Shown here piece after piece: positions 1-64,000 of a stretch of DNA of 64,000 nucleotides. The translations under genes and the position numbers were made by a program. The notes below the pieces were generated by a model. It worked only from the letters and a program-made list of their open reading frames with translations. It was not told the DNA's origin and made no database searches. The stretch is from contig JAJDCB010000024.1 in NCBI GenBank assembly GCA_029261065.1, forward strand, positions 12,129-76,128, given 5' to 3'. The stretch comes from Candidatus Omnitrophota bacterium (lineage in GTDB: Bacteria; Omnitrophota; Gorgyraeia; Zapsychrales; Zapsychraceae). Numbering within the stretch: the first letter of the stretch is position 1; each line of letters opens with the position of its first letter.

Positions 1-1032
1 GTAACTTGCAAAGTAAGTTGGGTATTCTGTTTTGATTCTTTCAAAACTTGTACTATGACCTAAAGCCTCTTGGTATTCTTTGAGGAGCAACATACGTGCT
101 GCTACAAATGTGTAATTAGGTTCTTTTTCAATAAAGGATTTTGTAGCCATAATGTTGGAATCAACCATCTGAGTTTCGGAGATCCCATTGTAATAATTTT
201 TTAAAGATTCTTCTAAGATGTTGTTAACGGATACATCGCTGATGCCTTGGCAGCATGTCTCAATTTGAAATCGAATGTCTTCTAAATTAAGAGATTTATC
301 CTCTCCTGTTTTAGTTTTGTATTTTAGCTTTTTGGTCCACTCAAAAGAATTGTCGGACAATAAATTTTCTGTATTTTTACGACGAGATTGGGCTCGTTGT
401 TCACGGTAAATGATGTAACGCCGCGTTTCATCGTGATGTCCAGATTTCATCAAGTTCTTCTCGACTAAATCTTGAATCTCTTCAATATGAATACATTTGC
501 CATTAGGCCAAAGTGTCTCGATTTCTGTAACAACGCTACTAGACACCTCTTTGGCTCTATCGAGCAATCTTTGAGACAGTATCTCATTATTGCTAGCGCG
601 GAAGACTTTGGCGACAGCGTATGTGATTTTTTCAGGTTTAAATGAGACTACTTTACCATCACGTTTGGTAATGGAATATAGATCAAATAAGGCGCGGCGT
701 GCAGCATGTTGTTTACGGTAGTTTGCATATAATTCGGCAGCTTCTTTAAAACCATTTTCAAATAATTGTCGAATAACTTCATCTTGGATTTCCTCGACAG
801 TGATATGATCTTTGTTTTGGATGCGTTCTGTCAGAACAGAAAAAACACATTCATAGACTTTTTCCACATGACGTGATGCCTCAATGGAGAGTTCGACTTC
901 CCGCGGGAGTTGGTTGAAATCTTTAAACGCATTACCGATCGCAACTTTAATACGGTGTTCGTTGTACGATACGATTTGACCGTTGCGTTTTTTGACTTTG
1001 ATGTCTAAGCGGGTTGTTGATTCATGAGACAT
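1..1032 (-). CDS. nrdA: Ribonucleoside-diphosphate reductase alpha subunit (class I NrdA), N-terminal part only; the gene continues beyond the window start
   Basis: Own translation of the minus strand from ATG at 1032 (AGGAGG SD about 9 nt upstream). It gives MSHESTTRLDIKVKKRNGQIVSYNEHRIKVAIGNAF..., i.e. at least two or three ATP-cone repeats (KRNG/KRDG + AI/AV motifs) followed by an RNR N-terminal domain. Absent from the ORF track because it is truncated by the window edge. Confidence 0.7.
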   Translation of the reverse strand, partial: MSHESTTRLDIKVKKRNGQIVSYNEHRIKVAIGNAFKDFNQLPREVELSIEASRHVEKVYECVFSVLTERIQNKDHITVEEIQDEVIRQLFENGFKEAAELYANYRKQHAARRALFDLYSITKRDGKVVSFKPEKITYAVAKVFRASNNEILSQRLLDRAKEVSSSVVTEIETLWPNGKCIHIEEIQDLVEKNLMKSGHHDETRRYIIYREQRAQSRRKNTENLLSDNSFEWTKKLKYKTKTGEDKSLNLEDIRFQIETCCQGISDVSVNNILEESLKNYYNGISETQMVDSNIMATKSFIEKEPNYTFVAARMLLLKEYQEALGHSTSFERIKTEYPTYFASY

Positions 1033-1235
1033 TAGGCGAGTCCTCCTGTTTTGCTGTGGTTTGGAGACAAATGTATTAAGAAATTTATTGTTTTTGAAGA
1101 AAAACGGATAGTTTTAATAGGAAAATAGCTAGTTTTGAAGTTTCTTTTAACTGTCATTTTTGAAGCGGTAAGTTGTTACTTAACTATTAATTTTTTGGTA
1201 CGAAGGCACAAGATATTGTAGATAAATTATTTAAG

Positions 1236-1251
1236 ATACTATATATAGTAT
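1236..1251. promoter_or_regulatory. NrdR box-like perfect 16-bp palindrome ATACTATATATAGTAT upstream of nrdA; a weaker second half-site lies about 30 bp away at ~1206-1221
   Basis: Perfect palindrome seen directly. It matches the published NrdR box consensus acaCwAtATaTwGtgt at 14/16 positions and lies ~200 bp upstream of the nrdA start on the correct side. Confidence 0.55.
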
Positions 1252-1364
1252 GTATATTTAATGCTTGCGTCAAGATCTATTTCAACTTTTTTAATAAAAA
1301 ATTGTAATTTTTTGCGCATCTCCCCTTAACGGCCTTCACCGTCAAGGAAAGGTAAGAATTTGTT

Positions 1365-1985
1365 TTATTGAGCGCTACTATAGCGTTTGGCAACAGCATC
1401 CCAATTAACTACATTCCAAAATGCGGCCACATAATCTGGACGACGATTTTGATAATTTAAATAATAGGCATGTTCCCAAACATCAATCCCAAGGATAGGT
1501 GTTCCTTTACAATCGACGACATCCATAGCAGGATTATCTTGATTTGCAGTAGAGCAGACACACAACTTTCCAGCAGATACACACAACCAAGCCCAACCAC
1601 TTCCAAAACGAGTAGCTGCGGCATTCGCGAACTTTTCTTTAAAACTATCAAAACTACCAAATTCTTTATCTATAGCATCAGCTAAATCACCGGAAGGAGC
1701 TCCCCCTCCATTGGGACCAATAACATCCCAAAATAACGAATGATTATAATGCCCACCTCCATTATTTCTAACGGGTCCTTGAATTTCTTGAGGAAGGCCT
1801 GATATGTTAGAAATTAATTCTTCGATACTTTTAGAGCCTAAATCATCTTTGCCTTCAATAGCAGCATTAAGTTTGCTTACATAAGCGGCATGATGTTTGC
1901 CATAATGGATCTCCATCGTTTTGGCATCAATGTGTGGTTCTAATGCGGTAAAGGCGTAAGCCAAATCTGGTACTGAAAAAGCCAT
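1365..1985 (-). CDS. Fe/Mn-family superoxide dismutase
   Basis: 206 aa; N-terminal FxLPxLxYxxxALEPHI and HHxxYV motifs and a C-terminal DVWEHAYY motif are typical of Fe/Mn SOD. Confidence 0.9.
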
Positions 1986-2012
1986 TTGCTTTCTCCTTTT
2001 TTTGATAAATGA

Positions 2013-2516
2013 TTAAAGTTTTTTAACGGCTTCTAAGACTTCGTCGTAATTAGGTTCCGTTGTAATTTCGTTAACGACTTGTTTATATTGAACAGTTCCA
2101 TTTGCATCAACTACAAAAATAGCACGCGCCAATAAACGAACCCCATCGACAAGCAAACCATAGCTTTGAGCAAAGTTTCCATCGCGATGATCAGAAAGTG
2201 TGATCACTTTATCGCTTCCTGTTGCTCCACACCATCTTTTTTGAGCAAAAGGCAAATCCATGCTGACGGTTACGATAACAACATCACCAAGGTTTTCAGC
2301 TTCTTGATTAAATCGTTTTGTTTGTAAATCACAAATTGGTGTATCTAGGGATGGAACGACGGAGAGGATTACTTTTTTCCCCTTTAGTGACGATAGTTTA
2401 AATTCTGATAAATCGTTAGCGACAAGGACACAATCTGGAGCATCATCGCCTACATTTATTTCATTTCCTAAAAGCGTAACGGGATTGCCTTTCATTGTTA
2501 CAGCTGACATGTGCAT
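2013..2516 (-). CDS. tpx: Thiol peroxidase (atypical 2-Cys peroxiredoxin Tpx)
   Basis: 167 aa, colinear with E. coli Tpx (GNPVTL..., SxDxPxC peroxidatic Cys, LPFAQxRxCGA, VDEITTEPxY). Confidence 0.9.
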   Translation of the reverse strand: MHMSAVTMKGNPVTLLGNEINVGDDAPDCVLVANDLSEFKLSSLKGKKVILSVVPSLDTPICDLQTKRFNQEAENLGDVVIVTVSMDLPFAQKRWCGATGSDKVITLSDHRDGNFAQSYGLLVDGVRLLARAIFVVDANGTVQYKQVVNEITTEPNYDEVLEAVKKL

Positions 2517-2540
2517 CTCCTTAAATTATTAATCGAGTAA

Positions 2541-3203
2541 TTATTCTTCTAAAAAGAGTTTGTAACTCATAGCCCCTAAGACGCTACCAATAATAGGGCC
2601 GACCCAATAAATCCAAATATTTTGAAGACCTCCACCTAGCAGTGCAGGGCCTAAATGACGGGCGGGATTCATGGCAGCCCCAGAAACAGGTCCGCCAATT
2701 AAAATATCTAATGTTACAGCTAATCCAATAAATAAAGCCCCCACTTGCGGCGCTCTTTTATCAACAGCTGTTCCATAAATGACAAAAACAAGAATGAAGG
2801 TTAAAAATATTTCCATGATTAAACCCATGTTTGCCGATATGCCAGTTCCTAAGGCAGGTGTTCCCATACCAACGGCCATTAACACGTCATTGGGCATACA
2901 TAGTTTGATGGCAACGGCTGCGGCAATACCACCTAAACACTGTGCGATGATATAACCAATGGTGTTAACAGCATCAATTTTTTTTGCAACAAATAAACCA
3001 ATACTAACGGCCGGATTTAAATGCCCACCACTGATAGCTGCAGTGGCTGATGCCATAACGGCAATGGTTAAACCATGAGCTAACGCGATACCAACTAAGC
3101 CGGATGCGCCTCCTGTGATATGATCAGAGGCAATTGCGCCAACACCAACAAAGATGAGTGCAAATGTTCCAATAAATTCTGCTATAAGTGCTTTTTGATT
3201 CAT
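2541..3203 (-). CDS. Aquaporin / MIP-family channel (AqpZ-like)
   Basis: 220 aa polytopic protein with two NPA boxes (HLNPAVS and MNPARHLGP). Confidence 0.9.
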   Translation of the reverse strand: MNQKALIAEFIGTFALIFVGVGAIASDHITGGASGLVGIALAHGLTIAVMASATAAISGGHLNPAVSIGLFVAKKIDAVNTIGYIIAQCLGGIAAAVAIKLCMPNDVLMAVGMGTPALGTGISANMGLIMEIFLTFILVFVIYGTAVDKRAPQVGALFIGLAVTLDILIGGPVSGAAMNPARHLGPALLGGGLQNIWIYWVGPIIGSVLGAMSYKLFLEE

Positions 3204-3406
3204 GAAGTCTCCTAAAATTGAGGATTTCTAATCTGTAGATCCTTTCGAAGTGTTATATATATTACTTCAATTATAATATTTGTCAATAAAAAGGTAGTCC
3301 TTAAAGACTAAAGAAAACAATAGTGTTAATTGTTAGTTAAAAAATGTATGTTATAATAATTCATAATAATTATTTTTAATAATATTCAATTCCTCGAGGA
3401 GAAATT

Positions 3407-3820
3407 ATGTATACTTATCAAACAAAAATTAAACTTCATCAAACAGATGCTGCAGGTTTATTGTTCTTTGCTCATCAATTTGAAATTATACATGATGCGT
3501 ATGAATCTTTGTTAGAAGGGATTGGTTTTGGGTTTGCAGAATTGATAAGAAACAAAGATTTTTTTCTTCCTATTGTTCATGCAGAGGCTGATTATAAATT
3601 ACCTTTGTTTGTGGGTGATGTTATAGAGGTTCAAGTGCGCGTTGGCAACATTGGTAAAACGTCTTTTAGTTTTGAATATCAATTGTTAAATACACAACAA
3701 CAAATTGTTGGAACAGCAAAAACAATTCATGTCACAATTGATAATAAAGAACACAAAAAAATTCCTCTCCCCTCTTTAATGCGAGAAAAAATTGAAGAGC
3801 TCTGCAGCGACAAGCAATAA
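3407..3820 (+). CDS. Hotdog-fold acyl-CoA thioesterase (4HBT/YbgC family); candidate 1,4-dihydroxy-2-naphthoyl-CoA thioesterase of the men pathway
   Basis: 137 aa; the N-terminal HQTDAAGLLFFAHQF motif fits 4HBT/YbgC thioesterases. A GAGGAG SD precedes the ATG. It is divergent from the menE-menC-menA-menB block. The DHNA-CoA role is inferred from context only. Confidence 0.6.
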   Translation: MYTYQTKIKLHQTDAAGLLFFAHQFEIIHDAYESLLEGIGFGFAELIRNKDFFLPIVHAEADYKLPLFVGDVIEVQVRVGNIGKTSFSFEYQLLNTQQQIVGTAKTIHVTIDNKEHKKIPLPSLMREKIEELCSDKQ

Positions 3821-3850
3821 AATTCATTTTTTGATTAACAATATTCTTTG

Positions 3851-5305
3851 TTAAGAACCTAATTCAACGGTATAGTTTTTAGCTAACTCTTTTAAAGCCT
3901 CTCGGTCTACTTTTAAGGTTTGATTATTTAGTAGCCCAGGCCAAAGGTAGTATCTATCGGGGAGTTTAAATTTAGGGACTTTTTGCTGCAGTATTTCTTC
4001 GGTTTGTTTTCGACTAAATTCTTGATTATGTGCTTGTTGAATAAAAGCTACTGGTCTAAACCCAAATTCTTCATCTTTGACAGGAACAACAATCGCATTT
4101 TCTACCTCAATACATTGACATAAGTAATGCTCGATCTCCTCGGGTTGAATGTTCTCCCCACCTGATATAAACATGTTATCTTTTCGTCCAACAATTTTGA
4201 TATTATGATTTTTGTCTTCCCGTCCTAAATCTCCCGTATGAAACCACCCTTCTTCATCAAGCGCCTGATCGATACCAGCATATTCTTTAAATAACGTAGG
4301 ACCTTTAACATATATTTCACGATCATCCGCAATTTTTATTTCACGGTGATTAAGTGTTTTTAAGTTTGCATGTAATGAGTCTTGTGTGAGCTTCTCAGAG
4401 GTTGCCACAGAAGATGCCATTTCGGTTAATCCATAAGTTACAAAAACGGAAAGCTTATGATCACATGCTTTTTTTAAAAGACTTTCATTAATGGCTGCCC
4501 CTCCCAACAAAAGGCCTTTTAACGTTTTCATCTTATCAACGGTCACTGTTTCTTTAATCAAACGAAGCAATTGTGTAGGAACTAATGACATATAACTTAT
4601 GTTATGATTTAAGATGGCTTCTGTTAAAGAAGAATTTGAATCAGGAACCACGATTGTGGCCCCAGCTAATAGACATCGAAAGATAATGCTTAATCCACCG
4701 ACGTGATATAACGGCAAAGATAATAGCCAAGTGTCTGTACTTTTAAGATCAAGATGCTCATTGTTTCCTATGGCATTGTAATGATGATTGGCATAAGTGT
4801 GTATGACAGCTTTTGGTTTGGCATTTGATCCAGAGGTGTAAATAATGGTCATTTCTTCTTCAGGGTTAAGACTTGATTTTTTTATTTCGCTATCTTCAAA
4901 AGCAACGGCGTAATGTTGAATCAAAAAGGGAAGATCAATTTTTTCTAACGTTACTGTTTGCGATTGTAAAATGTCTTTTAAAGAACTTACTAGAATTTTA
5001 CATTTTAGTTCTTGAGATTGAGTATTAATTTGCTCATGAGGTGATTTAGGATTTAGCAAACAGCTGACCGCCCCCATGCGCCACAAAGCAAGGAGAATGA
5101 CGATGGTATCAATACTTTTATCGACACAGACGGCAATGCGATCCTTAGGTTTAATCCCTCGTTTTTCTAGTTCAGCTTGAATAGCACATACGGAATTAAT
5201 AAGTAATTTATAGGAAATTGTAAGGTCCGCTCCAATAATGGCTGGGTGTTCAGGAGAGTTTTGGGCGTGTTGATCTAGAGGAAAGATTATTTCAGAGGTT
5301 ATCAT
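3851..5305 (-). CDS. menE: O-succinylbenzoate-CoA ligase (AMP-binding adenylate-forming enzyme)
   Basis: 484 aa; AMP-binding signature YTSGSNAKPKAV. 4-nt overlap (ATGA) with upstream menC. The men context supports MenE over a generic acyl-CoA ligase. Confidence 0.75.
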   Translation of the reverse strand: MITSEIIFPLDQHAQNSPEHPAIIGADLTISYKLLINSVCAIQAELEKRGIKPKDRIAVCVDKSIDTIVILLALWRMGAVSCLLNPKSPHEQINTQSQELKCKILVSSLKDILQSQTVTLEKIDLPFLIQHYAVAFEDSEIKKSSLNPEEEMTIIYTSGSNAKPKAVIHTYANHHYNAIGNNEHLDLKSTDTWLLSLPLYHVGGLSIIFRCLLAGATIVVPDSNSSLTEAILNHNISYMSLVPTQLLRLIKETVTVDKMKTLKGLLLGGAAINESLLKKACDHKLSVFVTYGLTEMASSVATSEKLTQDSLHANLKTLNHREIKIADDREIYVKGPTLFKEYAGIDQALDEEGWFHTGDLGREDKNHNIKIVGRKDNMFISGGENIQPEEIEHYLCQCIEVENAIVVPVKDEEFGFRPVAFIQQAHNQEFSRKQTEEILQQKVPKFKLPDRYYLWPGLLNNQTLKVDREALKELAKNYTVELGS

Positions 5306-6387
5306 AGTTCTTTTAATAAATCGAATCGAATATTGTCTTTGCGTAACAACTTACTACTAATATCTAATTTCCCGTTATGAAAGTCAAGGCTTTCCTTTAA
5401 TAATTGTTCTTTAAACCATTTTAGGGTATCGATACCAACGTTATTGTCTCTTGTAAAACTTCCTGAAAGATGTGCTAAGTTAAATAGTCCTATGTCTGAT
5501 TCAAAAGAAGAACTGATAACGGTTTTAATGGCTAAACCAACGGCTTGATTGATAATCGAACAGATTTTAGAAAAGCTTCTTTCTAATGTTGGTTTTAAAA
5601 TAAGCACATCAACGCCTACAATAGATCGAATGTCGTCAAAGCCAAACTCTCTTAAAGATTCATCTAAGGCCACAGGAATCATGCTTTCATTAAAGAAATC
5701 AGGAATTTTTTCAATATCTTTGAAAGGTTCTTCAATATAATCAATGGCCGCCAAGCCTACTTTATTGGCAAAATAAGTAGCTTCTTTAAAAGACCACGCT
5801 TGATTAGCATCGACGTGAAGAACCGCCTTACCTTTTAAAATTTCGGTGAGAGCAAGAACTTTTCGAATGTCTTCTTCAACGTTTGATCCCACCTTTAATT
5901 TTAATGCCTTAAAACCTCGATCTAATAAATCTTGTGCTTGAGGAAGGATTTCTGACTCCTTGCCTGTGAGCAAACCATTGATATGAACAATGTCATGCGT
6001 TTTATCAGATAAAAGTTTATTTAAGCAGATCTGTTTTTTGTTAGCTAAAAGGTGATATAGACTTGATTCAATTCCAAAAGAGACAGATTTTAATAATTTA
6101 TCTTCATCAAAATATTTTTCTAATTCTTTTTCTAATGTCTTTAGGGTTTCAGGCAGCTCAAGATTGTTAAAAAAATGTTTTAATTCTTTGAGCTGTTTAA
6201 TACTGTCTTCTAATGTTTCTTGGCTAAAGTTGGGTAAAGGAGCGCATTCGCCAAATCCTTCAAAACCATCGTCACTGGTCAGATGAATAATAACCCCTTC
6301 CCTTTGATCAAAGAGATCGCCTTTAAGCCATAGCGGTTTGACAAATGGAATTTTGTATTGATAGATTTTAAAAGAAGAGATCTTCAT
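5302..6387 (-). CDS. menC: o-Succinylbenzoate synthase (enolase superfamily, MR/MLE)
   Basis: 361 aa; enolase-superfamily motifs (KLKVG, HVDANQAW, IEEP, LD metal ligands). Sits between menA and menE. Confidence 0.75.
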   Translation of the reverse strand: MKISSFKIYQYKIPFVKPLWLKGDLFDQREGVIIHLTSDDGFEGFGECAPLPNFSQETLEDSIKQLKELKHFFNNLELPETLKTLEKELEKYFDEDKLLKSVSFGIESSLYHLLANKKQICLNKLLSDKTHDIVHINGLLTGKESEILPQAQDLLDRGFKALKLKVGSNVEEDIRKVLALTEILKGKAVLHVDANQAWSFKEATYFANKVGLAAIDYIEEPFKDIEKIPDFFNESMIPVALDESLREFGFDDIRSIVGVDVLILKPTLERSFSKICSIINQAVGLAIKTVISSSFESDIGLFNLAHLSGSFTRDNNVGIDTLKWFKEQLLKESLDFHNGKLDISSKLLRKDNIRFDLLKEL

Positions 6388-7264
6388 AGACCCAACCCAC
6401 GGAAAATAGAATGCTGTAGATAATTAATAATTTTCCCGTAAAAGCCAATGTTGCATTTAAGGCAGGGCCATCTTTTTGAGAACTAATTGTAATATAAGCC
6501 GGAATAGCGATAAGACTTATAATCGTTGCATATAAAATTTGTATATGATCTTTAATGAATAAGTAGATCAAGACCGGAATTAAAGAAGCGCAGATAATTG
6601 CAAAAATATATTCGTATTTGGCAAAGTTACGACCAAATCGGACAGCTAATGTCTTTTTGTTTGTTTTTTTATCGTCCTCAACATCTCGAAGATTATTGAC
6701 GGCAAGAATAGCCACAGAAATTAAGCCTGGTGCCAAACCAGCGAGGACAACAGCCATATTGATTTCAAATGATTGCACATAATAAGTTCCTGCCACAGCC
6801 ACTGGTCCAAAGAATATCAAAACAAAAATATCGCCTAATCCCAAATAACCTAAAGGTCTTGGACCGGCGGTGTAAAATAAGCCTGATAAAATCGATAAAA
6901 CACCAATGATGATAATCGGCATTCCTCCTCGTTTGGCTAAAAAAAGACAAATCAGAGCAGATAATGTAAAGGAAATGATTGTTGCCATTTTAACGGCTTC
7001 TGGTTTGATTAAACCGGCTTGTGTCACACGTGTGGGTCCAATTCTTTCTGAGGTATCTGTCCCCTTTTTAAAATCAAAATAATCATTGGCAAGGTTTGTG
7101 CCTATTTGAATCGTAAGCGCTGCGAAAAAACAAAGAATTGCGGTTGTGATATGATACACACCATCGCCCACCGCCATGGCCGTGCCAATAAGAACAGGAC
7201 TAATGGATGCGCTTAAGGTTTTTGGCCGGATGGCCATGATCCAAATTTTTAGTGGGGAGTGCAT
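6368..7264 (-). CDS. menA: 1,4-dihydroxy-2-naphthoate polyprenyltransferase (UbiA family)
   Basis: UbiA-type NDxxDxxxD motif (NLANDYFDFKKGTD) in a polytopic membrane protein. The ORF track extends to 7348, but the Met at 7264 (MHSPLKIW...) lies 4 nt after the menB stop, so 7264 is the likelier start. Confidence 0.8.
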   Translation of the reverse strand: MHSPLKIWIMAIRPKTLSASISPVLIGTAMAVGDGVYHITTAILCFFAALTIQIGTNLANDYFDFKKGTDTSERIGPTRVTQAGLIKPEAVKMATIISFTLSALICLFLAKRGGMPIIIIGVLSILSGLFYTAGPRPLGYLGLGDIFVLIFFGPVAVAGTYYVQSFEINMAVVLAGLAPGLISVAILAVNNLRDVEDDKKTNKKTLAVRFGRNFAKYEYIFAIICASLIPVLIYLFIKDHIQILYATIISLIAIPAYITISSQKDGPALNATLAFTGKLLIIYSILFSVGWVYEDLFF

Positions 7265-7268
7265 GATG

Positions 7269-8102
7269 TTAAGGTCTTCGTGGGAATTTGGAAAAATCTG
7301 GTTTGCGTTTTTCAACAAAAGCATTGCGCCCTTCTTGGCCTTCTTCACTCATGTAATAAAGCATCGTCGCATTACCGGCTAATTCTTGAAGGCCTGCTTG
7401 GCCATCGCAATCGGCATTAAGGGCCGCCTTCAAACATCGAATGGCCATGGGGGAATTGGCTAATATCTCACGGCACCATTGAACGGTTTCCGTTTCGAGA
7501 TCTTTATAAGGAACAACTTTATTAACGAGACCCATATCAAGAGCCTCTTGCGCATTGTATTGTCGACAAAGAAACCAAATTTCGCGTGCCTTTTTCTGAC
7601 CGACAATGCGCGCCATATAACTCGCACCATAACCACCATCAAAAGATCCTACTTTAGGGCCTGTTTGACCAAAAATTGCATTATCAGCGGCAATACTTAT
7701 ATCACAAATCAAGTGAAGAATATGCCCACCTCCTACTGCAAAACCAGCGATCATCGCAATAATGGGTTTAGGACATGTCCGCATCTGGCGCTGAAAATCA
7801 AGGACATTCAAACGATTCGTCCCCTTAGCATCTTTGTAACCCGCATCCCCTCGAATTTTCTGATCACCACCAGAACAAAAAGCCTTCTCACCCGCTCCGG
7901 TTAAGATAATGACGCCAATCGATTCATCCTCACGGGCGTCATTTAAGGCTTGAGACATCTCCATAACAGTCTGCGGACGAAAAGCGTTACGTACTTCAGG
8001 GCGGTTAATCGTGATCTTTGCGATCCCTTCGACTTTATTGTATTTAATATCCGTATATTCGTTGTTCGATTTCCAACTTATTTTTTGCATTTTTGTCGTC
8101 AT
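7269..8102 (-). CDS. menB: 1,4-dihydroxy-2-naphthoyl-CoA synthase (crotonase fold)
   Basis: 277 aa; characteristic MenB N-terminus and crotonase core ([12 protein letters not shown]..., [17 protein letters not shown]). Confidence 0.9.
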
Positions 8103-8195
8103 AATTTATCCAGTGTAACATAATTGAAAAAAAATTCAATCAAATCTAGAATTTGGTTTGTGATAACGGTTAAAAAAGAATGGACATCAATAGCG

Positions 8196-10121
8196 TTAAA
8201 GGTTTTGGATCTTCTTTTTTAATGTGTCGATTTGTTTTTGTTGTTTTTCAATGAGTTCTTTACGTCGTTCGATTTCATCGTTTTGATCCTGAACGACCTT
8301 TGTCAGGAGGGCCGTGATTTCAAGAGGACTTAAGCTTGAGCGATCTTGCGTGGCGATTAAATCAGGGACGTCTTCAGCGATAAATCCGATATTGGGTTGT
8401 TCTGGATTTTGCTTGTATAGAAAGGTAACAGGTTCTAAATTGTCTAAAGCGGCGTGAGCCCTTTTGGAATCAAGCGGGGTGATGTCTCTTTTATATTTTC
8501 GCGAACTAATACTCTGCCAAGTTAAGCCATCACTATAAGCACCATTAGCTGAGCCAACGATAAATAATCTGTCTGGGTCCTCTTCGCGTATGCCAACGTT
8601 ACCATTCGTATCAATCGTTAAATAATCATTACTCATATTTTCAGGGTTAAAACCATGACCTGTTGAAGTGCCATAACTAAAAGAAAAACGGTCATCAGCG
8701 GCCCCGCCGCTCCCGTTACCATAGTGGTTTATAAACCAATGATTATTTTGAGCAGTACCATTTATTGTTGCCGACATCATAATATGTGAGGAATTCCTGT
8801 TGTTATCTCTCACATTAAGTTGTAAGACTCCTACTTCCGCTTCTATGATTATTGATTCTATTCGGTTAGGGAGACGAGTTAGATAATCGACTCCGGTAAG
8901 TTCTTGGGTATCCACATGTAGGACCGCTGTGGTGCCTACGCTTCCAATGCCTAGAGTGTCTTTTTGTAAGTTAAAAACTTCAGTTCCACTTAAAGGATCA
9001 TCATCGTCTGCAAAAATTCTAAAGGCATTGTTGGAAGCGGTAAGGGCAAAGGTTCCACCAGTGGTGTCAATGAGTTCCATAAGGGGATCTGTTCCTTGCA
9101 TATCAATTGTTCCCCATCCTCCAACATGAAGTTCATAATTCGGTTTAACGATGCCTCCAAATCCGAAGAGGGCAAGATTTTGACCTGGTGGATCCCAATA
9201 ATTCATTACCACAGCTGTGTTTTCACTGCCTTCTTTTCCTCCGATTAGGGTAAAAGAATTTTTATCCGAGTTATAATTATCGTGAGCAGAAAGAGTCCAG
9301 TTTGTATGATCAGAACCAACAGAATCATACTCTCTGAGTTTTAAAGAAGTCACGCCGTCATCATTTGCAATATGGAGTTCTGATAGTGGTGGGTTAGGCG
9401 CATCAAATGAACCAAATCCGATTTGGCGTGTGCTTTTTATGGTCATACGATGTTGTTCGGGGCGCCACCACCACTCTGGGTCTGAAAATTTGTCATTATA
9501 TTTTAGAAAAAATGCATCATCGTCTGTCGTTAGACGTCCAAAGAGCCACATATTTGTGAATTGGCCGCTACCATCGACTTCTGTAAAATGAAATTGTGAC
9601 TCAGCCGCACTATGTCTTGGGGCAATTAAATTTAAGAGATTATCACTGTGTGACATCAATAGTTGACCATCAAAGGCTGTATCTCCATAGAGAGCACCAC
9701 TCGGCCAATCAACCGTGAAATTATCATCATGAATATGAAGAATAGCCTTGGGAGCAGATGTGCCTATTCCAAGTTTCATTGGTGTTGAAGAGGATGTTTT
9801 AGTAGGAAAAAGAATATTTCCATTTTGTGTCCATGTGCCTGGAATAGGTCCCCAAATGCCGACATTGGCACCATTATTACCACAGAAACGCAATAGCCCT
9901 GTCACACTATCGACAAAGAGCTCTCCGATCTGACAGTTTGCTGATTGCGTCCGTGGAATCAAGCGGAGTTGATCAAATTGTGCGCTTGGCGTTGAATGAA
10001 AAGAGCTGAGGTTTAAGGTATGTTTGGTCTCTGTATTGGTTAACGCGCTATTAGCATCAACTAAGAATACACCTTGCGTAGAAATCAGGATGATAAGCAT
10101 GATCATGACATTTCTTATCAT
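8196..10121 (-). CDS. Secreted tail-fibre-domain protein paralog 1: signal peptide, GxGT..P...LH(V/I) beta-helix-type repeats, C-terminal peptidase S74-like intramolecular chaperone domain and coiled-coil tail
   Basis: 641 aa. N-terminal hydrophobic signal. Repeats such as KLGIGTSAPKAILHIHD, NYELHVGG and TAVLHVDT. C-terminus SSRKYKRDITPL...NIGFIAEDVPDLIA...ITALLTKVVQ matches the phage endosialidase/tail-fibre chaperone domain, including a Ser-x4-Lys dyad. Confidence 0.75.
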   Translation of the reverse strand: MIRNVMIMLIILISTQGVFLVDANSALTNTETKHTLNLSSFHSTPSAQFDQLRLIPRTQSANCQIGELFVDSVTGLLRFCGNNGANVGIWGPIPGTWTQNGNILFPTKTSSSTPMKLGIGTSAPKAILHIHDDNFTVDWPSGALYGDTAFDGQLLMSHSDNLLNLIAPRHSAAESQFHFTEVDGSGQFTNMWLFGRLTTDDDAFFLKYNDKFSDPEWWWRPEQHRMTIKSTRQIGFGSFDAPNPPLSELHIANDDGVTSLKLREYDSVGSDHTNWTLSAHDNYNSDKNSFTLIGGKEGSENTAVVMNYWDPPGQNLALFGFGGIVKPNYELHVGGWGTIDMQGTDPLMELIDTTGGTFALTASNNAFRIFADDDDPLSGTEVFNLQKDTLGIGSVGTTAVLHVDTQELTGVDYLTRLPNRIESIIIEAEVGVLQLNVRDNNRNSSHIMMSATINGTAQNNHWFINHYGNGSGGAADDRFSFSYGTSTGHGFNPENMSNDYLTIDTNGNVGIREEDPDRLFIVGSANGAYSDGLTWQSISSRKYKRDITPLDSKRAHAALDNLEPVTFLYKQNPEQPNIGFIAEDVPDLIATQDRSSLSPLEITALLTKVVQDQNDEIERRKELIEKQQKQIDTLKKKIQNL

Positions 10122-12058
10122 AGAGCACCTCGATTCTCAATGGTATTGAGCATCTTCTGGATGTCATGCAATTTTTGTTGTTGTCCTTGCATAAATTCTT
10201 GCTGTTTGTCTAACTCGTGTTTTTGATGTTGCATGACCTTTGTTAACAGAGCAACAATATCCATGGCACTTAAACCTTTATGATCTTTTTGAGAGAGTAA
10301 GTCGGGTACATCTTCAGCAATAAACCCTGCCCTCTTGTTGTTATCCTTTGTTTTATAATTAAAGGTGACAGGGGCAAGGTGTTTAAAGGCGGTTAGGGCC
10401 TCTGTCAGATCAAGGTCCTCAATATTTGTCTTAGATTCGCGGCTAGAAACGTCTTTCCACTCTCCTGCACTTGTGACATGTGCGCCGCCAGCAAATGAGA
10501 GCGGGTGGTTATTAGGTCTTTGTCCAATAGCAACGGATTCAAAAGTTAGAGTTGGGTCAAAGCTTATTATGGTATTAGTCATATCATCTGGATTTAACTC
10601 ATTACCAGGATCTAGATTTTTATATGCTATAGAGAACAAATTATTTTGGTACGGCGGCGTGAAGGATAAAGTGGTATCATACCAATAATTCATACTCCAG
10701 TGTTGACTCCAGTCGTTTACATCTTTTCCGGAGGAAAGGAAGATATGGTTTGTCCAGGACGTAGAGCGGTGACTGATCATGTGTAAAGCTACGTTGTCAT
10801 TGTTTTCAATTAATATGCCATCGTGGATTGTTAAGTCACTTCTTCGGGGACTCCTGCCTACATCCAATTTTTTCCTTGGAAGGTTATGGTTCCGATTATT
10901 CGTTAATCCATCTGCGGTCAAACGCATCAAAATATTAGAGGGTGAATGGTCCTTAAGACGAAATGTCAGGTCATCCTCATTTGCCCCAGTAATTAAAAAA
11001 GCGTCATCGCCACTACTTCCAAATAGGTTTATTGTAAAACTTCTATCTATTAATTTCAATGAAGCTAATCCCCCAACGCTGAGTTGAGATCTAAAGATTC
11101 CGTTTCCTAATAGCGTCTGGCCATTTTCATTTATTGTGAGGCGTTCAGCCAGTGGTCCACCGGCATCTCCCCCATAAATAGAAAATCCATGCGGGATTGG
11201 ACTTGAATCTCCATAAGCCCGAAGTTCCCAGTGCGCGAAATTGCTGTCTGACAATTCCATGAGAGTCACAGCTGTTGTTTCATCGTTTCCACTAACCGTT
11301 AATTCGTCTGTAAGAGACCCCAAATAAGGCCCAAATCCAGCCTCACCATTAGGTTGTATCTTAAAACGGATATTACTATCATCATAAGCTGGGACAGCTG
11401 GATTTGAAAGAGCGCTGTAACCAATATAAAAATCTCCTCCACTCGCGGTGGGTAAGCGACCTGTTTCCCATCTGTTAGTATAATCACCTGTTATGGGTGC
11501 TACTTCGGAAAATTTTATGGCTGAGTGTGTTCCGCTTGAACTAGACATGATATTAAAACCGACGTCTTCATTAATAACTGTTGCTTCTCCGGTAAGAAAA
11601 TCAAATCCTCCAATGAGGCCGCTTGTCCAATCGACATTAACGTTTCCATGAATTTGAAGTTTTGTGTTTGGTGTTATTGTTCCTATGCCAATATTAAGGT
11701 TGGGTACTGGGTTTGAAAGAAAATCTGAAGGAAACACAATAGGGTCTCCTGCGCCGTCATCCGTTTGCGTCCACACCCCGGGAATTAGAGACCACGTTCC
11801 AGCAATACAATATTGGATCAGATCTGAATCATCGACAGAAAAATCTCCTGTAGCGCAGGATGGCGGGCTTCCTCCCCAGTAATTTGGGTTGAGTTTTAGT
11901 TGGTCATAGGCGCCAATAGGAGCAGGTAGATATGTTGTGAGAGTCACGGTCTCAGCCCACAGCTGTCCTCCACCCATTCCAAAAATAATTAAGATGGGCA
12001 AAAATAGATGTTTTATTCGCTTTAAGTTATCGCCAAAGGCGATTTTTTTGTTGTACAT
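10118..12058 (-). CDS. Secreted tail-fibre-domain protein paralog 2 (same architecture as paralog 1)
   Basis: 646 aa. Signal peptide. Conserved N-domain (YLPAPIGAYDQLKLNP ... C.TG ... YC ... W..IPGVWTQ). Repeat LNIGIGTITPNTKLQIHG. C-terminus SSRESKTNIEDL...RAGFIAEDVPDLL...IVALLTKVMQ plus coiled coil. ATGA overlap with paralog 1. Confidence 0.75.
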   Translation of the reverse strand: MYNKKIAFGDNLKRIKHLFLPILIIFGMGGGQLWAETVTLTTYLPAPIGAYDQLKLNPNYWGGSPPSCATGDFSVDDSDLIQYCIAGTWSLIPGVWTQTDDGAGDPIVFPSDFLSNPVPNLNIGIGTITPNTKLQIHGNVNVDWTSGLIGGFDFLTGEATVINEDVGFNIMSSSSGTHSAIKFSEVAPITGDYTNRWETGRLPTASGGDFYIGYSALSNPAVPAYDDSNIRFKIQPNGEAGFGPYLGSLTDELTVSGNDETTAVTLMELSDSNFAHWELRAYGDSSPIPHGFSIYGGDAGGPLAERLTINENGQTLLGNGIFRSQLSVGGLASLKLIDRSFTINLFGSSGDDAFLITGANEDDLTFRLKDHSPSNILMRLTADGLTNNRNHNLPRKKLDVGRSPRRSDLTIHDGILIENNDNVALHMISHRSTSWTNHIFLSSGKDVNDWSQHWSMNYWYDTTLSFTPPYQNNLFSIAYKNLDPGNELNPDDMTNTIISFDPTLTFESVAIGQRPNNHPLSFAGGAHVTSAGEWKDVSSRESKTNIEDLDLTEALTAFKHLAPVTFNYKTKDNNKRAGFIAEDVPDLLSQKDHKGLSAMDIVALLTKVMQHQKHELDKQQEFMQGQQQKLHDIQKMLNTIENRGAL

Positions 12059-12061
12059 GGG

Positions 12062-14017
12062 CTATAACCCTTCATTCCATTTTTTTAGATCATTTAAGAG
12101 TCTATCGATATCTTCTGCTTGTTTTTCAAGCGCATTATTTTGTTGTCCTATTGTATGTTCGTGTTGCTGCATGACCTTGGTTAAGACGGCTGTGATGTCC
12201 ATCGGCGTTAATGTTTTTCGGTCTTCGGAGGCTACCAATTCAGGGACATCTTCAGCAATAAAACCAATTCGAGGATCATCGGGATCCACCTTGTAATAAA
12301 ATTGGACTGGTTCAATGTCTTTAATAACCGCGAACGCTTCTTGTTCTGATAAAGGATAAATATTATTTTTGGATTCACGAGAAGAGACATTTACAAATGT
12401 TGTTCCGGTACAATGGGCTCCTGGCAAAGCTGGATTGCTTGGATTTTTTAACTCTAGAAGGTGTGCTGGGTTTCTCCTACCAATACCGACATTACCGTTT
12501 GCTTGGAGGACTAGATATTCGGGATCTGCTGTCGTAACATCAAAAGCGCCATTTGCTCTTTTATAGTGAATAGCAAAATCATGATTTCGGTCTGGACCAA
12601 AATGACTGATAATCCAATGTTTACTGTCCTGAGCGGGTGAATTAGGGGTTGAGGAAAGGACGATATGAGACATTGTCGTATCGGCATTCTCTCCAATAAT
12701 TTGTAACATCGAATCATGCGATTGAAAAATAAAGCCGTCAGCATTAGAATAATTGACATCTGTATGCAGGCCAAACTCTGTCTGGATGTGAAGATATGTT
12801 TCTGGGACTTGCAATCCCATACCAATATTCCCATCATCTCTTAAAATAAATGCCGGGGGCCAGGAAAAACTGAAATGACTAATTGGGGCTTCTTCGATCG
12901 CTAATAAACCATCTAGTTTACGGATGTTATAATCTTTGAATCCAGGGTCTTGATCGATAAAAGCAATGCCGACATCACCAAAAACTTCATTTTGGAGTAA
13001 TATGGACCCGTCTCCTCCTAATTCGAGTTGGCTTGAAGGGTTTTCCGTATTCAATCCAATTTTTCCATCAGGGAGAATAGTCATGCGCGTTTTACACGTC
13101 GCACCTGCATCCAAACATGTTCCATCAGGTGACTCTCCACCGTAAATATGAAACTTATTATCATCTTGAGACTGGAATTCAAAAACCGTTTTTCCATCGG
13201 CTGTTGTTTCTTCTTCTAGCCTTATGGCGACTGATGTGTCATCACTTTGAATATGGAGTTCAGAAAGGGGTCTACTAGGATCTCCGGCATTTTGGTCAAA
13301 TGCGCCTAGGGCCGTTTTGCCATCAGGTTCTATCATAAGAATGCGATTCTTGATTTCCCAAAATTCAGAATTAACAGTATCTGAGTAAGCAATCGAAAAT
13401 GTTCCAAAATCACTGGTGGTTCCATTGCGATTGATTGACCAAGTATTTTGATATAGCCCAGAAATATCAGTAGTTTCTGTCAGAAGAATAGATGACGCTA
13501 GTCCGGGAGCATCTTCAGCCACCATAACAAGAGAGGCATTGGGTGCGGCAAGGACAAGTTGACCCCCAAAAGAATAGTTGACATTAGCTGTGGTGTCAAA
13601 GTTTAAGCCATCTACAAGGTGTAAAGAAACGGAATCATCCAGATCAGGCACGTTTTCGATATTGATGCCAACGTGGACGTCTGGAAAAAGAGCGGTATCT
13701 GAAAGAAAAATATCATCTCCATTTTGCGACCATACACTTGGAAAGTTACTCCACGTTTGTGAGAGGTCACAATATTGGGGAACGTTTAAGGCATTGACAT
13801 ACACTGTTCCTGTTTGACAAGGTACAGCCAAATCATTTTGAGGTAACAAATTGAACGTGTTGAAGGTGCCGTAAGGGGTGGGAAAATAGGAATTAAGTTT
13901 AAATTCCTCAGCAAAGGCCAAATGGGATAGATTACAAACAATGAGCAGCAGGCTCAAGCAGATAGGAGAACGCTTAAGTATCTTACCTAATAGCTTTGGT
14001 TTCATGGCTTTATGCAC
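12062..14017 (-). CDS. Secreted tail-fibre-domain protein paralog 3 (same architecture)
   Basis: 651 aa. Signal peptide. N-domain (YFPTPYGTFNTFNLLP ... PCQTG ... YC ... W..FPSVWSQ). Repeats GKIGLNTENPSSQLELGG, GNIGMGLQVPETYLHIQT and GNVGIGRRNPAHLLEL. C-terminus SSRESKNNIYPL...RIGFIAEDVPELVA...ITAVLTKVMQ plus coiled coil. Confidence 0.75.
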   Translation of the reverse strand: MHKAMKPKLLGKILKRSPICLSLLLIVCNLSHLAFAEEFKLNSYFPTPYGTFNTFNLLPQNDLAVPCQTGTVYVNALNVPQYCDLSQTWSNFPSVWSQNGDDIFLSDTALFPDVHVGINIENVPDLDDSVSLHLVDGLNFDTTANVNYSFGGQLVLAAPNASLVMVAEDAPGLASSILLTETTDISGLYQNTWSINRNGTTSDFGTFSIAYSDTVNSEFWEIKNRILMIEPDGKTALGAFDQNAGDPSRPLSELHIQSDDTSVAIRLEEETTADGKTVFEFQSQDDNKFHIYGGESPDGTCLDAGATCKTRMTILPDGKIGLNTENPSSQLELGGDGSILLQNEVFGDVGIAFIDQDPGFKDYNIRKLDGLLAIEEAPISHFSFSWPPAFILRDDGNIGMGLQVPETYLHIQTEFGLHTDVNYSNADGFIFQSHDSMLQIIGENADTTMSHIVLSSTPNSPAQDSKHWIISHFGPDRNHDFAIHYKRANGAFDVTTADPEYLVLQANGNVGIGRRNPAHLLELKNPSNPALPGAHCTGTTFVNVSSRESKNNIYPLSEQEAFAVIKDIEPVQFYYKVDPDDPRIGFIAEDVPELVASEDRKTLTPMDITAVLTKVMQQHEHTIGQQNNALEKQAEDIDRLLNDLKKWNEGL

Positions 14018-14141
14018 ACACCCTTTTTATGATTTGTGTAATAAATCCTCTTACTTCTCTAAAGTATAACATATTGAACCTGCTTTAACATAGAGAAACA
14101 AGATAAATTAAGTTGTAACAGATTACGGCACAGAGGGTTGA

Positions 14142-15800
14142 TTAGGGGGTTTTTATTTCAAATATCGTAGAGGTCTTTTTTTCAAAAGATTTTGGGTAGT
14201 TTTTAGTCAAGGCCTTAATATCTGTTATCAAAACGTGATCTAAATTAAAGAGATGGGCTGTTGAGTCAAATTGAAGATTATGAGGAGTTATAAAGTATTG
14301 CTCAAAAACGTCTTTATATTCTGATATGGGAAGATTGCGAAAAATGCCGCCGCCATTGTTGTTTACAACAATAATTGTCATCGGGTTTTTTAGGTCTTTA
14401 AGCATGGCTAATGAATTGAGATCATAGAGAAAAGCCAAATCACCAATAAGAAGTGTCACGCGTTTATTTAATCCTTGTGAAAATCCACAGGCACTTGCAA
14501 TCGTGCCATCTATTCCACTTGCCCCACGATTGGAACCGATCATGGTCTCTTCTCCCTTATGGTCTGCAAACATATCCATCTCGCGAATAGGCAAACTGCT
14601 TGAAAGAAAGAGGCCTGTGTCTTTGGGAATCAATTGGGAGATGAGCCTTGGGATTGAAGGTTTAAATGAGATGGATTGTGATAATTTCTGAAGGTTTGAC
14701 AGTAACGTTGGTTTCTTTTTCTTCTTTAATTTGGTACAAATGCTATCACAAAGTTTACCCACAGGCGCTTGAAGTCGCATGGTGACATTATGTAAGGGAT
14801 CATTTCGTAAAGGATGATTGAGGACCATAATGTATTGTTTTGGCGATTTCTGTTCAACAAATTGATACCAGCGTTTAGATGTGATGCGGCCTCCTAAATG
14901 AAGAACACCGTCACAGGTTATTTGTTTTTTGGCAGAAGTCGATAAAAGGATTTGATCAAAATAAGGAATGATGTTTTTATGATCAATACCCACCCTCAAT
15001 CCTGAAGTGATATCTGGAAAAATGGGCCAACCAAGTTTTTCTGATAGTTTAAGAACGCTTAAACGATCTTTTTTTGCAATTTTTCCAACAACGATGATTC
15101 CCCTTTTTATAGCATTAATTTGAGATGTTACATTTAAGAGATCATCATTTGATAGTGTAGGGTTAGCCGTCGTGTAGTGTGTGTAAACTTTTTTTGACTT
15201 TTGCCAAGTTTGTATATGTTTAAGATACCGTGTAAAGTTCTCTTTTGATGGCGACGGTTCTAGCGGTTCACGAAACATACAATTTAAATGCACAGGTCCC
15301 TTCAATTCTCCCATAGAACGATGAATGGCCTGATCAACAGTCGTTAATATAAATTCAGCTGGGATATCTTGCGTGGGTGTTGGCATGTCAAAGCTCCAAC
15401 GCACATAATCACCAAAGATTTTAACTTGATCGATGGTTTGGTTCGCGCCGGTAAATCGTAATTCTGGCGGACGATCAGCTGTCAAAATGATGAGCGGAAT
15501 TTTTTTCTTTGAGGCCTCAATGATGGCTGGAAATAAATTGCCTAAAGCGCTGCCTGAGGTTGTAATAACGATACTTGGTTTCCCAGTTGCTGAGCTATAT
15601 CCAAGAGCATGAAAGCCCTCTCCTCGTTCGTCAAAATGCACAAAGGTTTTCATCTTTGGATTAAGTGCCGCTGCCACCGTTAAAGGCGCGCTGCGGGAAC
15701 CAGGTGAGATACAACAGTAATCTAAGCCATTACGCACAAACTCCTCAATCAAAAGATTCGACCAGAGATAATTAATGTTGGGAGATTTTGATATAGACAT
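14142..15800 (-). CDS. menD: SEPHCHC synthase (2-succinyl-5-enolpyruvyl-6-hydroxy-3-cyclohexene-1-carboxylate synthase), ThDP-dependent
   Basis: 552 aa; N-terminus LWSNLLIEEFVRNGLDYCCISPGSRSAPLT is typical of MenD; ThDP-binding GDLAFLYDLN motif. Confidence 0.9.
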   Translation of the reverse strand: MSISKSPNINYLWSNLLIEEFVRNGLDYCCISPGSRSAPLTVAAALNPKMKTFVHFDERGEGFHALGYSSATGKPSIVITTSGSALGNLFPAIIEASKKKIPLIILTADRPPELRFTGANQTIDQVKIFGDYVRWSFDMPTPTQDIPAEFILTTVDQAIHRSMGELKGPVHLNCMFREPLEPSPSKENFTRYLKHIQTWQKSKKVYTHYTTANPTLSNDDLLNVTSQINAIKRGIIVVGKIAKKDRLSVLKLSEKLGWPIFPDITSGLRVGIDHKNIIPYFDQILLSTSAKKQITCDGVLHLGGRITSKRWYQFVEQKSPKQYIMVLNHPLRNDPLHNVTMRLQAPVGKLCDSICTKLKKKKKPTLLSNLQKLSQSISFKPSIPRLISQLIPKDTGLFLSSSLPIREMDMFADHKGEETMIGSNRGASGIDGTIASACGFSQGLNKRVTLLIGDLAFLYDLNSLAMLKDLKNPMTIIVVNNNGGGIFRNLPISEYKDVFEQYFITPHNLQFDSTAHLFNLDHVLITDIKALTKNYPKSFEKKTSTIFEIKTP

Positions 15801-15808
15801 AAATAGGA

Positions 15809-17194
15809 TTATTCAAATATTTTCATAAATCGACTAATTTTATTTTCAATTTCTTCCCACTCCTCTTCCAACTTTGATCCTTCCACAATGCCAGCTCCAG
15901 AATAAAGGGAAAGATGATTGTTTTGCACAAGGCCTGAGCGAATGGCTACAGCAAATTCGCTTGTGTTATATCCTACATAGCCCATGGGTGCTGCATACCA
16001 TCCGCGATCAAAGGGTTCTAATTTGTCAATGGTATCAATGGCCTCTTTAAGAGGTGTTCCGGCAACAGCGGGTGTGGGATGTAAATGTTTTAAGATTGCA
16101 TCATCATGTTTGTCAGTTAGGAGTTTTGCTTCAAAGCGTGTGATAAGATGTTGAGTGCCTTTAAGGGTTAGAACCTGACAGTCTGGATTGTCATTTAAAA
16201 TCTCAGCCAGTTTAGCAAGAGAATCTTTGATTGAGGAAACAACATACTGGTGTTCTAACATATTTTTGGATGATGTTAAAAGCTCTTGAGCAAAACGTGA
16301 ATCTTCTTCTTCATTGGCTCCCCTTCTAATCGTTCCTGCAATAGCCTCCGTCCACAGATGATTGTCATGACGTTTAAATAAGCGTTCGGGACTAGCACCA
16401 ATAAAAGCTAGATGTTCTTCTAATTGGAAACAAAAATGAAAACAGTTGGGGGTTTTTTCTTTGAGATGTTTTATCAGAGCGCTTGGACGGATATTGACAT
16501 CAAATTCGAAATTGCTTTCGCGGGCTAAAACAATTTTTTCGATATTTGAAGGTTTGTCCATAAAAGTATTAAAGATTTGGCTCCACTGCTCTTTATTCGG
16601 TTTATCTTCTCGGCTTACGATTGTCGGTGTTTTTCGAAAAGTCGTTTGATTAGAAAAGTCAATCGCATCACATTTTTTTAGCAATGAGGCTATGTTCTCA
16701 TCCGTAATATCTTTGAGGGCAATATTAAAGGCAAAAACAGTTTCCTTTTCATTTTTATAGTGACACACCTCAAATTGTGGAATGATAAAATGATACTTGC
16801 CAAACTTATACCATTGATCAGACTTTGCATCAGGATTAAAACGAAATCCTCCAAAGTATTTTACATGAGGATTATTCACAGACAGTTGATTGTTCATGTC
16901 TTTTAGAATGTCTTCTAATGACTTATTTTGATCATCGGTAATCTCATCAGCAATATGAATACCTGCGGTTTCAAAATCTCCACGACGATCAGACCAATAA
17001 ATTTTATTCGGGATATGTTGATTGTGCAGCCAGGTTAAACAGTTAATATCTTGGCATACAAATTCATAACGTAGAATTTCTTGAGGTGTTCCTATAAAAC
17101 TGACGGCTTGAGGTAAATTTTTTATGTGAGCGTAAAGTTTTTGTTGGAGTTCTGAAAGGGACAGTAAGGTGTTTGAGCGGAAAAGAGTAATCAT
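15809..17194 (-). CDS. menF: Isochorismate synthase (chorismate-binding enzyme)
   Basis: 461 aa; C-terminal chorismate-binding core (AGTIRRG..., PTPAVAGTP, FDRGWYAAPMGY, SGAGIVEGS). Immediately upstream of menD. Confidence 0.85.
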   Translation of the reverse strand: MITLFRSNTLLSLSELQQKLYAHIKNLPQAVSFIGTPQEILRYEFVCQDINCLTWLHNQHIPNKIYWSDRRGDFETAGIHIADEITDDQNKSLEDILKDMNNQLSVNNPHVKYFGGFRFNPDAKSDQWYKFGKYHFIIPQFEVCHYKNEKETVFAFNIALKDITDENIASLLKKCDAIDFSNQTTFRKTPTIVSREDKPNKEQWSQIFNTFMDKPSNIEKIVLARESNFEFDVNIRPSALIKHLKEKTPNCFHFCFQLEEHLAFIGASPERLFKRHDNHLWTEAIAGTIRRGANEEEDSRFAQELLTSSKNMLEHQYVVSSIKDSLAKLAEILNDNPDCQVLTLKGTQHLITRFEAKLLTDKHDDAILKHLHPTPAVAGTPLKEAIDTIDKLEPFDRGWYAAPMGYVGYNTSEFAVAIRSGLVQNNHLSLYSGAGIVEGSKLEEEWEEIENKISRFMKIFE

Positions 17195-17206
17195 AACAGA
17201 GAGCCG

Positions 17207-17932
17207 TTATTTATCCCCTTGATAAATCGTTGCCACACCAAAGAGCAGTTCATTGGCTTTGACATTTTTAAAGCCTTTATCTCTCATGAGCTGACAAAAT
17301 TGATCACCAAAAGGAAAAGATTCAATGGTTTGATTCAGGTATTTGTAGGCCTTGTAATGCCGGGAGATGATCCACCCAACAATTGGAACAATCGTGCGTA
17401 GGTAAAAGATGTGAAGAATGCGCATAATGATATTTTTAGGTAATGAAAATTCTAAGATGAGCGCTCGGCCCCCTTTATTGAGTACCCGATACATCTCTGC
17501 CATCACCTGAGTTGGGTCCTCAACATTGCGGATACCGAAAGAAATCGTCACGTTATGAAAGGTATTTTCATCAAAAGGAATGTTGTTGGCATCACCGTGT
17601 TGAAGGGTGATTTTGTTATCCAGATTTTTGGTCTTGATTTTTTCTCGACCAATTTCCAGCATTTTCTCAGCCATATCAATACCAATAGCTGATTCGATAT
17701 AAGGATGTTGCTCAAATAAACTTAATAAAACATCTCCCGTACCTGTCGCCAAATCAAGTAATTTTGGATTCTCGCCTAAAACCAAAAAACGACCTAATTT
17801 TTTGCGCCACACAATGTCCAATCCAAAGGACAATAAATGGTTTAAAAGGTCGTATTTCGGCGAGATGGCATTAAACATCTGCCAAGATTCAGATTTTTCC
17901 AGCGCTAATTTTTGATTTGGAGATTTTGTCAT
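17207..17932 (-). CDS. ubiE: Demethylmenaquinone/ubiquinone C-methyltransferase
   Basis: 241 aa; class I SAM-MTase motif LDLATGTGD with the UbiE/MenG-type N- and C-terminal regions. Confidence 0.85.
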   Translation of the reverse strand: MTKSPNQKLALEKSESWQMFNAISPKYDLLNHLLSFGLDIVWRKKLGRFLVLGENPKLLDLATGTGDVLLSLFEQHPYIESAIGIDMAEKMLEIGREKIKTKNLDNKITLQHGDANNIPFDENTFHNVTISFGIRNVEDPTQVMAEMYRVLNKGGRALILEFSLPKNIIMRILHIFYLRTIVPIVGWIISRHYKAYKYLNQTIESFPFGDQFCQLMRDKGFKNVKANELLFGVATIYQGDK

Positions 17933-18059
17933 AATTTGATGAGTTGTATTTTAAGAAATTAAGAGTCATCGTAACATAATTATTTCACAAATTCAAACGA
18001 TACTCGTCTGTTTCTAAACAGCAGAATTTAGGGGAGTTATGGCGTATTGGGTGGGAGAA

Positions 18060-18989
18060 TTAAGATAAAAACTGTTCGGCTTCAAGGGCGGCCATGCAGC
18101 CTGTTCCAGCGGCTGTAATTGCCTGGCGATAAACTTTATCTTGAACATCACCACAAGCAAAAACACCTGGGATATTTGTTTTTGTTGTTCCATTTTGAGT
18201 GATGACGTAACCGGTATCATCGCATTCAATTTGATTCTCTAGAAAAGAGGTATTGGGGATGTGACCAATGGCATAAAACAAGCCATTAGCATCAACGATG
18301 GATTCTTCTTGCGTTTTATTATTGATGAGGCGCACCTGCGCTAAAGCCTTGTCTCCAATAGCCTCAAGTATTTCTGTATTCCATTTGACTTCTATTTTTT
18401 CATTAGAAAGCAATCGATCTTGCATGACCTTTGATGCGCGTAGAGCATCGCGTCTAACGCAGACAATAACTTTGGATGCGTATTTCGTTAAATAGCCCCC
18501 CTCTTCAACAGCAGAATCCCCGCCTCCAATAACGACAAGAACTTTATCGCGAAATATCGGTAGCGCCCCATCACAGACGGCACAGGCAGAAATTCCTCTT
18601 TGCCATAACGTATCCTCACCTTTAATGTGAAGACGTTTAGCTGTTGCTCCTGTCGCTAAAATGATAGATTTGGACTCAATTGTTTCTGATCCAACAAAGA
18701 CTTTAAATGGGGATGAGCTTAGATCTACTTTATCGACAGTGGCGGTTTTGATGCGAGATCCACAGTTTAGGGATTGTTGGCGCATGTTATCCATAAGTTC
18801 CGGACCTGAGACACCATTAGGAAATCCTGGATAATTTTCGACTTCAGTCGTCGTCGTTAATTGTCCACCTGCAGCAACCCCTGCGGCCATCATCCCTTCA
18901 TACATCAAAGGTTCTAATTTGGCGCGTGCGGTGTAAATAGCAGCGGTATGAGCAGCTGGACCTGATCCAATAATTATGACGTTTTCCAT
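18060..18989 (-). CDS. trxB: Thioredoxin reductase (NADPH)
   Basis: 309 aa; FAD motif IIGSGPAA, redox-active CAVCDG and an NAD(P) binding motif. Confidence 0.9.
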   Translation of the reverse strand: MENVIIIGSGPAAHTAAIYTARAKLEPLMYEGMMAAGVAAGGQLTTTTEVENYPGFPNGVSGPELMDNMRQQSLNCGSRIKTATVDKVDLSSSPFKVFVGSETIESKSIILATGATAKRLHIKGEDTLWQRGISACAVCDGALPIFRDKVLVVIGGGDSAVEEGGYLTKYASKVIVCVRRDALRASKVMQDRLLSNEKIEVKWNTEILEAIGDKALAQVRLINNKTQEESIVDANGLFYAIGHIPNTSFLENQIECDDTGYVITQNGTTKTNIPGVFACGDVQDKVYRQAITAAGTGCMAALEAEQFLS

Positions 18990-19068
18990 AAGCGAAGATT
19001 ATAGCAGTTAAATTTATAGGGTCAATTTAAAAATGCTACAGACTTTAAGCAGATTTAAGGAAGGATTG

Positions 19069-19971
19069 TTAAATTTTAAAGGTTTTAAACAAATCAGCTA
19101 TAGGTTGACTAGGAGTCTCTTTGGTTTGGTTGATTAAAATCTGATCGTAGCGTGGTTTATTGGGATCTACATAAAATAGGCCGAAATAAGGACGCTCGCT
19201 GCTTGCAAATTTAAAGGCCTCTTCTTTGTTCGTTGGATCATGCTTAACAACTTCCGTTTTGCCAACCAATCTTTTATCAGGAGCAATGCCTTTGTCATCT
19301 TCAAGAAAAGAAAACCAGCTTGATGTTTTATGATCGAAATTGTTTGGATCAAAATGAGGACAGCGCTGTGAGACGTGGACGAAAGAAAATCCTTTATGCG
19401 CGAAGGCTGCTTTTAACGTATTTGTTAAATGATCTGGCATCCAATCCGCTGTACTTGCGACAAAAGATCCGCCAATCCCTAAAACTAAACTAACAGCATG
19501 AATCGGATCTAAATAAGAACCGGCTGGTTGTGTATTTGTTTTGTGACCTTTTCGAGTTGTCGGAGATGTTTGACTTTTGGTTAAGGCATAAAGTTCGTTG
19601 TCATACATAATAAATACACAATTGAAATTTTTGTTAACGCCATGAATAAGATGACATCCCCCAATACTCATCGCATCGCCATCACCGGAGTGAATAAAAA
19701 GATTAAGTTCTGGGCGTGCTAAGGCTAATCCCATAGCAACGGGAATCGCTCGTCCATGAATAGAATGAACCCCGTAAGTATCAATGTAAAAAGAAGCACG
19801 TCCTGAACAACCTATGCCTGAGACATTCACCGTTTCATGCGCTGTTAATTGAGCATCAACCATAAAACGTTTAACAGCCATAATAATACTAAAGTCACCG
19901 CAACCCGCACACCATCTTGGGCTTTCTGTGTTGAGATCTTTTACTGTCAAAGGTTCTGTTTGAGCGGACAT
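19069..19971 (-). CDS. korB: 2-oxoglutarate/2-oxoacid:ferredoxin oxidoreductase beta subunit (ThDP-binding)
   Basis: 300 aa; CxGCGD motif near the N-terminus and GDGD ThDP motif. Start overlaps the korA stop (19971). Confidence 0.8.
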   Translation of the reverse strand: MSAQTEPLTVKDLNTESPRWCAGCGDFSIIMAVKRFMVDAQLTAHETVNVSGIGCSGRASFYIDTYGVHSIHGRAIPVAMGLALARPELNLFIHSGDGDAMSIGGCHLIHGVNKNFNCVFIMYDNELYALTKSQTSPTTRKGHKTNTQPAGSYLDPIHAVSLVLGIGGSFVASTADWMPDHLTNTLKAAFAHKGFSFVHVSQRCPHFDPNNFDHKTSSWFSFLEDDKGIAPDKRLVGKTEVVKHDPTNKEEAFKFASSERPYFGLFYVDPNKPRYDQILINQTKETPSQPIADLFKTFKI

Positions 19972-21785
19972 TATTTTAAAATCTCCTTTATTTCATTTTC
20001 AATAGTCTGAGGTGAAATGGGTCTTCCTGTTGCTCGACAAACCATAGGTTCAATATCAACAAGAGTTTTTGAGCGTAAGAACATAGCTAATGGTGTTCGT
20101 TTGTACTCATCACCATAGGCCATTTCAACGGTAACGACTTTTTTGAATTTTGAAAAAATTTCTTTTAACATTAAAGGCAAAGGATACACGACGCGAAAAC
20201 ACATCCCTCCAACCTTTAGGCCTTGATCTTGACAAGAATGAACGGCCTCAGCGATAGACCCACGCGTTGTTCCCCAACCAACCACTAACAATTCGCCTTC
20301 TTCAACTCCTCCAAATAACTCTGGAGCACGTAGGGCTCGTTGGACGTGGTGCACTTTTTCGTTACGAACAGCATGAGAGCGTTGATTGGTTTTAGCAAAA
20401 TAATTAACAGATCCAGATTTGTCGGTATTTAAACCGGTGACACGTCTCATTTGACCAGGTGTGCCTGGATTGGCTTGGATATCGCGAACCATCTCAATAT
20501 TATCAGGAAGCCGGTCCATCCAGAAATGATCAAGGATGTAGTCAGGAATATCATCAACATCTTTTAGTTCGCATGTTTTTGGTTTCTCGATGACTTTATA
20601 ACTATTGGCCATAATAAAATCACTCATAATAAAAACAGGCAACCGTAATTTTTCCGTTAAGTATCTCGCGAAAGCTGGCGCGTAAAAACAATCAAGAACA
20701 TTTCCAACCCCAATGACAATTTTTGTATGATCGCCGTGAGCTCCAAAAATGGCGGCGGTTAAATCGGATTGTTCTGTTTTAGTAGGCATCCCCGTCGATG
20801 GACCGGAACGTTGCACGTCAATAATAATGATGGGGATTTCGGCAACGCCTGCATAACCAATAAATTCTTGTTTTAAGGATAACCCAGGACCTGAGGTCGC
20901 TGTGGCTGCGGGGACGCCTCCAAAATAGGATCCAAGGGCTGTTCCAATGGCTGAGATTTCATCTTCAGCTTGATGAACCATCCCTCCATATGATGGAGAC
21001 ACTTTAGCGAGGGTGTGCATGATAGACGATGCTGGTGTAATGGGATAACCGCTTAAAAGTTTAACACCGGCATCAATGAGACCTAAACTCAATGCGGTAT
21101 TACCATCAATTAAAATACGATCTTTATCATCTGAAGGTTTTCCAGCAATTTCATAAGAGTGTTGAAAATTTGTTGAGGCATGTTCATGGCCGTAATGAAA
21201 AATTTTGATGTTTTTATCATAAACTTCAGGGGCTAAACGTTTACCAAAAATCGCTGTTATTTCATCAATCATAAATTCTTCAGGCACACAATAAATAGCG
21301 CTAAGCATGCCAAGATAATACATATTGCGCCCCTTACCTCCTAAAGCCTTGATGAGCATTTGCGCTTCAGCAGAGAGTTCAAAGGGATAAACGTTAATTC
21401 CATTTTTTGAGGCTCTTTTACAAACCTGTTCATAAGAATCTTCGTTAGACGCTTTGTAGCCCATATCTAATAAAATTTTACAATCTGGACTGTATTCTTC
21501 ATCATCTAAACGGCGGTCAAGGACAATTTCATGTTGGGCAATAATAAGGTCGGTATCATTCCCTATATTTTTAAGGTCGAATTCGGCGGTACGGACAATA
21601 ACACCAGATAGGGCTGGACGGGAACGTGCAGGCGGGCTGATTTCTGCTGGAATCATAGGTTCAATAAAAACATATTTTCCCATGTGGGCAAAAGCGCGAA
21701 TCAAAATATCCCCTGCCTTCTGGGCCCCGAATCCAGCATCCATCAAGAGTTCAAATCTTGAGACCTTCAAATTTTCTTTTGACAT
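19971..21785 (-). CDS. korA: 2-oxoglutarate/2-oxoacid:ferredoxin oxidoreductase alpha subunit
   Basis: 604 aa; OFOR alpha-subunit domain order, with conserved GYPITPAS and TATSGPG motifs. Confidence 0.8.
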   Translation of the reverse strand: MSKENLKVSRFELLMDAGFGAQKAGDILIRAFAHMGKYVFIEPMIPAEISPPARSRPALSGVIVRTAEFDLKNIGNDTDLIIAQHEIVLDRRLDDEEYSPDCKILLDMGYKASNEDSYEQVCKRASKNGINVYPFELSAEAQMLIKALGGKGRNMYYLGMLSAIYCVPEEFMIDEITAIFGKRLAPEVYDKNIKIFHYGHEHASTNFQHSYEIAGKPSDDKDRILIDGNTALSLGLIDAGVKLLSGYPITPASSIMHTLAKVSPSYGGMVHQAEDEISAIGTALGSYFGGVPAATATSGPGLSLKQEFIGYAGVAEIPIIIIDVQRSGPSTGMPTKTEQSDLTAAIFGAHGDHTKIVIGVGNVLDCFYAPAFARYLTEKLRLPVFIMSDFIMANSYKVIEKPKTCELKDVDDIPDYILDHFWMDRLPDNIEMVRDIQANPGTPGQMRRVTGLNTDKSGSVNYFAKTNQRSHAVRNEKVHHVQRALRAPELFGGVEEGELLVVGWGTTRGSIAEAVHSCQDQGLKVGGMCFRVVYPLPLMLKEIFSKFKKVVTVEMAYGDEYKRTPLAMFLRSKTLVDIEPMVCRATGRPISPQTIENEIKEILK

Positions 21786-21964
21786 GATTCCTTTTTAGTA
21801 AAATGTTTTATTAAACCTAATCTTTGTCAATTTTTCAAATAGAATTTAATTTTTTGAAATAAATTTAATATATCATTTGCTTGGCTAATAGCAACGATAT
21901 TCTACTTTATTTTAGTAATCTTTTTTTTATAAAAATTATATATTTTATATAGAAAAAATGAAGT

Positions 21965-23059
21965 TTAGGAGAGTGTGGGTCTTAAATCTTTAAGATCTTT
22001 CATGGAGAGCTCTGAGGGATTTTTTTCTGTTGCAGGGTAGTTGATTTTTGATGCAGCATCAATAAGTTGATTTAAATCTTGTGACGATTCAATATCAAAA
22101 CCAGCTTCTTTGATCATGCGAAGTGTTTTTAAGGTGTGCGATCCTTTTGTATTTAGATAACCATCAAGGAATAATGAGTTAGCTGGATACAAAGATAATA
22201 CCTCTAAATCTTTTAAGTGATATTCTCGACCAGCAGCAACACGAATTTCAGCTTTAGGATTTAAGAAACGAAATAAAGATAAGACTCGTAAACAAAAATC
22301 TGGAGTTAAAGGAGTTTGTTTTTTTATCGTGTTACCTTCAATGGGAATAAAAAAGTTTACAGGAATGGATGCCACTTGCATTTCATTTAACGTGTAGGCA
22401 ACATCGATAATGTCTTTAAGCGATTCATTCATGCCAACGATAATTCCCGAACATAAAGATATACCTTCTGTGCGAGCGGCTTTTAAAGTATTTAAACGAT
22501 CTTCGTAAGTGTGCGTTGTACAAATTTCAGGGTAATGTTTTTCAGAAGTATTTAAATTATGATTAAGCCGATCAAGCCCCGCTTCTTTTAACACCTTTGC
22601 TTTCATCTGATCTATTAGTCCTGCTGAGACACAAATTTCAAGTGGATATTGCGATTTTATTTTTTGAATTAATTGCGCCAGATGTTCAACGCGTTTCATC
22701 GAAGGCCCTCTTCCTCCAAAAACCATACAATAACGATGCGCCCCTTTTTCATATGCATTTTTAGCCTCAGCCAATATTTCTGATTCACTCTTTATAGGGT
22801 ACTCTTCAATTTTTGAATCGGACGTTTTCGCCTGGGCACAATAGTGGCAATCTTCGGGACAAAAGCCATTTTGGGCATTATTAATGATATGAATAGTGAC
22901 CGTTTTGCCACAATATTTTTTCCTAACATCATATGCTGCATGGATTAATGATAATAGTTCAATGTCCTTTGATTGCAAAATGTCAAGGGCTAGGCTTTTC
23001 TCAATGGTTTGAGAGTTTATCGCTTTATCAGTAAGATCTGTGTAATAGGATCGATTCAT
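21965..23059 (-). CDS. bioB: Biotin synthase (radical SAM)
   Basis: 364 aa; GFCPEDCHYCAQ radical-SAM/BioB cysteine motif, YCMVFGGRGP, NHNLNTS, CSGIIVG and AGRE, all colinear with E. coli BioB. Confidence 0.8.
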   Translation of the reverse strand: MNRSYYTDLTDKAINSQTIEKSLALDILQSKDIELLSLIHAAYDVRKKYCGKTVTIHIINNAQNGFCPEDCHYCAQAKTSDSKIEEYPIKSESEILAEAKNAYEKGAHRYCMVFGGRGPSMKRVEHLAQLIQKIKSQYPLEICVSAGLIDQMKAKVLKEAGLDRLNHNLNTSEKHYPEICTTHTYEDRLNTLKAARTEGISLCSGIIVGMNESLKDIIDVAYTLNEMQVASIPVNFFIPIEGNTIKKQTPLTPDFCLRVLSLFRFLNPKAEIRVAAGREYHLKDLEVLSLYPANSLFLDGYLNTKGSHTLKTLRMIKEAGFDIESSQDLNQLIDAASKINYPATEKNPSELSMKDLKDLRPTLS

Positions 23060-23242
23060 AATAAGTCCATTATTTGCTATTATTTAGGTGTTTTTTCTAC
23101 GGCCCGTCTAGGGTTGTCTCTCCGTAAAATGTATGCTATTCTATTATAAATAAGCTTGTTTTGCAAACTCTTCTAGAAAAAAACAAATTCCAAAGTTTAT
23201 GAAAAATATCTTGAATTCTTAAAGCAGCGCTTTAATATATAT

Positions 23243-25117
23243 TTGAGATATAAATTTAAAGAGAATATTATTATGGTTGTCAAAATTCACTCCTTTCATA
23301 TCCCTGTTATGGGTTCGGCTTTCTCTATTGATACGCCGATCAAGGTAGCTCAATACGGTATATCCTCTGTTATTTCTTTAGTGGATGATGCTCTTATTGA
23401 ACAAATGCGCCAACATTATGCCAAAATGGTCGGTGAAGAGTATACGCCCATTACGAAATATGATGAAGATTTTCGAGCGCAACGCATTAAAGAATATCTG
23501 AATCTAGTTCATCGCATCGTTAAACAAAAGTTTGAAAAAGTCAAAAATTCTTCCTTTGAAACGGGTAGCGAAATTGTTAAATATTTTGAATCTCTGCCTG
23601 AAAATTCTATTCTTAAAGCACAATATTTAAAAATGTTAGACGTAACTGATCCAAAATTGAAAGCGGTCTTACAAGAAAGACTTCGTAACGAAATGCAGCC
23701 AGGTAGTATTGATGTTAATATTATGACAAAACTGGATAAAACGAATTATGCAAAGGATCGAACAGAACTTCCTTCTGAGTATTCAGATGCCCTTGCGGCT
23801 CTTCGCGGTTATGCGGAAAGTTCTCTGGATTCGGCGATAGTTTTCTCCGCGGGTATTAACCGTCGTCTTTATAGTTATGTTGAAAAATTTAAAGATTTTT
23901 ATGCCGATGCCACAGGTCATATCAAGAAAAAAATTATATTAAAGGTAAGTGATTATCGGTCCTCTTATATTCAAGGTCGATTTTTCGCTAAAAAGGGTTT
24001 GTGGGTCTCTGAATACCGTATTGAATCAGGTCTTAATTGTGGAGGCCATGCCTTCGCCTCTGATGGTTATCTTATGGGGCCGATGTTAGATGAATTTAGA
24101 CGACGCAAAGACGAATTATGTACAACTCTTTACAAAATTTATAATGATGCTTTAAAAGCTAAGAATAAAGACACTTTTGATCAACCTCATGCTTTAAAGG
24201 TTACGGCTCAGGGTGGTATTGGGACGGCCAAAGAAAATAACTTCTTAATGAATTATTTTCAAATTGATGGTACAGGCTGGGCGACACCCTTTTTACTTGT
24301 TCCTGAGGTTACTAATGTCGATGGGCCGACACTTGAAAAATTATCCGAAGCCACTCAAAAAGAATTGTATTTAAGTGATGTCTCCCCTTTAGGAGTGCCT
24401 TTTAATAACATAAAAGGAAGTTTTAGTGATACCGAAAAAGAACGTAAAGCTACGACAGACAAGCCTGGTAGTCCTTGTCCAAAAGGGCATTTGATTTCTA
24501 ATACAGAGTTTACAAAAATACCTATCTGTACGGCTTCAAGGCAATATCAGAAACTAAAATTTGATCAACTCAAAGCCATGAATTTATCAAAGGCTGCTTT
24601 TGATGAGAAATATACGCAGATGACAAAAAAGGCCTGTATTTGTAATGACTTGGGTGAGGCGGCTTTAATCAAAAACGATATTGATCAAAAACCAAATATC
24701 AAACGGTTTTCAGCAATATGCCCTGGTCCAAATTTAGCTTATTTTACGAAAGTGACTTCTTTTAGTGAGATGGTGAGTCATATCTATGGTCGAATGAATC
24801 TATTGAATAATACCTATCGACCCAATATGTTTATTAATGAATTAAAGATGTATATCGATTATTTTAAAAAGGAAGTTCAAAAAATAGCTATTGAGCCAAC
24901 AGAAAAACAAGTTAAGTATTTAAATGAATTTAAAATAAATATGTTAGAGGGTATTGATTTTTATAAAGAGTTTTTTCCAAGGATGGTAGAGGAAACTCAA
25001 GACTATCGTAATCGGGCGTTAACAGAACTGAACAGCTATAAAAAGAAACTAGAAGAGTTTCTTTCCGAACACTCCAACATCTTCTCAAACTCTCTTCCAC
25101 CGATGCTCGTTGTGTAA
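23243..25117 (+). CDS. Large hypothetical protein with a divergent NMO/FabK-like FMN TIM-barrel N-terminal half plus a unique C-terminal ~250 aa
   Basis: 624 aa. PVMGSAFS...AQYGISSVISL (cf. PIIQAPMAGVS...AVSNAGGLG), NCGGHAF (cf. EAGGH) and TAQGGIGT...TGWATPFLLVPE (cf. AAGGI...MGTRFL..ES) are colinear with nitronate monooxygenase / enoyl-ACP reductase FabK family motifs. Divergently transcribed from bioB. Possible alternative start at 23273. Confidence 0.4.
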   Translation: MRYKFKENIIMVVKIHSFHIPVMGSAFSIDTPIKVAQYGISSVISLVDDALIEQMRQHYAKMVGEEYTPITKYDEDFRAQRIKEYLNLVHRIVKQKFEKVKNSSFETGSEIVKYFESLPENSILKAQYLKMLDVTDPKLKAVLQERLRNEMQPGSIDVNIMTKLDKTNYAKDRTELPSEYSDALAALRGYAESSLDSAIVFSAGINRRLYSYVEKFKDFYADATGHIKKKIILKVSDYRSSYIQGRFFAKKGLWVSEYRIESGLNCGGHAFASDGYLMGPMLDEFRRRKDELCTTLYKIYNDALKAKNKDTFDQPHALKVTAQGGIGTAKENNFLMNYFQIDGTGWATPFLLVPEVTNVDGPTLEKLSEATQKELYLSDVSPLGVPFNNIKGSFSDTEKERKATTDKPGSPCPKGHLISNTEFTKIPICTASRQYQKLKFDQLKAMNLSKAAFDEKYTQMTKKACICNDLGEAALIKNDIDQKPNIKRFSAICPGPNLAYFTKVTSFSEMVSHIYGRMNLLNNTYRPNMFINELKMYIDYFKKEVQKIAIEPTEKQVKYLNEFKINMLEGIDFYKEFFPRMVEETQDYRNRALTELNSYKKKLEEFLSEHSNIFSNSLPPMLVV

Positions 25118-25130
25118 TTCCATTCAAACG

Positions 25131-26957
<1,827 letters not shown>

Positions 26958-27001
26958 TCATTATAAGGGTAATAAGGTGATACATCAAGTGATTGGAAAA
27001 C

Positions 27002-27880
27002 TTAAAGTTTCTTATGAAGTGCATTTTCTAATATCGGGGTTGATTGAATGTGTAGATCTCTTTGTGGAAATGGAATGGTAATCTTCTCGTCTCTGAAGGC
27101 ATCATCTATTTTGTAATTCATATCACTACGAATTGAATCTTGCTTTTTAGGGTCTCGAATCCAAAAGAGCAGTTCAAAATTAAGTGAAGAATCCCCAAAT
27201 TCTTCAAATCGAACATCAGGAGCTGGCGTTTTTAACACATTGGGGTGCCCCTGGGCCACCTTTAATAATGACTGTTTAACTTTTGGGATATCAGATCCAT
27301 AGGCAACGCCTACTGGACAATGGATTCGAATTTTCTGATCTTCAATAGACCAATTTGTGACTTGATTTTCAATTAACTGAGAATTAGGAACAATGATGGC
27401 AACATTATCAAGGGTCATCACAATCGTTGATCTCATTTTTACATGAATGACGGTACCAATTTGTCCGCCTACATCAATAAAATCTCCTACAGAAATAGGT
27501 CTTTCAATCAGTAATATTAATCCTGAGATAAAATTGGATGTTATATTCTGTAGACCAAATCCAATCCCAACACTTAAAAACCCAAATATAAAAGCTAAAC
27601 TTCCTAAATTAAGTCCTATCGCTTGAACGGCGATCATGACAGCTGTTACCAAAATACCATAATGAATAAAGCGTTGAATAGCATAGCTCATGCCCTTATC
27701 CAGCTTGAACCTATTATCCATTTGGATGCCGACAGCTTTTTGAACAATTTTGGAAATAAAGATAGCAAAAATTACAATAAAACAAGATGTAATTATGCCA
27801 CTGACAGTGACAGGAGATTCACCAATGTGGATAAACGGCGTATTGATCCAATCGATGACACTTTGAAAGGTGATATCCAT
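27002..27880 (-). CDS. Small-conductance mechanosensitive channel (MscS family)
   Basis: 292 aa; three N-terminal TM helices and an MscS beta/alpha-beta cytoplasmic domain (GDFIDVGGQIGTVIHVKMRSTIV). Confidence 0.85.
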   Translation of the reverse strand: MDITFQSVIDWINTPFIHIGESPVTVSGIITSCFIVIFAIFISKIVQKAVGIQMDNRFKLDKGMSYAIQRFIHYGILVTAVMIAVQAIGLNLGSLAFIFGFLSVGIGFGLQNITSNFISGLILLIERPISVGDFIDVGGQIGTVIHVKMRSTIVMTLDNVAIIVPNSQLIENQVTNWSIEDQKIRIHCPVGVAYGSDIPKVKQSLLKVAQGHPNVLKTPAPDVRFEEFGDSSLNFELLFWIRDPKKQDSIRSDMNYKIDDAFRDEKITIPFPQRDLHIQSTPILENALHKKL

Positions 27881-27905
27881 AATAAATGGGCGAGGTGTTT
27901 TTTAA

Positions 27906-28289
27906 TTAACTAAAAGATGTTCCGCATCCACAGCTATTTTGTGCATTTGGATTTTTGTACTGAAAGCCACTTGCTTTTAAGGTATCCAGATAATCGATTT
28001 TTAGTCCTTTTAAAAAAGCAATGCTTTCGGGATTTACTAAGATTTTAATATCAGTATGTTCAATGATAATATCATTATCATAAGGTTTTTTCTGGAATCG
28101 TAAATCATAAGATAATCCAGCACAGCCGCCCGTAACAACAGCCACCCTAAGCGAATAGCCCACCTTATCTTCTTTGGCCATCATAGATTTAATCTTCGCC
28201 ACAGCGGAATCTGTTAAGACAATATTTGGATTTTCTACTTGATTTTTATTTTCTTGTTTTTCTTCTGACATAGTTAAAATATAACACAC
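27906..28289 (-). CDS. Fe-S cluster insertion protein (HesB/IscA/ErpA family, A-type carrier)
   Basis: 127 aa; C-terminal SCGCGTSF motif and an earlier conserved Cys (GGCAG). Confidence 0.85.
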   Translation of the reverse strand: MCYILTMSEEKQENKNQVENPNIVLTDSAVAKIKSMMAKEDKVGYSLRVAVVTGGCAGLSYDLRFQKKPYDNDIIIEHTDIKILVNPESIAFLKGLKIDYLDTLKASGFQYKNPNAQNSCGCGTSFS

Positions 28290-28342
28290 CCTATAAATAA
28301 GTCAATTATAAACTTATTTATAGTATTTTCTTAATTTTTTTT

Positions 28343-29770
28343 CTAACGCAAATTAACAGTTTGACCATCCGCAATACTTCCAACAACAAAAGGACCAAAG
28401 TTTAATCTTGCGGATTGGCCGTCTGCTGTGACATCAATGCTAATATCAAAACTCGTGCCATTAGCTGTTCCGGCAGGTATATCTAGATCCATATCTGAAG
28501 CGTTATCGGTTTGTGTGGTTCCTCCTGGTGGGGCATTGCTAAGAGTTGCATCTGTATTATGCGTAAAACTCCAGCCATTGGATACCTGCGCATTGCTATA
28601 GCTTATACCCGTGGAGGTGACTGTTCCTAAATTTACTAAAAGAAAATCGATCTCAAAACCATCCCCTGCTTGTACGAAACCATCACCATTGACATCCAGA
28701 CAACCAGAACAATTCACCCCTGGAAAACGTGTGGCGAGTTGAATATTAGTTAAGTTGCCTAAAACATTTTTACTATCTGAACTTTTCTCAACAACAATAT
28801 TAAAATTTCTTTCAACACGATCCAATAAGAGATCTTTTAAATCAATTTTTGGATAAGCTGTTTTTGAAAATTTGATCTCTTCGAGAATATCAGCAGGTTT
28901 CAAACTATTAATAGCAAATTTAAATCGCGCATCAACGCGATAATTCGTTTCTGCTAATTCATTATTAAAGGCTTGAAGGTTGATTGTAAATATATCTTTG
29001 GCTGATATTTCGGCTCGATGTGTCCAAGTTCTTAAATCCTCTGAATTTTTAAAATAATATCGTGTAAACCCTTCATATAATTTCAACCATGGTGCGTAAG
29101 GAACCCTCCCCCCAAGCTCAAGATCGAAACCATCAGCAGCCTCTTCATAGAAATTATTAAAAAACGTTTTTTTAACTAACTTTCTTCCAGAGTGGGCATT
29201 ATAAAGATTAAGGCGTCCTTCAATATTGTCACTTAACACCTCAAATCCAAGGCCTGTACGATAATGTATATTTAGGGATTGATAGTCAAAAAATCCATTA
29301 ATACCAAGGATCCATTCTTCATCCATGACAAGTCGTCGATAGCCAAGACCAACACTTCCCTTAAACTCACCATCGCCCTCACTAGAAACACGATCATGTG
29401 TAAATACGGTATGCCTTTTGTCAGTTGACTGATATATCGGCAGGACGGTTTCTATATAGTATTGCGGATGAGGGTTCACGGTATCATCATAGATAAGACC
29501 AAAATCGACATGCTTGAGAATTAAATCCAACCACTCTTCAGGATCGTCTGGTCTATATTTTTGTGTTGTATCCTCTTCATCGACATAGATCGGCTCTAAT
29601 TCTAAATATAACTGCTTGGCTTCATATTTTTCTATTTCATCAAGCTCATTGTTTATGATGTTATGACGTCGTTTTTGATATCTTTGATTGAATTCCGCTG
29701 AAGAGAAGGAATATTCGAAGAGAAATATACTAAAGATGATAATAATAGCGCAGTTTAATTTAGTTTGCAT
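28343..29770 (-). CDS. Inverse autotransporter-like outer-membrane protein (intimin/invasin-type beta-barrel with short C-terminal Ig-like passenger)
   Basis: 475 aa; signal peptide. Central region LGINGFFDYQSLNIHYRTGLGFEVL...RLNLYNAHSG...GFDLELGGRVPYAPWLKLYEGFTRYYF resembles the intimin/invasin beta-domain. Gly/Thr/Asp-rich C-terminus. Confidence 0.5.
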   Translation of the reverse strand: MQTKLNCAIIIIFSIFLFEYSFSSAEFNQRYQKRRHNIINNELDEIEKYEAKQLYLELEPIYVDEEDTTQKYRPDDPEEWLDLILKHVDFGLIYDDTVNPHPQYYIETVLPIYQSTDKRHTVFTHDRVSSEGDGEFKGSVGLGYRRLVMDEEWILGINGFFDYQSLNIHYRTGLGFEVLSDNIEGRLNLYNAHSGRKLVKKTFFNNFYEEAADGFDLELGGRVPYAPWLKLYEGFTRYYFKNSEDLRTWTHRAEISAKDIFTINLQAFNNELAETNYRVDARFKFAINSLKPADILEEIKFSKTAYPKIDLKDLLLDRVERNFNIVVEKSSDSKNVLGNLTNIQLATRFPGVNCSGCLDVNGDGFVQAGDGFEIDFLLVNLGTVTSTGISYSNAQVSNGWSFTHNTDATLSNAPPGGTTQTDNASDMDLDIPAGTANGTSFDISIDVTADGQSARLNFGPFVVGSIADGQTVNLR

Positions 29771-29863
29771 TGATTTAAATATATGGGAATGGCAGGCTCA
29801 ATACAAACATTATTTCGGATATTTATATATTAGGGAAAGAAAGAATCATAAGAATAAATGACG

Positions 29864-30991
29864 TTATCCTTTTGATATCGAGTTTTTTGCCTTCTCTCGG
29901 CCATAAGAAGTCAACATCAACTTATCACCCTGCTTTTTGATTAAACCTTCTTGAATGCTTTGGGCAATAACTTCTGAAGTATATTGTTTGGACCAGGACA
30001 TATGATCCTCCATATGACCAGTGATAAGTTCGGTGGCTTCAGCATGGGACCACTCGGCTTGTAATAAATGGACAGAGAGCGTTGATGCGCCAAAATCCCA
30101 ACGTGTCCATTTTTTTACAATGAATTTGGCTAATAAGCCATTTTCAGGAGCAAAGATGAGAATGATGAAAAATATAACACCAGAAACAGTTGCCATAGAA
30201 CCAGCAATGTTTGCATCAAATATTTGTGCTGTAAAGTAACCTCCGATGGCAGAAATAACTCCTAAGCCTGCACTAATAAAAAGCATGTGTGAAAGGCGGT
30301 TCGTTAAAAGATAGGCTGATGAGGGTGGTACGATCATTAAAGCAACAACAAGAATGGAGCCTACGGATTCAAAGGCACCAACAGCCGTAATGCTAACTAA
30401 CGTCATTAATCCATAATGAATGACAGCAGGAAATAAACCAAGCGATGCTGCTAAGCCAACATCAAAAGTAGCAATCTTTAATTCTTTGTAGAAGAGTGAA
30501 ATAAAAATTATGTTAAGGGCCAATATTCCAGCCATAATCCACATACTTTGTGGGCCAATATCAACGCCTCCAACAATAAGTCGGTTAAACGGGGTGAATG
30601 CTATTTCACCAAATAAAACACAATCCGCATCAATATGGACGGTGTTCGCAAATTGATTAATCAGAATGACACCAATGGAAAACAATAAGGGAAACACAAT
30701 TCCAATCGCTGCATCCTTTTTTAGTTTACGTGTTTTTATAATAAGTTCTGTGAGTGTTACGGTTAACAATCCTGTTATGGTCGCGCCTACAATGAGTAAA
30801 GGTGAAGATAGGTTTTTTGTTACAAAAAAAGCAAGTACAATACCTAACAAAATGGCATGGCTAATGGCATCGCTCATTAATGCAACGCGCCTGAGCACAA
30901 GAAACACGCCAGGCAACGCGCAGGCGACTGCCGTTAAACTTGCTAAAATCATGATTTCAACTTGTGGACTGATCATATATTTTATCCTCAA
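29864..30991 (-). CDS. Metal (Mn/Zn/Fe) ABC transporter permease, ABC-3 family, with ~90-aa C-terminal cytoplasmic winged-helix-like extension (YtgD-like position)
   Basis: 375 aa; about 8 TM segments typical of ZnuB/MntD/TroD. Hydrophilic tail with ...GLIKKQGDKLMLTSYGREKA. Confidence 0.8.
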   Translation of the reverse strand: MRIKYMISPQVEIMILASLTAVACALPGVFLVLRRVALMSDAISHAILLGIVLAFFVTKNLSSPLLIVGATITGLLTVTLTELIIKTRKLKKDAAIGIVFPLLFSIGVILINQFANTVHIDADCVLFGEIAFTPFNRLIVGGVDIGPQSMWIMAGILALNIIFISLFYKELKIATFDVGLAASLGLFPAVIHYGLMTLVSITAVGAFESVGSILVVALMIVPPSSAYLLTNRLSHMLFISAGLGVISAIGGYFTAQIFDANIAGSMATVSGVIFFIILIFAPENGLLAKFIVKKWTRWDFGASTLSVHLLQAEWSHAEATELITGHMEDHMSWSKQYTSEVIAQSIQEGLIKKQGDKLMLTSYGREKAKNSISKG

Positions 30992-32102
30992 ATTCTCGTG
31001 TAAGTCTTTTGGCCATACGTAATCCTTCAGGTGTTAAAGCCCAACGCCTATCTGCAAATTGCTGAGCCATCCCCTTTTTTGAAAGTTCCATCATTGTTTT
31101 ATTGATGGCCCCCCTTCCTATCGCATCAAGTGCTGCAATATCGTGCGGATGAAAAGGGTCTGTATTAATTTCAGAAAATAACATTAAATTCTTTAACATT
31201 GATGTGAGACGGATATTTTTTCGATGTTTCTGCATGCGGACATAATCCGATAAGATACCTCTGTTGGGTGCTAGAAATAATGAAAACATAACAATAAGGC
31301 TAACAAAAACTACAATAGTTGGTCCTGTTGGTAAATTAGGAATAAGGCTGCTGGTGAGAGCGCCTGCCATTCCTGAAAGAGCTCCAAATGTTGCCGATAA
31401 TAACACCATGATACTTAATTTGTCTGTCCATTGGCGGGCGGCAGCAGCGGGAGCCACAAGCATAGCACTCATTAAGACAACACCAACCGTTTGTAATCCA
31501 ATCACAATGGTAACAACAATAAGCGTTGTCAGAATAATGTCTAACCAATTGATCCGATAGCCAATACTTTGAGCAAAATCTTTATCAAAAACAATAATTT
31601 TAAATTCTTTCCATAATAAAAAAAGCACGACAAAAACTATCGCGCTTAGAATCATCATCGTGTGTAAATCTTCTTTTAATAGGGTTGCGGCATTGCCAAA
31701 TAAAAATTTATCTAACCCCGCCTTAGAAGCAGAAGGTAGCCGTTGAATCATGGTCAGTAACATCAAACCAAATCCAAAAAATACAGACAGAATGATGCCT
31801 AGTGCAGCATCTTTTTTGATGCGTGAGTGATGAGTGATGAGCATGACTAAAAGTGTACCAATCCAACCAGCAATTCCTGCTCCAATGAGTAATATTAAAG
31901 GGGCTTTGCTTTGCGTTATGATAAAGGCTAAACATACGCCTGGTAATGTGGCGTGGCTTATCGCATCACCTAGTAAACTTTGTTTACGTAATACGGCAAA
32001 GGCGCCTAAGCTTCCAGCGGAGATTCCAATTGTGAGGGATCCTAATAAAACAACTTGTAAGGTGTAATCACTAAATATTTGATGTATGAAGGAAAAATTC
32101 AC
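30957..32102 (-). CDS. Metal ABC transporter permease, ABC-3 family, fused to a C-terminal DtxR-like winged-helix domain (YtgC-YtgR-like architecture)
   Basis: 381 aa; ABC-3 permease core followed by ...DAIGRGAINKTMMELSKKGMAQQFADRRWALTPEGLRMAKRLTREFE, which resembles the DtxR/MntR N-terminal DNA-binding domain. Confidence 0.75.
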   Translation of the reverse strand: MNFSFIHQIFSDYTLQVVLLGSLTIGISAGSLGAFAVLRKQSLLGDAISHATLPGVCLAFIITQSKAPLILLIGAGIAGWIGTLLVMLITHHSRIKKDAALGIILSVFFGFGLMLLTMIQRLPSASKAGLDKFLFGNAATLLKEDLHTMMILSAIVFVVLFLLWKEFKIIVFDKDFAQSIGYRINWLDIILTTLIVVTIVIGLQTVGVVLMSAMLVAPAAAARQWTDKLSIMVLLSATFGALSGMAGALTSSLIPNLPTGPTIVVFVSLIVMFSLFLAPNRGILSDYVRMQKHRKNIRLTSMLKNLMLFSEINTDPFHPHDIAALDAIGRGAINKTMMELSKKGMAQQFADRRWALTPEGLRMAKRLTREFEDKIYDQSTS

Positions 32103-32875
32103 TTTTTAACATCCTCTTCATCTTTGCCAGCTAAAAACGCTGCTCGTCCTCCATAAGCTCCTCGTAGATTCTCCGGGGTAAGGACAGTTGTGACGGAACC
32201 TAAGGCAATACGTCTAATATTCAGTAACATGACCCAATCAAAATATTCTTTAAGGGTTTGTAAATCGTGATGGACACATATAACAGTTTTGTTATTTTGT
32301 TTAAGTTCTCGTAATAATTCGATAATGCTTTTCTCCGTTGTGGCATCTACACCAGCAAACGGTTCATCCATTAAATATATGGGGGCATCTTGCATAAAAG
32401 CGCGCGCTATAAAGACACGTTGTTGTTGACCGCCGGATAATTGACTTATTTGCCGATTAACGAAATCAGCCATGCCGACTTTCTCTAAACATTGAAAAGC
32501 TAATCTTTTTTCTTCTTTTCCAGGACGCTTAAACCAACCTAACTGACCGTAGCCCCCCATCATGACAACATCAAGAACGTTTGTTGGGAAATCCCAATCA
32601 ACGGTGCCTCGTTGAGGCACATAACCAATAAGCCGAGATTGAGGTTTATATTCTTTACCCATTACTAAAACTTGACCAGCAGCAGGTTTAATTAATCCTA
32701 AGATGGTTTTAATGAGTGTTGATTTCCCTGCACCATTTGGTCCAACGATGGCTAATAATTTTCCTTGAGGCGCCTGAAAATCAACATCCCAGAGAACCGG
32801 TTTCTCACGGTAGGCCACGGTTAAGTCATGAACATCAATGGCAGATAAAGTTTTTTGTTTTGTTTTAGCATTCAT
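32099..32875 (-). CDS. Metal ABC transporter ATP-binding protein (ZnuC/MntB/TroB family)
   Basis: 258 aa; Walker A GPNGAGKST, ABC signature LSGGQQQR, Walker B LMDEP. Confidence 0.9.
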   Translation of the reverse strand: MNAKTKQKTLSAIDVHDLTVAYREKPVLWDVDFQAPQGKLLAIVGPNGAGKSTLIKTILGLIKPAAGQVLVMGKEYKPQSRLIGYVPQRGTVDWDFPTNVLDVVMMGGYGQLGWFKRPGKEEKRLAFQCLEKVGMADFVNRQISQLSGGQQQRVFIARAFMQDAPIYLMDEPFAGVDATTEKSIIELLRELKQNNKTVICVHHDLQTLKEYFDWVMLLNIRRIALGSVTTVLTPENLRGAYGGRAAFLAGKDEEDVKK

Positions 32876-32895
32876 TTATTCATCTCCAATAACGC

Positions 32896-33810
32896 TTACT
32901 TTAAGGAGTCTACGATAGTATCAATATTATGCGTGACCATTCCTAAATAAGTACCTTCAACTGTTCCTCTATCACCTAAGGCATCAGAAAATAATTCGCC
33001 TCCAATTTTTACATCCCAATTGCGTGAACGAACAGCTTCAACAACGGCTTTGATGTTTCTTTCAGGTACAGAGCTTTCAACAAATAAGGCTTTTATTTTT
33101 CTTTTCGTAATAAAATCAGCCAACCTCATGACATCGGCTGCACCTGCTTGTGATTCTGTACTTATGCCTTGTAAGCCAACAACTTCAAATCCATATTTTC
33201 TACCAAAATAACGAAAAGCATCGTGAGCTGTGACTAAAACGCGCTGATTTTCTTCCAACTCCTGACTACGTTTGGAAATATAATCATGTGTTTTATCAAT
33301 CTCTTTTAAATAATCGTTTGCTCTTTTTTCATATTCATCCGAATGATCGGCATCATATTCTATAAGCGAATCACGTATTTTCTCCACACAAAGTTTCCAT
33401 AAATGAAGATCAAACCAAATATGAGGATCATAATGACCTTTATAATCCACACTATCTAGTAAAAAATTTACAGGAACCTTATCAGATACAGCAACGACCA
33501 TTAGCTTTCTATGCATTTTTTGAAAGATGACGCTCATTTTAGCTTCTAAATTTAACCCATTATAAAAAATGATTTGAGCATTTGCTAATTTTCTAACATC
33601 ACTTTCACTGGCCTTATATAAATGAGGATCAACACCTGGTCCCATCAAACCATGAACTAGCACATGATCCCCCCCAATAATTCTGACAATGTCCGTTATT
33701 TGACCGGTGGTTGAAACAATTTTTATCTTCTTTGGCTGTGCCTCTACACTCGCTAAGGGTAAGACCATAAAAAAGAAAAGTGATAGGCTTAATATTAATG
33801 TTTTTTTCAT
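32896..33810 (-). CDS. Metal ABC transporter periplasmic substrate-binding protein (TroA/ZnuA/MntC cluster-9 family)
   Basis: 304 aa; signal peptide and conserved His/Asp metal-ligand positions of the TroA-like fold. First gene of the A-B-C-D set. Confidence 0.85.
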   Translation of the reverse strand: MKKTLILSLSLFFFMVLPLASVEAQPKKIKIVSTTGQITDIVRIIGGDHVLVHGLMGPGVDPHLYKASESDVRKLANAQIIFYNGLNLEAKMSVIFQKMHRKLMVVAVSDKVPVNFLLDSVDYKGHYDPHIWFDLHLWKLCVEKIRDSLIEYDADHSDEYEKRANDYLKEIDKTHDYISKRSQELEENQRVLVTAHDAFRYFGRKYGFEVVGLQGISTESQAGAADVMRLADFITKRKIKALFVESSVPERNIKAVVEAVRSRNWDVKIGGELFSDALGDRGTVEGTYLGMVTHNIDTIVDSLK

Positions 33811-33834
33811 AAATAACCTCTAATTTAAATTAAG

Positions 33835-34287
33835 TTAGTTTTTACATTGTTTACAGATTCCGTAAAAATGCATTTCGTGTCCCAAAATCAGAAACCCTTT
33901 CTTTTTAAGAAGATCCTCATAAATTTTGTGTTCTCCTAAATCAGGAAATTCTAGGTTCTCATGACATCGGATACATCGGGCGTGATGATGGAGTTTTTCA
34001 TCATAAATGTGTTCGTAATGATGGTGTTTATCGCCAAAAGCTGTCTCTCGAATGATCCCTGCTTCAAGTAATTCTTTAAGGCAGCGATAAATGGTAGCGC
34101 GTGAGATATTACGTTTATTGTTTTTACATTGTTTAACAAGTTCCTCAGGGGCAAAATGACCGTGCGCATGCATCACTTCATCGAAGATGATTTTTCGACC
34201 ATCTGTATAACGCAAACGATTATTGAGAAGATATTTCTCAAATCGTTTTTCTTCTTTTTGAATTTTATTTTGTGTGCGCTTACTCAT
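33835..34287 (-). CDS. Fur-family transcriptional regulator (Fur/Zur-like)
   Basis: 150 aa; winged-helix N-domain, HHHxH-type metal site and two CxxC pairs (CIRCH...CKQCKN). Lies immediately upstream of the metal ABC operon with a 24-bp gap. Confidence 0.85.
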   Translation of the reverse strand: MSKRTQNKIQKEEKRFEKYLLNNRLRYTDGRKIIFDEVMHAHGHFAPEELVKQCKNNKRNISRATIYRCLKELLEAGIIRETAFGDKHHHYEHIYDEKLHHHARCIRCHENLEFPDLGEHKIYEDLLKKKGFLILGHEMHFYGICKQCKN

Positions 34288-34392
34288 ATGAGACAGTGTA
34301 TCATATATATAATAAAAAACAAGAGCTAATTTTTTCTTAGCCCTTGTTTTTTAATAAATTTACAATGTTCTAAATACTTGAAATAAAAGGAA

Positions 34393-34947
34393 TTATGAGG
34401 CATTCCACTTAATCGAACATCCCATAGATGGCATTTGTTTCCCCTCAACAGCAAGTCCAGCAGCATGATTATTTAAAGCTTCCTTAAGCTCCTCACGGGT
34501 GACTTTTGACTCGTCCTTCCAATTATCATCAATCCGGCCATGATAAACCAATTCTTTATCTTTATTGAAGAGATAAATGTCTGGCGTGCATTGGGCGCGA
34601 AAACTTTTTGCCACCTCTTGCGTTTCATCAACTAAATATGGAAAATCAATCCCATGTTCCTTGATTATAAGTTTCATGTTTTCTGGAGAGTCTTCAGGAA
34701 AATCTGGATGAATGTTAGGATTAATCGCAATTGAATTAATCCTCATGCCCTTGGCATATTGAGCCAAACGGACCAAACGCGACCAAACTGCAATGGCATA
34801 AGGACAATGATTACAGGTAAATGCGATCAATAGGCCTCTATCTCCGAATTGCTCAGATCCCTTTATTATTTGACCATCTGGATTTTTAAGTTCAAAGTCT
34901 GTCATCTTTGTTCCTAAAGGAACAAGAATAGATTCTAATAATGCCAT
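34393..34947 (-). CDS. Thioredoxin-fold thiol:disulfide oxidoreductase (AhpC/TSA-redoxin family, CxxC)
   Basis: 184 aa; CNHCPYA active-site motif in a redoxin fold; no signal peptide. Confidence 0.65.
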   Translation of the reverse strand: MALLESILVPLGTKMTDFELKNPDGQIIKGSEQFGDRGLLIAFTCNHCPYAIAVWSRLVRLAQYAKGMRINSIAINPNIHPDFPEDSPENMKLIIKEHGIDFPYLVDETQEVAKSFRAQCTPDIYLFNKDKELVYHGRIDDNWKDESKVTREELKEALNNHAAGLAVEGKQMPSMGCSIKWNAS

Positions 34948-35039
34948 TAGTTGCCTCCATGCTTAAATTATGATGAATTTGAAGATTAATTATAGATAAA
35001 CCTTAAGGACTGTCAAGAAGATTTAAGGGGACCTATCTC

Positions 35040-35615
35040 TTAGAAAGTAAATTTGAATTTAAAAGATTCTTTTGATTGCTCGAAGAATTTCCTAAAATTT
35101 TTAAATTGCGTATCTTCGGCTTGATATTGAATTTTGTAAAGTTTGTTATTATCTGTAATCATATAAAACTCAATATATAATCTTTTTTCCTTTAAGTTAT
35201 GAAAAAAGACCCATTTGGAGAGTTGTTTTGAAATTTTGATCTCACCATTATCAATAATTTTATAACCGTATTTTTTAATAGTACTAAGAATCTGAGGAAA
35301 ATCATCTTCTATCCAGGCTGCTGATGTTAGTTGATGAACGAGGACCGACATCTGAGCGATGGGTTTATCTGTTAATTCATTTATCTGTGGTGTTGATGCT
35401 TTTGCTTCTTGTGGTTTGGCACTACTATAAAACGGCTTTTTTGTAGAACCACCTTCATACGTTTCCACAACTTCCCAACCTTCAGGAAAAATTATAGTAT
35501 AACCATCACCTTTGTAAATGGGGGATTTAAACAGACAGCCTTGTGCTGTAAAAATCAAAATCGAGAATAAAAATATGGAAAGAAAAATGTGTTTACATTT
35601 ATTTATAAATCTCAT
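35040..35615 (-). CDS. Hypothetical lipoprotein
   Basis: 191 aa; signal peptide with lipobox-like ...TAQGC. No recognisable domain. Confidence 0.45.
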   Translation of the reverse strand: MRFINKCKHIFLSIFLFSILIFTAQGCLFKSPIYKGDGYTIIFPEGWEVVETYEGGSTKKPFYSSAKPQEAKASTPQINELTDKPIAQMSVLVHQLTSAAWIEDDFPQILSTIKKYGYKIIDNGEIKISKQLSKWVFFHNLKEKRLYIEFYMITDNNKLYKIQYQAEDTQFKNFRKFFEQSKESFKFKFTF

Positions 35616-35623
35616 ATCACTCC

Positions 35624-36769
35624 TTATTCTGTGTTAAGTCGTTGCCCTTTTTGATCATATTCTTTTGTTGCGACTAGTTTACCATTTTTATAAATCCATT
35701 CAACTCTAATATCTCCATTTTCATAAAACTCTTTTGTGGGGCCATCTTGAACGTCGTCTTTGTAATGATAAATGGCCTTACATTCCCCACTTTCTAAATA
35801 TTCCGTACTCGCCCCATTTAGCTTATCATTGCAATAATTCTTTTCATAATGCAGCTTTCCATCATCATAATATTCTTTGGTTAAACCATTTAATTCATTA
35901 TTTTTATACTGCCATTCCATTTTTAGAGTTCCATTTTCTAAAAATTCTTTAGATAGCCCATTTAATTGATCAGTATCATAGGTGCGTTGGTAGTGTAGTT
36001 GACTATTTAGAAAATATTCATTTGATAGTCCGCTAAGTTGGTTATTTTTGTAGTTCCAGCTAAACAAAAGATTATTAGATTGATCAAATTCGCGGGCCTC
36101 GCCTTCAAGGGTATCATTTTGATAGGGCCATTCGATAATTTTTTTCTCCTCTATTCTAAATTCTTTGGAGGATCCATTTAAAAATCCCTTTTCATAGTTC
36201 CATTGATATATTAAATTATTGTTATCATCATATTCTTCTGTAACGCCATGTTGTTCCATATTCAGATAATGTTTTTTAAAAATAACGGTTCCATTTTCTC
36301 TAAATTCTGTATGCATCCCATCTTTAAGCCTATCATTCTCAAAATGCCATTGATGAATAAGGTTTCCTTGTTTATCAAATTCTTGAGATAAGCCTTCAAG
36401 CTTTTCGTTTACATAATGACGTTCATAATGTAGCCCACCTTCTTCATAAAATTCTTTATGCACGCCATCTATGATCCTCCCTTTTTGAAAAGACCATTCC
36501 ATATGGAGATGTCCGCTTGGGTAGAAATCTTTGTGGGTGCCATCTGTAAGATTACCGTCTTTATAGAGCCTTTCTGAGCGTAGAGCTCCGTCTTCGTAAT
36601 ATGCTTTAAGAAGTCCTTCCATGTAATCATCTTTATATGGTTTTTCTTCTCTTATTTGGCCGCTTTTATAGAATTCCGTATAAACACCTTCTTTTTTACC
36701 ATAAAGTTCGTGCCACTGGGCTTTAAGCTCTCCAGAATCATAAAAAATCTTTTTTAAGGCGTGTTTCAT
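35624..36769 (-). CDS. MORN-repeat protein (YwqK-like)
   Basis: 381 aa composed almost entirely of ~23-aa repeats, e.g. G.HKEFYENG.L..E..Y.N.KLDG, repeated more than 12 times. No signal peptide. Confidence 0.8.
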   Translation of the reverse strand: MKHALKKIFYDSGELKAQWHELYGKKEGVYTEFYKSGQIREEKPYKDDYMEGLLKAYYEDGALRSERLYKDGNLTDGTHKDFYPSGHLHMEWSFQKGRIIDGVHKEFYEEGGLHYERHYVNEKLEGLSQEFDKQGNLIHQWHFENDRLKDGMHTEFRENGTVIFKKHYLNMEQHGVTEEYDDNNNLIYQWNYEKGFLNGSSKEFRIEEKKIIEWPYQNDTLEGEAREFDQSNNLLFSWNYKNNQLSGLSNEYFLNSQLHYQRTYDTDQLNGLSKEFLENGTLKMEWQYKNNELNGLTKEYYDDGKLHYEKNYCNDKLNGASTEYLESGECKAIYHYKDDVQDGPTKEFYENGDIRVEWIYKNGKLVATKEYDQKGQRLNTE

Positions 36770-36858
36770 ACAGCAAGTATAGCATTTTTGTGTTGCAGGT
36801 TAAAGTTGTAAATGTATAATATGAACGTTAATAATCATTAAATTAAGGAAAAATCACT

Positions 36859-37503
36859 ATGTCTATACCTGCCAATATGATCCTCCATCAAATGGAATTA
36901 GGTCCTTTACAGAACTTTCTCTACTTTATAGGGGATGCTGAGAGCCAAGAAATTGCGGTCATTGATCCAGCCTGGGATGTCGAATATCTGTGCGATCAAG
37001 CAGATAGTAAAGGATACAAGATAAAATATGTGTTTTTAACCCACGGTCACCCTGATCATGTCAATGGTTTGGATGATATGCTTAAGCGCTATGATGTTCC
37101 TGCCTACATCTCCAAACACGAAGCACCCTTTTATATGCCCAAACATAAAAATATTATAGAAGTTGAGAACGGAGAAATTTTAAAGGTAGGTAATATTGAA
37201 TTTGAATGCATCTTAATGCCTGGACATACCCCTGGTTGCCAGAGTTTTAAACATCAAGATGTGCTTATTACGGGAGATGCTATTTTTATTGATGGTTGTG
37301 GGCGTTGTGATTTACCAGGTGGGGATCCAGCCGTTATGTATGATACGCTTTATGATATCGTTATGAAACTTCCGGATTCAACTCTTCTCTATCCCGGCCA
37401 CAACTACGGTCCAACTCCTTTTGATACCTTAGGGCATCAAAAAATAACCAATCATTATTTGTTATGCAGCAGTAAGGAAGAATTTCTGGAAACGAGGATG
37501 TGA
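36859..37503 (+). CDS. MBL-fold metallo-hydrolase (glyoxalase II-like)
   Basis: 214 aa; THGHPDHVNG metal-binding motif plus downstream His/Asp ligands. Confidence 0.85.
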   Translation: MSIPANMILHQMELGPLQNFLYFIGDAESQEIAVIDPAWDVEYLCDQADSKGYKIKYVFLTHGHPDHVNGLDDMLKRYDVPAYISKHEAPFYMPKHKNIIEVENGEILKVGNIEFECILMPGHTPGCQSFKHQDVLITGDAIFIDGCGRCDLPGGDPAVMYDTLYDIVMKLPDSTLLYPGHNYGPTPFDTLGHQKITNHYLLCSSKEEFLETRM

Positions 37504-37571
37504 TTTTGGAAGGTGGGTTTTAATAGTGCTAGCGTGTTAAAAGTTATCTACAACTTTATCACTATTTTATT

Positions 37572-39239
37572 CTATTTCTTTTTATGATGTACTTTCCATT
37601 TCATTTTCCCAAGCACACTTTGAGCAATATTCGTTAGTCGATCACCAATTTTTTCTAAATTATCAATATATTCCAGAAAAACAAAACCAGCTTCCAAGTG
37701 AGAGTTTCCTTTATTAAGCCGTAGAATATGAGCTTCTTTGATTTTTTCTTGCAAGCCATTAATCGTCTCTTCTCGTTCCAACATCTTTTTAGCCGTAGCC
37801 GTATCATTGTTTCTCAAGGCATAATCAGCTTCCTCAAACATAGTGCTTATTTCCTGCCACATCAGTTTAATTTCCGAAACGGCTTGTTCGGAGATGACTA
37901 ATTTTTCACTTATTTTTCTTCTTGCTGCCTCAGCCAAATTCTGAGCATGGTCACCAATACGCTCAATATCATTGACATTATGTATTAAAACGGGTAACTC
38001 TTCCGATTCTTCTTTTAAAAGGTTCCTTTGCGATAAATCAACGATATATTGCGTAATGGAGGATTGAAGATTATCTGTGATATTTTCCAACTCAATAACA
38101 TCCGCAATTTTTTTAGAATCATCGTATAAAAAAGAATCAATGCCTTTTGTGACGGCTTTTCTAGCAATTTTTAACATATAAATATTTTCTTTATGAATTT
38201 GTTCTAAAGCCAGCGTTGGGGTATCAAGGAGATGTGTTTCTAAATATTGCGTTCCATAATCGAGTCCCTCTTCTTTTTGAGGAACCAGCCAAATACAGGC
38301 TTTTTCAAGAATGCCTATAAAAGGTAAAAAGAATAACGTGTTTAAGACATTAAAGGTGCTGTGGGAGACCGCAATGTAGAACATAATATTTTCTGTCGTA
38401 ATATTTCCTGGAATAATAAAATCAATAAAATGGATGAACCATCCTGTGTATACGAAAATAAGCATGTAGCCCACACCTAAGGTATTAAAGAGAAAATGGG
38501 ACATCGCAGCCCTTCTAGCGTTTAGATTGGTACCCAAAGAGGCCATCCAAGCAGTCACCGTGGTTCCGATGTTATCTCCTAAAATGATGGGTATGGCCGC
38601 ATCAAAGCTGATTACGCCGTTAAAGGCAAGAACTTGGACAATGGCAATTGTTGCAGAGGAACTTTGAAGTAAGACGGTAAAAACAACTCCAGCAAGAACG
38701 CCTAACATAGGATGTTCGCTAAAACTAGTAAAGACATCTTTAACGTATTGACTTTCTTTAAGGGGACTAAAAGCATCTTTTAAATAATGTAAACCAATAA
38801 AGAGAATACCAAAACCAAATAAAACTTGTCCCCAGGATTGAACTTTTTTTGTTTTTGCAAAAGACATAATGGCAAAACCTATGCCAATGGCTGGAAGGGC
38901 GTATTGCGAAATTTTAAATACAGACATTGAGGAAACAAGCCACGCGGTAAAGGTTGTCCCAATATTCGCGCCCATAATAACAGGTATAGCTTGTTTGAGA
39001 ACAAGTAATCCTGCATTAACAAAACCAACAACCATGACGGTTGTCGCTGATGACGATTGTATGAGAACTGTGACTAAGGCACCGACCATAACGCCAAAAA
39101 CACGATGTTTTGTCACATGATGTAGGAAACTTTTAAGTTTGTTACCAGCTATCTTTTTTAAGCCTTCGGACATCGTCTTCATGCCAAAGAAAAAGAAACC
39201 TAAGCCGCCTAGTAATCCAAAAATTAAATCTGGTATCAT
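37572..39239 (-). CDS. Na+/phosphate cotransporter family protein (NptA-like) with C-terminal PhoU-like domains
   Basis: 555 aa; duplicated Na/Pi-cotransporter membrane repeats (QSSSAT x2) and a helical PhoU-like C-terminal region. Confidence 0.85.
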   Translation of the reverse strand: MIPDLIFGLLGGLGFFFFGMKTMSEGLKKIAGNKLKSFLHHVTKHRVFGVMVGALVTVLIQSSSATTVMVVGFVNAGLLVLKQAIPVIMGANIGTTFTAWLVSSMSVFKISQYALPAIGIGFAIMSFAKTKKVQSWGQVLFGFGILFIGLHYLKDAFSPLKESQYVKDVFTSFSEHPMLGVLAGVVFTVLLQSSSATIAIVQVLAFNGVISFDAAIPIILGDNIGTTVTAWMASLGTNLNARRAAMSHFLFNTLGVGYMLIFVYTGWFIHFIDFIIPGNITTENIMFYIAVSHSTFNVLNTLFFLPFIGILEKACIWLVPQKEEGLDYGTQYLETHLLDTPTLALEQIHKENIYMLKIARKAVTKGIDSFLYDDSKKIADVIELENITDNLQSSITQYIVDLSQRNLLKEESEELPVLIHNVNDIERIGDHAQNLAEAARRKISEKLVISEQAVSEIKLMWQEISTMFEEADYALRNNDTATAKKMLEREETINGLQEKIKEAHILRLNKGNSHLEAGFVFLEYIDNLEKIGDRLTNIAQSVLGKMKWKVHHKKK

Positions 39240-39348
39240 ATTTTAAAAAACCTTTTGCCAAGCTGATTGACGCAAGTACGCTGTTAGGAGTCTTATGCTA
39301 TATTTTTGATGAAATTCTGTCAATCATAAAACAATATTTCTAATGCCT

Positions 39349-39444
39349 ACTGAACTTCGCAAAAGTAATAGGACGGTCTCGGGCTTTGATTCTCCGTCTG
39401 AGGAGTCGATTAGGGAAGGCACTATTACTTTTGCGAAGTTCAGT
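39349..39444. repeat. 96-bp palindromic element: perfect 22-bp terminal inverted repeats (ACTGAACTTCGCAAAAGTAATA / TATTACTTTTGCGAAGTTCAGT) flanking a 52-bp GC-richer core; the right arm overlaps the stop codon of the SDR gene
   Basis: Arms at 39349-39370 and 39423-39444 are exact reverse complements (checked base by base). The stop codon of the 39440..40309 CDS lies inside the right arm. Confidence 0.6.
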
Positions 39445-40309
39445 AATTATTTAATCCTTTGAAAGTTACGGTTTTGATGATCCAACTATATAAAGAAAAT
39501 GGTAATATTTTTCTCATTATAGCCATAATACGGGTTTCTATATCCGGAATATTACGAAATTTAGATTTATTCGCTACAATTAAATTTGATACAAGTTCGG
39601 CCACATCTTCAGGATTTTTTTTGGATGATTCAACATAATCAGAGACTTTATTTTTCAAATGTTGAGACATTGGAAAATAAGGGCTCTCAGGGTTATCAAA
39701 ATTTTTGGCATATTTGCGATTCTCATAGAATATTTTTGTTTTATAGGTGCCTGGTTGCACAAGAAGGACATCGATGCCAAAGAGTTGTAATTCATATCTA
39801 AGAGATTCGCTAAAGGCCTCAAGGGCAAATTTGCTACAATTATAGGCGCTAAAAAAAGGAGATGCTGAGAAGCCAGCGACGCTTGAAATATTGATAATCT
39901 TTCCCTGACGACGCTGCCGCATTAAGGGAATAGCTTCGCGTGTCACATTAAGCACACCAAAAAAGTTTGTCTCCATCTGACTTCTGATGTCTTCATCCGT
40001 TAAATCTTCAAAAGCGCCCCCTATTCCATAACCCGCGTTATTGATCAAAATGTCTAAGTGACCATGTTTGGATGCAATGTGATGCATGGCCTTCTTTATT
40101 GTTTCATTAACAGTGACATCTAACTCTAAAATTTCAGCTGTCGTGTCTCGTATTTTTAATTCACTTAATAATTCACTTTGTTTATCAAGATTGCGCATAG
40201 TGGCATAGACATGATGTCCCTGAGTGGCCAGTCTTACCGCACAAAGCATTCCAAAACCACTGGAACAACCTGTAATGAGAATTATTTTTTTGTTTGGTGA
40301 TTCTGACAT
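39440..40309 (-). CDS. Short-chain dehydrogenase/reductase (classical SDR)
   Basis: 289 aa; ITGCSSGFG cofactor motif, NNAG, and catalytic YxxxK (YNCSK). Confidence 0.85.
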   Translation of the reverse strand: MSESPNKKIILITGCSSGFGMLCAVRLATQGHHVYATMRNLDKQSELLSELKIRDTTAEILELDVTVNETIKKAMHHIASKHGHLDILINNAGYGIGGAFEDLTDEDIRSQMETNFFGVLNVTREAIPLMRQRRQGKIINISSVAGFSASPFFSAYNCSKFALEAFSESLRYELQLFGIDVLLVQPGTYKTKIFYENRKYAKNFDNPESPYFPMSQHLKNKVSDYVESSKKNPEDVAELVSNLIVANKSKFRNIPDIETRIMAIMRKILPFSLYSWIIKTVTFKGLNNY

Positions 40310-40326
40310 GAAGTGAGTTTAAAACT

Positions 40327-41397
40327 TTAAGAAGTTGAAATTGTTTTTTGAAGCAAAAGACAATCAACTAATGTTAAGGCGATCATCGCCTCGACAACGG
40401 GTACAACACGTGGACAGATACAGGGATCATGTCGCCCTTTTACTTCAATAGTCGCATCTTCTCCTGAAGCATTAACTGTTTGTTGAGCTGAGGCTATTGA
40501 AGATGGTGGTTTAACAGCAACACGTAGTAAAATATCTTCACCTGTGGATATGCCACCTAATGTCCCTCCGGCATTATTTGTACGCGTGCGGATACGATCA
40601 CCATCTAAATAAAATTTGTCATTATGTTTTGATCCAAGCATTTCGGTGGCATCAAATCCTAGGCCGAATTCTATGCCACGAATCGTTCCAATAGACATCA
40701 GTCCATAGGCTAATTTGGCATTGAGTTTGCCAAAAACAGGATCGCCCAATCCTACAGGTGTTCCATGCACACGTGCTTCAACGACACCCCCAATAGAATC
40801 AAGGTTTTTGCGGGCTTCATCAATTTTTTTTACCATACGTTTGGCAGCCGCTAAATCAGGAGCTCGAACAATGTTTTTTTCAATGACGGAATGATCAATC
40901 TTTTTAGCCTCAACGGATCCGACAGATAGCGTGTAGGCAATGATTTTAATGTTTTGCAAATCTAATATTTTTTTAGCCACGGCACCAGCCGCCACGCGAC
41001 ACGCTGTTTCACGTCCAGAAGATCGGCCTCCTCCTCTATAATCACGAATGCCGTATTTTTTTTGAAATGTATAATCGGCATGTCCAGGACGAAATATATC
41101 TTTAATATTAGAATAATCTTTGGAACGATGATCTTCGTTACGAATTAACATCGCAAGCGATGTTCCTGTTGTCTGTCCTTCAAAAACACCGGACAAGATT
41201 TCAACAGTATCGCTTTCTTTACGTTGGGTTGTGATTTTGCTTTGACCTGGACGTCTACGATCAAGATCGAATTGAATGTCTTTTTCAGAGAGAGGAATTT
41301 GGGGTGGCACGCCATCAACGATAACACCAATGGCTGGCCCATGGCTTTCGCCAAAGGTTGTTACTTTAAAAATGTCGCCGTATGAGTTTCCTGCCAT
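40327..41397 (-). CDS. aroC: Chorismate synthase
   Basis: 356 aa; conserved AroC N-terminus (FGESHGPAIGVIVDGVP), RRRPGQS and GGRSSGRETA motifs. Confidence 0.9.
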   Translation of the reverse strand: MAGNSYGDIFKVTTFGESHGPAIGVIVDGVPPQIPLSEKDIQFDLDRRRPGQSKITTQRKESDTVEILSGVFEGQTTGTSLAMLIRNEDHRSKDYSNIKDIFRPGHADYTFQKKYGIRDYRGGGRSSGRETACRVAAGAVAKKILDLQNIKIIAYTLSVGSVEAKKIDHSVIEKNIVRAPDLAAAKRMVKKIDEARKNLDSIGGVVEARVHGTPVGLGDPVFGKLNAKLAYGLMSIGTIRGIEFGLGFDATEMLGSKHNDKFYLDGDRIRTRTNNAGGTLGGISTGEDILLRVAVKPPSSIASAQQTVNASGEDATIEVKGRHDPCICPRVVPVVEAMIALTLVDCLLLQKTISTS

Positions 41398-41433
41398 TTT
41401 TAACCTTTATTAAAATAATCAAGTTACAAGTTA

Positions 41434-41525
41434 TCGGCCTTCGGCCGACCTTGAGCGTCTGGACGACGCCAAGGCAAGTTATACCAGCCTTTGGCCGGTA
41501 CCCGCGTATATGGGTTGCGGGCAAA
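41434..41525 (-). other. GC-rich multi-hairpin intergenic element between the ilvD stop and the aroC start; candidate structured leader or small RNA, or a composite terminator
   Basis: At least three stem-loops are seen: CGGCC-TTC-GGCCG; CCTTGGCGTC-(loop)-GACGC(T)CAAGG; CCCGC-(11 nt)-GCGGG. This island is strongly GC-rich relative to its AT-rich flanks. Not a tRNA (no T-arm or acceptor pattern). Confidence 0.35.
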
Positions 41526-41640
41526 AAATAATCAATAACCAAATACATTAATAAACAAACGTTTGATTATTTTGTTTTTGGTATTTGTTTCTTTTTTGTC
41601 TCTTGTATCTTGTTATCTTGGATGTTTAATACGCTTTTTA

Positions 41641-43338
41641 CTAACGATCCGTAACAGCTCCAAGTGAAGCCGAAGTTACATTCCGCATATACTTAGCCAA
41701 TACCCCTCTAGTATAACGTGGCTTTGGTGCTTTCCATTGAGATAATCGTTTTTTAATTTCTGCTTGAGGAATATCTAAATTGAGTTCCCGTTTCTTGGCA
41801 TCAATCGTTATTTTGTCACCATTTTTAACAATCGCAAGTGGTCCACCTTCATACGCTTCAGGAGAGATATGTCCAACAACAAATCCATGACTTCCTCCGG
41901 AAAATCTTCCATCGGTTATAAGAGCCACATCTTTGCCTAATCCTCTTCCCATGACCGCTGATGTTGGGGATAACATCTCTCGCATACCAGGGCCACCCTT
42001 AGGTCCTTCATAACGAATAACAATAACATCACCTTTTTTAATCGTGCCATCTAAAATACGTTTAAGCGCTTCTTCTTCCGATTCAAAAACACAAGCCTGA
42101 CCTTCAAAGTATTCACCTTCTTTACCTGATATCTTAGCAACCGCACCCTCTTTTGCAAGGTTTCCATATAAAATTACCAAATGGCTTGTTTTTTTGATGG
42201 GGTTATCAAACGAACGAATAACCTCTTGAGATTTTGGATAAGGTTTTACCTGCTTTAAATTTTCTTTTAGTGTTTTACCTGTGACGGTCAGACAATCCCC
42301 ATGCAATAATCCTTTCTCTAACAAAATCTTCATCATCGGTGTGATACCACCAATCTTAACTAATGCTGCCATAACAAAACGGCCGCTAGGTTTAAGGTCG
42401 GCTAATACAGGAACATGTTTTCCAATACGCGTAAAATCATCAATTGTGATTTTAATGTCCATGGCATCTGCCATAGCGATAAGATGTAACACAGAATTAG
42501 TTGATCCGCCAAGTGCGATAACAACCGTAATCGCATTTTCAAAAGCCTTCTTCGTTAAAATATCTTTAGGACAAATGTTTTTCTTTAATAGATTGAGAAC
42601 CGCGTGACCGGCATTGATACAATCATCACGTTTGGCTTTTGAGGTGGCTGCTTGTGCCGAGCTATTGGGTAAACTCATTCCTAATGCTTCAATCGCACAG
42701 GCCATGGTATTGGCGGTATACATCCCTCCGCAGGACCCAGGTCCGGGGATGGCGCATGTTTCGATGCTCGTTAAATCTTTTTTAGAAATGCGTTTGTTTG
42801 CATATTCCCCAACAGCCTCAAAAATAGAAACAATGTCTTGATCTTCTCCCTTAAAACAACCAGGCAAAATGGTTCCGCCATACACAAAAACAGAAGGACG
42901 ATTTAAACGCGCCATAGCAATGAGACAACCAGGCATATTTTTATCACATCCACCAACCGCAACCATGCCATCAAATCCTTGGCAACCCATAACCGTTTCA
43001 ATGGAATCCGCGATAACTTCACGCGAGACAAGAGAATATTTCATTCCCTCTGATCCCATGGAGATGCCATCAGAAATCGTAATCGTATTAAAAATGACGG
43101 CCTTTCCCCCTGCCGCATCAGCGCCTTTGGCGGCATTAAGGCTAAGTTTATCAATATGCATATTACACGGTGTCACCTGACTCCAGGTGGAGGCAATACC
43201 AATTTGAGGTTTTTTGAAATCTTCCGTTTTGAAACCAACAGCACGAAGCATCCCACGAGATGGGGCGCGATCGTAACCATCGGTTACAATGGAGGAATGT
43301 TTGCGGATATTTTTTGCCATTATGAGGTAACCAACCAA
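41641..43338 (-). CDS. ilvD: Dihydroxy-acid dehydratase (IlvD/EDD family)
   Basis: 565 aa; IlvD/EDD motifs (CDKxxP, SDGxxMG, GGSTN, and [Fe-S] Cys ligands). Confidence 0.85.
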
Positions 43339-43940
43339 GGTTGATTGGTTTTAAGATGTGTTTCAAAAGTGTCAATTTTATCTGTAAATTGCATGGTCCA
43401 TCCGATTTGATCTAATCCTTTTAATAAACATTCTTTAGCAAAAGAATTTATCTCAAAAGAGTGTTCGCGACCATTAGGAGCAATAACAACTTGTTTTTCT
43501 AAATCAGCTGAAATTTCAGTATTTGGTTTGCCTTCGACTTGATTAAATAAGTCATCAATGTCTTTAGTTGGTAACGTCACTAAAAGAATTCCGTTTTTAA
43601 CACAATTGTTATAAAAGATGTCAGCAAAACTGGGGGCAATGATCAAAAGAAAACCATAATCGGCTAACGCCCAAGGCGCATGTTCACGAGAAGATCCACA
43701 GCCAAAATTGTCACGTGTTAACAAGACGCTTGATTGGCGATAGGCTTCTTTATTTAAGATGAAATCAGGATTTTCTTGAGTGCCTTCGTAATCCAAAAAA
43801 CGCCATTCGTGAAAGAGATGTTTTCCAAATCCCGTGCGTTCAATTTTGCGAAGAAATTGTTTAGGAATGATCGCGTCGGTATCGATATTCACACGATCGA
43901 TGGGGGCCACGATTCCTGAATGTTTGATAAAAGGTTTCAT
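43320..43940 (-). CDS. leuD: 3-isopropylmalate dehydratase small subunit (aconitase-family swivel domain)
   Basis: 206 aa; LeuD-type sequence ([11 protein letters not shown]). Follows leuC with a 3-nt gap. Confidence 0.8.
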
Positions 43941-43943
43941 TGC

Positions 43944-45344
43944 TTAAAGGATCTCTCTTATATCTGAAATTTTTCCATTGATGGCGGCTAAAACAACCAT
44001 TTCAGGGCTCATTAAATGCGTTCGTCCGCCAGGTCCTTGTCGTCCTTCAAAGTTTCTATTACTTGATGAGGCACAACGTTCGCCTTTTTTAAGTTGATCG
44101 TCATTCATCCCCAAACACATCGAGCAACCCGCAAAACGCCATTGGAATCCAGCTTCCGTAAAGATTTTATCTAATCCTTCCGCTTGAGCTTGATTACGCA
44201 CACGGCCAGAACCAGGAACAACAATGGCTTCAACGTTTGCGTGCACTTTTTTTCCTTTAACGATTTCGGCAGCGACTCGTAAATCTTCAATACGGCCATT
44301 GGTACAAGAACCCAAAAATGCTTTTTCGATTGTGATGTTATTCATCGGCGTCCCGGGCTTTAAATCCATATAATCAAGGGCATTACGAGCCCCTGTTCTT
44401 TCGACGGGATCTGTGAATGAATCAGGATCTGGAACAACACCATCGATTGATGTCACTTGTCCGGGTGATGTTCCCCAAGTCACTTGAGGTTTAATATCTT
44501 CCGCTTTAATATCCATTCTGTGATCAAAAGAGGCTCCTTCATCACTCGATAACGTTTTCCAATAAGCAACAGCTTGTTCCCACAATTCACCTACGGGAGA
44601 AAACTCTTTATCTTTTAAATACGCAAACGTTGTGTTATCAGGAGCAATCATGCCCGCTCGTCCCCCCGCTTCAATACTCATGTTACAAATCGTCATCCGG
44701 CCTTCCATGGATAAATTTTTGATAGCGCCTCCGGCGTATTCCATCACATAACCCGTCGCCCCAGCTGTTCCAATTTGACCAATAATATAAAGAATAATAT
44801 CTTTAGGCGTAACCCCTTTTTCAAGGTTGCCTTCGATATTGATTAACATTGTTTTTGATTTGTTTTGTTGAAGAGTTTGTGTGGCCAAAACATGTTCGAC
44901 CTCTGAGGTTCCAATACCAAAAGCCAAAGAACCAAAAGCGCCATGTGTCGCGGTGTGTGAATCGCCACAAACAATAACTGTTCCAGGCTTCGTAATCCCT
45001 AATTCAGGACCAATGACATGAACAATACCCTGATTTTTATGAGAAAAGTCATAAAGCGTGACATCAAATTCTTTGCAGTTTTTAGACAATGTATCCATTT
45101 GAATGCGTGACGTTTCCTCAACCAACGACCAATCTTTCGTTCGTGTTGAAACATTATGATCCATCGTCGCAAACGTCTTCTCAGGACAACGCACCCCGCG
45201 TTTTGTAAGTCTTAATCCTTCAAACGCTTGCGGACTTGTCACTTCATGAACAAGATGAAGATCGACATAAATAATAGAAGTATCCCCTTGTGACTCCCGC
45301 ACCAAATGCGCATCCCAAATTTTTTCGAACATTGTTTTTGGCAT
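43944..45344 (-). CDS. leuC: 3-isopropylmalate dehydratase large subunit
   Basis: Aconitase-family catalytic domains. [15 protein letters not shown] aligns with the LeuC N-terminus, so the start is more likely 45344 than the ORF-track 45419. Confidence 0.8.
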
Positions 45345-45555
45345 AGTATAGATATTTTTGTAAATTGGCCTGAACAGACTTTTTAGGAAATTAATAAGCT
45401 CAGATTGTATATGATTCATTTCTTATTGTCAATATTTGAATACGAACAGTTAATTAAGAAAAGATATAGGCTTTATTGTTTTATACTGACCCCAGTTAAC
45501 AAAAAGGGCTAAATAGTGTTGAATTAAGTTCCAAGAAAGGAGTCTAATTTTTATT

Positions 45556-47004
45556 CTAAAAAGCCGATGGATACAATAATTCTATTAAGGTTTGGTCGCC
45601 AAAATATTTGTAATCTCGATTACCTGGATCCGTCAATAGTTGACTAAAGTCTAAAGAGTCATAAGTTGAATTGTGTCGTGACTGTTCTATGTGAGCGATG
45701 AGCCGGGCCGAGGGTTGATCGAAAACGGCTCTTTTTTGTAAGATTCCATAGTCTATCCAGCCATAACAGAGAGTTAAGATTAGACAATTTATTGCAATAA
45801 TTTTATTTGATAGAGACCAATTGGGAAAGGGATTTATCTGGTCATGGGCAATGAGTATATATATAGCTGTCATCATGAAGGCCCAATAAAAGTAGGCCCA
45901 GTATAAGGTTTGTTTGAGATAGCTTAGGCTGCGTGGGCCGACGCGAAAAATGGAGAATAAAAAACATAGCAAAAGAATTAGGCTAATAAATAGAAAAAAC
46001 AAATTTTTTAGCCCTGTTTCCCCTTTCATCAATGTTCGACTTTTTTTTAGAACTAAGAAACCCTTGATAATGAGAATGATGTTTAAGATAGTTAAAGGAT
46101 TAAATTGAGTAATAATTTTAAACGAAAAACGTTCTGCTAAGAAACAAAATTGATTTTGAAAAGGGAAAATCCCTAAGTTAAGCCATCGAAGAAAGACACA
46201 GGGGATGTTGCCTAAGCCTTTTGTCAAAAATTTTCCTTTAATGGCATAGCCTTGCTGACTAGAAAGACTTGAATAATAATTTGCGAACCAGTTGATACCA
46301 TTAAACGCCATAAACACAAGAATGGGGACAAAAAGCATAACAAGCCATTTCTTTCCTTCTCTATTTTGTGGCCAGGTTGCCCAAAGATAAAGGATCAACC
46401 CCAATATTATAAACACGCTAAATTCGCAAAACAAACAGGCCATTGTCAGCATAACGCTGTTGGTGACAATCATCTTTTTTAACGTTATGTGTTGGCGTAC
46501 AAATAAAAAACAATTCCGAATGGCCAAAAATACGAATATAAGCGATACAAGATAGCCATTGATATTTGTCCAGATGACCAAGTCCAAATTAACGGGCATA
46601 ACCGAGAACATCGCTGTAAATAAAAGCGCTAACCAACTCTCCTTGATGCTGGTTAAGAGTCGCCATAAGACCCACAAAAATATCAAATGAAATCCAATTC
46701 CAACTAATTGCCAAAGATGAAAAGAATAGCCGAACAAAAAGCGCTCTGTTCCTAAGAGAGCATACAAAAAAGGACGAAAAAGCCAAGTATCACCAGAGGA
46801 GATATATGTGCCGCGATTTAAGTCCATATTTTTTAGCACTAAGGATGAGAAATTTGTTTGATCAGCGACTGTAGATAGATAAGCGATTTGATCACTACGG
46901 GGAATGTGTTTTAAAGAAGGCCAAAAAACAATAAGATTAAATATACAAATCAGAGCGAAAAAAAAGTATGTATTAAAGATCTTCTTGTTTGTTTGATTCA
47001 TCAT
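45556..47004 (-). CDS. Polytopic integral membrane protein (>=10 predicted TM), possible GT-C-type glycosyltransferase or polysaccharide-export component
   Basis: 482 aa, very hydrophobic and aromatic-rich. No soluble domain recognised. Same strand, immediately downstream of the FemAB-like/deacetylase pair. Confidence 0.4.
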   Translation of the reverse strand: MMNQTNKKIFNTYFFFALICIFNLIVFWPSLKHIPRSDQIAYLSTVADQTNFSSLVLKNMDLNRGTYISSGDTWLFRPFLYALLGTERFLFGYSFHLWQLVGIGFHLIFLWVLWRLLTSIKESWLALLFTAMFSVMPVNLDLVIWTNINGYLVSLIFVFLAIRNCFLFVRQHITLKKMIVTNSVMLTMACLFCEFSVFIILGLILYLWATWPQNREGKKWLVMLFVPILVFMAFNGINWFANYYSSLSSQQGYAIKGKFLTKGLGNIPCVFLRWLNLGIFPFQNQFCFLAERFSFKIITQFNPLTILNIILIIKGFLVLKKSRTLMKGETGLKNLFFLFISLILLLCFLFSIFRVGPRSLSYLKQTLYWAYFYWAFMMTAIYILIAHDQINPFPNWSLSNKIIAINCLILTLCYGWIDYGILQKRAVFDQPSARLIAHIEQSRHNSTYDSLDFSQLLTDPGNRDYKYFGDQTLIELLYPSAF

Positions 47005-47142
47005 GATGGGGGATTATACAGATATTGGTTGGAGAAAGCAAGGTGTGCCCATTCAACGAAAAACGAATCAAATAAAGTCACCCGTATTTGATTTATAAAT
47101 TTTTGTTCTGCACAATGTTAACAATAGCGTCTGCTATTTTTC

Positions 47143-48174
47143 TTAAAGAGGGAATTGTTTTATCGCATGTTGTCCAATAATTTTTGTGATGAAGACAGGC
47201 ATTTTTTTGTAAAGAGATAAGGCTAACCCCATTTTATTTTTGGATTCTCCTACTGAGGGTGGATGTTTGGTATTTTTTAAAAAATAAGAATGGTAAACTT
47301 GTTCTGGGGCGCCACCCCATTGACGTTTAAATAAATAGGTTCCTGAACCATGTTGACTGCGACCAAAATTAAAATTTTTAAACCCTGCCTCGCCACTATT
47401 TTTGATAGCCTCCCAATAGAGAAGAAAATTAGGACTATAACGGAAGTATTCTCTTAATGATGATGCGAATAAATTAAAAGCTAAATCTTTAAAACAAAAT
47501 AATAGAAGTCCTCCTATCATTTTATCGTTGTGATAAGCAACAAACAATTTTGAGGGAAAGATATTACAAAGCTGTTGCATAAAAGATATAGGATACGTTA
47601 GCCCACCGATGTCTCTCATATTGCGTGCATAAATCGTATGGAAATCTTTTAAAGCTGAGATATCTTCTTTAACAATAATTTTTGATTTAATGGCCTTACG
47701 CACAAGATTTCGTGCTTCAGCTTGAAGAGCATTTTTCCAGATTTGATCAGTATCTGTTGATAAAGGTAAAATAAATTCGACATTTTCTTTTGTTACCTTT
47801 TGTGCTGTTTGAATAGCTGAAAACTGACGAAACTCGAGAAAATCAACTTTTAACTCATCTCCTAGTTTTTGAGCCTTTTTTATTAGCTCTTCTTGAGCAT
47901 CATTATCATCAGCTAGAAGTCCGCTCGCGCCGAATGGTACATTAATTAAAATTTTTCCGAAAGGTTTTGTTCTTGCAAAAAAAAGGGGTAATACGCCCTT
48001 GATAACACCATTGTTTTCTGCCGTCAGATAATATCCTTTATAGCCATAATATTGTTCAATGAGTTGCTTTAAGCCATAATCATGAAAAATGGTTGCGTTG
48101 TTATTGTGTTGGATATACTCATTCCAAGTCAATTTTTTATCAGAATTTGAAATGTTGGGGGGCGTCATCTGCAT
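47143..48174 (-). CDS. FemAB-family (GNAT-fold aminoacyl/peptidyl transferase-like) protein, of the kind associated with exopolysaccharide loci
   Basis: 343 aa; N-terminal ...WNEYIQH...IFHDYG... region. Overall size and pattern recall FemAB-related proteins found adjacent to polysaccharide deacetylases. 35-nt overlap with the upstream deacetylase gene. Confidence 0.5.
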   Translation of the reverse strand: MQMTPPNISNSDKKLTWNEYIQHNNNATIFHDYGLKQLIEQYYGYKGYYLTAENNGVIKGVLPLFFARTKPFGKILINVPFGASGLLADDNDAQEELIKKAQKLGDELKVDFLEFRQFSAIQTAQKVTKENVEFILPLSTDTDQIWKNALQAEARNLVRKAIKSKIIVKEDISALKDFHTIYARNMRDIGGLTYPISFMQQLCNIFPSKLFVAYHNDKMIGGLLLFCFKDLAFNLFASSLREYFRYSPNFLLYWEAIKNSGEAGFKNFNFGRSQHGSGTYLFKRQWGGAPEQVYHSYFLKNTKHPPSVGESKNKMGLALSLYKKMPVFITKIIGQHAIKQFPL

Positions 48175-49147
48175 GAACGTTTTTTCCTTTTAAAGAGGCT
48201 GCCATCTCATTAAGGGTAATGAGTGTATAATCGCGTTTCATCCAATTTAGCAGACTAGAAAAGGAAGTTAAACGTTTTTCTAAGGGGAGCGAACAATAGG
48301 TTTTGGTAAGAATAAAATCTTCTTCTACTCCTGCGATATCACTTTCTTGAGTAAATTCGTTAATATGAAATTGAAGATTGATCATAGGTCTGCGGCTTAA
48401 ATTATAAAATAATGAGGCTGGAAGAAAACGATGAAAACAAAGAAGCACTGCACTGATAAAGGGCAAATCGATTCCTTTCATTTTCCCAATCGGAATTTCT
48501 ATAAAACTAGATTTCTCATCATTTTCTTCTTTTTTCCAAAAGGCATCCGCCCTCGGAATATAGGGAACGGCTGGTGAAGCATAATGTTTCAATTTCTGTA
48601 AAACCAAATAATTTTTATTTTTAATAAACAATTGTTTATAAATACTTTTCAAGATGAAATAAAATAAAGAATTGTTTAACGAGGCATCATATGAATATTG
48701 ACGTTTTCGTAAAATTGTAAAAACATCTTCATCGATTGTATAACCAGGCGCTCTAAATCCTTCTGGTCGTTTTCCCGTAATCCTTTCTATTTCTTTCTCC
48801 GCCAGCGCAATCTCCTGCTCTTTATCCACCATGGAAAGAAGCGCAAATTGCTTAGGATGATTCATCGTGTGATTAGCAATCTCATGGCCGTCGTTATCAA
48901 TAGATTTGATAACTTCTGGAAATGTCTTTACATCTTGACCAATACAGAAAAAAGTAGCTTTAAGATTTTCACTTCTAAGAAAATTTAAAAATCGTGGTAC
49001 AACCCTTTGATAAGTAATTTCCTTTAAAAGGTTAGGATTATTCGAAGGCTCACGCAAATCATCGTTAAGCGTATCGAGGTCAATGTTGATATTGGCAAAA
49101 GTTTTATTTTGTGACATTAGTTTAGTAATAATAAAGATGGCAAACAT
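48140..49147 (-). CDS. Polysaccharide deacetylase (CE4 / NodB-homology domain)
   Basis: 335 aa; the NodB motifs TFFCIGQD and HEIANHTMNHP are visible. Confidence 0.8.
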   Translation of the reverse strand: MFAIFIITKLMSQNKTFANINIDLDTLNDDLREPSNNPNLLKEITYQRVVPRFLNFLRSENLKATFFCIGQDVKTFPEVIKSIDNDGHEIANHTMNHPKQFALLSMVDKEQEIALAEKEIERITGKRPEGFRAPGYTIDEDVFTILRKRQYSYDASLNNSLFYFILKSIYKQLFIKNKNYLVLQKLKHYASPAVPYIPRADAFWKKEENDEKSSFIEIPIGKMKGIDLPFISAVLLCFHRFLPASLFYNLSRRPMINLQFHINEFTQESDIAGVEEDFILTKTYCSLPLEKRLTSFSSLLNWMKRDYTLITLNEMAASLKGKNVHADDAPQHFKF

Positions 49148-49181
49148 ATTATCTATAAAATATATTTACCATCTTTAGGTT

Positions 49182-51884
49182 TTAAGCCAATTTTCGAATA
49201 ACAGTCTGCAGAATACCTCCATTACGGAAATAATCAATTTCCACAGGAGTATCCAAACGAACTGTCATTGAAAAGGTTTGTGATGAGCCTTTAGGAGGGG
49301 TTGCAGTAACCTTAATTGTCTGGCGTGGTTTTAGCGTATCATCAACACCTTCAAAGTCAAATGTCTCATCCCCCTTTAAGCCTAATTTCTCAGCACTTTG
49401 ATTATTTTGAAATTCTAGAGGTAACACACCCATGCCAGCTAGGTTGCTACGATGAATGCGTTCGTAGCTTTGGGCTAGAACGGCGCGGACACCTAAGAGT
49501 GCGGTTCCTTTTGCTGCCCAGTCACGGCTAGAACCTGTCCCGTATTCTTTTCCAGCCAAGACAACGAGCGGAGTGTTTGATTCTTTATAAAGGTTGGATG
49601 CGGCATAAATGCTCATTTTTTCTTTGGTAGGAAAATGCATCGTCCATGAACCTTCTGTACCTGGAGCTAATTGATTGCGCAGTCGAATATTGGCAAAGGT
49701 TCCGCGTGTCATGATGCGATCATTTCCTCGGCGAGAACCGTAGCTATTAAAATTATTTTGTGAGACCCCCTCTTCTTCTAAATAATCACCAGCTGGACTT
49801 AGTTTTGCAATCGCGCCAGCGGGAGAAATATGATCCGTTGTAATCGAATCGCCCACCATAACCAGAACGCGTGCGCTATTAATTCCTTTAATATCATCGG
49901 GCTCTTTATTCATACCAATAAAAAAGGGTGGTTCTTGAATGTAGGTGCTTTTTTTCTTCCAAGCATATAAATCCGATTTTGTTTCTTTAATCGCATTCCA
50001 ATTTTTATTGCCACGGCTGACATCTTTGTAACGTTTACGAAAGGCTTTGGCGTTAACATATTTGGCGATGTAATCCCCAATCTCTTTTTGTGTTGGCCAA
50101 ATGTCTTTCAGAAAGACATCCTTACCCTTCTTATCTTGTCCAATAGGCTCTTTATCTAAATTTTGATCAACACGACCGGCTAACGCATAGGCGACAACTA
50201 AAGGTGGACTTGTTAGATAGTTCGCTTTTGTATGAGGATTGACTCGGCCTTCAAAATTACGGTTACCACTTAAAACACTAGCCGCCACAAGATCTACTTT
50301 TTGAATAGCGGTTGATACCGCCTCTGGCAACGGTCCACTATTTCCAATACATGTCGTGCAACCATATCCGACAATATGAAATCCTAATTTTTCCAAAAAC
50401 GGCAGTAAGCCTGAGGCGCGAATATATTCATCAACCACTTGAGAACCTGGAGCGAAACTGGTTTTGATATATTTTTTTACCCTTAATCCACGTTCAACAG
50501 CCTTTTTGGCTAATAAGCCGGCTCCAATGAGAACCGAAGGGTTAGACGTGTTGGTACAACTTGTAATAGCCGCAATAACAACGGAACCATGCTCTAATTT
50601 TTCTTTTGTTCCATTTTCAACAAAAGTGCTTTTGCTTAATTCATTTGTTTTTAATCCAAACCCTCTATCTTTTACAGGAGCGATAAGATCTTTTTGAAAG
50701 TTTTGTTTCATCGAAGACATAGGAACTCGGTCTTGAGGCCGTTTGGGTCCAGCTAGACAAGGCTCAACAGTAGAGATATCTAATTCCATGGATGAGGAAT
50801 ATTTAGGGTCTTTGTCTGTTGGCGAATAAAACATATTTTGATCTTTCATGTAACGTTCAACAAGATCAACCTCAGCCGGTGTTCGTCCGGTGAGTTTGTA
50901 GTAATTTAGCGTTTCTTGATCAACAGGAAATAAACCAATGGTAGCTCCATATTCCGGAGCCATGTTTGATAGGGTCGCGCGATCGGGTAAACTTAAATGA
51001 GCAAGACCATCACCAAAGAATTCAACAAATTTGCCAACAACACCTTTGGCCCTTAACATTTGAGTAACCGTTAAAACTAAATCCGTGGCCGTGATCCCTT
51101 CTTTGAGTTGTCCCTTTAATTTAAAACCAACGACTTCGGGCATAAGCATGTAAATAGGTTCACCTAACATAACAGCTTCTGCTTCAATTCCTCCCACGCC
51201 CCAACCCACAATACCCAGTCCATTAATCATCGTTGTGTGACTATCGGTACCAACAAGGCTATCAGGATAGACAACGGTTTCTTTGCCAATCTTTTTCTTT
51301 AAAACCCCTTTGGCTAAATATTCTAAATTGACTTGATGAACAATCCCTGTTGCTGGCGGTACCACACGAAAATTTTTAAAGGCATTCTGCCCCCATTTTA
51401 AAAATTCATAGCGTTCTTTATTACGTTTAAATTCCAAAGCTACATTTTTTCCAAGGGCTGATTTTGATCCAAAAGCATCAACTTGAACGGAGTGATCAAT
51501 AACGAGATCACACGGCACTTGTGGATTAATTTTTTTAATGTCTCCTCCAAGCCTTTTCATTGCCGCTCGCATGGCCGCTAAATCAACAACACAAGGAACC
51601 CCTGTAAAATCTTGTAAAACAACGCGTCCTGGTTTAAACGCAATTTCTTTTGGTTTATTAGATTTTGGAGACCAACTTAATAAATTTTTGATATCTGTTA
51701 ATGTAACTTGATAGTCATCATAATTTCGTATGGCACTTTCTAAGAGGATTTTGATGGAAAAAGGCAAATGCGATGGATCACCTAAACCTACTTTGGCGAG
51801 TTTGGGTAACGAATAAGTTGTAAAACTTGAAGATTTAGATTTGAGTGTTTTTTTAACATCTTTTTGAGGAAATGTGGATCCCAT
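49182..51884 (-). CDS. acnA: Aconitate hydratase A
   Basis: 900 aa; aconitase A/IRP-type four-domain protein with the three Fe-S Cys ligands and SR(R/G) motifs. Confidence 0.9.
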
Positions 51885-52109
51885 GAATTGACTCCAATTT
51901 AAAATATTAATAAATCGAACATTTTATTAGATGCTGAGTATTATATAGAATGCTTAATGGGGCGTCAACAGAGCAATTAGTTATTATTTAAAAATTAAGA
52001 GATAAATGGTAAAAATATATTAAAATTTTCTTGCAATAGCCTCAATCAATGCCTAATATAAGTCAATTATAGCGTTAACCTAAATCCTACCTAATTTAAG
52101 GGAAATACC

Positions 52110-53627
52110 TTGAAAGTATGTATTCTAAATCCATCTTTTGGAGATGATTTTGTGCGTGTGGCGCGTTGGGCGGCAAAGTCCAGAGGACGGGTTCAACGCC
52201 ATCCAGAATATATGTTAACAGCGGCACAAGTCCTTATTGATCAAGGTCATGACGTTATTTATGTTGAGGCCGCAGCCCGAAACTTTACACCTGAAGAAAC
52301 CTATAAAATCGTTAATGATTTTAAGCCTGAATTGTTAATGCTTCATGCAACAACTCCCTCCATTTATAACGATATCGAACAAGCCAAGGTTATTAAAGAA
52401 CAAAACAATTGCAAGGTTGCCTTTGTCGGTCAACATGCGAGTGCTGAACCAGAAAATACCATTACGATTAGTGAGGGTGTTGTGGATTACATTTTATTAG
52501 GGGAATATGACTACACCCTACGGGATCTTGCCGACGGGTTGACACCATCAAAAGTATTGAGCTTGGTCTGGAATGATGGTGGAAATATTATTACAAACCC
52601 TCAACGTCAATCCATTGATGTTAATGAACTCCCTTTTCCTGCTTGGCAATTAATTGAACCCGAATGGTATCCAGATGGTGGTAAAAAATTTCCATTTTTA
52701 ACGTTAATGACGGGTCGTGGTTGTAATAATGGTTGTACGTTTTGTCGTGACCCTCAAATCATGTATGGCTATCGTCTTCGAAATAGAACGGCACAGAGTG
52801 TTGTGGATGAAATGGAATATGATATTAAATTACACCCACAAGTGCGTGAAATCATGTTTGAAACAGATACCTTTGCTGCTGACGATGAGCATGTGACAGA
52901 AGTTTGTAATGAGATTATTAAAAGAGGATTACATAAGAAAATTAGTTGGTCATGTAATATGCGTGTGAATACTAATCTTGATCTCTTACCTCTTATGCGT
53001 AAATCGGGTTGTCGTATGCTTATGACGGGGTTTGAATTTGGTTATGATGAAGGGTTAAAAGCGGTAGCTAAAGGTGGTGTTGATGTCGCGATGGCGGCTA
53101 AGTACGCGCATAAAGCCAATGAATTAGGTTTTACGATTCATGGATGTTTTATGATTGGTGCTCCTGGCGAAACACGCGAAACAGCCCAACAAACTATCGA
53201 TTTTGCTAAATCTCTTCCCCTGGATACTATACAGATTACAGGTGTAGCAACGTATCCTGGAACATCTATCTATAAATGGGCAAAAGAAAATGAATATCTG
53301 CGGGCCAATGATTGGCGTGAATGGCTCAATGCTGAGAAAGAACAACGAACTTTGTTAAGTTATCCTCAGTTCTCCTCGCAGGATATTGATGAATATATCG
53401 ACCGCGGTTTAAAAGAATTCTATCTACGCCCTAAGCAAATATGGCAGATGTTTATCTCCATTCGAAGTGTGGGCGATTTATTAAGAAAAATACACGGCTT
53501 TAAAGCTTTTACCGATTACTTTTATAAAAAGCTCTCAGGAAAGTTTGACAATCATGATATGCCTGAAACACCAGCTCTAGAAAAACAAGCGGAATCAATA
53601 GAAAGATGTGAAACTGTTGGCGTTTAA
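52110..53627 (+). CDS. B12-binding-domain radical SAM protein (class B-like), substrate unknown
   Basis: 505 aa. Rossmann-like cobalamin-binding N-domain, then radical-SAM GRGCNNGCTFC. Apparent TTG start at 52110 (in-frame TAA 18 nt upstream, AAGGGA SD); no in-frame ATG nearby. Confidence 0.75.
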   Translation: MKVCILNPSFGDDFVRVARWAAKSRGRVQRHPEYMLTAAQVLIDQGHDVIYVEAAARNFTPEETYKIVNDFKPELLMLHATTPSIYNDIEQAKVIKEQNNCKVAFVGQHASAEPENTITISEGVVDYILLGEYDYTLRDLADGLTPSKVLSLVWNDGGNIITNPQRQSIDVNELPFPAWQLIEPEWYPDGGKKFPFLTLMTGRGCNNGCTFCRDPQIMYGYRLRNRTAQSVVDEMEYDIKLHPQVREIMFETDTFAADDEHVTEVCNEIIKRGLHKKISWSCNMRVNTNLDLLPLMRKSGCRMLMTGFEFGYDEGLKAVAKGGVDVAMAAKYAHKANELGFTIHGCFMIGAPGETRETAQQTIDFAKSLPLDTIQITGVATYPGTSIYKWAKENEYLRANDWREWLNAEKEQRTLLSYPQFSSQDIDEYIDRGLKEFYLRPKQIWQMFISIRSVGDLLRKIHGFKAFTDYFYKKLSGKFDNHDMPETPALEKQAESIERCETVGV

Positions 53628-53696
53628 TTGACATCAAGAACTAATTTTGTTATAACGATTTAAAGTATTCCTACCAATCATAAAAGGAGAAAATTC

Positions 53697-53981
53697 ATGA
53701 CTCATGTTGTTACTGAACCTTGTGTAAAATGTAAATATACGGACTGTGTGACAGTATGTCCTGTTGATTGTTTTCATGAAGATGCTGAGATGCTTGTCAT
53801 CGATCCAGAAGTTTGTATCGATTGCGGTGCTTGCATCCCTGAATGCCCTGTTCAAGCAATTTATACCGAAGAAGACGTCCCCGAACAATGGGCAAGCTAT
53901 ACAAAATTAAATGCCGATAAAACGCTTGAATTGCCTGTTATTACTGAGAAAAAAGAACCGTTAGCTAAAGACGATAAGTAA
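53697..53981 (+). CDS. 2x[4Fe-4S] ferredoxin
   Basis: 94 aa; two CxxCxxCxxxCP motifs ([14 protein letters not shown]; [12 protein letters not shown]). 70 nt downstream of the rSAM gene on the same strand. Confidence 0.85.
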
Positions 53982-54003
53982 GGTTTTCAAATATTTTCAA
54001 TTT

Positions 54004-54046
54004 CCCCCGCATAAATAGTGATATCACTTATTCTATTTGTGCGGGG
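54004..54046 (+). terminator. Hairpin with CCCCGC/GCGGGG clamps downstream of the ferredoxin gene (probable transcription terminator)
   Basis: cccccgcataaatagtgat|atcacttattctatttgtgcgggg is an imperfect ~18-bp stem, followed by an A/T-rich tract. Confidence 0.4.
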
Positions 54047-54069
54047 TTAATCATTTAAGAGAATAGATT

Positions 54070-54567
54070 ATGTGGTTTTTCATGATTAGTTGTTATGTGA
54101 TGAGTTTGTTAACATTGCTCATGCTTTGTATTGGTTTTTTTCAGAGCTTTTTAAATTTTCACATCCTTAGTGCTAATCATGTGGTCTTTATGATTTTAAC
54201 CAGTATTATTTATTCCTTCACAGAAACGCTTGTGATCTTTTTCTTCGTCGGCACGGGAGTCAGTGTTAAGGAGTATGTGCGTGATCACAAAGTAGAGGGC
54301 GATTTCCATAAACGTTCTATTGCTATTAAAAGAATAGTCTATCCTCCCTTACTTATGAATATGCTTTATATGATTATCCTCTTCGTTCTCGTTGGTGCTG
54401 TGGATACCCTTCGTATTGCAGGTTGGATTTATTATGTGTTGTTTGCCTTTTGCATTATCGATTATGTACGCATAAAAGCCATACAAAACAAATGTTTTAA
54501 AGATAACACAGCAATCATTCTTGAGATGTCCGGGATTAAATCACCGCTCGTTACGGGAACGACTTAA
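54070..54567 (+). CDS. Hypothetical membrane protein
   Basis: 165 aa with 4-5 hydrophobic segments; no recognisable motif. Confidence 0.4.
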   Translation: MWFFMISCYVMSLLTLLMLCIGFFQSFLNFHILSANHVVFMILTSIIYSFTETLVIFFFVGTGVSVKEYVRDHKVEGDFHKRSIAIKRIVYPPLLMNMLYMIILFVLVGAVDTLRIAGWIYYVLFAFCIIDYVRIKAIQNKCFKDNTAIILEMSGIKSPLVTGTT

Positions 54568-54836
54568 AATTCAATGTATTTATTAGCGAAATGTGCCCAA
54601 GCTGCTGGTCTAACAATCATCCTCATTGATTTTTTACGAAACTTTCCTAATTTGATGAGTCGAACGATATTATGTGTAGGGATTGGAGTTTTCTTTTTTG
54701 GTTGGAGTATAAACAAATTTTTATTAAAAAAATAGCAACATGGCAAAATTACGAACTATTCTCAAATTTGACACGGGCGCTGATGGGTTTTTAAAGATGA
54801 TTTATGTCCTGGCTTTTCTTATGATACTTACCTTAG

Positions 54837-55199
54837 TTGTTGGTATTTATTTTGTCGTTACAACCTTTTAAAGATATGAATGAAATTTTTAAAAAATTAA
54901 AAGACAAATGGGCTATTACAAGCAATTGGCAATTTTTTGTCATAAATGTTGTTTTTGCATTGGCGGGTATGACAGTTGTTCTCGAACGTCGATTTGTTTT
55001 TGATATCTTTGGTATTACCCAATGGGCATTATGGGTTAAAATTTTTATTTACCTTCCTCTTATCTTTCCTCTCTATCAACTTAACTTGATCATCTTTGGC
55101 ACACTCTTAGGTCAGTTTTCTTTCTTTTGGGAAAAAGAAAAGCAGTTAATGCTATTGATGAAAAAAGTTTTAGCACGCGTTACTTTAAAAGACGTATAA
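54837..55199 (+). CDS. Hypothetical small membrane protein (true start possibly the internal Met, MNEIFKK...)
   Basis: 120 aa ORF with 2-3 TM segments. An additional unlisted 44-aa membrane ORF (MAKLRTILKFDTGADGFLKMIYVLAFLMILTLVVGIYFVVTTF) sits at ~54740-54871. Confidence 0.3.
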   Translation: MLVFILSLQPFKDMNEIFKKLKDKWAITSNWQFFVINVVFALAGMTVVLERRFVFDIFGITQWALWVKIFIYLPLIFPLYQLNLIIFGTLLGQFSFFWEKEKQLMLLMKKVLARVTLKDV

Positions 55200-55592
55200 C
55201 ATCAAATAGATAATGACACCCGTCACAGAAACATACATCCACGTCGGATATAACCATCGTGTTATCCTTACATGCTTATCAAATTGCCCCTTAATGGCAT
55301 GATAAACAGCAATAATGCAGGCTGGTACTATTAGGGCGGCTAGTGGTGTGTGGGTTAAAAGGATAGTAAAATATAAAACGCGTAAGAACCCTTCCTTTTT
55401 ATAGTAGGTCGGACCAGGGGATAAGTAATGATATGTTAAATAGGAACATAAGAAAAGACCTGAGGCTATAAGCGCGCAAACCATAAAGTTGCGATGCAGA
55501 TCCCTTCTCCCCCTTTTTATCGAACAATACCCTAGAAATAAAAAAAGACCTGCTGTAAGGTTTAAGCAGGCGTTAAGAGTTGGCAGGTGCAT
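55185..55592 (-). CDS. DUF420-like 4-TM membrane protein often found with heme-copper oxidase clusters
   Basis: 135 aa; four TM helices with conserved His residues. Positioned at the distal end of the cox/cta/sco cluster. Confidence 0.45.
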   Translation of the reverse strand: MHLPTLNACLNLTAGLFLFLGYCSIKRGRRDLHRNFMVCALIASGLFLCSYLTYHYLSPGPTYYKKEGFLRVLYFTILLTHTPLAALIVPACIIAVYHAIKGQFDKHVRITRWLYPTWMYVSVTGVIIYLMLYVF

Positions 55593-55593
55593 A

Positions 55594-56187
55594 CTATCTT
55601 TCTTTGGCTAATTGGGCGGCATCTTTAAAGAGTTTATTTAGGGCTTGTGTATTTGTACCGTCATAATAACCGCGTATTAAACCATGTCGATCAACTAATG
55701 AAAAATAGGAACTATGAAAAATAGGTTTTTCAATGGATCCTAATTTAAAACTATTAATAACAACATCTCTTATATCTTCCCTCTCACCGGTTAAAAAATG
55801 CCACTTACCATCCTCTTTTCTGTGCTTTTGTGCATAAGCTTTCATAACCTCAACATTATCGTATTCGGGATTTACAGAAATAGAAACTAATTCGACACCA
55901 GCTACGTGTTCAAAGGTTTTATATAATTTTGTCATATTTTTTGTCATTACTGGACAAATATCAGCACACGTTGTAAAGAAAAAATCTGCAATCCATACCT
56001 TATCAGTTAATTCTTTTAAACCAAAGTTTTTCCCTTCCGTCGTGGTTAAAGAAAAGGGATTAACTTGACCCAGGACTGGTATCTGTTCTCGTTTTACCTC
56101 TTGGACAAACGAATACACAGTAAAACTAACAAATAATAAGGTGATAAAAATACTTGCTGAAATAATAAGGATTTTTTTTGATTTCAT
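55594..56187 (-). CDS. SCO1/SenC-family copper chaperone (thioredoxin fold)
   Basis: 197 aa; N-terminal membrane anchor, CADICP (CxxxCP) copper-binding motif and a conserved downstream His. Confidence 0.85.
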   Translation of the reverse strand: MKSKKILIISASIFITLLFVSFTVYSFVQEVKREQIPVLGQVNPFSLTTTEGKNFGLKELTDKVWIADFFFTTCADICPVMTKNMTKLYKTFEHVAGVELVSISVNPEYDNVEVMKAYAQKHRKEDGKWHFLTGEREDIRDVVINSFKLGSIEKPIFHSSYFSLVDRHGLIRGYYDGTNTQALNKLFKDAAQLAKER

Positions 56188-56190
56188 GAT

Positions 56191-57060
56191 TTAAAATTGA
56201 ACGTCACAAATAATGAGAATAAATAATAAAGGTAGATAAATAACAGTGGCTCTTAAAAGCTTTCGCGCATCACAATCTGATTGTGTATTAATAAAAATTT
56301 GACTGACAAAAAACATACCAATTCCTAAAATAGCAGCTCCAAAAAAATATAATCGTCCGGTTAACCCAATAAAAGAAGGTATGAGCGAAATAGGAACGAG
56401 TAAGAGTGAGAAAACAAATATTTGAAAGAAAGTCATCTCACCATTTTTATCAATACAGGGAAGCATTTGGTATCCTCCCTTTTTATAATCCTCTTTATAC
56501 AACCAACCAATGGCATAAAAGTGTGGATGTTGCCAAAGAAATAGAATTGTAAATAAGACCCACGCTCCATAATCCACCTCTCCTGTGGCCGCTGTCCAAC
56601 CACCCATTGGCGGCAAAGCACCTGGAATAGCACCAACGGTTGTATTTAACCAAGACATTCTTTTTAAAGGGGTGTAAATGACAATATATAAAAAACAAGT
56701 TAAAAGACTGATAAATGCGGTTAGTAAATTGATTTGTGTTTGTAAAATGATAATTCCACTTAAAACTAAAATTACACCGAAATTAAGGGCTTCTGAAGGA
56801 GTTAATGTTTTGCTTGGTAACGGCCGTGATTTCGTACGGTCCATCTTGGCATCATATTCTCTTTCCAAAAAGTGGTTTAGGGTAGATGACCCACCACAAA
56901 CCAAACCAGAGCCAAGCAATAACCAAAAGAAATGTAAATAAGAAGGAATGCCTTGAGCGGCAAGATAATAACCTAAGGCGGTTGTTATGAGCACAAGGAG
57001 AAGAATTCTTGGTTTCGTTAATTCTAAATACGCTAATAATTTTTTTTTATTAATAGACAC
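56191..57060 (-). CDS. ctaB: Protoheme IX farnesyltransferase (heme O synthase, UbiA family)
   Basis: 289 aa; UbiA-superfamily membrane protein of the CyoE/CtaB type. Sits between sco1 and ctaA. Confidence 0.85.
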   Translation of the reverse strand: MSINKKKLLAYLELTKPRILLLVLITTALGYYLAAQGIPSYLHFFWLLLGSGLVCGGSSTLNHFLEREYDAKMDRTKSRPLPSKTLTPSEALNFGVILVLSGIIILQTQINLLTAFISLLTCFLYIVIYTPLKRMSWLNTTVGAIPGALPPMGGWTAATGEVDYGAWVLFTILFLWQHPHFYAIGWLYKEDYKKGGYQMLPCIDKNGEMTFFQIFVFSLLLVPISLIPSFIGLTGRLYFFGAAILGIGMFFVSQIFINTQSDCDARKLLRATVIYLPLLFILIICDVQF

Positions 57061-58024
57061 GGGAAACTAACCTTTTAAAGCCTGAGCATGTTAAAGGAGA
57101 AGATCTTAAAATTAGAAGAAATGTAACACCTAAGATACTAGCGCCTATAACGACATGGAGACTTGTAATAATGGGCGATTTTAATGTAAAGATTGTCATG
57201 ACCCCTAATAGAATTTGCAAAATAATGAGGGTATCAAGTGCGTATATTGTTTTTCTAATAGTCGTATCTTTATAGTATTTTAGTCCTATCACATTGACAA
57301 AGCAAATGGCAATACAAATAAATAAAGCGCCTATGCGATGGGAAAAATGAATTATGATTTGTCCCATTTTGACGGGATCAAAATCATTATCAAAACGCCA
57401 ACTGTTAATAATATAGAGCAATTCATCATCAAAGAGCGGCAACCATTTCCCTCCAACTGTCGGAAAATCATATATAGCAAGACCAGAATGCGTGTGTCTC
57501 ATAATAGCACCTAGGAGAAGCTGAATATAGATAAGGATGAGAAAGCTAAAAGTCACCTTTAAAAACAAGGCACTTCTCTTTCGTTCTAAATAATCTCTGT
57601 CTGACCTTTCATCTGAAAGACTGTAAGCGATAAAAATGGTTATTAAAAAAAATGTTTGGGCAAGTATGCCATGAGAAACAGATATGGCTGTAGGAAGAAA
57701 AAATAATACAGTTAATCCTCCAAGGACACCTTGAAGGATAACGGCAAATAGACCAACAGCGCCCACAATCTTTAACCATTTACGTTGATCTTTCACAATT
57801 ATCCAAATGGCCAGGATAAGCATACACAATCCCACAAAACTCGCCACCATACGGTGTCCGTGTTCATAAAAGACCCCTCCAATCATAGGTGGAAATAATG
57901 TCCCATAAGACAAAGGCCAATCAGGAACTGCAAGACCAGATCCTGTACTTGTCACCATGCCTCCAACAAATATGAGAAAAAAGGTAGAAAAACAGGTAAA
58001 TTTTGAAAGATGTTTAAGCCACAT
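57050..58024 (-). CDS. ctaA: Heme A synthase (CtaA/COX15 family)
   Basis: 324 aa; 8-TM protein with conserved His pairs (HRxxA, HxxH-like) typical of COX15/CtaA. Confidence 0.7.
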   Translation of the reverse strand: MWLKHLSKFTCFSTFFLIFVGGMVTSTGSGLAVPDWPLSYGTLFPPMIGGVFYEHGHRMVASFVGLCMLILAIWIIVKDQRKWLKIVGAVGLFAVILQGVLGGLTVLFFLPTAISVSHGILAQTFFLITIFIAYSLSDERSDRDYLERKRSALFLKVTFSFLILIYIQLLLGAIMRHTHSGLAIYDFPTVGGKWLPLFDDELLYIINSWRFDNDFDPVKMGQIIIHFSHRIGALFICIAICFVNVIGLKYYKDTTIRKTIYALDTLIILQILLGVMTIFTLKSPIITSLHVVIGASILGVTFLLILRSSPLTCSGFKRLVSRVY

Positions 58025-58055
58025 GATAAAAATGATGTTTTTTAAAATTTATTTA

Positions 58056-58082
58056 GGAATTTCGAAGCTTTAACGAAATTCC
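58056..58082 (-). terminator. Perfect 9-bp stem hairpin (GGAATTTCG-AAGCTTTAA-CGAAATTCC) between coxII and ctaA; possible terminator or attenuator
   Basis: Seen directly. On the minus strand it is followed by an A/T-rich stretch (TAAATAAATTTT). Confidence 0.3.
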
Positions 58083-58187
58083 AGGTTGGTTTAATAACCC
58101 GTAGCTTGCTGCGGATAATTGAGTCCAGAGCATACCCTGGGTTTAATACCTTGAGTAAATGAATGTAAGCTTAGAAAATGGTGCGTA

Positions 58188-59039
58188 TTAATTCCAAAAG
58201 TCATCGTATCCATCATCGCCAGCACCACCACCCGATCCACCAGATGACGCCGATGCATTGCTGGCAAGCCATGAGTTAAACTTATCTTCATGATGAATGG
58301 TAAGTTTTCCGCGCATGTAGTAATGACCGATACCACATAGTTGTGCGCAGGCAATCTCCGATGTTCCACTTTTGGTTGGTGTAAACCACGTGGGGATACT
58401 CATTCCAGGAATAATATCCTGTTTGACTCGCATTGTAGGAAGTCCAAAACTATGCATTACATCTTTAGAAGTGAGATGTACAATAGCGGGTTTGCCAATT
58501 GGTAGGTGTAGTTGATTTATCGTAGTAAAATCATCATCTCCATTTGGGTCGTTTGGATCAAGTCCTAAGGGATTGGATTGTTTATCAAAATAAGTATTAG
58601 ACGATTTACCAAAAGTTTTGTCTTCACCTGGATAATGAACATTCCAGGCAAATTGTTCGGCGACAACCCTCACCTCAACTTTATCATCTCTCTGAGGATA
58701 GTTATTAACCTGTTTATTCCAGTAAGGAATAGAAAAACCTACTAATAAAATAACTTCTAAGGTAACAACGCCAATTTCAATATAACTAGATATATGATTT
58801 TTGACGCCATGGTAATTAGCACCCTTGTTTTTTTGTTGCCTAAACTTAACTAAGGTTAAAGTAAAAAAGATTGCCCAACCCACAAAAAGAAATAACATCA
58901 GATAGTGAACTAAATACATAACAAAGTCAATTTCCTGAGCATGAGATGATCCGACTTCAGGTAGTCGAAACGTTAAGAGCTTCAGCGTTTCAGGAGAGAA
59001 TGCATTTTGAAATTTTTGAAATAGAGTAGTTGTTTCCAT
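58188..59039 (-). CDS. coxB: Cytochrome c oxidase subunit II (CuA-containing)
   Basis: 283 aa; two N-terminal TM helices and a cupredoxin domain with CuA ligands H...CAQLCGIGHYYM. No fused cytochrome c domain. Confidence 0.85.
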   Translation of the reverse strand: METTTLFQKFQNAFSPETLKLLTFRLPEVGSSHAQEIDFVMYLVHYLMLFLFVGWAIFFTLTLVKFRQQKNKGANYHGVKNHISSYIEIGVVTLEVILLVGFSIPYWNKQVNNYPQRDDKVEVRVVAEQFAWNVHYPGEDKTFGKSSNTYFDKQSNPLGLDPNDPNGDDDFTTINQLHLPIGKPAIVHLTSKDVMHSFGLPTMRVKQDIIPGMSIPTWFTPTKSGTSEIACAQLCGIGHYYMRGKLTIHHEDKFNSWLASNASASSGGSGGGAGDDGYDDFWN

Positions 59040-59045
59040 AGAATT

Positions 59046-59288
59046 TTATTTTATTGATAATTTTGATTTTCGAGCGCAATTAATAAAAAATTTAATAAAT
59101 AACGCAAAAACAGCCATCAAAACTAATAATAACGCAATAATACCTAGTCGTAAGGCCTTGTTGGCGGAGCTATTAGGATCTCCATAAAAGCAAATGCTAC
59201 AAGCCTGAGCTGCAACAGGAAATAGGAGTGTGAATAAATAACACCAACTAAGCGATAACTTTTTTAAAAGTTTTAAAACCATAAACAA
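59046..59288 (-). CDS. Small membrane protein in the cox cluster (function unknown)
   Basis: 80-aa ORF (likely shorter, from MVLKLL...); signal/TM segment, CSIC motif, second TM. Confidence 0.3.
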   Translation of the reverse strand: MFMVLKLLKKLSLSWCYLFTLLFPVAAQACSICFYGDPNSSANKALRLGIIALLLVLMAVFALFIKFFINCARKSKLSIK

Positions 59289-59442
59289 TTAGTCCTATCC
59301 CTATAAATATAGAAATAATACTTGTTACGATATAACCCGTTTGAGATTTTTGAGCAAATTGTTGAAAAGCCCAAAATCCAAAAAATAAACTCAACAAACA
59401 CGAGGCTGATATGAAAATCAAATGAAAGCCTTTAAGATCCAT
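59248..59442 (-). CDS. Small 2-TM membrane protein in the cox cluster (function unknown)
   Basis: 64 aa, two hydrophobic helices; overlaps neighbours. Confidence 0.3.
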   Translation of the reverse strand: MDLKGFHLIFISASCLLSLFFGFWAFQQFAQKSQTGYIVTSIISIFIGIGLIVYGFKTFKKVIA

Positions 59443-59830
59443 GATGATCCTCTACAATTTTGTCATGATTCGCTTCTGTCTCTTCAAGGTGATTGCCTGT
59501 GCCATGGTTTGAATTTCTAAACTCTTGTTTAAAATAAACAGTCCCTTCGGGAAGATCATATTTAGCTGCAACCGTTAACAACAGCATTCCAACAAAAAAA
59601 ATGCCCGTAAATATTAAAATGACATAAATAATCTTTTTTTCAGCAATCAAATGCATGAAAAATGAAGCAACTAAAGAGGCTTTAGCCGTTGCGATGATCA
59701 AAGCAACAACAACAGCCGCTGCAACACCAATATTCAAATCCGATGCCTTCAATGTTAAGAATGTCAGTGCCATCAAAGCAACAAAAACCAGATAGAACCT
59801 TTTTATCTCTTTGTTGATGTCGTGTGCCAT
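59432..59830 (-). CDS. Cytochrome c oxidase subunit IV-like (prokaryotic CoxIV/CtaF family)
   Basis: Start taken at the internal Met (MAHDINKEIKRFYLVFVALMALTFLT...). Three TM helices and the ~100-aa size fit bacterial subunit IV; located directly after coxIII. Confidence 0.45.
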   Translation of the reverse strand: MAHDINKEIKRFYLVFVALMALTFLTLKASDLNIGVAAAVVVALIIATAKASLVASFFMHLIAEKKIIYVILIFTGIFFVGMLLLTVAAKYDLPEGTVYFKQEFRNSNHGTGNHLEETEANHDKIVEDHHGS

Positions 59831-59840
59831 AAAAACCTTT

Positions 59841-60434
59841 TTATAGTAAATACAAAACTGGAAAAAGAAATATCCAAACAAGATCCACAAAATGCCAGTA
59901 TAGACCAACAACTTCTAATCGATTGGTAAACTGAATGGGGTTTGTCTTCCACATCTTGGCTCCGGGGCCCCATAAATAAACCAACACGATGATGCCACCG
60001 ACGATATGCAATGCATGCAATCCTGTTAATGTAAAATAGATCGCATAGTAGGTGTTTTCTTTCGGAAATATGCCATGGCTAAATTTGGCAGAATATTCAA
60101 CACTTTTGATACACATAAATGCTAACGCACAAAGTATCGTTAGCCCTAACATTAATCGAAACTTACCAAAATTATTTTGTTTTAAAGCGGCCCAGGACAA
60201 CAACATGGTGACACTTGATGTGATAAGGACAACCGTATTAATCGCACCAAGAGGAACATTTAGAGTTTCTGAGCCAACAGGCCAATAAACAGCACCAACA
60301 CGCATTAAAATGTAGGCTGAAAACAAAGCCCCAAACAACATGACTTCAGAAGCTAGAAATAACCATATCCCAAATTTGGCATTATAAAGCCCTGTGTCTT
60401 CGCGTTCTTCGAATGTATAAGGAATCGTGTCCAT
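59841..60434 (-). CDS. coxC: Cytochrome c oxidase subunit III
   Basis: 197 aa; 5-TM short-form subunit III with conserved HxxHV and W..VDxVW motifs. Confidence 0.8.
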   Translation of the reverse strand: MDTIPYTFEEREDTGLYNAKFGIWLFLASEVMLFGALFSAYILMRVGAVYWPVGSETLNVPLGAINTVVLITSSVTMLLSWAALKQNNFGKFRLMLGLTILCALAFMCIKSVEYSAKFSHGIFPKENTYYAIYFTLTGLHALHIVGGIIVLVYLWGPGAKMWKTNPIQFTNRLEVVGLYWHFVDLVWIFLFPVLYLL

Positions 60435-60446
60435 TAACTGTAACCT

Positions 60447-62195
60447 TTATCGTATATGTTCTTCTGATTGAGGTGTAAAATCGTCTTTAGCCCCTGGTAC
60501 GCTATATTCATAAGGACCGCGATAAACAACCATTTCTTTTGTAAAATTGCCGTGAGGCGGCGGTGTTGGTGTTTGCCATTCAAGGGTTGTTGCATTCCAA
60601 GGGTTATCAGACTCAACTTTTTTACCAGCAAACATACTCCAAAAAAAGTTAATGATAAATGGAATCTGACCAATGGCCAAAAACCAAGCGCCCCAAGAAA
60701 TTAATTCATTTAAAGCAAAGATCTCTTGTCCATGTTCATAACCAATGCCTCCATCATAAAGACGTCTTGACACCCCCGCTAATCCTTGGACGAGCATAGG
60801 AAAAAAGATGATATTCATACAAATTAGTGATGGCCAAAAATGAAGATGACCTAAAAATTCATTCATTTTTCGTCCTGTTGCTTTAGGGAACCAAAAGTAA
60901 ATCCCAGCAAAAAGCGCAAATATTGTTCCAGGGGCAACAACATAATGAAAATGTCCAATAACATAATAAGTGTCATGCAAGTGAACGTCTGTAATAGCAA
61001 TACCAAGAGGTAATCCCGTTAAACCACCAATTCCAAACATAGGTAAAAATGTGATTGCAAAAAGCATCGGCGTGTTAAATCTAATAGATCCGCCCCAAAA
61101 TGAAATAAACAAAGCCGTTAAAATAATAATAGATGGAATCGAGATGATCATAGTGGTGGCTTGAAAAAAGGAACTGATAGCGGTCCCCATCCCCGTGATG
61201 TACATGTGATGCGCCCACACGATAAATGACATAAATCCAAGAAAGATAACAGAATAAACCATGGATTTATATCCCCACAATGGTTTACGTGTATTATTAG
61301 CAATAATTTCTGCGACAATACCCATACCTGGCAACGTCAAAACGTAAACCTCAGGATGCGCTAAAAACCAAAACAGATGTTGCCATAAAAGAACACTTCC
61401 TCCCCCACTATATTCAACTAATTCTTGGCCACTAACAAGTAAACCACTAGGAATAAAAAAGCTGGTGTGTGCTAAGCGGTCCATGATTTGTAAAACAGCT
61501 GCTCCTAATAAAGGTGGAAAAGCTAAAAGTAGCAAAAATGAAGTAATAAGCTGCGCCCAGACAAAAAATGGTAATCGCATGAAAGTCAGACCTTTGACGC
61601 GTAATTGAAATATAGTAACAATAATGTTGATGGACCCTAATAACGAGGATTGAATGAGAAAGGCCATTCCAAACAACCAAACGGTTTGTCCTTGTGTTGC
61701 AATGACGGATAACGGTGGATAAGCCGTCCAACCCGAATTGGCCGCCCCTCCTGGCAGAAAAAAACTAAACAACATAATACATCCACCCACAAAATATAAC
61801 CAGTAGCTGGCCATGTTTAATCGCGGGAAAGCCATATCAGGAGCCCCGATCTGTAGAGGAACAACAAAATTTCCAAATGCACCAACGGCCAATGGCACAA
61901 CACCTAAAAAGATCATGATAGTTCCATGCATAGCGCCTAATTCGTTATAGAATTCGGGAAGCATAATCCCACCTGGTAAACGCGTGTGATCATCACCAAA
62001 AAGTTTGAGTAAAATATCCGGTAGTGGCAAAGGTTGTTCTGGGTAAGCCAATTGCCAACGCATAAGCATCATTAATCCAAAACCAAATAACAAAAAGACT
62101 AAGGCTGTAATGCCATATTGAATACCAATAACTTTATGATCAGTTGAAAATATATATTTTTTCCAAAAAGGTAATTTAGGATGAGAATCACTCAT
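60447..62195 (-). CDS. coxA: Cytochrome c oxidase subunit I (heme-copper oxidase catalytic subunit)
   Basis: 582 aa; canonical heme a / heme a3-CuB ligands (WAHHMY..., HxH pairs, GHFHYV). Confidence 0.9.
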   Translation of the reverse strand: MSDSHPKLPFWKKYIFSTDHKVIGIQYGITALVFLLFGFGLMMLMRWQLAYPEQPLPLPDILLKLFGDDHTRLPGGIMLPEFYNELGAMHGTIMIFLGVVPLAVGAFGNFVVPLQIGAPDMAFPRLNMASYWLYFVGGCIMLFSFFLPGGAANSGWTAYPPLSVIATQGQTVWLFGMAFLIQSSLLGSINIIVTIFQLRVKGLTFMRLPFFVWAQLITSFLLLLAFPPLLGAAVLQIMDRLAHTSFFIPSGLLVSGQELVEYSGGGSVLLWQHLFWFLAHPEVYVLTLPGMGIVAEIIANNTRKPLWGYKSMVYSVIFLGFMSFIVWAHHMYITGMGTAISSFFQATTMIISIPSIIILTALFISFWGGSIRFNTPMLFAITFLPMFGIGGLTGLPLGIAITDVHLHDTYYVIGHFHYVVAPGTIFALFAGIYFWFPKATGRKMNEFLGHLHFWPSLICMNIIFFPMLVQGLAGVSRRLYDGGIGYEHGQEIFALNELISWGAWFLAIGQIPFIINFFWSMFAGKKVESDNPWNATTLEWQTPTPPPHGNFTKEMVVYRGPYEYSVPGAKDDFTPQSEEHIR

Positions 62196-62202
62196 AAGTT
62201 AT

Positions 62203-62922
62203 TTACTTTTTTCCTGGGCGTGAAAATGAAAAGTTGACTTCCTTGGTTTCCCCTTCAGCTAAAGTTACAGAAACACGTTTTGGGTCTAAACGTTGCTGAA
62301 CGGCCTCAATAACATAAGTTCCCGCTGGCAAATTATCGATTGTAAATTTACCATCATCGCCTGTGACGTTATAAAAAGGATGTTTCAAAACATTGCCATA
62401 TGTGACCATCCAAGGATGAACATCACATTTGATTTGAAACATGAATTCTTCTTCTTTAAAAGTTTTTGTCGTTTCTTTGCGAAATTTGGGCATGGCCAAA
62501 TTGAATTCGGGATTCTTTTTTGATAAACAATGCACGTTATGTAACGTGCCGTCTGGATTAAGAATTTTTAAAGGTTGGCCGACTTGAATGCCAAAAATAG
62601 GAGGATCGTACATACATCCTTTTTGGTCAAGGACAACAGGTTCTGTAGGAGTCGGATAATCTTTATTGGGGACGCCTTCAGCGATATGAATAAAGACGTT
62701 AGCCATTTCATTATTTTCACCTAATGTGATAGATTGTCCAACAACCTCTCCCGAATGATGCGTTAAACATATAGGATCCGCATCCATCTTTATGGGACGT
62801 AATTTGGGTTTTTTACCATCATAAATCACTTGACCTGTAATACTTGCTGAGAAAGCTGTAGAAATAAAAATAAGTTGAAGCCCAAGAAACACTCCAACCT
62901 TTACTAATTTTTTTGTATTCAT
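62203..62922 (-). CDS. Secreted cupredoxin-like (type-1 copper site-like CxxHxxM) protein with C-terminal beta-sandwich (carboxypeptidase-regulatory-like) domain
   Basis: Start at the internal Met (MNTKKLVKVGVFLGL...; AAGGA SD 4 nt upstream), which gives a signal peptide. QIKCDVHPWM resembles the amicyanin/pseudoazurin CTPHPFM copper site, with an upstream His (TLHNVH). C-terminal GKFTIDNLPAGTYVIEA beta-sandwich. Confidence 0.45.
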   Translation of the reverse strand: MNTKKLVKVGVFLGLQLIFISTAFSASITGQVIYDGKKPKLRPIKMDADPICLTHHSGEVVGQSITLGENNEMANVFIHIAEGVPNKDYPTPTEPVVLDQKGCMYDPPIFGIQVGQPLKILNPDGTLHNVHCLSKKNPEFNLAMPKFRKETTKTFKEEEFMFQIKCDVHPWMVTYGNVLKHPFYNVTGDDGKFTIDNLPAGTYVIEAVQQRLDPKRVSVTLAEGETKEVNFSFSRPGKK

Positions 62923-63012
62923 TTTGTCCTTAAAAACGGCTAATAGTTTAATTTCCCTTAAACTACTATATGCGCAATCCGTTGTCAAGAAAGGTTTTAG
63001 ATATTTTTACTA

Positions 63013-63092
63013 TCCCCGCGAATACTCCAGCCGGCTGGAATATTCGCGAGGATAATAAATCTTAAACATGTCATCCCCGCGAAAGCGGGGAT
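63013..63092. repeat. Two adjacent palindromes sharing an ATCCCCGCGAA core: a 41-bp imperfect IR (63013-63053) and a perfect TCCCCGC-GAAA-GCGGGGA hairpin (63073-63092)
   Basis: Seen directly in the intergenic space between the vWA gene stop and the cupredoxin-like gene start. Neither is followed by a T-run. Confidence 0.5.
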
Positions 63093-63108
63093 CCATAGAT
63101 AGTAATAT

Positions 63109-64000
63109 TTATTTAAAATGGAAACCAGAATTGGAATTATTCTCAGGATAAGCTGGTTCTGGGTTTTGATTATTTGGATGGTATCGAACGGGTCGATGAT
63201 CTAGAGATCGAGCTTTTTTGATAAGGTCAATAAACTCTCCTCGATAACCATTAACATCCTTGCCTCTTGTCTGTTGAGCGGTATGAAGAATACGATCATA
63301 CGAAGCGTGAGCTTTGTAGGCTGAGTTTTTTAGCAACAATCCAAATTCAGCCACACTCGCGGCGAACTGAAAGTCATGACCTGGTCGATTTGTAATGTCA
63401 TTGTGCTTAACAATCTTTTTGATCAATCTACTGTTTGATTGATTTGGTTCTTTGTAGCGAAGCTTAACGGTCATCATCTCATGGTTGCTCCAAGGATTTC
63501 TTTTTTGATATTTCAATTCATCGACACCTGCTTGATGAGGCGTTTGTCCTTTGTATGTTGGTACAATTTCATAAAAAGCTGTCACCGTATGCCCCGCCCC
63601 AATCTCACCGGCATCGATGCGATCGTTATTAAAATCACGATTGGCTAGCGCTCGATTTTCATAACCAATTAATCGATATCCTTCAACTTGTTGAGGATTA
63701 AATTCAACTTGTATTTTGACATCTTTTGCAATGGTAAACAGCGTCGATCCAAGTTCCGCAACAAGAACTTTGTGTGCTTCATCATTGGAATCAATGTAAC
63801 TGTAATGACCATTACCTTTATCAGCGATTTGTTCCAATTTTCCATCTTTCAAATTACCAGTTCCAAATCCTAGGATACTTAAAAAGACACCTTCGCGTCT
63901 TTTATTTTCTATGATTTGAACTAACTCTTGATCAGAGCTGACACCAACATTAAAATCACCATCTGTAGCAAGAAGAATACGATTGTTACCCTTACGGATA
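63109..64000 (-). CDS. von Willebrand factor type A domain protein (YfbK/BatA-like), C-terminal part; the gene continues beyond the window end
   Basis: Translation upstream of the listed Met continues in frame (…RKGNNRILLATDGDFNVGVSSDQELVQIIENKRREGVFLSILGFGTGN…), i.e. a vWA MIDAS-fold region, followed by a conserved C-terminal domain. Confidence 0.65.
   Translation of the reverse strand, partial: IRKGNNRILLATDGDFNVGVSSDQELVQIIENKRREGVFLSILGFGTGNLKDGKLEQIADKGNGHYSYIDSNDEAHKVLVAELGSTLFTIAKDVKIQVEFNPQQVEGYRLIGYENRALANRDFNNDRIDAGEIGAGHTVTAFYEIVPTYKGQTPHQAGVDELKYQKRNPWSNHEMMTVKLRYKEPNQSNSRLIKKIVKHNDITNRPGHDFQFAASVAEFGLLLKNSAYKAHASYDRILHTAQQTRGKDVNGYRGEFIDLIKKARSLDHRPVRYHPNNQNPEPAYPENNSNSGFHFK

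Follow-up and report, generated by a model that had tools for sequence, protein, structure and literature searches.

A 3.7-kb accessory insertion, specific to this strain, separates acnA from the leuC promoter in a Candidatus Omnitrophota MAG, and on balance we favor the reading that this cassette carries a Vim-type sugar-editing pair together with a delivery enzyme. The evidence consists of the identities and folds of three gene products, the insertion itself, and the fact that the CE4-FemAB pair recurs at other loci. The Candidatus Omnitrophota host is not a demonstrated intracellular lineage.

The inserted locus

The window is the whole stretch of DNA analysed, 64,000 nucleotides in length, and contains the following relevant features:

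45404-45432, minus strand: promoter-like site for leuC, TTGACA-17-TACAAT (11/12)
45556-47004, minus strand: polytopic inner-membrane protein ORF, predicted GT-C fold, 482 aa
47058-47093, minus strand: A/U-rich hairpin with U-run, within the 138 nt that separate the membrane-protein gene from the FemAB-like gene
47143-48174, minus strand: Fem-family (double-GNAT) transferase ORF, VimA/TIGR03019-like, 343 aa
48140-49147, minus strand: CE4 (NodB-fold) de-N-acetylase ORF, VimE-like, 335 aa
49132-49177, minus strand: hairpin formed by a 19-bp inverted repeat, immediately past the acnA stop codon and covering the first ATG of the CE4 ORF
49182-51884: acnA, flanking gene

The ORF list confirms the three long, co-oriented minus-strand frames described between acnA and leuC in the first-pass annotation; the other flank comprises leuC/leuD/ilvD/aroC. 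The plus strand of the 45556-49147 interval contains no ORF of at least 60 aa, and the only further ORF of that length in the interval (65 aa, 46589-46786, minus strand) is nested in the membrane-protein gene. Because homologues of all three proteins are found elsewhere, we regard the trio as genes and not chance ORFs. The reported 35-nt overlap between the CE4 and FemAB-like genes is real (48140-48174), shrinking to 29 nt with the second FemAB ATG, the one picked by gene callers (341 aa). The first ATG of the CE4 ORF (49147) falls within the 19-bp hairpin, and the true start is probably the ATG at 49117, giving 325 aa, the same as the gene-caller length; leuC probably starts about 25 codons downstream of its ORF start.

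The position between acnA and leuC had been called odd, and rightly so: in relatives with 78-79% AcnA identity, acnA and leuC are adjacent, or a different gene occupies the gap. On the basis of this joint absence from relatives, all three genes entered the genome as one block. The hairpin at 49132-49177 (arms 49132-49150 and 49159-49177, 89% complementary, 8-nt loop) marks the upstream boundary of the cassette, and the leuC promoter-like site at 45404-45432 marks its downstream boundary. In one relative (L092) a different GC-rich hairpin lies at the equivalent position, and the same ATTGACAAT...TA-AAT element stands before leuC, directly after the acnA terminator hairpin.

The CE4 deacetylase and its Fem-family partner

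The CE4 identity of the first gene holds (PF01522 at 82.2 bits, cut-off 23.1), and an alignment with 14 homologues shows that its metal and catalytic motifs D-x-D, H-T-x-x-H, R-A-P and F-H-x-x-E are kept, alongside a clade-specific hydrophobic insertion at approximately residues 158-175. Membership in TIGR03006, raised in the first-pass annotation, did not stand (63 bits against an NCBIfam cut-off of 276.2); the best NCBIfam matches, PdaB (68 bits) and TIGR03006, are all far under cut-off, as is the ArnD model (19.7 bits against 382). The protein falls instead in a subclade of its own, set apart by an insertion at motif 1 and by a C-terminal half that differs from the TIGR03006-type enzyme of the XrtA/PEP-CTERM triad. 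It shares 45% identity with the CE4 protein upstream of the closest FemAB homologue, and its N-terminus, MSQNKTFANINIDLD, lacks a signal peptide.

The FemAB-like identity of the second gene is likewise upheld (PF13480, 46.8 bits; PF02388, 27.8 bits; both over cut-off), while its proposed TIGR03019 assignment is borne out as a full-length match (244.5 bits, E 1.4e-72) that falls just below the cut-off of 260.35. A PDB profile search with the transferase returned only FemX, FemA and aminoacyl-tRNA-dependent peptide synthases, with the F-K motif of the family aligned. An AlphaFold model (pLDDT 91.8) was compared by Foldseek, and all of its 22 best matches are aminoacyl-tRNA-dependent transferases, led by FemX (TM 0.68-0.70), Sbb17/Sba18 with streptothrisamine, FemA and MprF. 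The enzyme is presumed to be an aminoacyl-tRNA-dependent N-aminoacyltransferase.

FemX/FemA/FemB, Orf11 and Sbb17/Sba18 have the double-GNAT fold and F-K motif in common with the window transferase, although at only 14-16% identity; the window protein lacks a coiled-coil arm, and whereas the acceptors of those enzymes are murein peptides or antibiotic intermediates, an envelope sugar precursor is expected here. Both Sbb17 and Sba18 structures contain the amino sugar streptothrisamine and are annotated in the PDB as aminoacyl-tRNA-dependent peptide synthases. Orf11 uses Gly-tRNA to glycylate an amino sugar at its amine (PMC12945691).

The presumed donor has a competitor, in which the FemAB-like protein acts as an N-acyltransferase that depends on acyl-CoA, and the pair exchanges N-acetyl for another acyl group with no amino acid involved. 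We consider this improbable. It is true that the strongest Pfam match is the generic GNAT family PF13480, ahead of PF02388, and that the CoA-dependent double-GNAT enzymes VipF and NMT occur further down the list of fold matches. VimA was itself once annotated as an acetyl-CoA transferase, and an aminoacyl-tRNA donor has not been directly shown even for VimA (PMC7468200); the acyl donor of Caulobacter HfsK, a Fem-like GNAT that partners HfsH, was stated to be unpredictable (PMC5362036). However, the leading structural matches and the PDB profile matches are all aminoacyl-tRNA-dependent, the F-K motif is invariant (F282, K283) in aligned family members, the Vim linking sugars described below bear Ser or Gly, and some family members carry an N-terminal tRNA-binding arm of the seryl-tRNA-synthetase type.

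It could also be asked whether the pair modifies peptidoglycan, with murein GlcNAc as the substrate of a PgdA-like deacetylase and lipid II as the site where a FemX-like enzyme adds an interpeptide branch. By sequence, the CE4 protein does match peptidoglycan deacetylases best in the PDB, H. pylori PgdA (3qbu) first, and the transferase has as its best PDB matches FemX-type lipid II or UDP-MurNAc-pentapeptide aminoacyl transferases. Yet murein deacetylases work outside the cytoplasmic membrane, unlike an enzyme with no signal peptide, and the PgdA/PdaA NCBIfam models give 40-68 bits against cut-offs of 237-800. The transferase matches TIGR03019 over its full length, while the FemX model NF047883 is absent from its NCBIfam matches and scores 30 bits in its closest homologue; family neighborhoods are polysaccharide loci and not mur/dcw clusters. 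A peptidoglycan module is thus very hard to credit, and the editing of an envelope sugar remains our preferred reading of the pair.

Precedents for the pair

To our knowledge, VimA is the only member of the TIGR03019 family with biochemical data. Work on P. gingivalis and T. forsythia combined mass spectrometry with a vimA swap and deduced that VimE (CE4) and VimA make 2-N-seryl- or 2-N-glycyl-3-N-acetyl-hexuronic sugars, whose amino acid varied with the vimA allele; VimA was reported as a match to TIGR03019, the family also matched by the window transferase, and the link of Vim-type chemistry to PEP-CTERM loci is already in the literature (Veith et al. 2020, PMC7468200). The Wbp/Vim pathway (VimE, VimA, WbpS), like the window, places a CE4 enzyme before a TIGR03019-related transferase, with a proposed exchange of N-acetyl for Ser or Gly, a likeness that we draw at the level of protein family and order of action. 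The window differs in having no Wbp genes or amidotransferase, in a host from Omnitrophota and not Bacteroidota, in the lack of any T9SS context seen, and in a GT-C-fold neighbor in place of the cytoplasmic glycosyltransferases of the Vim pathway, for example VimF. Sugar de-N-acetylation followed by N-aminoacylation, as originally suggested, is therefore still the best reading given the families, the aminoacyl-tRNA-type fold and the VimE/VimA precedent, but it is not new; the accompanying remark that such a modification was undescribed for most AT-rich intracellular lineages does not survive, since the pathway type is already known from Porphyromonas and Tannerella.

The XrtA/PEP-CTERM exopolysaccharide triad comprises a TIGR03006 deacetylase, a TIGR03019 FemAB protein and a TIGR03108 amidotransferase, and the window pair matches its logic, with the FemAB-like protein aligning end to end with TIGR03019. 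In contrast to the triad, both window proteins lie under the curated cut-offs, and exosortase, PEP-CTERM, Wzx/Wzy and amidotransferase genes are absent. A further parallel is the Caulobacter holdfast, for which one lipid-linked polysaccharide precursor is the proposed substrate of both the cytosolic CE4 deacetylase HfsH and the Fem-related N-acyltransferase HfsK, which would acylate the amine exposed by HfsH (PMC5362036); unlike the window pair, however, these hfs genes are not adjacent and overlapping, HfsK binds c-di-GMP, and there is no GT-C enzyme.

The pair recurs widely. Of the 74 genomic FemAB loci for which upstream sequence is available, 20 have CE4 as the immediate upstream gene and 36 have it within 10 kb; an adjacent upstream CE4 and an adjacent downstream AsnB-like gene are both recurrent features. 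The closest FemAB homologue has an identical overlapping CE4-FemAB arrangement, and the locus of one homologue contains an exosortase. Both of the nearest FemAB clusters have a GT-C protein (PMT_2) in the position of the third gene, 36-61 nt after FemAB and abutting a WbpS-like/TIGR03108-like amidotransferase; one of them (L002) also has an ArnC/DPMS-like GT2 directly upstream of CE4 together with a full Wbp set of WbpA/B/E/D-like genes, in the likeness of Wbp/Vim. Conservation of the trio, as opposed to the pair, did not hold, the closest homologues of the third gene being found elsewhere.

The membrane protein as a candidate delivery enzyme

The 482-aa protein had been recognized as polytopic but otherwise left uncharacterized. 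A high-confidence helical AlphaFold model (pLDDT 91.1, pTM 0.93) with about a dozen predicted transmembrane helices agrees with that description, and to it we add a GT-C glycosyltransferase fold: 28 of the 29 best Foldseek matches in the PDB are GT-C glycosyltransferases, among them STT3, AglB, PglB, Pmt, ArnT, DPY19, AftA and ALG3, with a GPI-transamidase chain at rank 28, the GT-C matches being of modest similarity (TM 0.4-0.5, E ~1e-3). The protein itself has no Pfam or NCBIfam match. It has 592 relatives at E<=1e-3, and 61 relatives matched no glycosyltransferase family, only six unrelated Pfam families with one member each. D38, R64, D72, F76-R77-P78 and E87, in the first loop past TM1, are near-invariant in the family. 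At the sequence level it resembles neither ArnT nor PMT_2, and the PMT_2 proteins found in the related clusters are not its orthologues (BLASTP E 0.002-0.1; hhalign probability 0.5%). The model thus assigns a GT-C fold to an undescribed family without a Pfam or NCBIfam model, presumably of polyprenyl-phosphate-sugar-dependent transferases acting on the periplasmic side.

Whether this protein works with the pair is less clear-cut. A lower-ranked but serious possibility is that it is a passenger, and that the pair edits a sugar in the Vim manner for a cytoplasmic glycosyltransferase and a Wzx/Wzy or ABC pathway encoded elsewhere. Neither of the nearest two GT-C homologues, at 66% and 59% identity, has CE4 or FemAB downstream, distant family members pair with B12-radical-SAM genes, and the majority of FemAB-family loci are exopolysaccharide loci of the classic Wzx/Wzy, GT4 or exosortase type, without GT-C. 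The 138-nt gap, whose entire length folds at -27.7 kcal/mol (z -2.1), parts the GT-C gene from the pair and also counts against cooperation; its hairpin, perhaps a weak terminator or an attenuator, was not called by a consensus terminator scan because the scan requires at least 3 G-C pairs. Against a passenger role, the trio is jointly absent from relatives and fills a single insertion site, and a GT-C gene occupies the same slot, tightly packed between FemAB and amidotransferase genes, in both nearest clusters. Moreover, just one GT-C homologue (L009) has informative upstream sequence, in which a transposase lies, and three other contigs end exactly at the 5' end of the gene.

Cooperation of the GT-C protein with the pair, which we propose, has a parallel in the lipid A aminosugar pathways (ArnC-ArnD-ArnT, Francisella FlmF2-NaxD-FlmK and the Bordetella Lgm locus), in which a polyprenyl-phosphate sugar synthase is followed by a cytoplasmic CE4 de-acylase, flipping and GT-C transfer. 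The L002 order of ArnC-like GT2, CE4 and GT-C resembles these, and ArnT is among the fold matches of the window protein; they differ in lacking a Fem-type step, so that the sugar amine stays free, and the window has no GT2 and a CE4 protein far below the ArnD cut-off.

A proposed pathway

We hypothesize that the cytoplasmic CE4 enzyme would de-N-acetylate an activated amino sugar, which could be a UDP- or polyprenyl-phosphate-linked HexNAc or di-N-acetyl-hexuronic acid, as its family, intact catalytic motifs and missing signal peptide suggest. The Fem-family enzyme would then move an amino acid, most likely from aminoacyl-tRNA, onto the freed amine, yielding an N-aminoacyl sugar with a new free alpha-amine; in favor of this step are the family and fold of the enzyme, the translational overlap of its gene with that of the CE4 and the precedent of VimA. 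Finally, the sugar may be carried on polyprenyl phosphate, flipped over the membrane and transferred by the GT-C-fold protein to a periplasmic or outer-membrane molecule, candidates being lipid A or core, another glycan, or protein, as the fold and the gene order in the two nearest clusters suggest. Donor, sugar and acceptor are all proposed on such grounds. A search of the window found no Wbp genes, ArnC-like GT2, amidotransferase, flippase, exosortase, PEP-CTERM or Wzx/Wzy, and therefore either the substrate is supplied from elsewhere in the genome or the pathway differs. Whereas the chemistry itself has a precedent in Porphyromonas, the putative delivery enzyme comes from a GT-C-fold family not described before.

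Cassette layout and insertion site

Between acnA and leuC lie three minus-strand genes that the first-pass annotation, reading the sequence alone, had joined into a single module of deacetylase, FemAB-like transferase and membrane protein. ORF listing confirms all three on the minus strand, exactly at the coordinates that it gave; they and the features around them are as follows.

43944-45419, minus strand: leuC ORF, its first ATG overlapped by the conserved promoter-like element TTGACA-17-TACAAT
45432-45404, minus strand: strong promoter-like site of leuC, TTGACA-17-TACAAT, 5' of leuC
45556-47004, minus strand: polytopic membrane protein ORF (gene 3), 482 aa
47143-48174, minus strand: Fem-family transferase ORF (gene 2), 343 aa
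48140-49147, minus strand: CE4 deacetylase ORF (gene 1), 335 aa
49132-49177: hairpin with a 19-bp inverted repeat, immediately after the acnA stop and spanning the first ATG of the CE4 ORF
49182-51884: acnA, upstream of the trio
52110-53627, plus strand: B12-binding radical SAM gene, best match HpnJ (329.6 bits, cut-off 577.6)

Downstream the trio is followed by leuC-leuD-ilvD-aroC, and across its interval the plus strand holds no ORF of at least 60 aa. Genes 1 and 2 do overlap by the 35 nt originally claimed, or by 29 nt when counted from the second ATG, the choice of gene callers, and in the 138-nt gap between genes 2 and 3 an A/U-rich hairpin stands before a run of U. Since the first ATG of the CE4 ORF falls inside the 19-bp hairpin, the true start is probably the ATG at 49117, giving a product of 325 aa. 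This hairpin possibly serves as the terminator of acnA or in regulating the cassette. An unrelated GC-rich terminator hairpin stands at the same place in L092, a related Omnitrophota locus around acnA that lacks the trio. At the other boundary, the leuC ORF is probably about 25 codons too long (45344-45432, minus strand), and leuC of L092 starts at the equivalent of MPKTMF. Searched against Rfam, the cassette gave no match at E<=1 to any known RNA, riboswitches and T-boxes included.

The relative GCA_029261055.1 (AcnA 78% identical) has no intervening gene here: after acnA come a terminator hairpin, the same ATTGACAAT-type promoter and directly leuC-leuD-ilvD-aroC. In a second relative a chemoreceptor gene fills the acnA-leuC gap. 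These arrangements identify the trio as an accessory insertion of 3.7 kb in a variable position. A mobile-element origin was considered and rejected: apart from the acnA-proximal hairpin, no direct or inverted repeats flank the block, there is no integrase and no transposase, and the three genes have GC3 values (0.26-0.38) inside the range of the host. All close AcnA homologues that bear a name (72-76% identity) are from Candidatus Omnitrophota, and elsewhere in the window are genes for menaquinone synthesis, for an aa3-type oxidase, 2-oxoacid:ferredoxin oxidoreductase and ThiC, and for other functions of this housekeeping kind; assignment of the host to an AT-rich intracellular lineage, as first supposed, is therefore not established.

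The radical SAM gene on the far side of acnA was also considered, as a fourth member of the module. An ortholog (940 bits) occupies the same position beside acnA in the trio-less relative L094 (8309-9820), so the gene belongs to the conserved backbone and is not counted as part of the cassette. HpnJ-like radical SAM genes do occur near the CE4-FemAB pairs of L002 (14597-17438), the cluster of the closest FemAB homologue P0002, and of locus L015 (11030-12496), and the pair in L005, the other nearest FemAB cluster, has an unclassified gene of the B12-binding radical SAM type nearby, so that these genes and the pair may have a looser functional link.

The CE4 deacetylase and the Fem-family transferase

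Gene 1 matches PF01522, the CE4 or NodB homology family, with 82.2 bits against a cut-off of 23.1 (residues 46-152). The more specific deacetylase model TIGR03006, proposed alongside PF01522 as a check, did not hold up: it scores 63 bits, under its cut-off of 276.2, with only profile positions 33-145 of 272 aligned, and the other specific NCBIfam models are also far under cut-off (PdaB 68, ArnD 20 bits). The CE4 motif set (Asp-Asp of motif 1, H-[ST]-x-x-H, R-x-P and the final His) was sought in an alignment with 14 homologues, in which I-D-L-D, H-T-M-N-H, R-A-P and F-H-I-N-E are conserved; the residues presumably have the roles established for CE4 enzymes. No signal peptide is present on the gene 1 product. 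It is 45% identical to the CE4 protein of L002, with which it has in common a clade-specific hydrophobic insertion (residues ~158-175) that could be a membrane-interface element.

Gene 2 matches the FemAB model TIGR03019 along its whole length, as the first-pass annotation had anticipated (244.5 bits, E 1.4e-72, profile 2-330 of 330), and narrowly misses the curated cut-off of 260.35, a score that P0002 exceeds (277.3 bits). Two Pfam families, PF13480 and PF02388, match over cut-off (the latter with 27.8 bits vs 24). Compared with the PDB, the family profile matches only FemX, FemA and aa-tRNA-dependent peptide synthases, and in these matches the F-K motif lines up; F282-K283 of gene 2 is invariant and aligns to the FK motif of FemX. 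The nearest Foldseek match to the AlphaFold model (pLDDT 91.8) is Weissella FemX (TM 0.68-0.70, E 1e-17), followed by S. aureus FemX, Sbb17/Sba18 with the amino sugar streptothrisamine, FemA and the MprF aminoacyl-phosphatidylglycerol synthase domain. By its F-K motif and predicted fold, gene 2 is a Fem-family double-GNAT protein. All of its best structural neighbours are tRNA-dependent enzymes, and some homologues carry an N-terminal seryl-tRNA-synthetase-type tRNA-binding arm; these features hint at an aminoacyl-tRNA as the donor, and we regard the use of an acyl-CoA in its stead as quite improbable.

The closest characterised system to the pair is the Wbp/Vim linking-sugar pathway of Porphyromonas and Tannerella. 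There VimE, a CE4 enzyme, is proposed to strip the 2-N-acetyl group from the di-N-acetyl-hexuronic acid of the Wbp pathway, and VimA, which matches TIGR03019, then adds serine in P. gingivalis or glycine in T. forsythia, a swap of vimA having switched the amino acid; the amidotransferase WbpS yields the uronamide, and T9SS cargo is amide-linked at the free amine of the sugar's amino acid (PMC7468200). Neighbouring vimA, vimE and asnB genes in PEP-CTERM loci had already been noted by these authors (PMC7468200). Fem-like Orf11 transfers glycine from Gly-tRNA onto streptothrisamine (PMC12945691), the sugar that is also bound in the Sbb17 and Sba18 structures, and in the synthesis of Caulobacter holdfast precursors a cytosolic CE4 deacetylase, HfsH, is paired with the Fem-like GNAT HfsK (PMC5362036). 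By analogy with Vim, Orf11 and HfsH/HfsK, we hypothesize that gene 1 would de-N-acetylate a sugar on the cytoplasmic side and that gene 2 would then N-aminoacylate it, which is the most likely function of the pair.

As typed by family models, the window encodes a putative VimE-type CE4 and a putative VimA-type transferase, overlapping and co-oriented; WbpA/B/E/D, which supply the 2,3-diacetamido-hexuronic acid of the Wbp/Vim pathway, and WbpS are absent from the 64-kb window. The window differs from Arn/NaxD/Lgm systems in having no GT2, an ArnC-like GT2 being found only in the related cluster L002, and gene 1 differs from ArnD in scoring 19.7 bits against NF011923 (cut-off 382). Nor is this an XrtA/PEP-CTERM EPS locus: no exosortase was found in the 64-kb window, whose 51 ORFs of at least 150 aa also include no Wzx/Wzy and no EPS glycosyltransferase. 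For all the structural likeness of gene 2 to FemX, a peptidoglycan module of the PgdA/FemX kind is scarcely credible, given that the CE4 enzyme is cytoplasmic, that gene 2 affiliates with TIGR03019 and not with FemX, and that the genomic contexts of the family are polysaccharide loci.

Conservation of the pair in other genomes

A genomic scan with FemAB gave 581 confirmed matches, the best 80 of which were kept, in a collection that leaves out the source genome and that of P0002. Among these best 80, a CE4 gene is directly upstream of FemAB in 20 of the 74 loci with upstream sequence and within 10 kb in 36 of the 74; an AsnB-type amidotransferase is directly downstream in 15 of the 70 with downstream sequence, and a GT-C neighbour was found in none of the 80. 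Co-conservation, on which the original reading of the trio had been staked, holds for the CE4-FemAB pair and fails for the trio as such. Only in P0002 and P0003, the two closest homologues (48% and 43% identical to gene 2), does a GT-C gene (PMT_2) follow FemAB, 36-61 nt downstream and abutting a TIGR03108-like amidotransferase; the EPS loci of the next-nearest homologues, P0004 and P0006, are of the ordinary Wzx/GT4/AsnB or exosortase type. The order FemAB, then GT-C, is thus repeated in the sub-clade of gene 2, P0002 and P0003. Also in the P0002 cluster are WbpA/B/E/D-like genes, a flippase-like LPG_synthase_TM gene and, directly upstream of CE4, a gene for an ArnC/DPMS-like polyprenyl-phosphate glycosyltransferase.

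A membrane protein with a predicted GT-C fold

The gene 3 product has no match in Pfam or NCBIfam, and no PDB sequence matches its family, which counts 592 representatives at E<=1e-3; among 61 relatives, none matched a glycosyltransferase family, and six unrelated Pfam families appeared with one member each. The structural model (pLDDT 91.1, pTM 0.93) is more informative: 28 of its best 29 Foldseek PDB matches are GT-C glycosyltransferases, among them STT3, AglB, PglB, Pmt, ArnT, DPY19, AftA and ALG3, the other being a GPI-transamidase chain at rank 28, with modest E-values (1e-3 and weaker) and TM-scores of 0.3-0.5. On this model, gene 3 has a GT-C membrane fold. Catalytic acidic residues of GT-C enzymes sit in the first loop after TM1, and in that loop of gene 3, between TM1 and TM2, D38, R64, D72, FRP(76-78) and E87 are near-invariant. 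Placement in the PMT_2 or GT39-GT83-type families (PF13231, PF02366) was rejected, as neither gene 3 nor its 61 relatives match them. Orthology with the PMT_2 proteins that follow FemAB in L002 and L005 was likewise rejected; BLASTP and hhalign detect none (hhalign probability 0.5% for the L002 protein), and the likeness is at the level of fold only.

That gene 3 is an unrelated neighbour of the pair would agree with the contexts of its own family. The pair is absent beside its closest homologues (66% and 59% identical) where upstream sequence exists, the single informative upstream context holding a transposase; a metagenome scan for gene 3 homologues gave 9 loci, and tblastn found no CE4 or FemAB remnants beside other family members. 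Set against the recurrence of a GT-C gene after FemAB in the nearest sub-clade, we consider an unrelated neighbour rather unlikely, and favour a gene 3 that acts with the pair.

Three independent metagenome contigs (L010, L097, L098) end at most about 35 nt 5' of a gene 3 homologue, and the three contigs L005-L007 break off inside the CE4 gene at their 5' ends; an apparent 'split CE4' pseudogene in the latter is a contig-end truncation. That assemblies repeatedly break at these junctions suggests upstream content that differs between strains. A generic B12-binding radical SAM gene directly adjoins at least six distant relatives of gene 3, sometimes together with a GT2 gene, which makes this a recurrent pairing (L011, 8160-11545; L099, 241-3320; L102-L105).

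In the lipid A aminosugar route (ArnC-ArnD-ArnT, NaxD/Flm), a sugar linked to polyprenyl phosphate is flipped and then transferred by a GT-C enzyme to a periplasmic acceptor. The predicted fold of gene 3 and the ArnC-like GT2 of the related cluster suggest a similar delivery route here, in which gene 3 would transfer a flipped, polyprenyl-phosphate-linked sugar to a periplasmic acceptor.

Other possibly surface-related genes

Several further genes in the window may concern the cell surface or lack an assignment; menB and menD are listed with them as the flanks of the first group.

7269-8102: menB
8196-14017, minus strand: three tandem paralogous ORFs of ~645 aa each, with a C-terminal Peptidase_S74 domain
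14142-15800: menD
23243-25117, plus strand: 624-aa ORF with no significant Pfam family, only a trace of 7TMR-HDED (16 bits)
28343-29770 and 35624-36769, minus strand: inverse-autotransporter (intimin/invasin-type) beta-domain protein and MORN-repeat protein
54070-54567, plus strand: 165-aa ORF with no significant Pfam family

The three Peptidase_S74 ORFs interrupt the menaquinone operon between menB and menD. The Peptidase_S74 domain serves endosialidases and phage tail fibres as an intramolecular chaperone, and these ORFs could encode adhesins or tail-fibre-like surface proteins. The inverse-autotransporter and MORN-repeat proteins are possible surface or host-interaction factors. In relatives, other PMT/PMT_2 GT-C genes lie beside flippase-like LPG_synthase_TM genes or beside GT2 and LAB_N genes (L092, 90-1514; L095, 17486-20194); envelope glycosylation modules that combine polyprenyl phosphate and GT-C enzymes therefore appear common in Omnitrophota.

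Significance

At the level of the family, neither the chemistry of the pair nor its genomic association is new. New are three things: that the pair occurs in Omnitrophota, in an insertion that varies between strains; that within a small sub-clade Vim-type pairs are coupled to GT-C enzymes; and that the 482-aa protein, by its structural model, belongs to an unannotated GT-C-fold family.

It is tempting to speculate that two otherwise separate logics of envelope editing have been fused in Omnitrophota and a few relatives. Vim-type editing would generate an N-aminoacyl sugar, possibly a uronamide, carried on polyprenyl phosphate, and the unrecognised GT-C family would attach this one sugar to a lipid or protein of the outer surface. 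There the amine of the amino acid would be exposed and could act as a cationic charge modifier, or as a nucleophilic handle for sortase-like attachment of surface proteins, comparable to the role of PorU in T9SS. That the sugar is such a surface handle, for protein anchoring or charge modification, we hold to be unlikely on the whole; if true, the cassette, variable from strain to strain, would act as a switch of surface-protein anchoring in these ultra-small, possibly host-dependent bacteria.

CE4 and Fem-type genes are paired in hundreds of genomes from many phyla (581 confirmed matches), and to our knowledge the chemistry of the pair has been worked out in two oral Bacteroidota only, where the amino-acid-bearing sugar is the attachment point of secreted proteins at the cell surface. 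By analogy, the cassette and its two nearest relatives indicate a second use of such a sugar, with putative delivery by a periplasm-facing GT-C enzyme, and they bring to light a sizeable GT-C family that had gone unannotated. The practical value is moderate, in that annotation is refined and experiments are pointed to, with nothing overturned. For the Omnitrophota, an uncultured phylum of whose cell surface essentially nothing is known to us, the cassette provides a concrete and testable set of surface-modification genes that varies between close strains.

What the first reader, a model, noticed from the sequence alone, without database searches (positions are those of the whole stretch)
55185..62922. 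aa3-type cytochrome c oxidase cluster with unusual gene order and a cupredoxin-like protein as first gene
Order on the minus strand is cupredoxin-like -> coxI -> coxIII -> coxIV-like -> two tiny membrane ORFs -> coxII -> ctaA -> ctaB -> sco1 -> DUF420. The canonical order is coxII-I-III-IV. CoxII has no cytochrome c domain and no cytochrome c gene is present. The leading gene encodes a secreted protein with a type-1-copper-like CxxHxxM site (QIKCDVHPWM) plus an upstream His. This suggests a blue-copper protein, not a c-type cytochrome, may donate electrons to CuA, as in some archaea. The two tiny membrane ORFs (59046-59442) could be novel small subunits.
Basis: partly seen in the sequence, partly recalled or inferred. 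Interest (0 to 1): 0.6.

Follow-up and report, generated by a model that had tools for sequence, protein, structure and literature searches.

The report
Blue-copper partner of a bacterial oxidase
The first gene of this oxygen-respiration operon encodes an unnamed but very widespread blue-copper protein that probably hands electrons to the oxidase in place of the usual cytochrome c, although a cytochrome c-containing complex III almost certainly lies just beyond the window.

Summary
The 11-gene minus-strand operon is real and reads as described. Gene 1 (62203-62922) is a secreted cupredoxin. AlphaFold and Foldseek put amicyanin first. A family profile aligns H128/C166/H169/M172 with amicyanin's four copper ligands, and these are invariant in divergent relatives. 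The copper domain is combined with a carboxypeptidase-regulatory-like beta-sandwich. No curated Pfam or NCBIfam model covers it, and I found no paper on it.

In 54 of 69 related genomes from many phyla the gene sits directly before COX1-COX3-COX4-small-small-COX2. In several lineages it is fused to subunit II (either end) or subunit IV, as cytochrome c is in caa3 oxidases. Both tiny ORFs are conserved and are fused to each other in some Acidobacteriota. This COX1 clade lacks the K-channel lysine.

"No cytochrome c" holds only inside the window. An identical contig runs 3.2 kb further into the tail of a Rieske/cytochrome b/7-8-haem cytochrome c operon that stands upstream in relatives.

Best reading (about 0.55): menaquinol, then bc-type complex, then cupredoxin, then CuA. 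Copper binding and electron transfer are untested. It is a new variant of a known kind.

The parts
62203..62922 (-). Lead gene, 239 aa. It has a signal peptide (MNTKK...TAFSA|SITG), a cupredoxin domain with putative type-1 Cu ligands H128, C166, H169, M172, two further invariant Cys (C52, C103), and a C-terminal CarboxypepD_reg-like beta-sandwich that is probably completed by N-terminal strand 26-35.
   Evidence: Pfam finds only CarboxypepD_reg, at residues 186-232. NCBIfam amicyanin scores 20.5 bits against a cut-off of 110. The AF2 model has pLDDT 86.5 and pTM 0.82. Foldseek against PDB puts amicyanin, NirK, plastocyanin and pseudoazurin on top. The family profile hits amicyanin at E 7e-5 with all four ligands aligned. 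The ligands are invariant in A1, A2 and A3.
60447..62195 (-). COX1, 582 aa, an A-family haem-copper oxidase subunit I. Haem and CuB His ligands, cross-link Tyr (Y284), D-channel residues (N109, D120, N127) and the helix-VI Glu E282 are present. The K-channel Lys is replaced by Ile (I358). There is a 13-aa periplasmic-loop insertion.
   Evidence: PF00115 scores 436 bits. The ungapped alignment to P. denitrificans CoxI is.
59841..60434 (-). COX3, the short form of 197 aa.
   Evidence: PF00510 scores 83.8 bits. NCBIfam CtaE/CyoC-like hits are below their cut-offs.
59432..59830 (-). COX4, 132 aa, a prokaryotic subunit IV of the caa3 type.
   Evidence: PF03626 scores 38.2 bits. TIGR02229 scores 48.6 bits, above its cut-off of 37.25.
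59248..59442 (-). sm1: a 64-aa protein with two transmembrane helices, a candidate extra oxidase subunit.
   Evidence: No family matches. Homologues occupy the same slot in about 50 loci from many phyla. It is fused to sm2 in loci labelled Thermoanaerobaculia, Holophagales, Acidobacteriota or Multivoraceae, plus one unclassified locus (L025, L055, L057, L064, L066-L068, L082).
59046..59288 (-). sm2: a 78-80-aa protein with an N-terminal hydrophobic segment, a conserved A-C-x-x-C-F-G-(D/A)-P motif and one transmembrane helix. It is a candidate extra subunit or assembly factor.
   Evidence: No family matches. The motif and position are conserved in about 35 loci, and it is fused to sm1 in some. 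The gene call on L083 is 78 aa.
58188..59039 (-). COX2, 283 aa. It has two TM helices and a CuA domain (C-A-Q-L-C-G-I-G-H-Y-Y-M, with Gln instead of the usual Glu). It has no cytochrome c domain. A Gly/Ser linker leads to an acidic aromatic C-terminus, DDGYDDFWN.
   Evidence: PF00116. TIGR02866 scores 138 bits, just under its cut-off of 147.7. Alignment to P. denitrificans and R. sphaeroides CoxII is. Clade survey: Gln in 57 of 62 and an acidic tail in the Gln-type proteins.
57050..58024 (-). CtaA, haem a synthase.
   Evidence: PF02628 scores 141 bits.
56191..57060 (-). CtaB, haem o synthase (protohaem farnesyltransferase).
   Evidence: PF01040 scores 202 bits.
55594..56187 (-). Sco1/SenC, a copper chaperone for CuA.
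   Evidence: PF02630 scores 82 bits.
55185..55592 (-). DUF420 membrane protein, the last gene of the operon.
   Evidence: PF04238 scores 136 bits. It holds the same position in L001 and L002.
62923..63108 (-). Intergenic leader upstream of the lead gene. It holds a GC hairpin (CCCCGC-TTTC-GCGGGG), a long near-perfect palindrome (CGCGAATATTCCAGCCGGCTGGAGTATTCGCG), a TTGACA box and an AAGGA ribosome-binding site.
   Evidence: Read directly from the sequence. No function was tested.
63109..64000 (-). Context gene: the C-terminal part of an 854-aa zf-HC2 (anti-sigma) / VWA / YfbK_C protein. Its ECF sigma partner, and the tail of the Rieske/cytochrome b/multihaem c operon, lie beyond the window end.
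   Evidence: YfbK_C scores 240 bits. L083 is 100% identical over 5934 bp and extends 3240 bp further.

Best explanation
The operon encodes an aa3-type (A-family) terminal oxidase. Its dedicated electron-entry partner is a periplasmic type-1-copper cupredoxin, not a c-type cytochrome domain.

Proposed chain:
1. Menaquinol is oxidised by a Rieske/cytochrome b complex. A men operon is in the window. The complex carries a membrane-anchored 7-8-haem cytochrome c and is encoded just beyond the window end.
2. The haem c subunit reduces the cupredoxin.
3. The cupredoxin docks on subunit II and reduces CuA.
4. Electrons then pass to haem a, haem a3-CuB and O2.

The cupredoxin plays the part that the fused cytochrome c domain plays in caa3 oxidases, and that sulfocyanin plays in archaeal SoxM. 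In this genome it is a separate secreted protein. In other lineages it is lipid-anchored or fused to subunit II or IV. Two conserved small membrane proteins (sm1, sm2) probably belong to the complex or its assembly.

Shown here: gene content, cupredoxin fold, alignment and invariance of the four ligands, synteny, fusions.

Inferred: copper binding, redox role and direction of electron flow, docking, and the presence of the bc operon in this very genome.
For: (1) Cupredoxin identity.
- AF2 model: pLDDT 86.5, pTM 0.82.
- Foldseek against PDB: best hits are amicyanin (E about 5e-4, target TM 0.63-0.66), NirK, plastocyanin and pseudoazurin.
- A family profile hits amicyanin sequences at E 7e-5. 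It aligns H128/C166/H169/M172 with amicyanin's PHNVH and CTPHPFM motifs, which carry its four copper ligands (the ligand numbering H53/C92/H95/M98 is from my own knowledge).
- These four residues are invariant in 50 divergent representatives (34-47% identity) that were found without any motif bias.

(2) Periplasmic location. The window protein has a signal peptide. About half of the divergent representatives have a lipobox plus a Pro/Ala/Gly linker, as membrane-tethered electron carriers do.

(3) Synteny.
- 54 of 69 genomic loci have COX1 starting less than 600 nt after the lead gene, across Omnitrophota, Acidobacteriota, Planctomycetota, Latescibacterota, Marinimicrobia and others.
- In 15 of 59 loci the Rieske/cytochrome b/multihaem c operon lies upstream on the same strand. 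In four of these it directly abuts the lead gene.

(4) Fusions.
- Lead::CoxII: about 12 clusters. P0289 is seen on 16 contigs.
- CoxII::lead: P0232, P0284, P0285.
- CoxIV::lead: a cluster of 19 members in Poribacteria.
- All fused modules keep the ligands.
- L084 carries multihaem c, then free lead, then lead::CoxII, then COX1, in series.

(5) CoxII has an intact CuA site and the entry Trp but no haem c domain.

(6) In the window the lead gene stands with the structural genes, 7 nt before COX1. The assembly genes CtaA, CtaB and Sco1 stand at the far end.
Against: - No copper-binding, spectroscopic or kinetic data exist.
- The Foldseek and profile E-values are modest. The curated amicyanin model scores 20.5 bits against a cut-off of 110, and no Pfam cupredoxin model reaches threshold.
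- I had no model coordinates, so the site geometry and the C52-C103 distance could not be measured.
- A multihaem cytochrome c is (by inference) encoded next door and could reduce CuA directly.
- The reverse association is weaker. Only 7 of 13 metagenomic loci of the same COX1 clade with at least 2.2 kb upstream carry the lead gene nearby. The oxidase can therefore exist without a linked cupredoxin.
- Net charge gives no sign of electrostatic docking to the acidic CoxII tail.
- The two extra invariant cysteines and the DQxGCxYxP motif are unexplained and could mark another function.
Confidence: 0.55

Rival explanations
1. AcoP-like accessory partner. The multihaem cytochrome c of the neighbouring bc-type complex reduces CuA directly, as the dihaem QcrC does in actinobacterial bcc-aa3 supercomplexes. 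The cupredoxin is a bound partner that stabilises or tunes the oxidase, or bridges the two complexes, rather than an obligatory electron carrier.
For: A 7-8-haem cytochrome c gene precedes the lead gene in relatives, and by inference in this genome. AcoP of A. ferrooxidans is a cupredoxin encoded in oxidase gene clusters. It binds both cytochrome c and the oxidase and keeps the oxidase active (PMC4059628). Fusion to subunit IV fits a structural subunit as well as a carrier.
Against: 44 of 59 loci with at least 8 kb upstream have the lead gene but no bc/multihaem operon within reach. The ligand set and loop are those of a classical electron-transfer type-1 site. Fusion to either end of CoxII mirrors the caa3 donor domain. 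No AcoP structure or sequence appeared among the fold or profile hits listed.
Confidence: 0.2
2. Copper chaperone or assembly factor. The protein delivers copper to CuA or CuB, a PCuAC-like role, or handles thiol/disulfide chemistry during CuA assembly through C52 and C103.
For: It shares an operon with Sco1, CtaA and CtaB. PCuAC also has a cupredoxin-like fold (own knowledge). Two extra invariant Cys plus a near-invariant His56 could form a second metal or redox site.
Against: No PCuAC (PF04314) hit or H(M)x10Mx21HxM motif was found. The His/Cys/His/Met set aligns with a redox type-1 site. The gene sits at the structural end of the operon. Permanent fusion to mature subunits II and IV, and tandem copies in series, would be odd for a transient chaperone.
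Confidence: 0.1
3. Sensor or other non-respiratory role. The domain senses periplasmic redox state or copper, for instance feeding the adjacent ECF sigma/anti-sigma pair.
For: An ECF sigma gene and a zf-HC2 anti-sigma-like VWA protein lie directly upstream here and in five Omnitrophota-type loci. One representative (P0122) is a zf-HC2 anti-sigma N-terminus fused to two lead modules.
Against: P0122 is a single sequence of unverified origin. The sigma/anti-sigma pair is absent from most loci, whereas the oxidase linkage is general.
Confidence: 0.05

Closest known systems
caa3-type cytochrome c oxidase (e.g. Thermus thermophilus 2YEV, Bacillus, Rhodothermus)
   Same: It is an A-family oxidase whose electron donor is built into the enzyme by fusion to subunit II. 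Subunit IV here matches the caa3 subunit IV model above its cut-off. In relatives the lead module is fused to CoxII at the C-terminus, just as the cytochrome c domain is.
   Different: The donor module is a type-1-copper cupredoxin, not a haem c domain. CoxII here has no CxxCH. In this genome the module is a separate gene. COX1 lacks the K-channel lysine. The gene order is COX1-COX3-COX4-sm1-sm2-COX2.
SoxM supercomplex with sulfocyanin (SoxE) of Sulfolobus acidocaldarius
   Same: A blue copper protein is encoded together with Rieske, cytochrome b and a CuA-type oxidase. It is thought to act 'much like the cytochrome c' between them (PMC3750248).
   Different: SoxM is archaeal. Sulfocyanin was not among the fold or profile hits listed. 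In SoxM subunits I and III are fused and there is no multihaem cytochrome c (both from own knowledge). The present family is bacterial, spans many phyla and carries an extra transthyretin-like domain.
[quoted passage not shown]
   Same: It is a cupredoxin whose gene and homologues lie in cytochrome c oxidase gene clusters. It is tightly bound to the oxidase and may have an electron-transfer role (PMC4059628).
   Different: AcoP has a green site and a TM anchor, is confined to acidophiles, and is a different cupredoxin subfamily. No detectable similarity to it appeared among the hits listed.
Amicyanin (Paracoccus denitrificans, 1AAC/1AAJ)
   Same: It is the closest solved structure and sequence. 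It shares the cupredoxin fold, the upstream PHNVH His motif and the short C-x2-H-x2-M ligand loop.
   Different: Amicyanin is a 105-aa single domain that shuttles electrons from methylamine dehydrogenase to cytochrome c-551i (own knowledge). The lead protein scores 20.5 bits against the family cut-off of 110. It has about 60 extra N-terminal residues with two invariant Cys, and a CarboxypepD_reg domain.
Actinobacterial bcc-aa3 supercomplex (e.g. 6ADQ, 7RH5)
   Same: COX1 is similar, at E about 1e-110. Complex III and complex IV are genetically and functionally coupled, with no soluble cytochrome c.
   Different: There a dihaem cytochrome cc subunit feeds CuA directly and no cupredoxin takes part (own knowledge). 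This is the model behind the main rival explanation.

Membership tests
Type-1 (blue) copper cupredoxins | Greek-key cupredoxin beta-sandwich fold | tested here: met
   AF2 model with pLDDT 86.5. The top Foldseek PDB hits are amicyanin, plastocyanin, pseudoazurin and the NirK cupredoxin domain, with target TM 0.6-0.67.
Type-1 (blue) copper cupredoxins | Ligand set: an upstream His plus a Cys-x(n)-His-x(m)-Met loop | tested here: met
   H128, C166, H169 and M172 align with amicyanin's PHNVH and CTPHPFM ligand motifs. They are invariant in 28, 93 and 50 sequences. The 93-sequence set is biased by the search patterns; the 50-sequence set is not.
Type-1 (blue) copper cupredoxins | Binds one Cu, with a ~600 nm charge-transfer band, small A-parallel EPR and a reversible redox couple | not testable with these tools
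   This needs expressed protein.
Type-1 (blue) copper cupredoxins | Match to a curated cupredoxin model (Pfam Copper-bind or Cupredoxin_1; NCBIfam amicyanin TIGR02657) | tested here: not met
   No Pfam cupredoxin model hits at E <= 0.01. TIGR02657 scores 20.5 bits against a cut-off of 110.2. It is therefore a cupredoxin by fold and ligands, but not a member of the amicyanin equivalog.
A-family (aa3-type) haem-copper oxygen reductase | Subunit I with six His ligands and the cross-linked Tyr in HPEVY | tested here: met
   Ungapped alignment to P. denitrificans CoxI. The equivalents of H94, H276, H325, H326, H411, H413 and Y280 are all present.
A-family (aa3-type) haem-copper oxygen reductase | D-channel (N113, D124, N131, E278 in P. 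denitrificans numbering) | tested here: met
   N109, D120, N127 and E282 in the window protein.
A-family (aa3-type) haem-copper oxygen reductase | K-channel lysine (K354 in P. denitrificans, K362 in R. sphaeroides) | tested here: not met
   Ile358 occupies that position. It is I, V or L in 58/58, 60/60 and 28/28 clade members. By contrast 41 of 51 other A-family COX1 in the same scan have Lys. S291 is replaced by Ala here, T351 by Ser, and the entrance Glu of subunit II is kept.
A-family (aa3-type) haem-copper oxygen reductase | CuA site in subunit II (H...CxExCGxxHxxM) and haem A synthesis genes | tested here: met
   The CuA ligands are present, with Gln in place of Glu. CtaA and CtaB are in the operon.
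caa3-type oxidase | Cytochrome c domain (CxxCH) fused to subunit II | tested here: not met
   CoxII has no CxxCH, nor does any operon protein. Only the subunit IV model of the caa3 type is met.
PCuAC / copper chaperones | PF04314 match or the H(M)x10Mx21HxM motif | tested here: not met
   No such Pfam hit. The motif is absent on reading the sequence.
Carboxypeptidase regulatory-like (transthyretin-like) domain | Full PF13620 or PF13715 domain | tested here: inconclusive
   The C-terminus matches only profile positions 33-80 of 82 (33.2 bits, cut-off 32.3). Joining N-terminal strand 27-46 to the C-terminus extends PF13715 coverage to 2-77 of 88, but at 27 bits, below the cut-off of 32.2. A split domain with the cupredoxin inserted is inferred, not proven.

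The most novel reading that the evidence does not exclude
This would be a distinct, widespread bacterial class of 'cupredoxin-aa3' oxidases. An unnamed type-1-copper module (a cupredoxin combined with a transthyretin-like domain; about 2,000 clusters at 50% identity) would be the built-in electron-entry subunit, taking the place of the cytochrome c domain of caa3 enzymes. In the clade found here, the catalytic subunit would work without the canonical K-channel lysine and with two extra small subunits. This would make the final step of aerobic respiration copper-based rather than haem c-based in Omnitrophota, many Acidobacteriota, Planctomycetota, Latescibacterota, Marinimicrobia and Poribacteria.
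Probability: 0.45. Interest if true: 0.7.

Novelty: new variant of a known kind. Interest (0 to 1): 0.6.

Why it matters
If correct, a large and ecologically important set of mostly uncultured bacteria feeds its main proton-pumping oxidase through a dedicated copper protein that current annotation calls only a 'carboxypeptidase regulatory-like domain protein'. These include soil Acidobacteriota, groundwater Omnitrophota, and marine Marinimicrobia and Poribacteria.

Three consequences would follow:
- Metabolic reconstructions that now score these organisms as lacking an electron donor for cytochrome c oxidase would change.
- Aerobic respiration in these groups would be tied more tightly to copper supply.
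- Bioenergetics would gain a natural bacterial counterpart of archaeal SoxM/sulfocyanin, and of caa3 with a swapped donor module.

The clade-wide loss of the K-channel lysine in an otherwise classical A-type enzyme is a separate, testable puzzle for proton-uptake mechanisms.

Tried and rejected
(1) A replacement for the K-channel lysine. I considered the Glu at the P. denitrificans H292 position, which is invariant in the clade (64/64). I rejected it as a clade-specific substitute because 18 of 51 Lys-containing or other A-family COX1 also have Glu there.

(2) Cytochrome c taking the cupredoxin's operon slot. In clade loci without the lead gene (L098, L100, L102), cytochrome c genes lie directly upstream of COX1. 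I rejected the idea that they replace the cupredoxin: Pfam shows they are FixO/CcoO and CcoP of a neighbouring cbb3 oxidase operon, with a CcoN-like gene before them.

(3) The acidic CoxII tail as an electrostatic dock for a basic cupredoxin. This is not supported. Unfused modules have a median pI of 6.4 and the window protein 6.6. What remains is that CoxII fused to the module at its N-terminus lacks the tail.

(4) Split CarboxypepD_reg domain. The concatenation test improved coverage but stayed below the cut-off.

(6) Source genome. It is not among the GTDB representatives (best hit 60% identity). The upstream bc operon could only be reached as far as L083 extends.

(7) Literature. Seven full-text searches found no paper describing this family or clade. 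The Caldithrix genome paper proposes 'plastocyanin' genes, located outside its cox cluster, as carriers. The Omnitrophota survey mentions only the presence of cytochrome c oxidase.

(8) Promoter and terminator scans of the operon were at chance level.

Full report
**Observation.** The minus strand of 55185-62922 carries eleven tightly packed ORFs.
- the lead gene, 62203-62922;
- COX1, COX3 and COX4 (caa3-type subunit IV, above its cut-off);
- two small ORFs with no family;
- COX2, CtaA, CtaB, Sco1 and DUF420.

Gaps between genes are 1-12 nt or overlaps, except 163 nt between COX2 and CtaA. CoxII aligns with P. denitrificans and R. sphaeroides CoxII. All CuA ligands and the electron-entry Trp are present, and Gln replaces the usual Glu (C-A-Q-L-C-G-I-G-H-Y-Y-M). 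No operon protein has a CxxCH motif. The only CxxCH in the 64 kb window lies in a Fur-family regulator.

**The lead protein.** Pfam sees only a partial CarboxypepD_reg domain at residues 186-232. NCBIfam gives a sub-threshold amicyanin hit (20.5 bits, cut-off 110).

The family is very large. There are 5,733 clusters at 90% identity with E <= 1e-3, and 2,212 representatives at 50% identity with E <= 1e-30, some of which are giant repeat proteins. Where sources name it at all, they call it 'carboxypeptidase regulatory-like domain-containing protein' or 'plastocyanin'.

Three lines support a cupredoxin with a type-1 copper site:
- An AlphaFold2 model from 28 relatives is confident (pLDDT 86.5, pTM 0.82). 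Foldseek against the PDB returns amicyanin first, then NirK cupredoxin domains, plastocyanins and pseudoazurins.
- A profile of the family hits amicyanin sequences at E 7e-5 over residues 90-177. It aligns LHNVH with amicyanin's PHNVH, and KCDVHPWM with HCTPHPFM. H128, C166, H169 and M172 therefore fall on amicyanin's four copper ligands.
- The four residues are invariant in 28 close relatives and in 93 proteins from 82 genomes. That second set was found using those very motifs, so it is biased. They are also invariant in 50 representatives of 34-47% identity found by plain HMMER, with no such bias.

C52, C103, Q100, P107, Q116 and D124 are invariant as well and remain unexplained.

Strand 26-35 (xIxGxVxYxG) probably supplies the missing first strand of the C-terminal beta-sandwich. 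That would make the cupredoxin an insertion in a transthyretin-like domain. A concatenation test supports this only weakly.

The window protein has a cleavable-looking signal peptide. About half of the divergent representatives instead have a lipobox followed by a Pro/Ala/Gly linker. That is the layout of a membrane-tethered periplasmic carrier.

**Context in other genomes.** A scan of species-representative genomes found at least 591 genomes with the gene. Their record titles name Omnitrophota, Planctomycetales, Acidobacteriota (Vicinamibacteria, Thermoanaerobaculia, Holophagales), Verrucomicrobiia, Binatia, Latescibacterota, Marinimicrobia, Fidelibacterota, Calditrichaceae, Gemmatimonas and others.

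- Of 69 loci with enough downstream sequence, 54 have COX1 starting within 600 nt of the lead gene. COX3-COX4-(sm1)-(sm2)-COX2 usually follows. The 'unusual' order is thus the norm for this clade.
- In 15 of 59 loci with at least 8 kb upstream, a conserved operon precedes the lead gene on the same strand: HEAT-repeat protein, Rieske, cytochrome b N-part, cytochrome b C-part, a 930-980-aa membrane-anchored cytochrome c, and two unknown proteins (u277, u137).
- The large cytochrome c has 7-8 CxxCH motifs, and Pfam matches Cytochrom_C, FixO, CBB3 and C7.
- In several Omnitrophota-type loci (L001, L004, L006, L008) an ECF sigma gene and a zf-HC2/VWA/YfbK_C anti-sigma-like gene are wedged between that operon and the lead gene.

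**What lies beyond the window.** The window ends inside the VWA/YfbK_C gene. A Logan contig, L083, is 100% identical to window 58067-64000 and extends 3,240 bp further. It carries the rest of the 854-aa anti-sigma-like protein, the ECF sigma gene, a u137 homologue and the C-terminus of a u277 homologue. In every related locus that has them, u277-u137 directly follow the multihaem cytochrome c. The source genome therefore almost certainly has the Rieske/cytochrome b/multihaem c operon a few kb past the window end. This is an inference from synteny.

**Fusions.** Representatives longer than the family norm turned out to be fusions with oxidase subunits:
- Lead::CoxII, with the module ahead of TM1. 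There are about 12 clusters at 90% identity. P0289 from an Omnitrophica MAG is seen on 16 contigs.
- CoxII::lead, with the module after the CuA domain through an acidic linker: P0232, P0284, P0285.
- CoxIV::lead: P0193, a cluster of 19 members on many independent Poribacteria contigs, and P0265.

All topologies keep the module in the periplasm, and the fused modules keep every ligand. In L084 the order is Rieske/cytochrome b/multihaem c, free lead, lead::CoxII, COX1.

A donor module fused to subunit II is exactly what defines caa3 oxidases, with haem c swapped for type-1 copper. This is the strongest argument that the protein works at the CuA entry point. It also argues against a transient chaperone.

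**Limits of the association.** I scanned metagenome contigs with an alignment of the clade's COX1.
- Among clade members (at least 64% identity) with at least 2.2 kb upstream, 7 of 13 had the lead gene in the locus. In three of these it was separated from COX1 by CtaA-CtaB.
- Among more distant A-family COX1 (51% identity or less), 12 loci had the lead gene, always as lead-COX2-COX1.

The cupredoxin therefore partners two operon architectures, and the oxidase clade can occur without a linked copy. In three clade loci lacking the lead gene, cytochrome c genes lie upstream of COX1. They proved to be CcoO and CcoP of an adjacent cbb3 operon, not substitutes.

**The oxidase itself.** COX1 aligns without gaps to P. 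denitrificans CoxI around the active site.
- All His ligands, the HPEVY tyrosine and the D-channel residues are present.
- The K-channel lysine (K354) is Ile358. T351 is Ser and S291 is Ala.
- The position is I, V or L in every clade member examined: 58/58, 60/60 and 28/28. By contrast 41 of 51 other A-family sequences from the same scan have Lys.
- Clade COX1 is 67-80% identical across phyla.
- CoxII of the clade has Gln in the CuA motif in 57 of 62 cases. It also has a flexible acidic tail ending in an aromatic residue (here DDGYDDFWN; median net charge -5 over the last 25 residues). N-terminally fused lead::CoxII proteins lack this tail.

Loss of K-channel residues within family A has been noted in the literature, in an evolutionary analysis centred on archaea (PMC8239418). 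I found nothing on this bacterial clade.

**The tiny ORFs.** sm1 (64 aa, two TM helices) has homologues in the same slot in about 50 loci. sm2 (78-80 aa; A-C-x-x-C-F-G-D/A-P motif followed by a TM helix) has them in about 35 loci. In eight loci, mostly labelled Acidobacteriota lineages (Thermoanaerobaculia, Holophagales), the two are one ORF. They are real genes and are functionally linked. Whether they are subunits or assembly factors is open.

**Mechanism and rivals.** The window also carries a menaquinone pathway, with MenF, D, B, A, C and E and a UbiE-type methyltransferase.

The best-supported chain is menaquinol, then Rieske/cytochrome b, then multihaem cytochrome c, then type-1-Cu cupredoxin, then CuA, haem a, haem a3-CuB and O2 (confidence about 0.55).

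- Main rival (about 0.2): the multihaem cytochrome c reduces CuA directly, and the cupredoxin is an AcoP-like bound partner (PMC4059628).
- A copper-chaperone role (about 0.1) is disfavoured by the ligand set, the gene's position and the fusions.
- A sensory role (about 0.05) rests on the neighbouring sigma/anti-sigma pair and on one anti-sigma::lead fusion, P0122.

**Comparison and novelty.** In function the system resembles three known ones:
- caa3 oxidases, which have a fused donor;
- archaeal SoxM with sulfocyanin (PMC3750248);
- AcoP.

In structure the module is nearest to amicyanin, but it fails that family's curated threshold. It meets the fold and ligand criteria of type-1 cupredoxins, and copper binding is untested. 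The oxidase meets every A-family criterion except the K-channel lysine. It fails the defining caa3 feature, since it has no haem c domain.

No Pfam or NCBIfam model, solved structure or paper I could find covers the family. I rate it a new variant of a known kind, with interest 0.6. The concept of a cupredoxin-fed oxidase is established. Its breadth in bacteria, the fusions and the Lys-less clade are not, and all are directly testable.

Noticed in passing
window 60447-62195 (COX1 residue I358); L001-L082, L087-L116: The canonical K-channel lysine of A-family oxidases (P. denitrificans K354) is Ile here. It is I, V or L in every member of this COX1 clade. T351 is Ser in nearly all members, and S291 is Ala here and in most of them. 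The D-channel, the cross-link Tyr and the subunit II entrance Glu are all kept. Clade COX1 is 67-80% identical across phyla.
   Followed up: partly
window 58188-58270 (C-terminus of COX2): CoxII ends in a Gly/Ser linker plus an acidic aromatic tail (…SSGGSGGGAGDDGYDDFWN). An acidic tail ending in F or W is conserved across the clade and missing from lead::CoxII fusions. The CuA motif has Gln instead of Glu in 57 of 62 proteins. The tail's function is unknown, and a simple charge-docking idea was not supported.
   Followed up: partly
window 62203-62922 (lead residues C52, H56, Q100, C103, Y105, P107): Two further invariant cysteines and a DQxGCxYxP motif lie outside the copper loop. They could form a disulfide or a second metal or redox site. 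This could not be resolved without model coordinates.
   Followed up: no
window 63109-64000 and L083 1-4132: An ECF sigma factor and an 854-aa zf-HC2 / vWF_A / VWA / YfbK_C anti-sigma-like protein lie directly upstream of the oxidase operon. The same holds in L001, L004, L006, L008 and L014. One unrelated representative (P0122) is a zf-HC2 anti-sigma N-terminus fused to two intact lead modules.
   Followed up: partly
window 62923-63108: The leader of the operon holds a GC hairpin (CCCCGCTTTCGCGGGG) and a 32-nt near-perfect palindrome (CGCGAATATTCCAGCCGGCTGGAGTATTCGCG) ahead of a TTGACA box. This may be a terminator plus an operator.
   Followed up: no
window 8196-14017: Three tandem paralogous ORFs of about 645 aa each end in a Peptidase_S74 (endosialidase intramolecular chaperone) domain, as phage tail-fibre or spike proteins do. 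They are inserted in the middle of the menaquinone biosynthesis cluster, between MenD at 14142-15800 and MenB at 7269-8102.
   Followed up: no
window 3851-8102 and 14142-17932: A classical menaquinone pathway is present: MenE, MenC, MenA, MenB, MenD, MenF and a UbiE-type methyltransferase. An Fe/Mn superoxide dismutase lies at 1365-1985. Both fit a menaquinone-based aerobic or microaerobic respiratory chain.
   Followed up: partly
L002 8611-9860; L001 5248-6434; L083 2-783: Two conserved proteins of unknown function close the Rieske/cytochrome b/multihaem c operon. u277 is a polytopic membrane protein of about 257-277 aa. u137 is about 137 aa, with CPxC/CxxC zinc-ribbon-like motifs and a TM helix. 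Neither has a Pfam family.
   Followed up: no
window 52110-55199 (+ strand): A convergent gene set is syntenic with the Omnitrophota loci L001 and L002. It comprises a B12-binding radical SAM protein, a 2x[4Fe-4S] ferredoxin, a 165-aa membrane protein, small ORFs and DUF6787. Any link to the oxidase is unknown.
   Followed up: no
L098, L100, L102: In some metagenomic loci a cbb3-type oxidase operon (CcoN-like, FixO/CcoO, CcoP) sits directly upstream of the Lys-less aa3 operon. The two terminal oxidases are therefore adjacent.
   Followed up: partly
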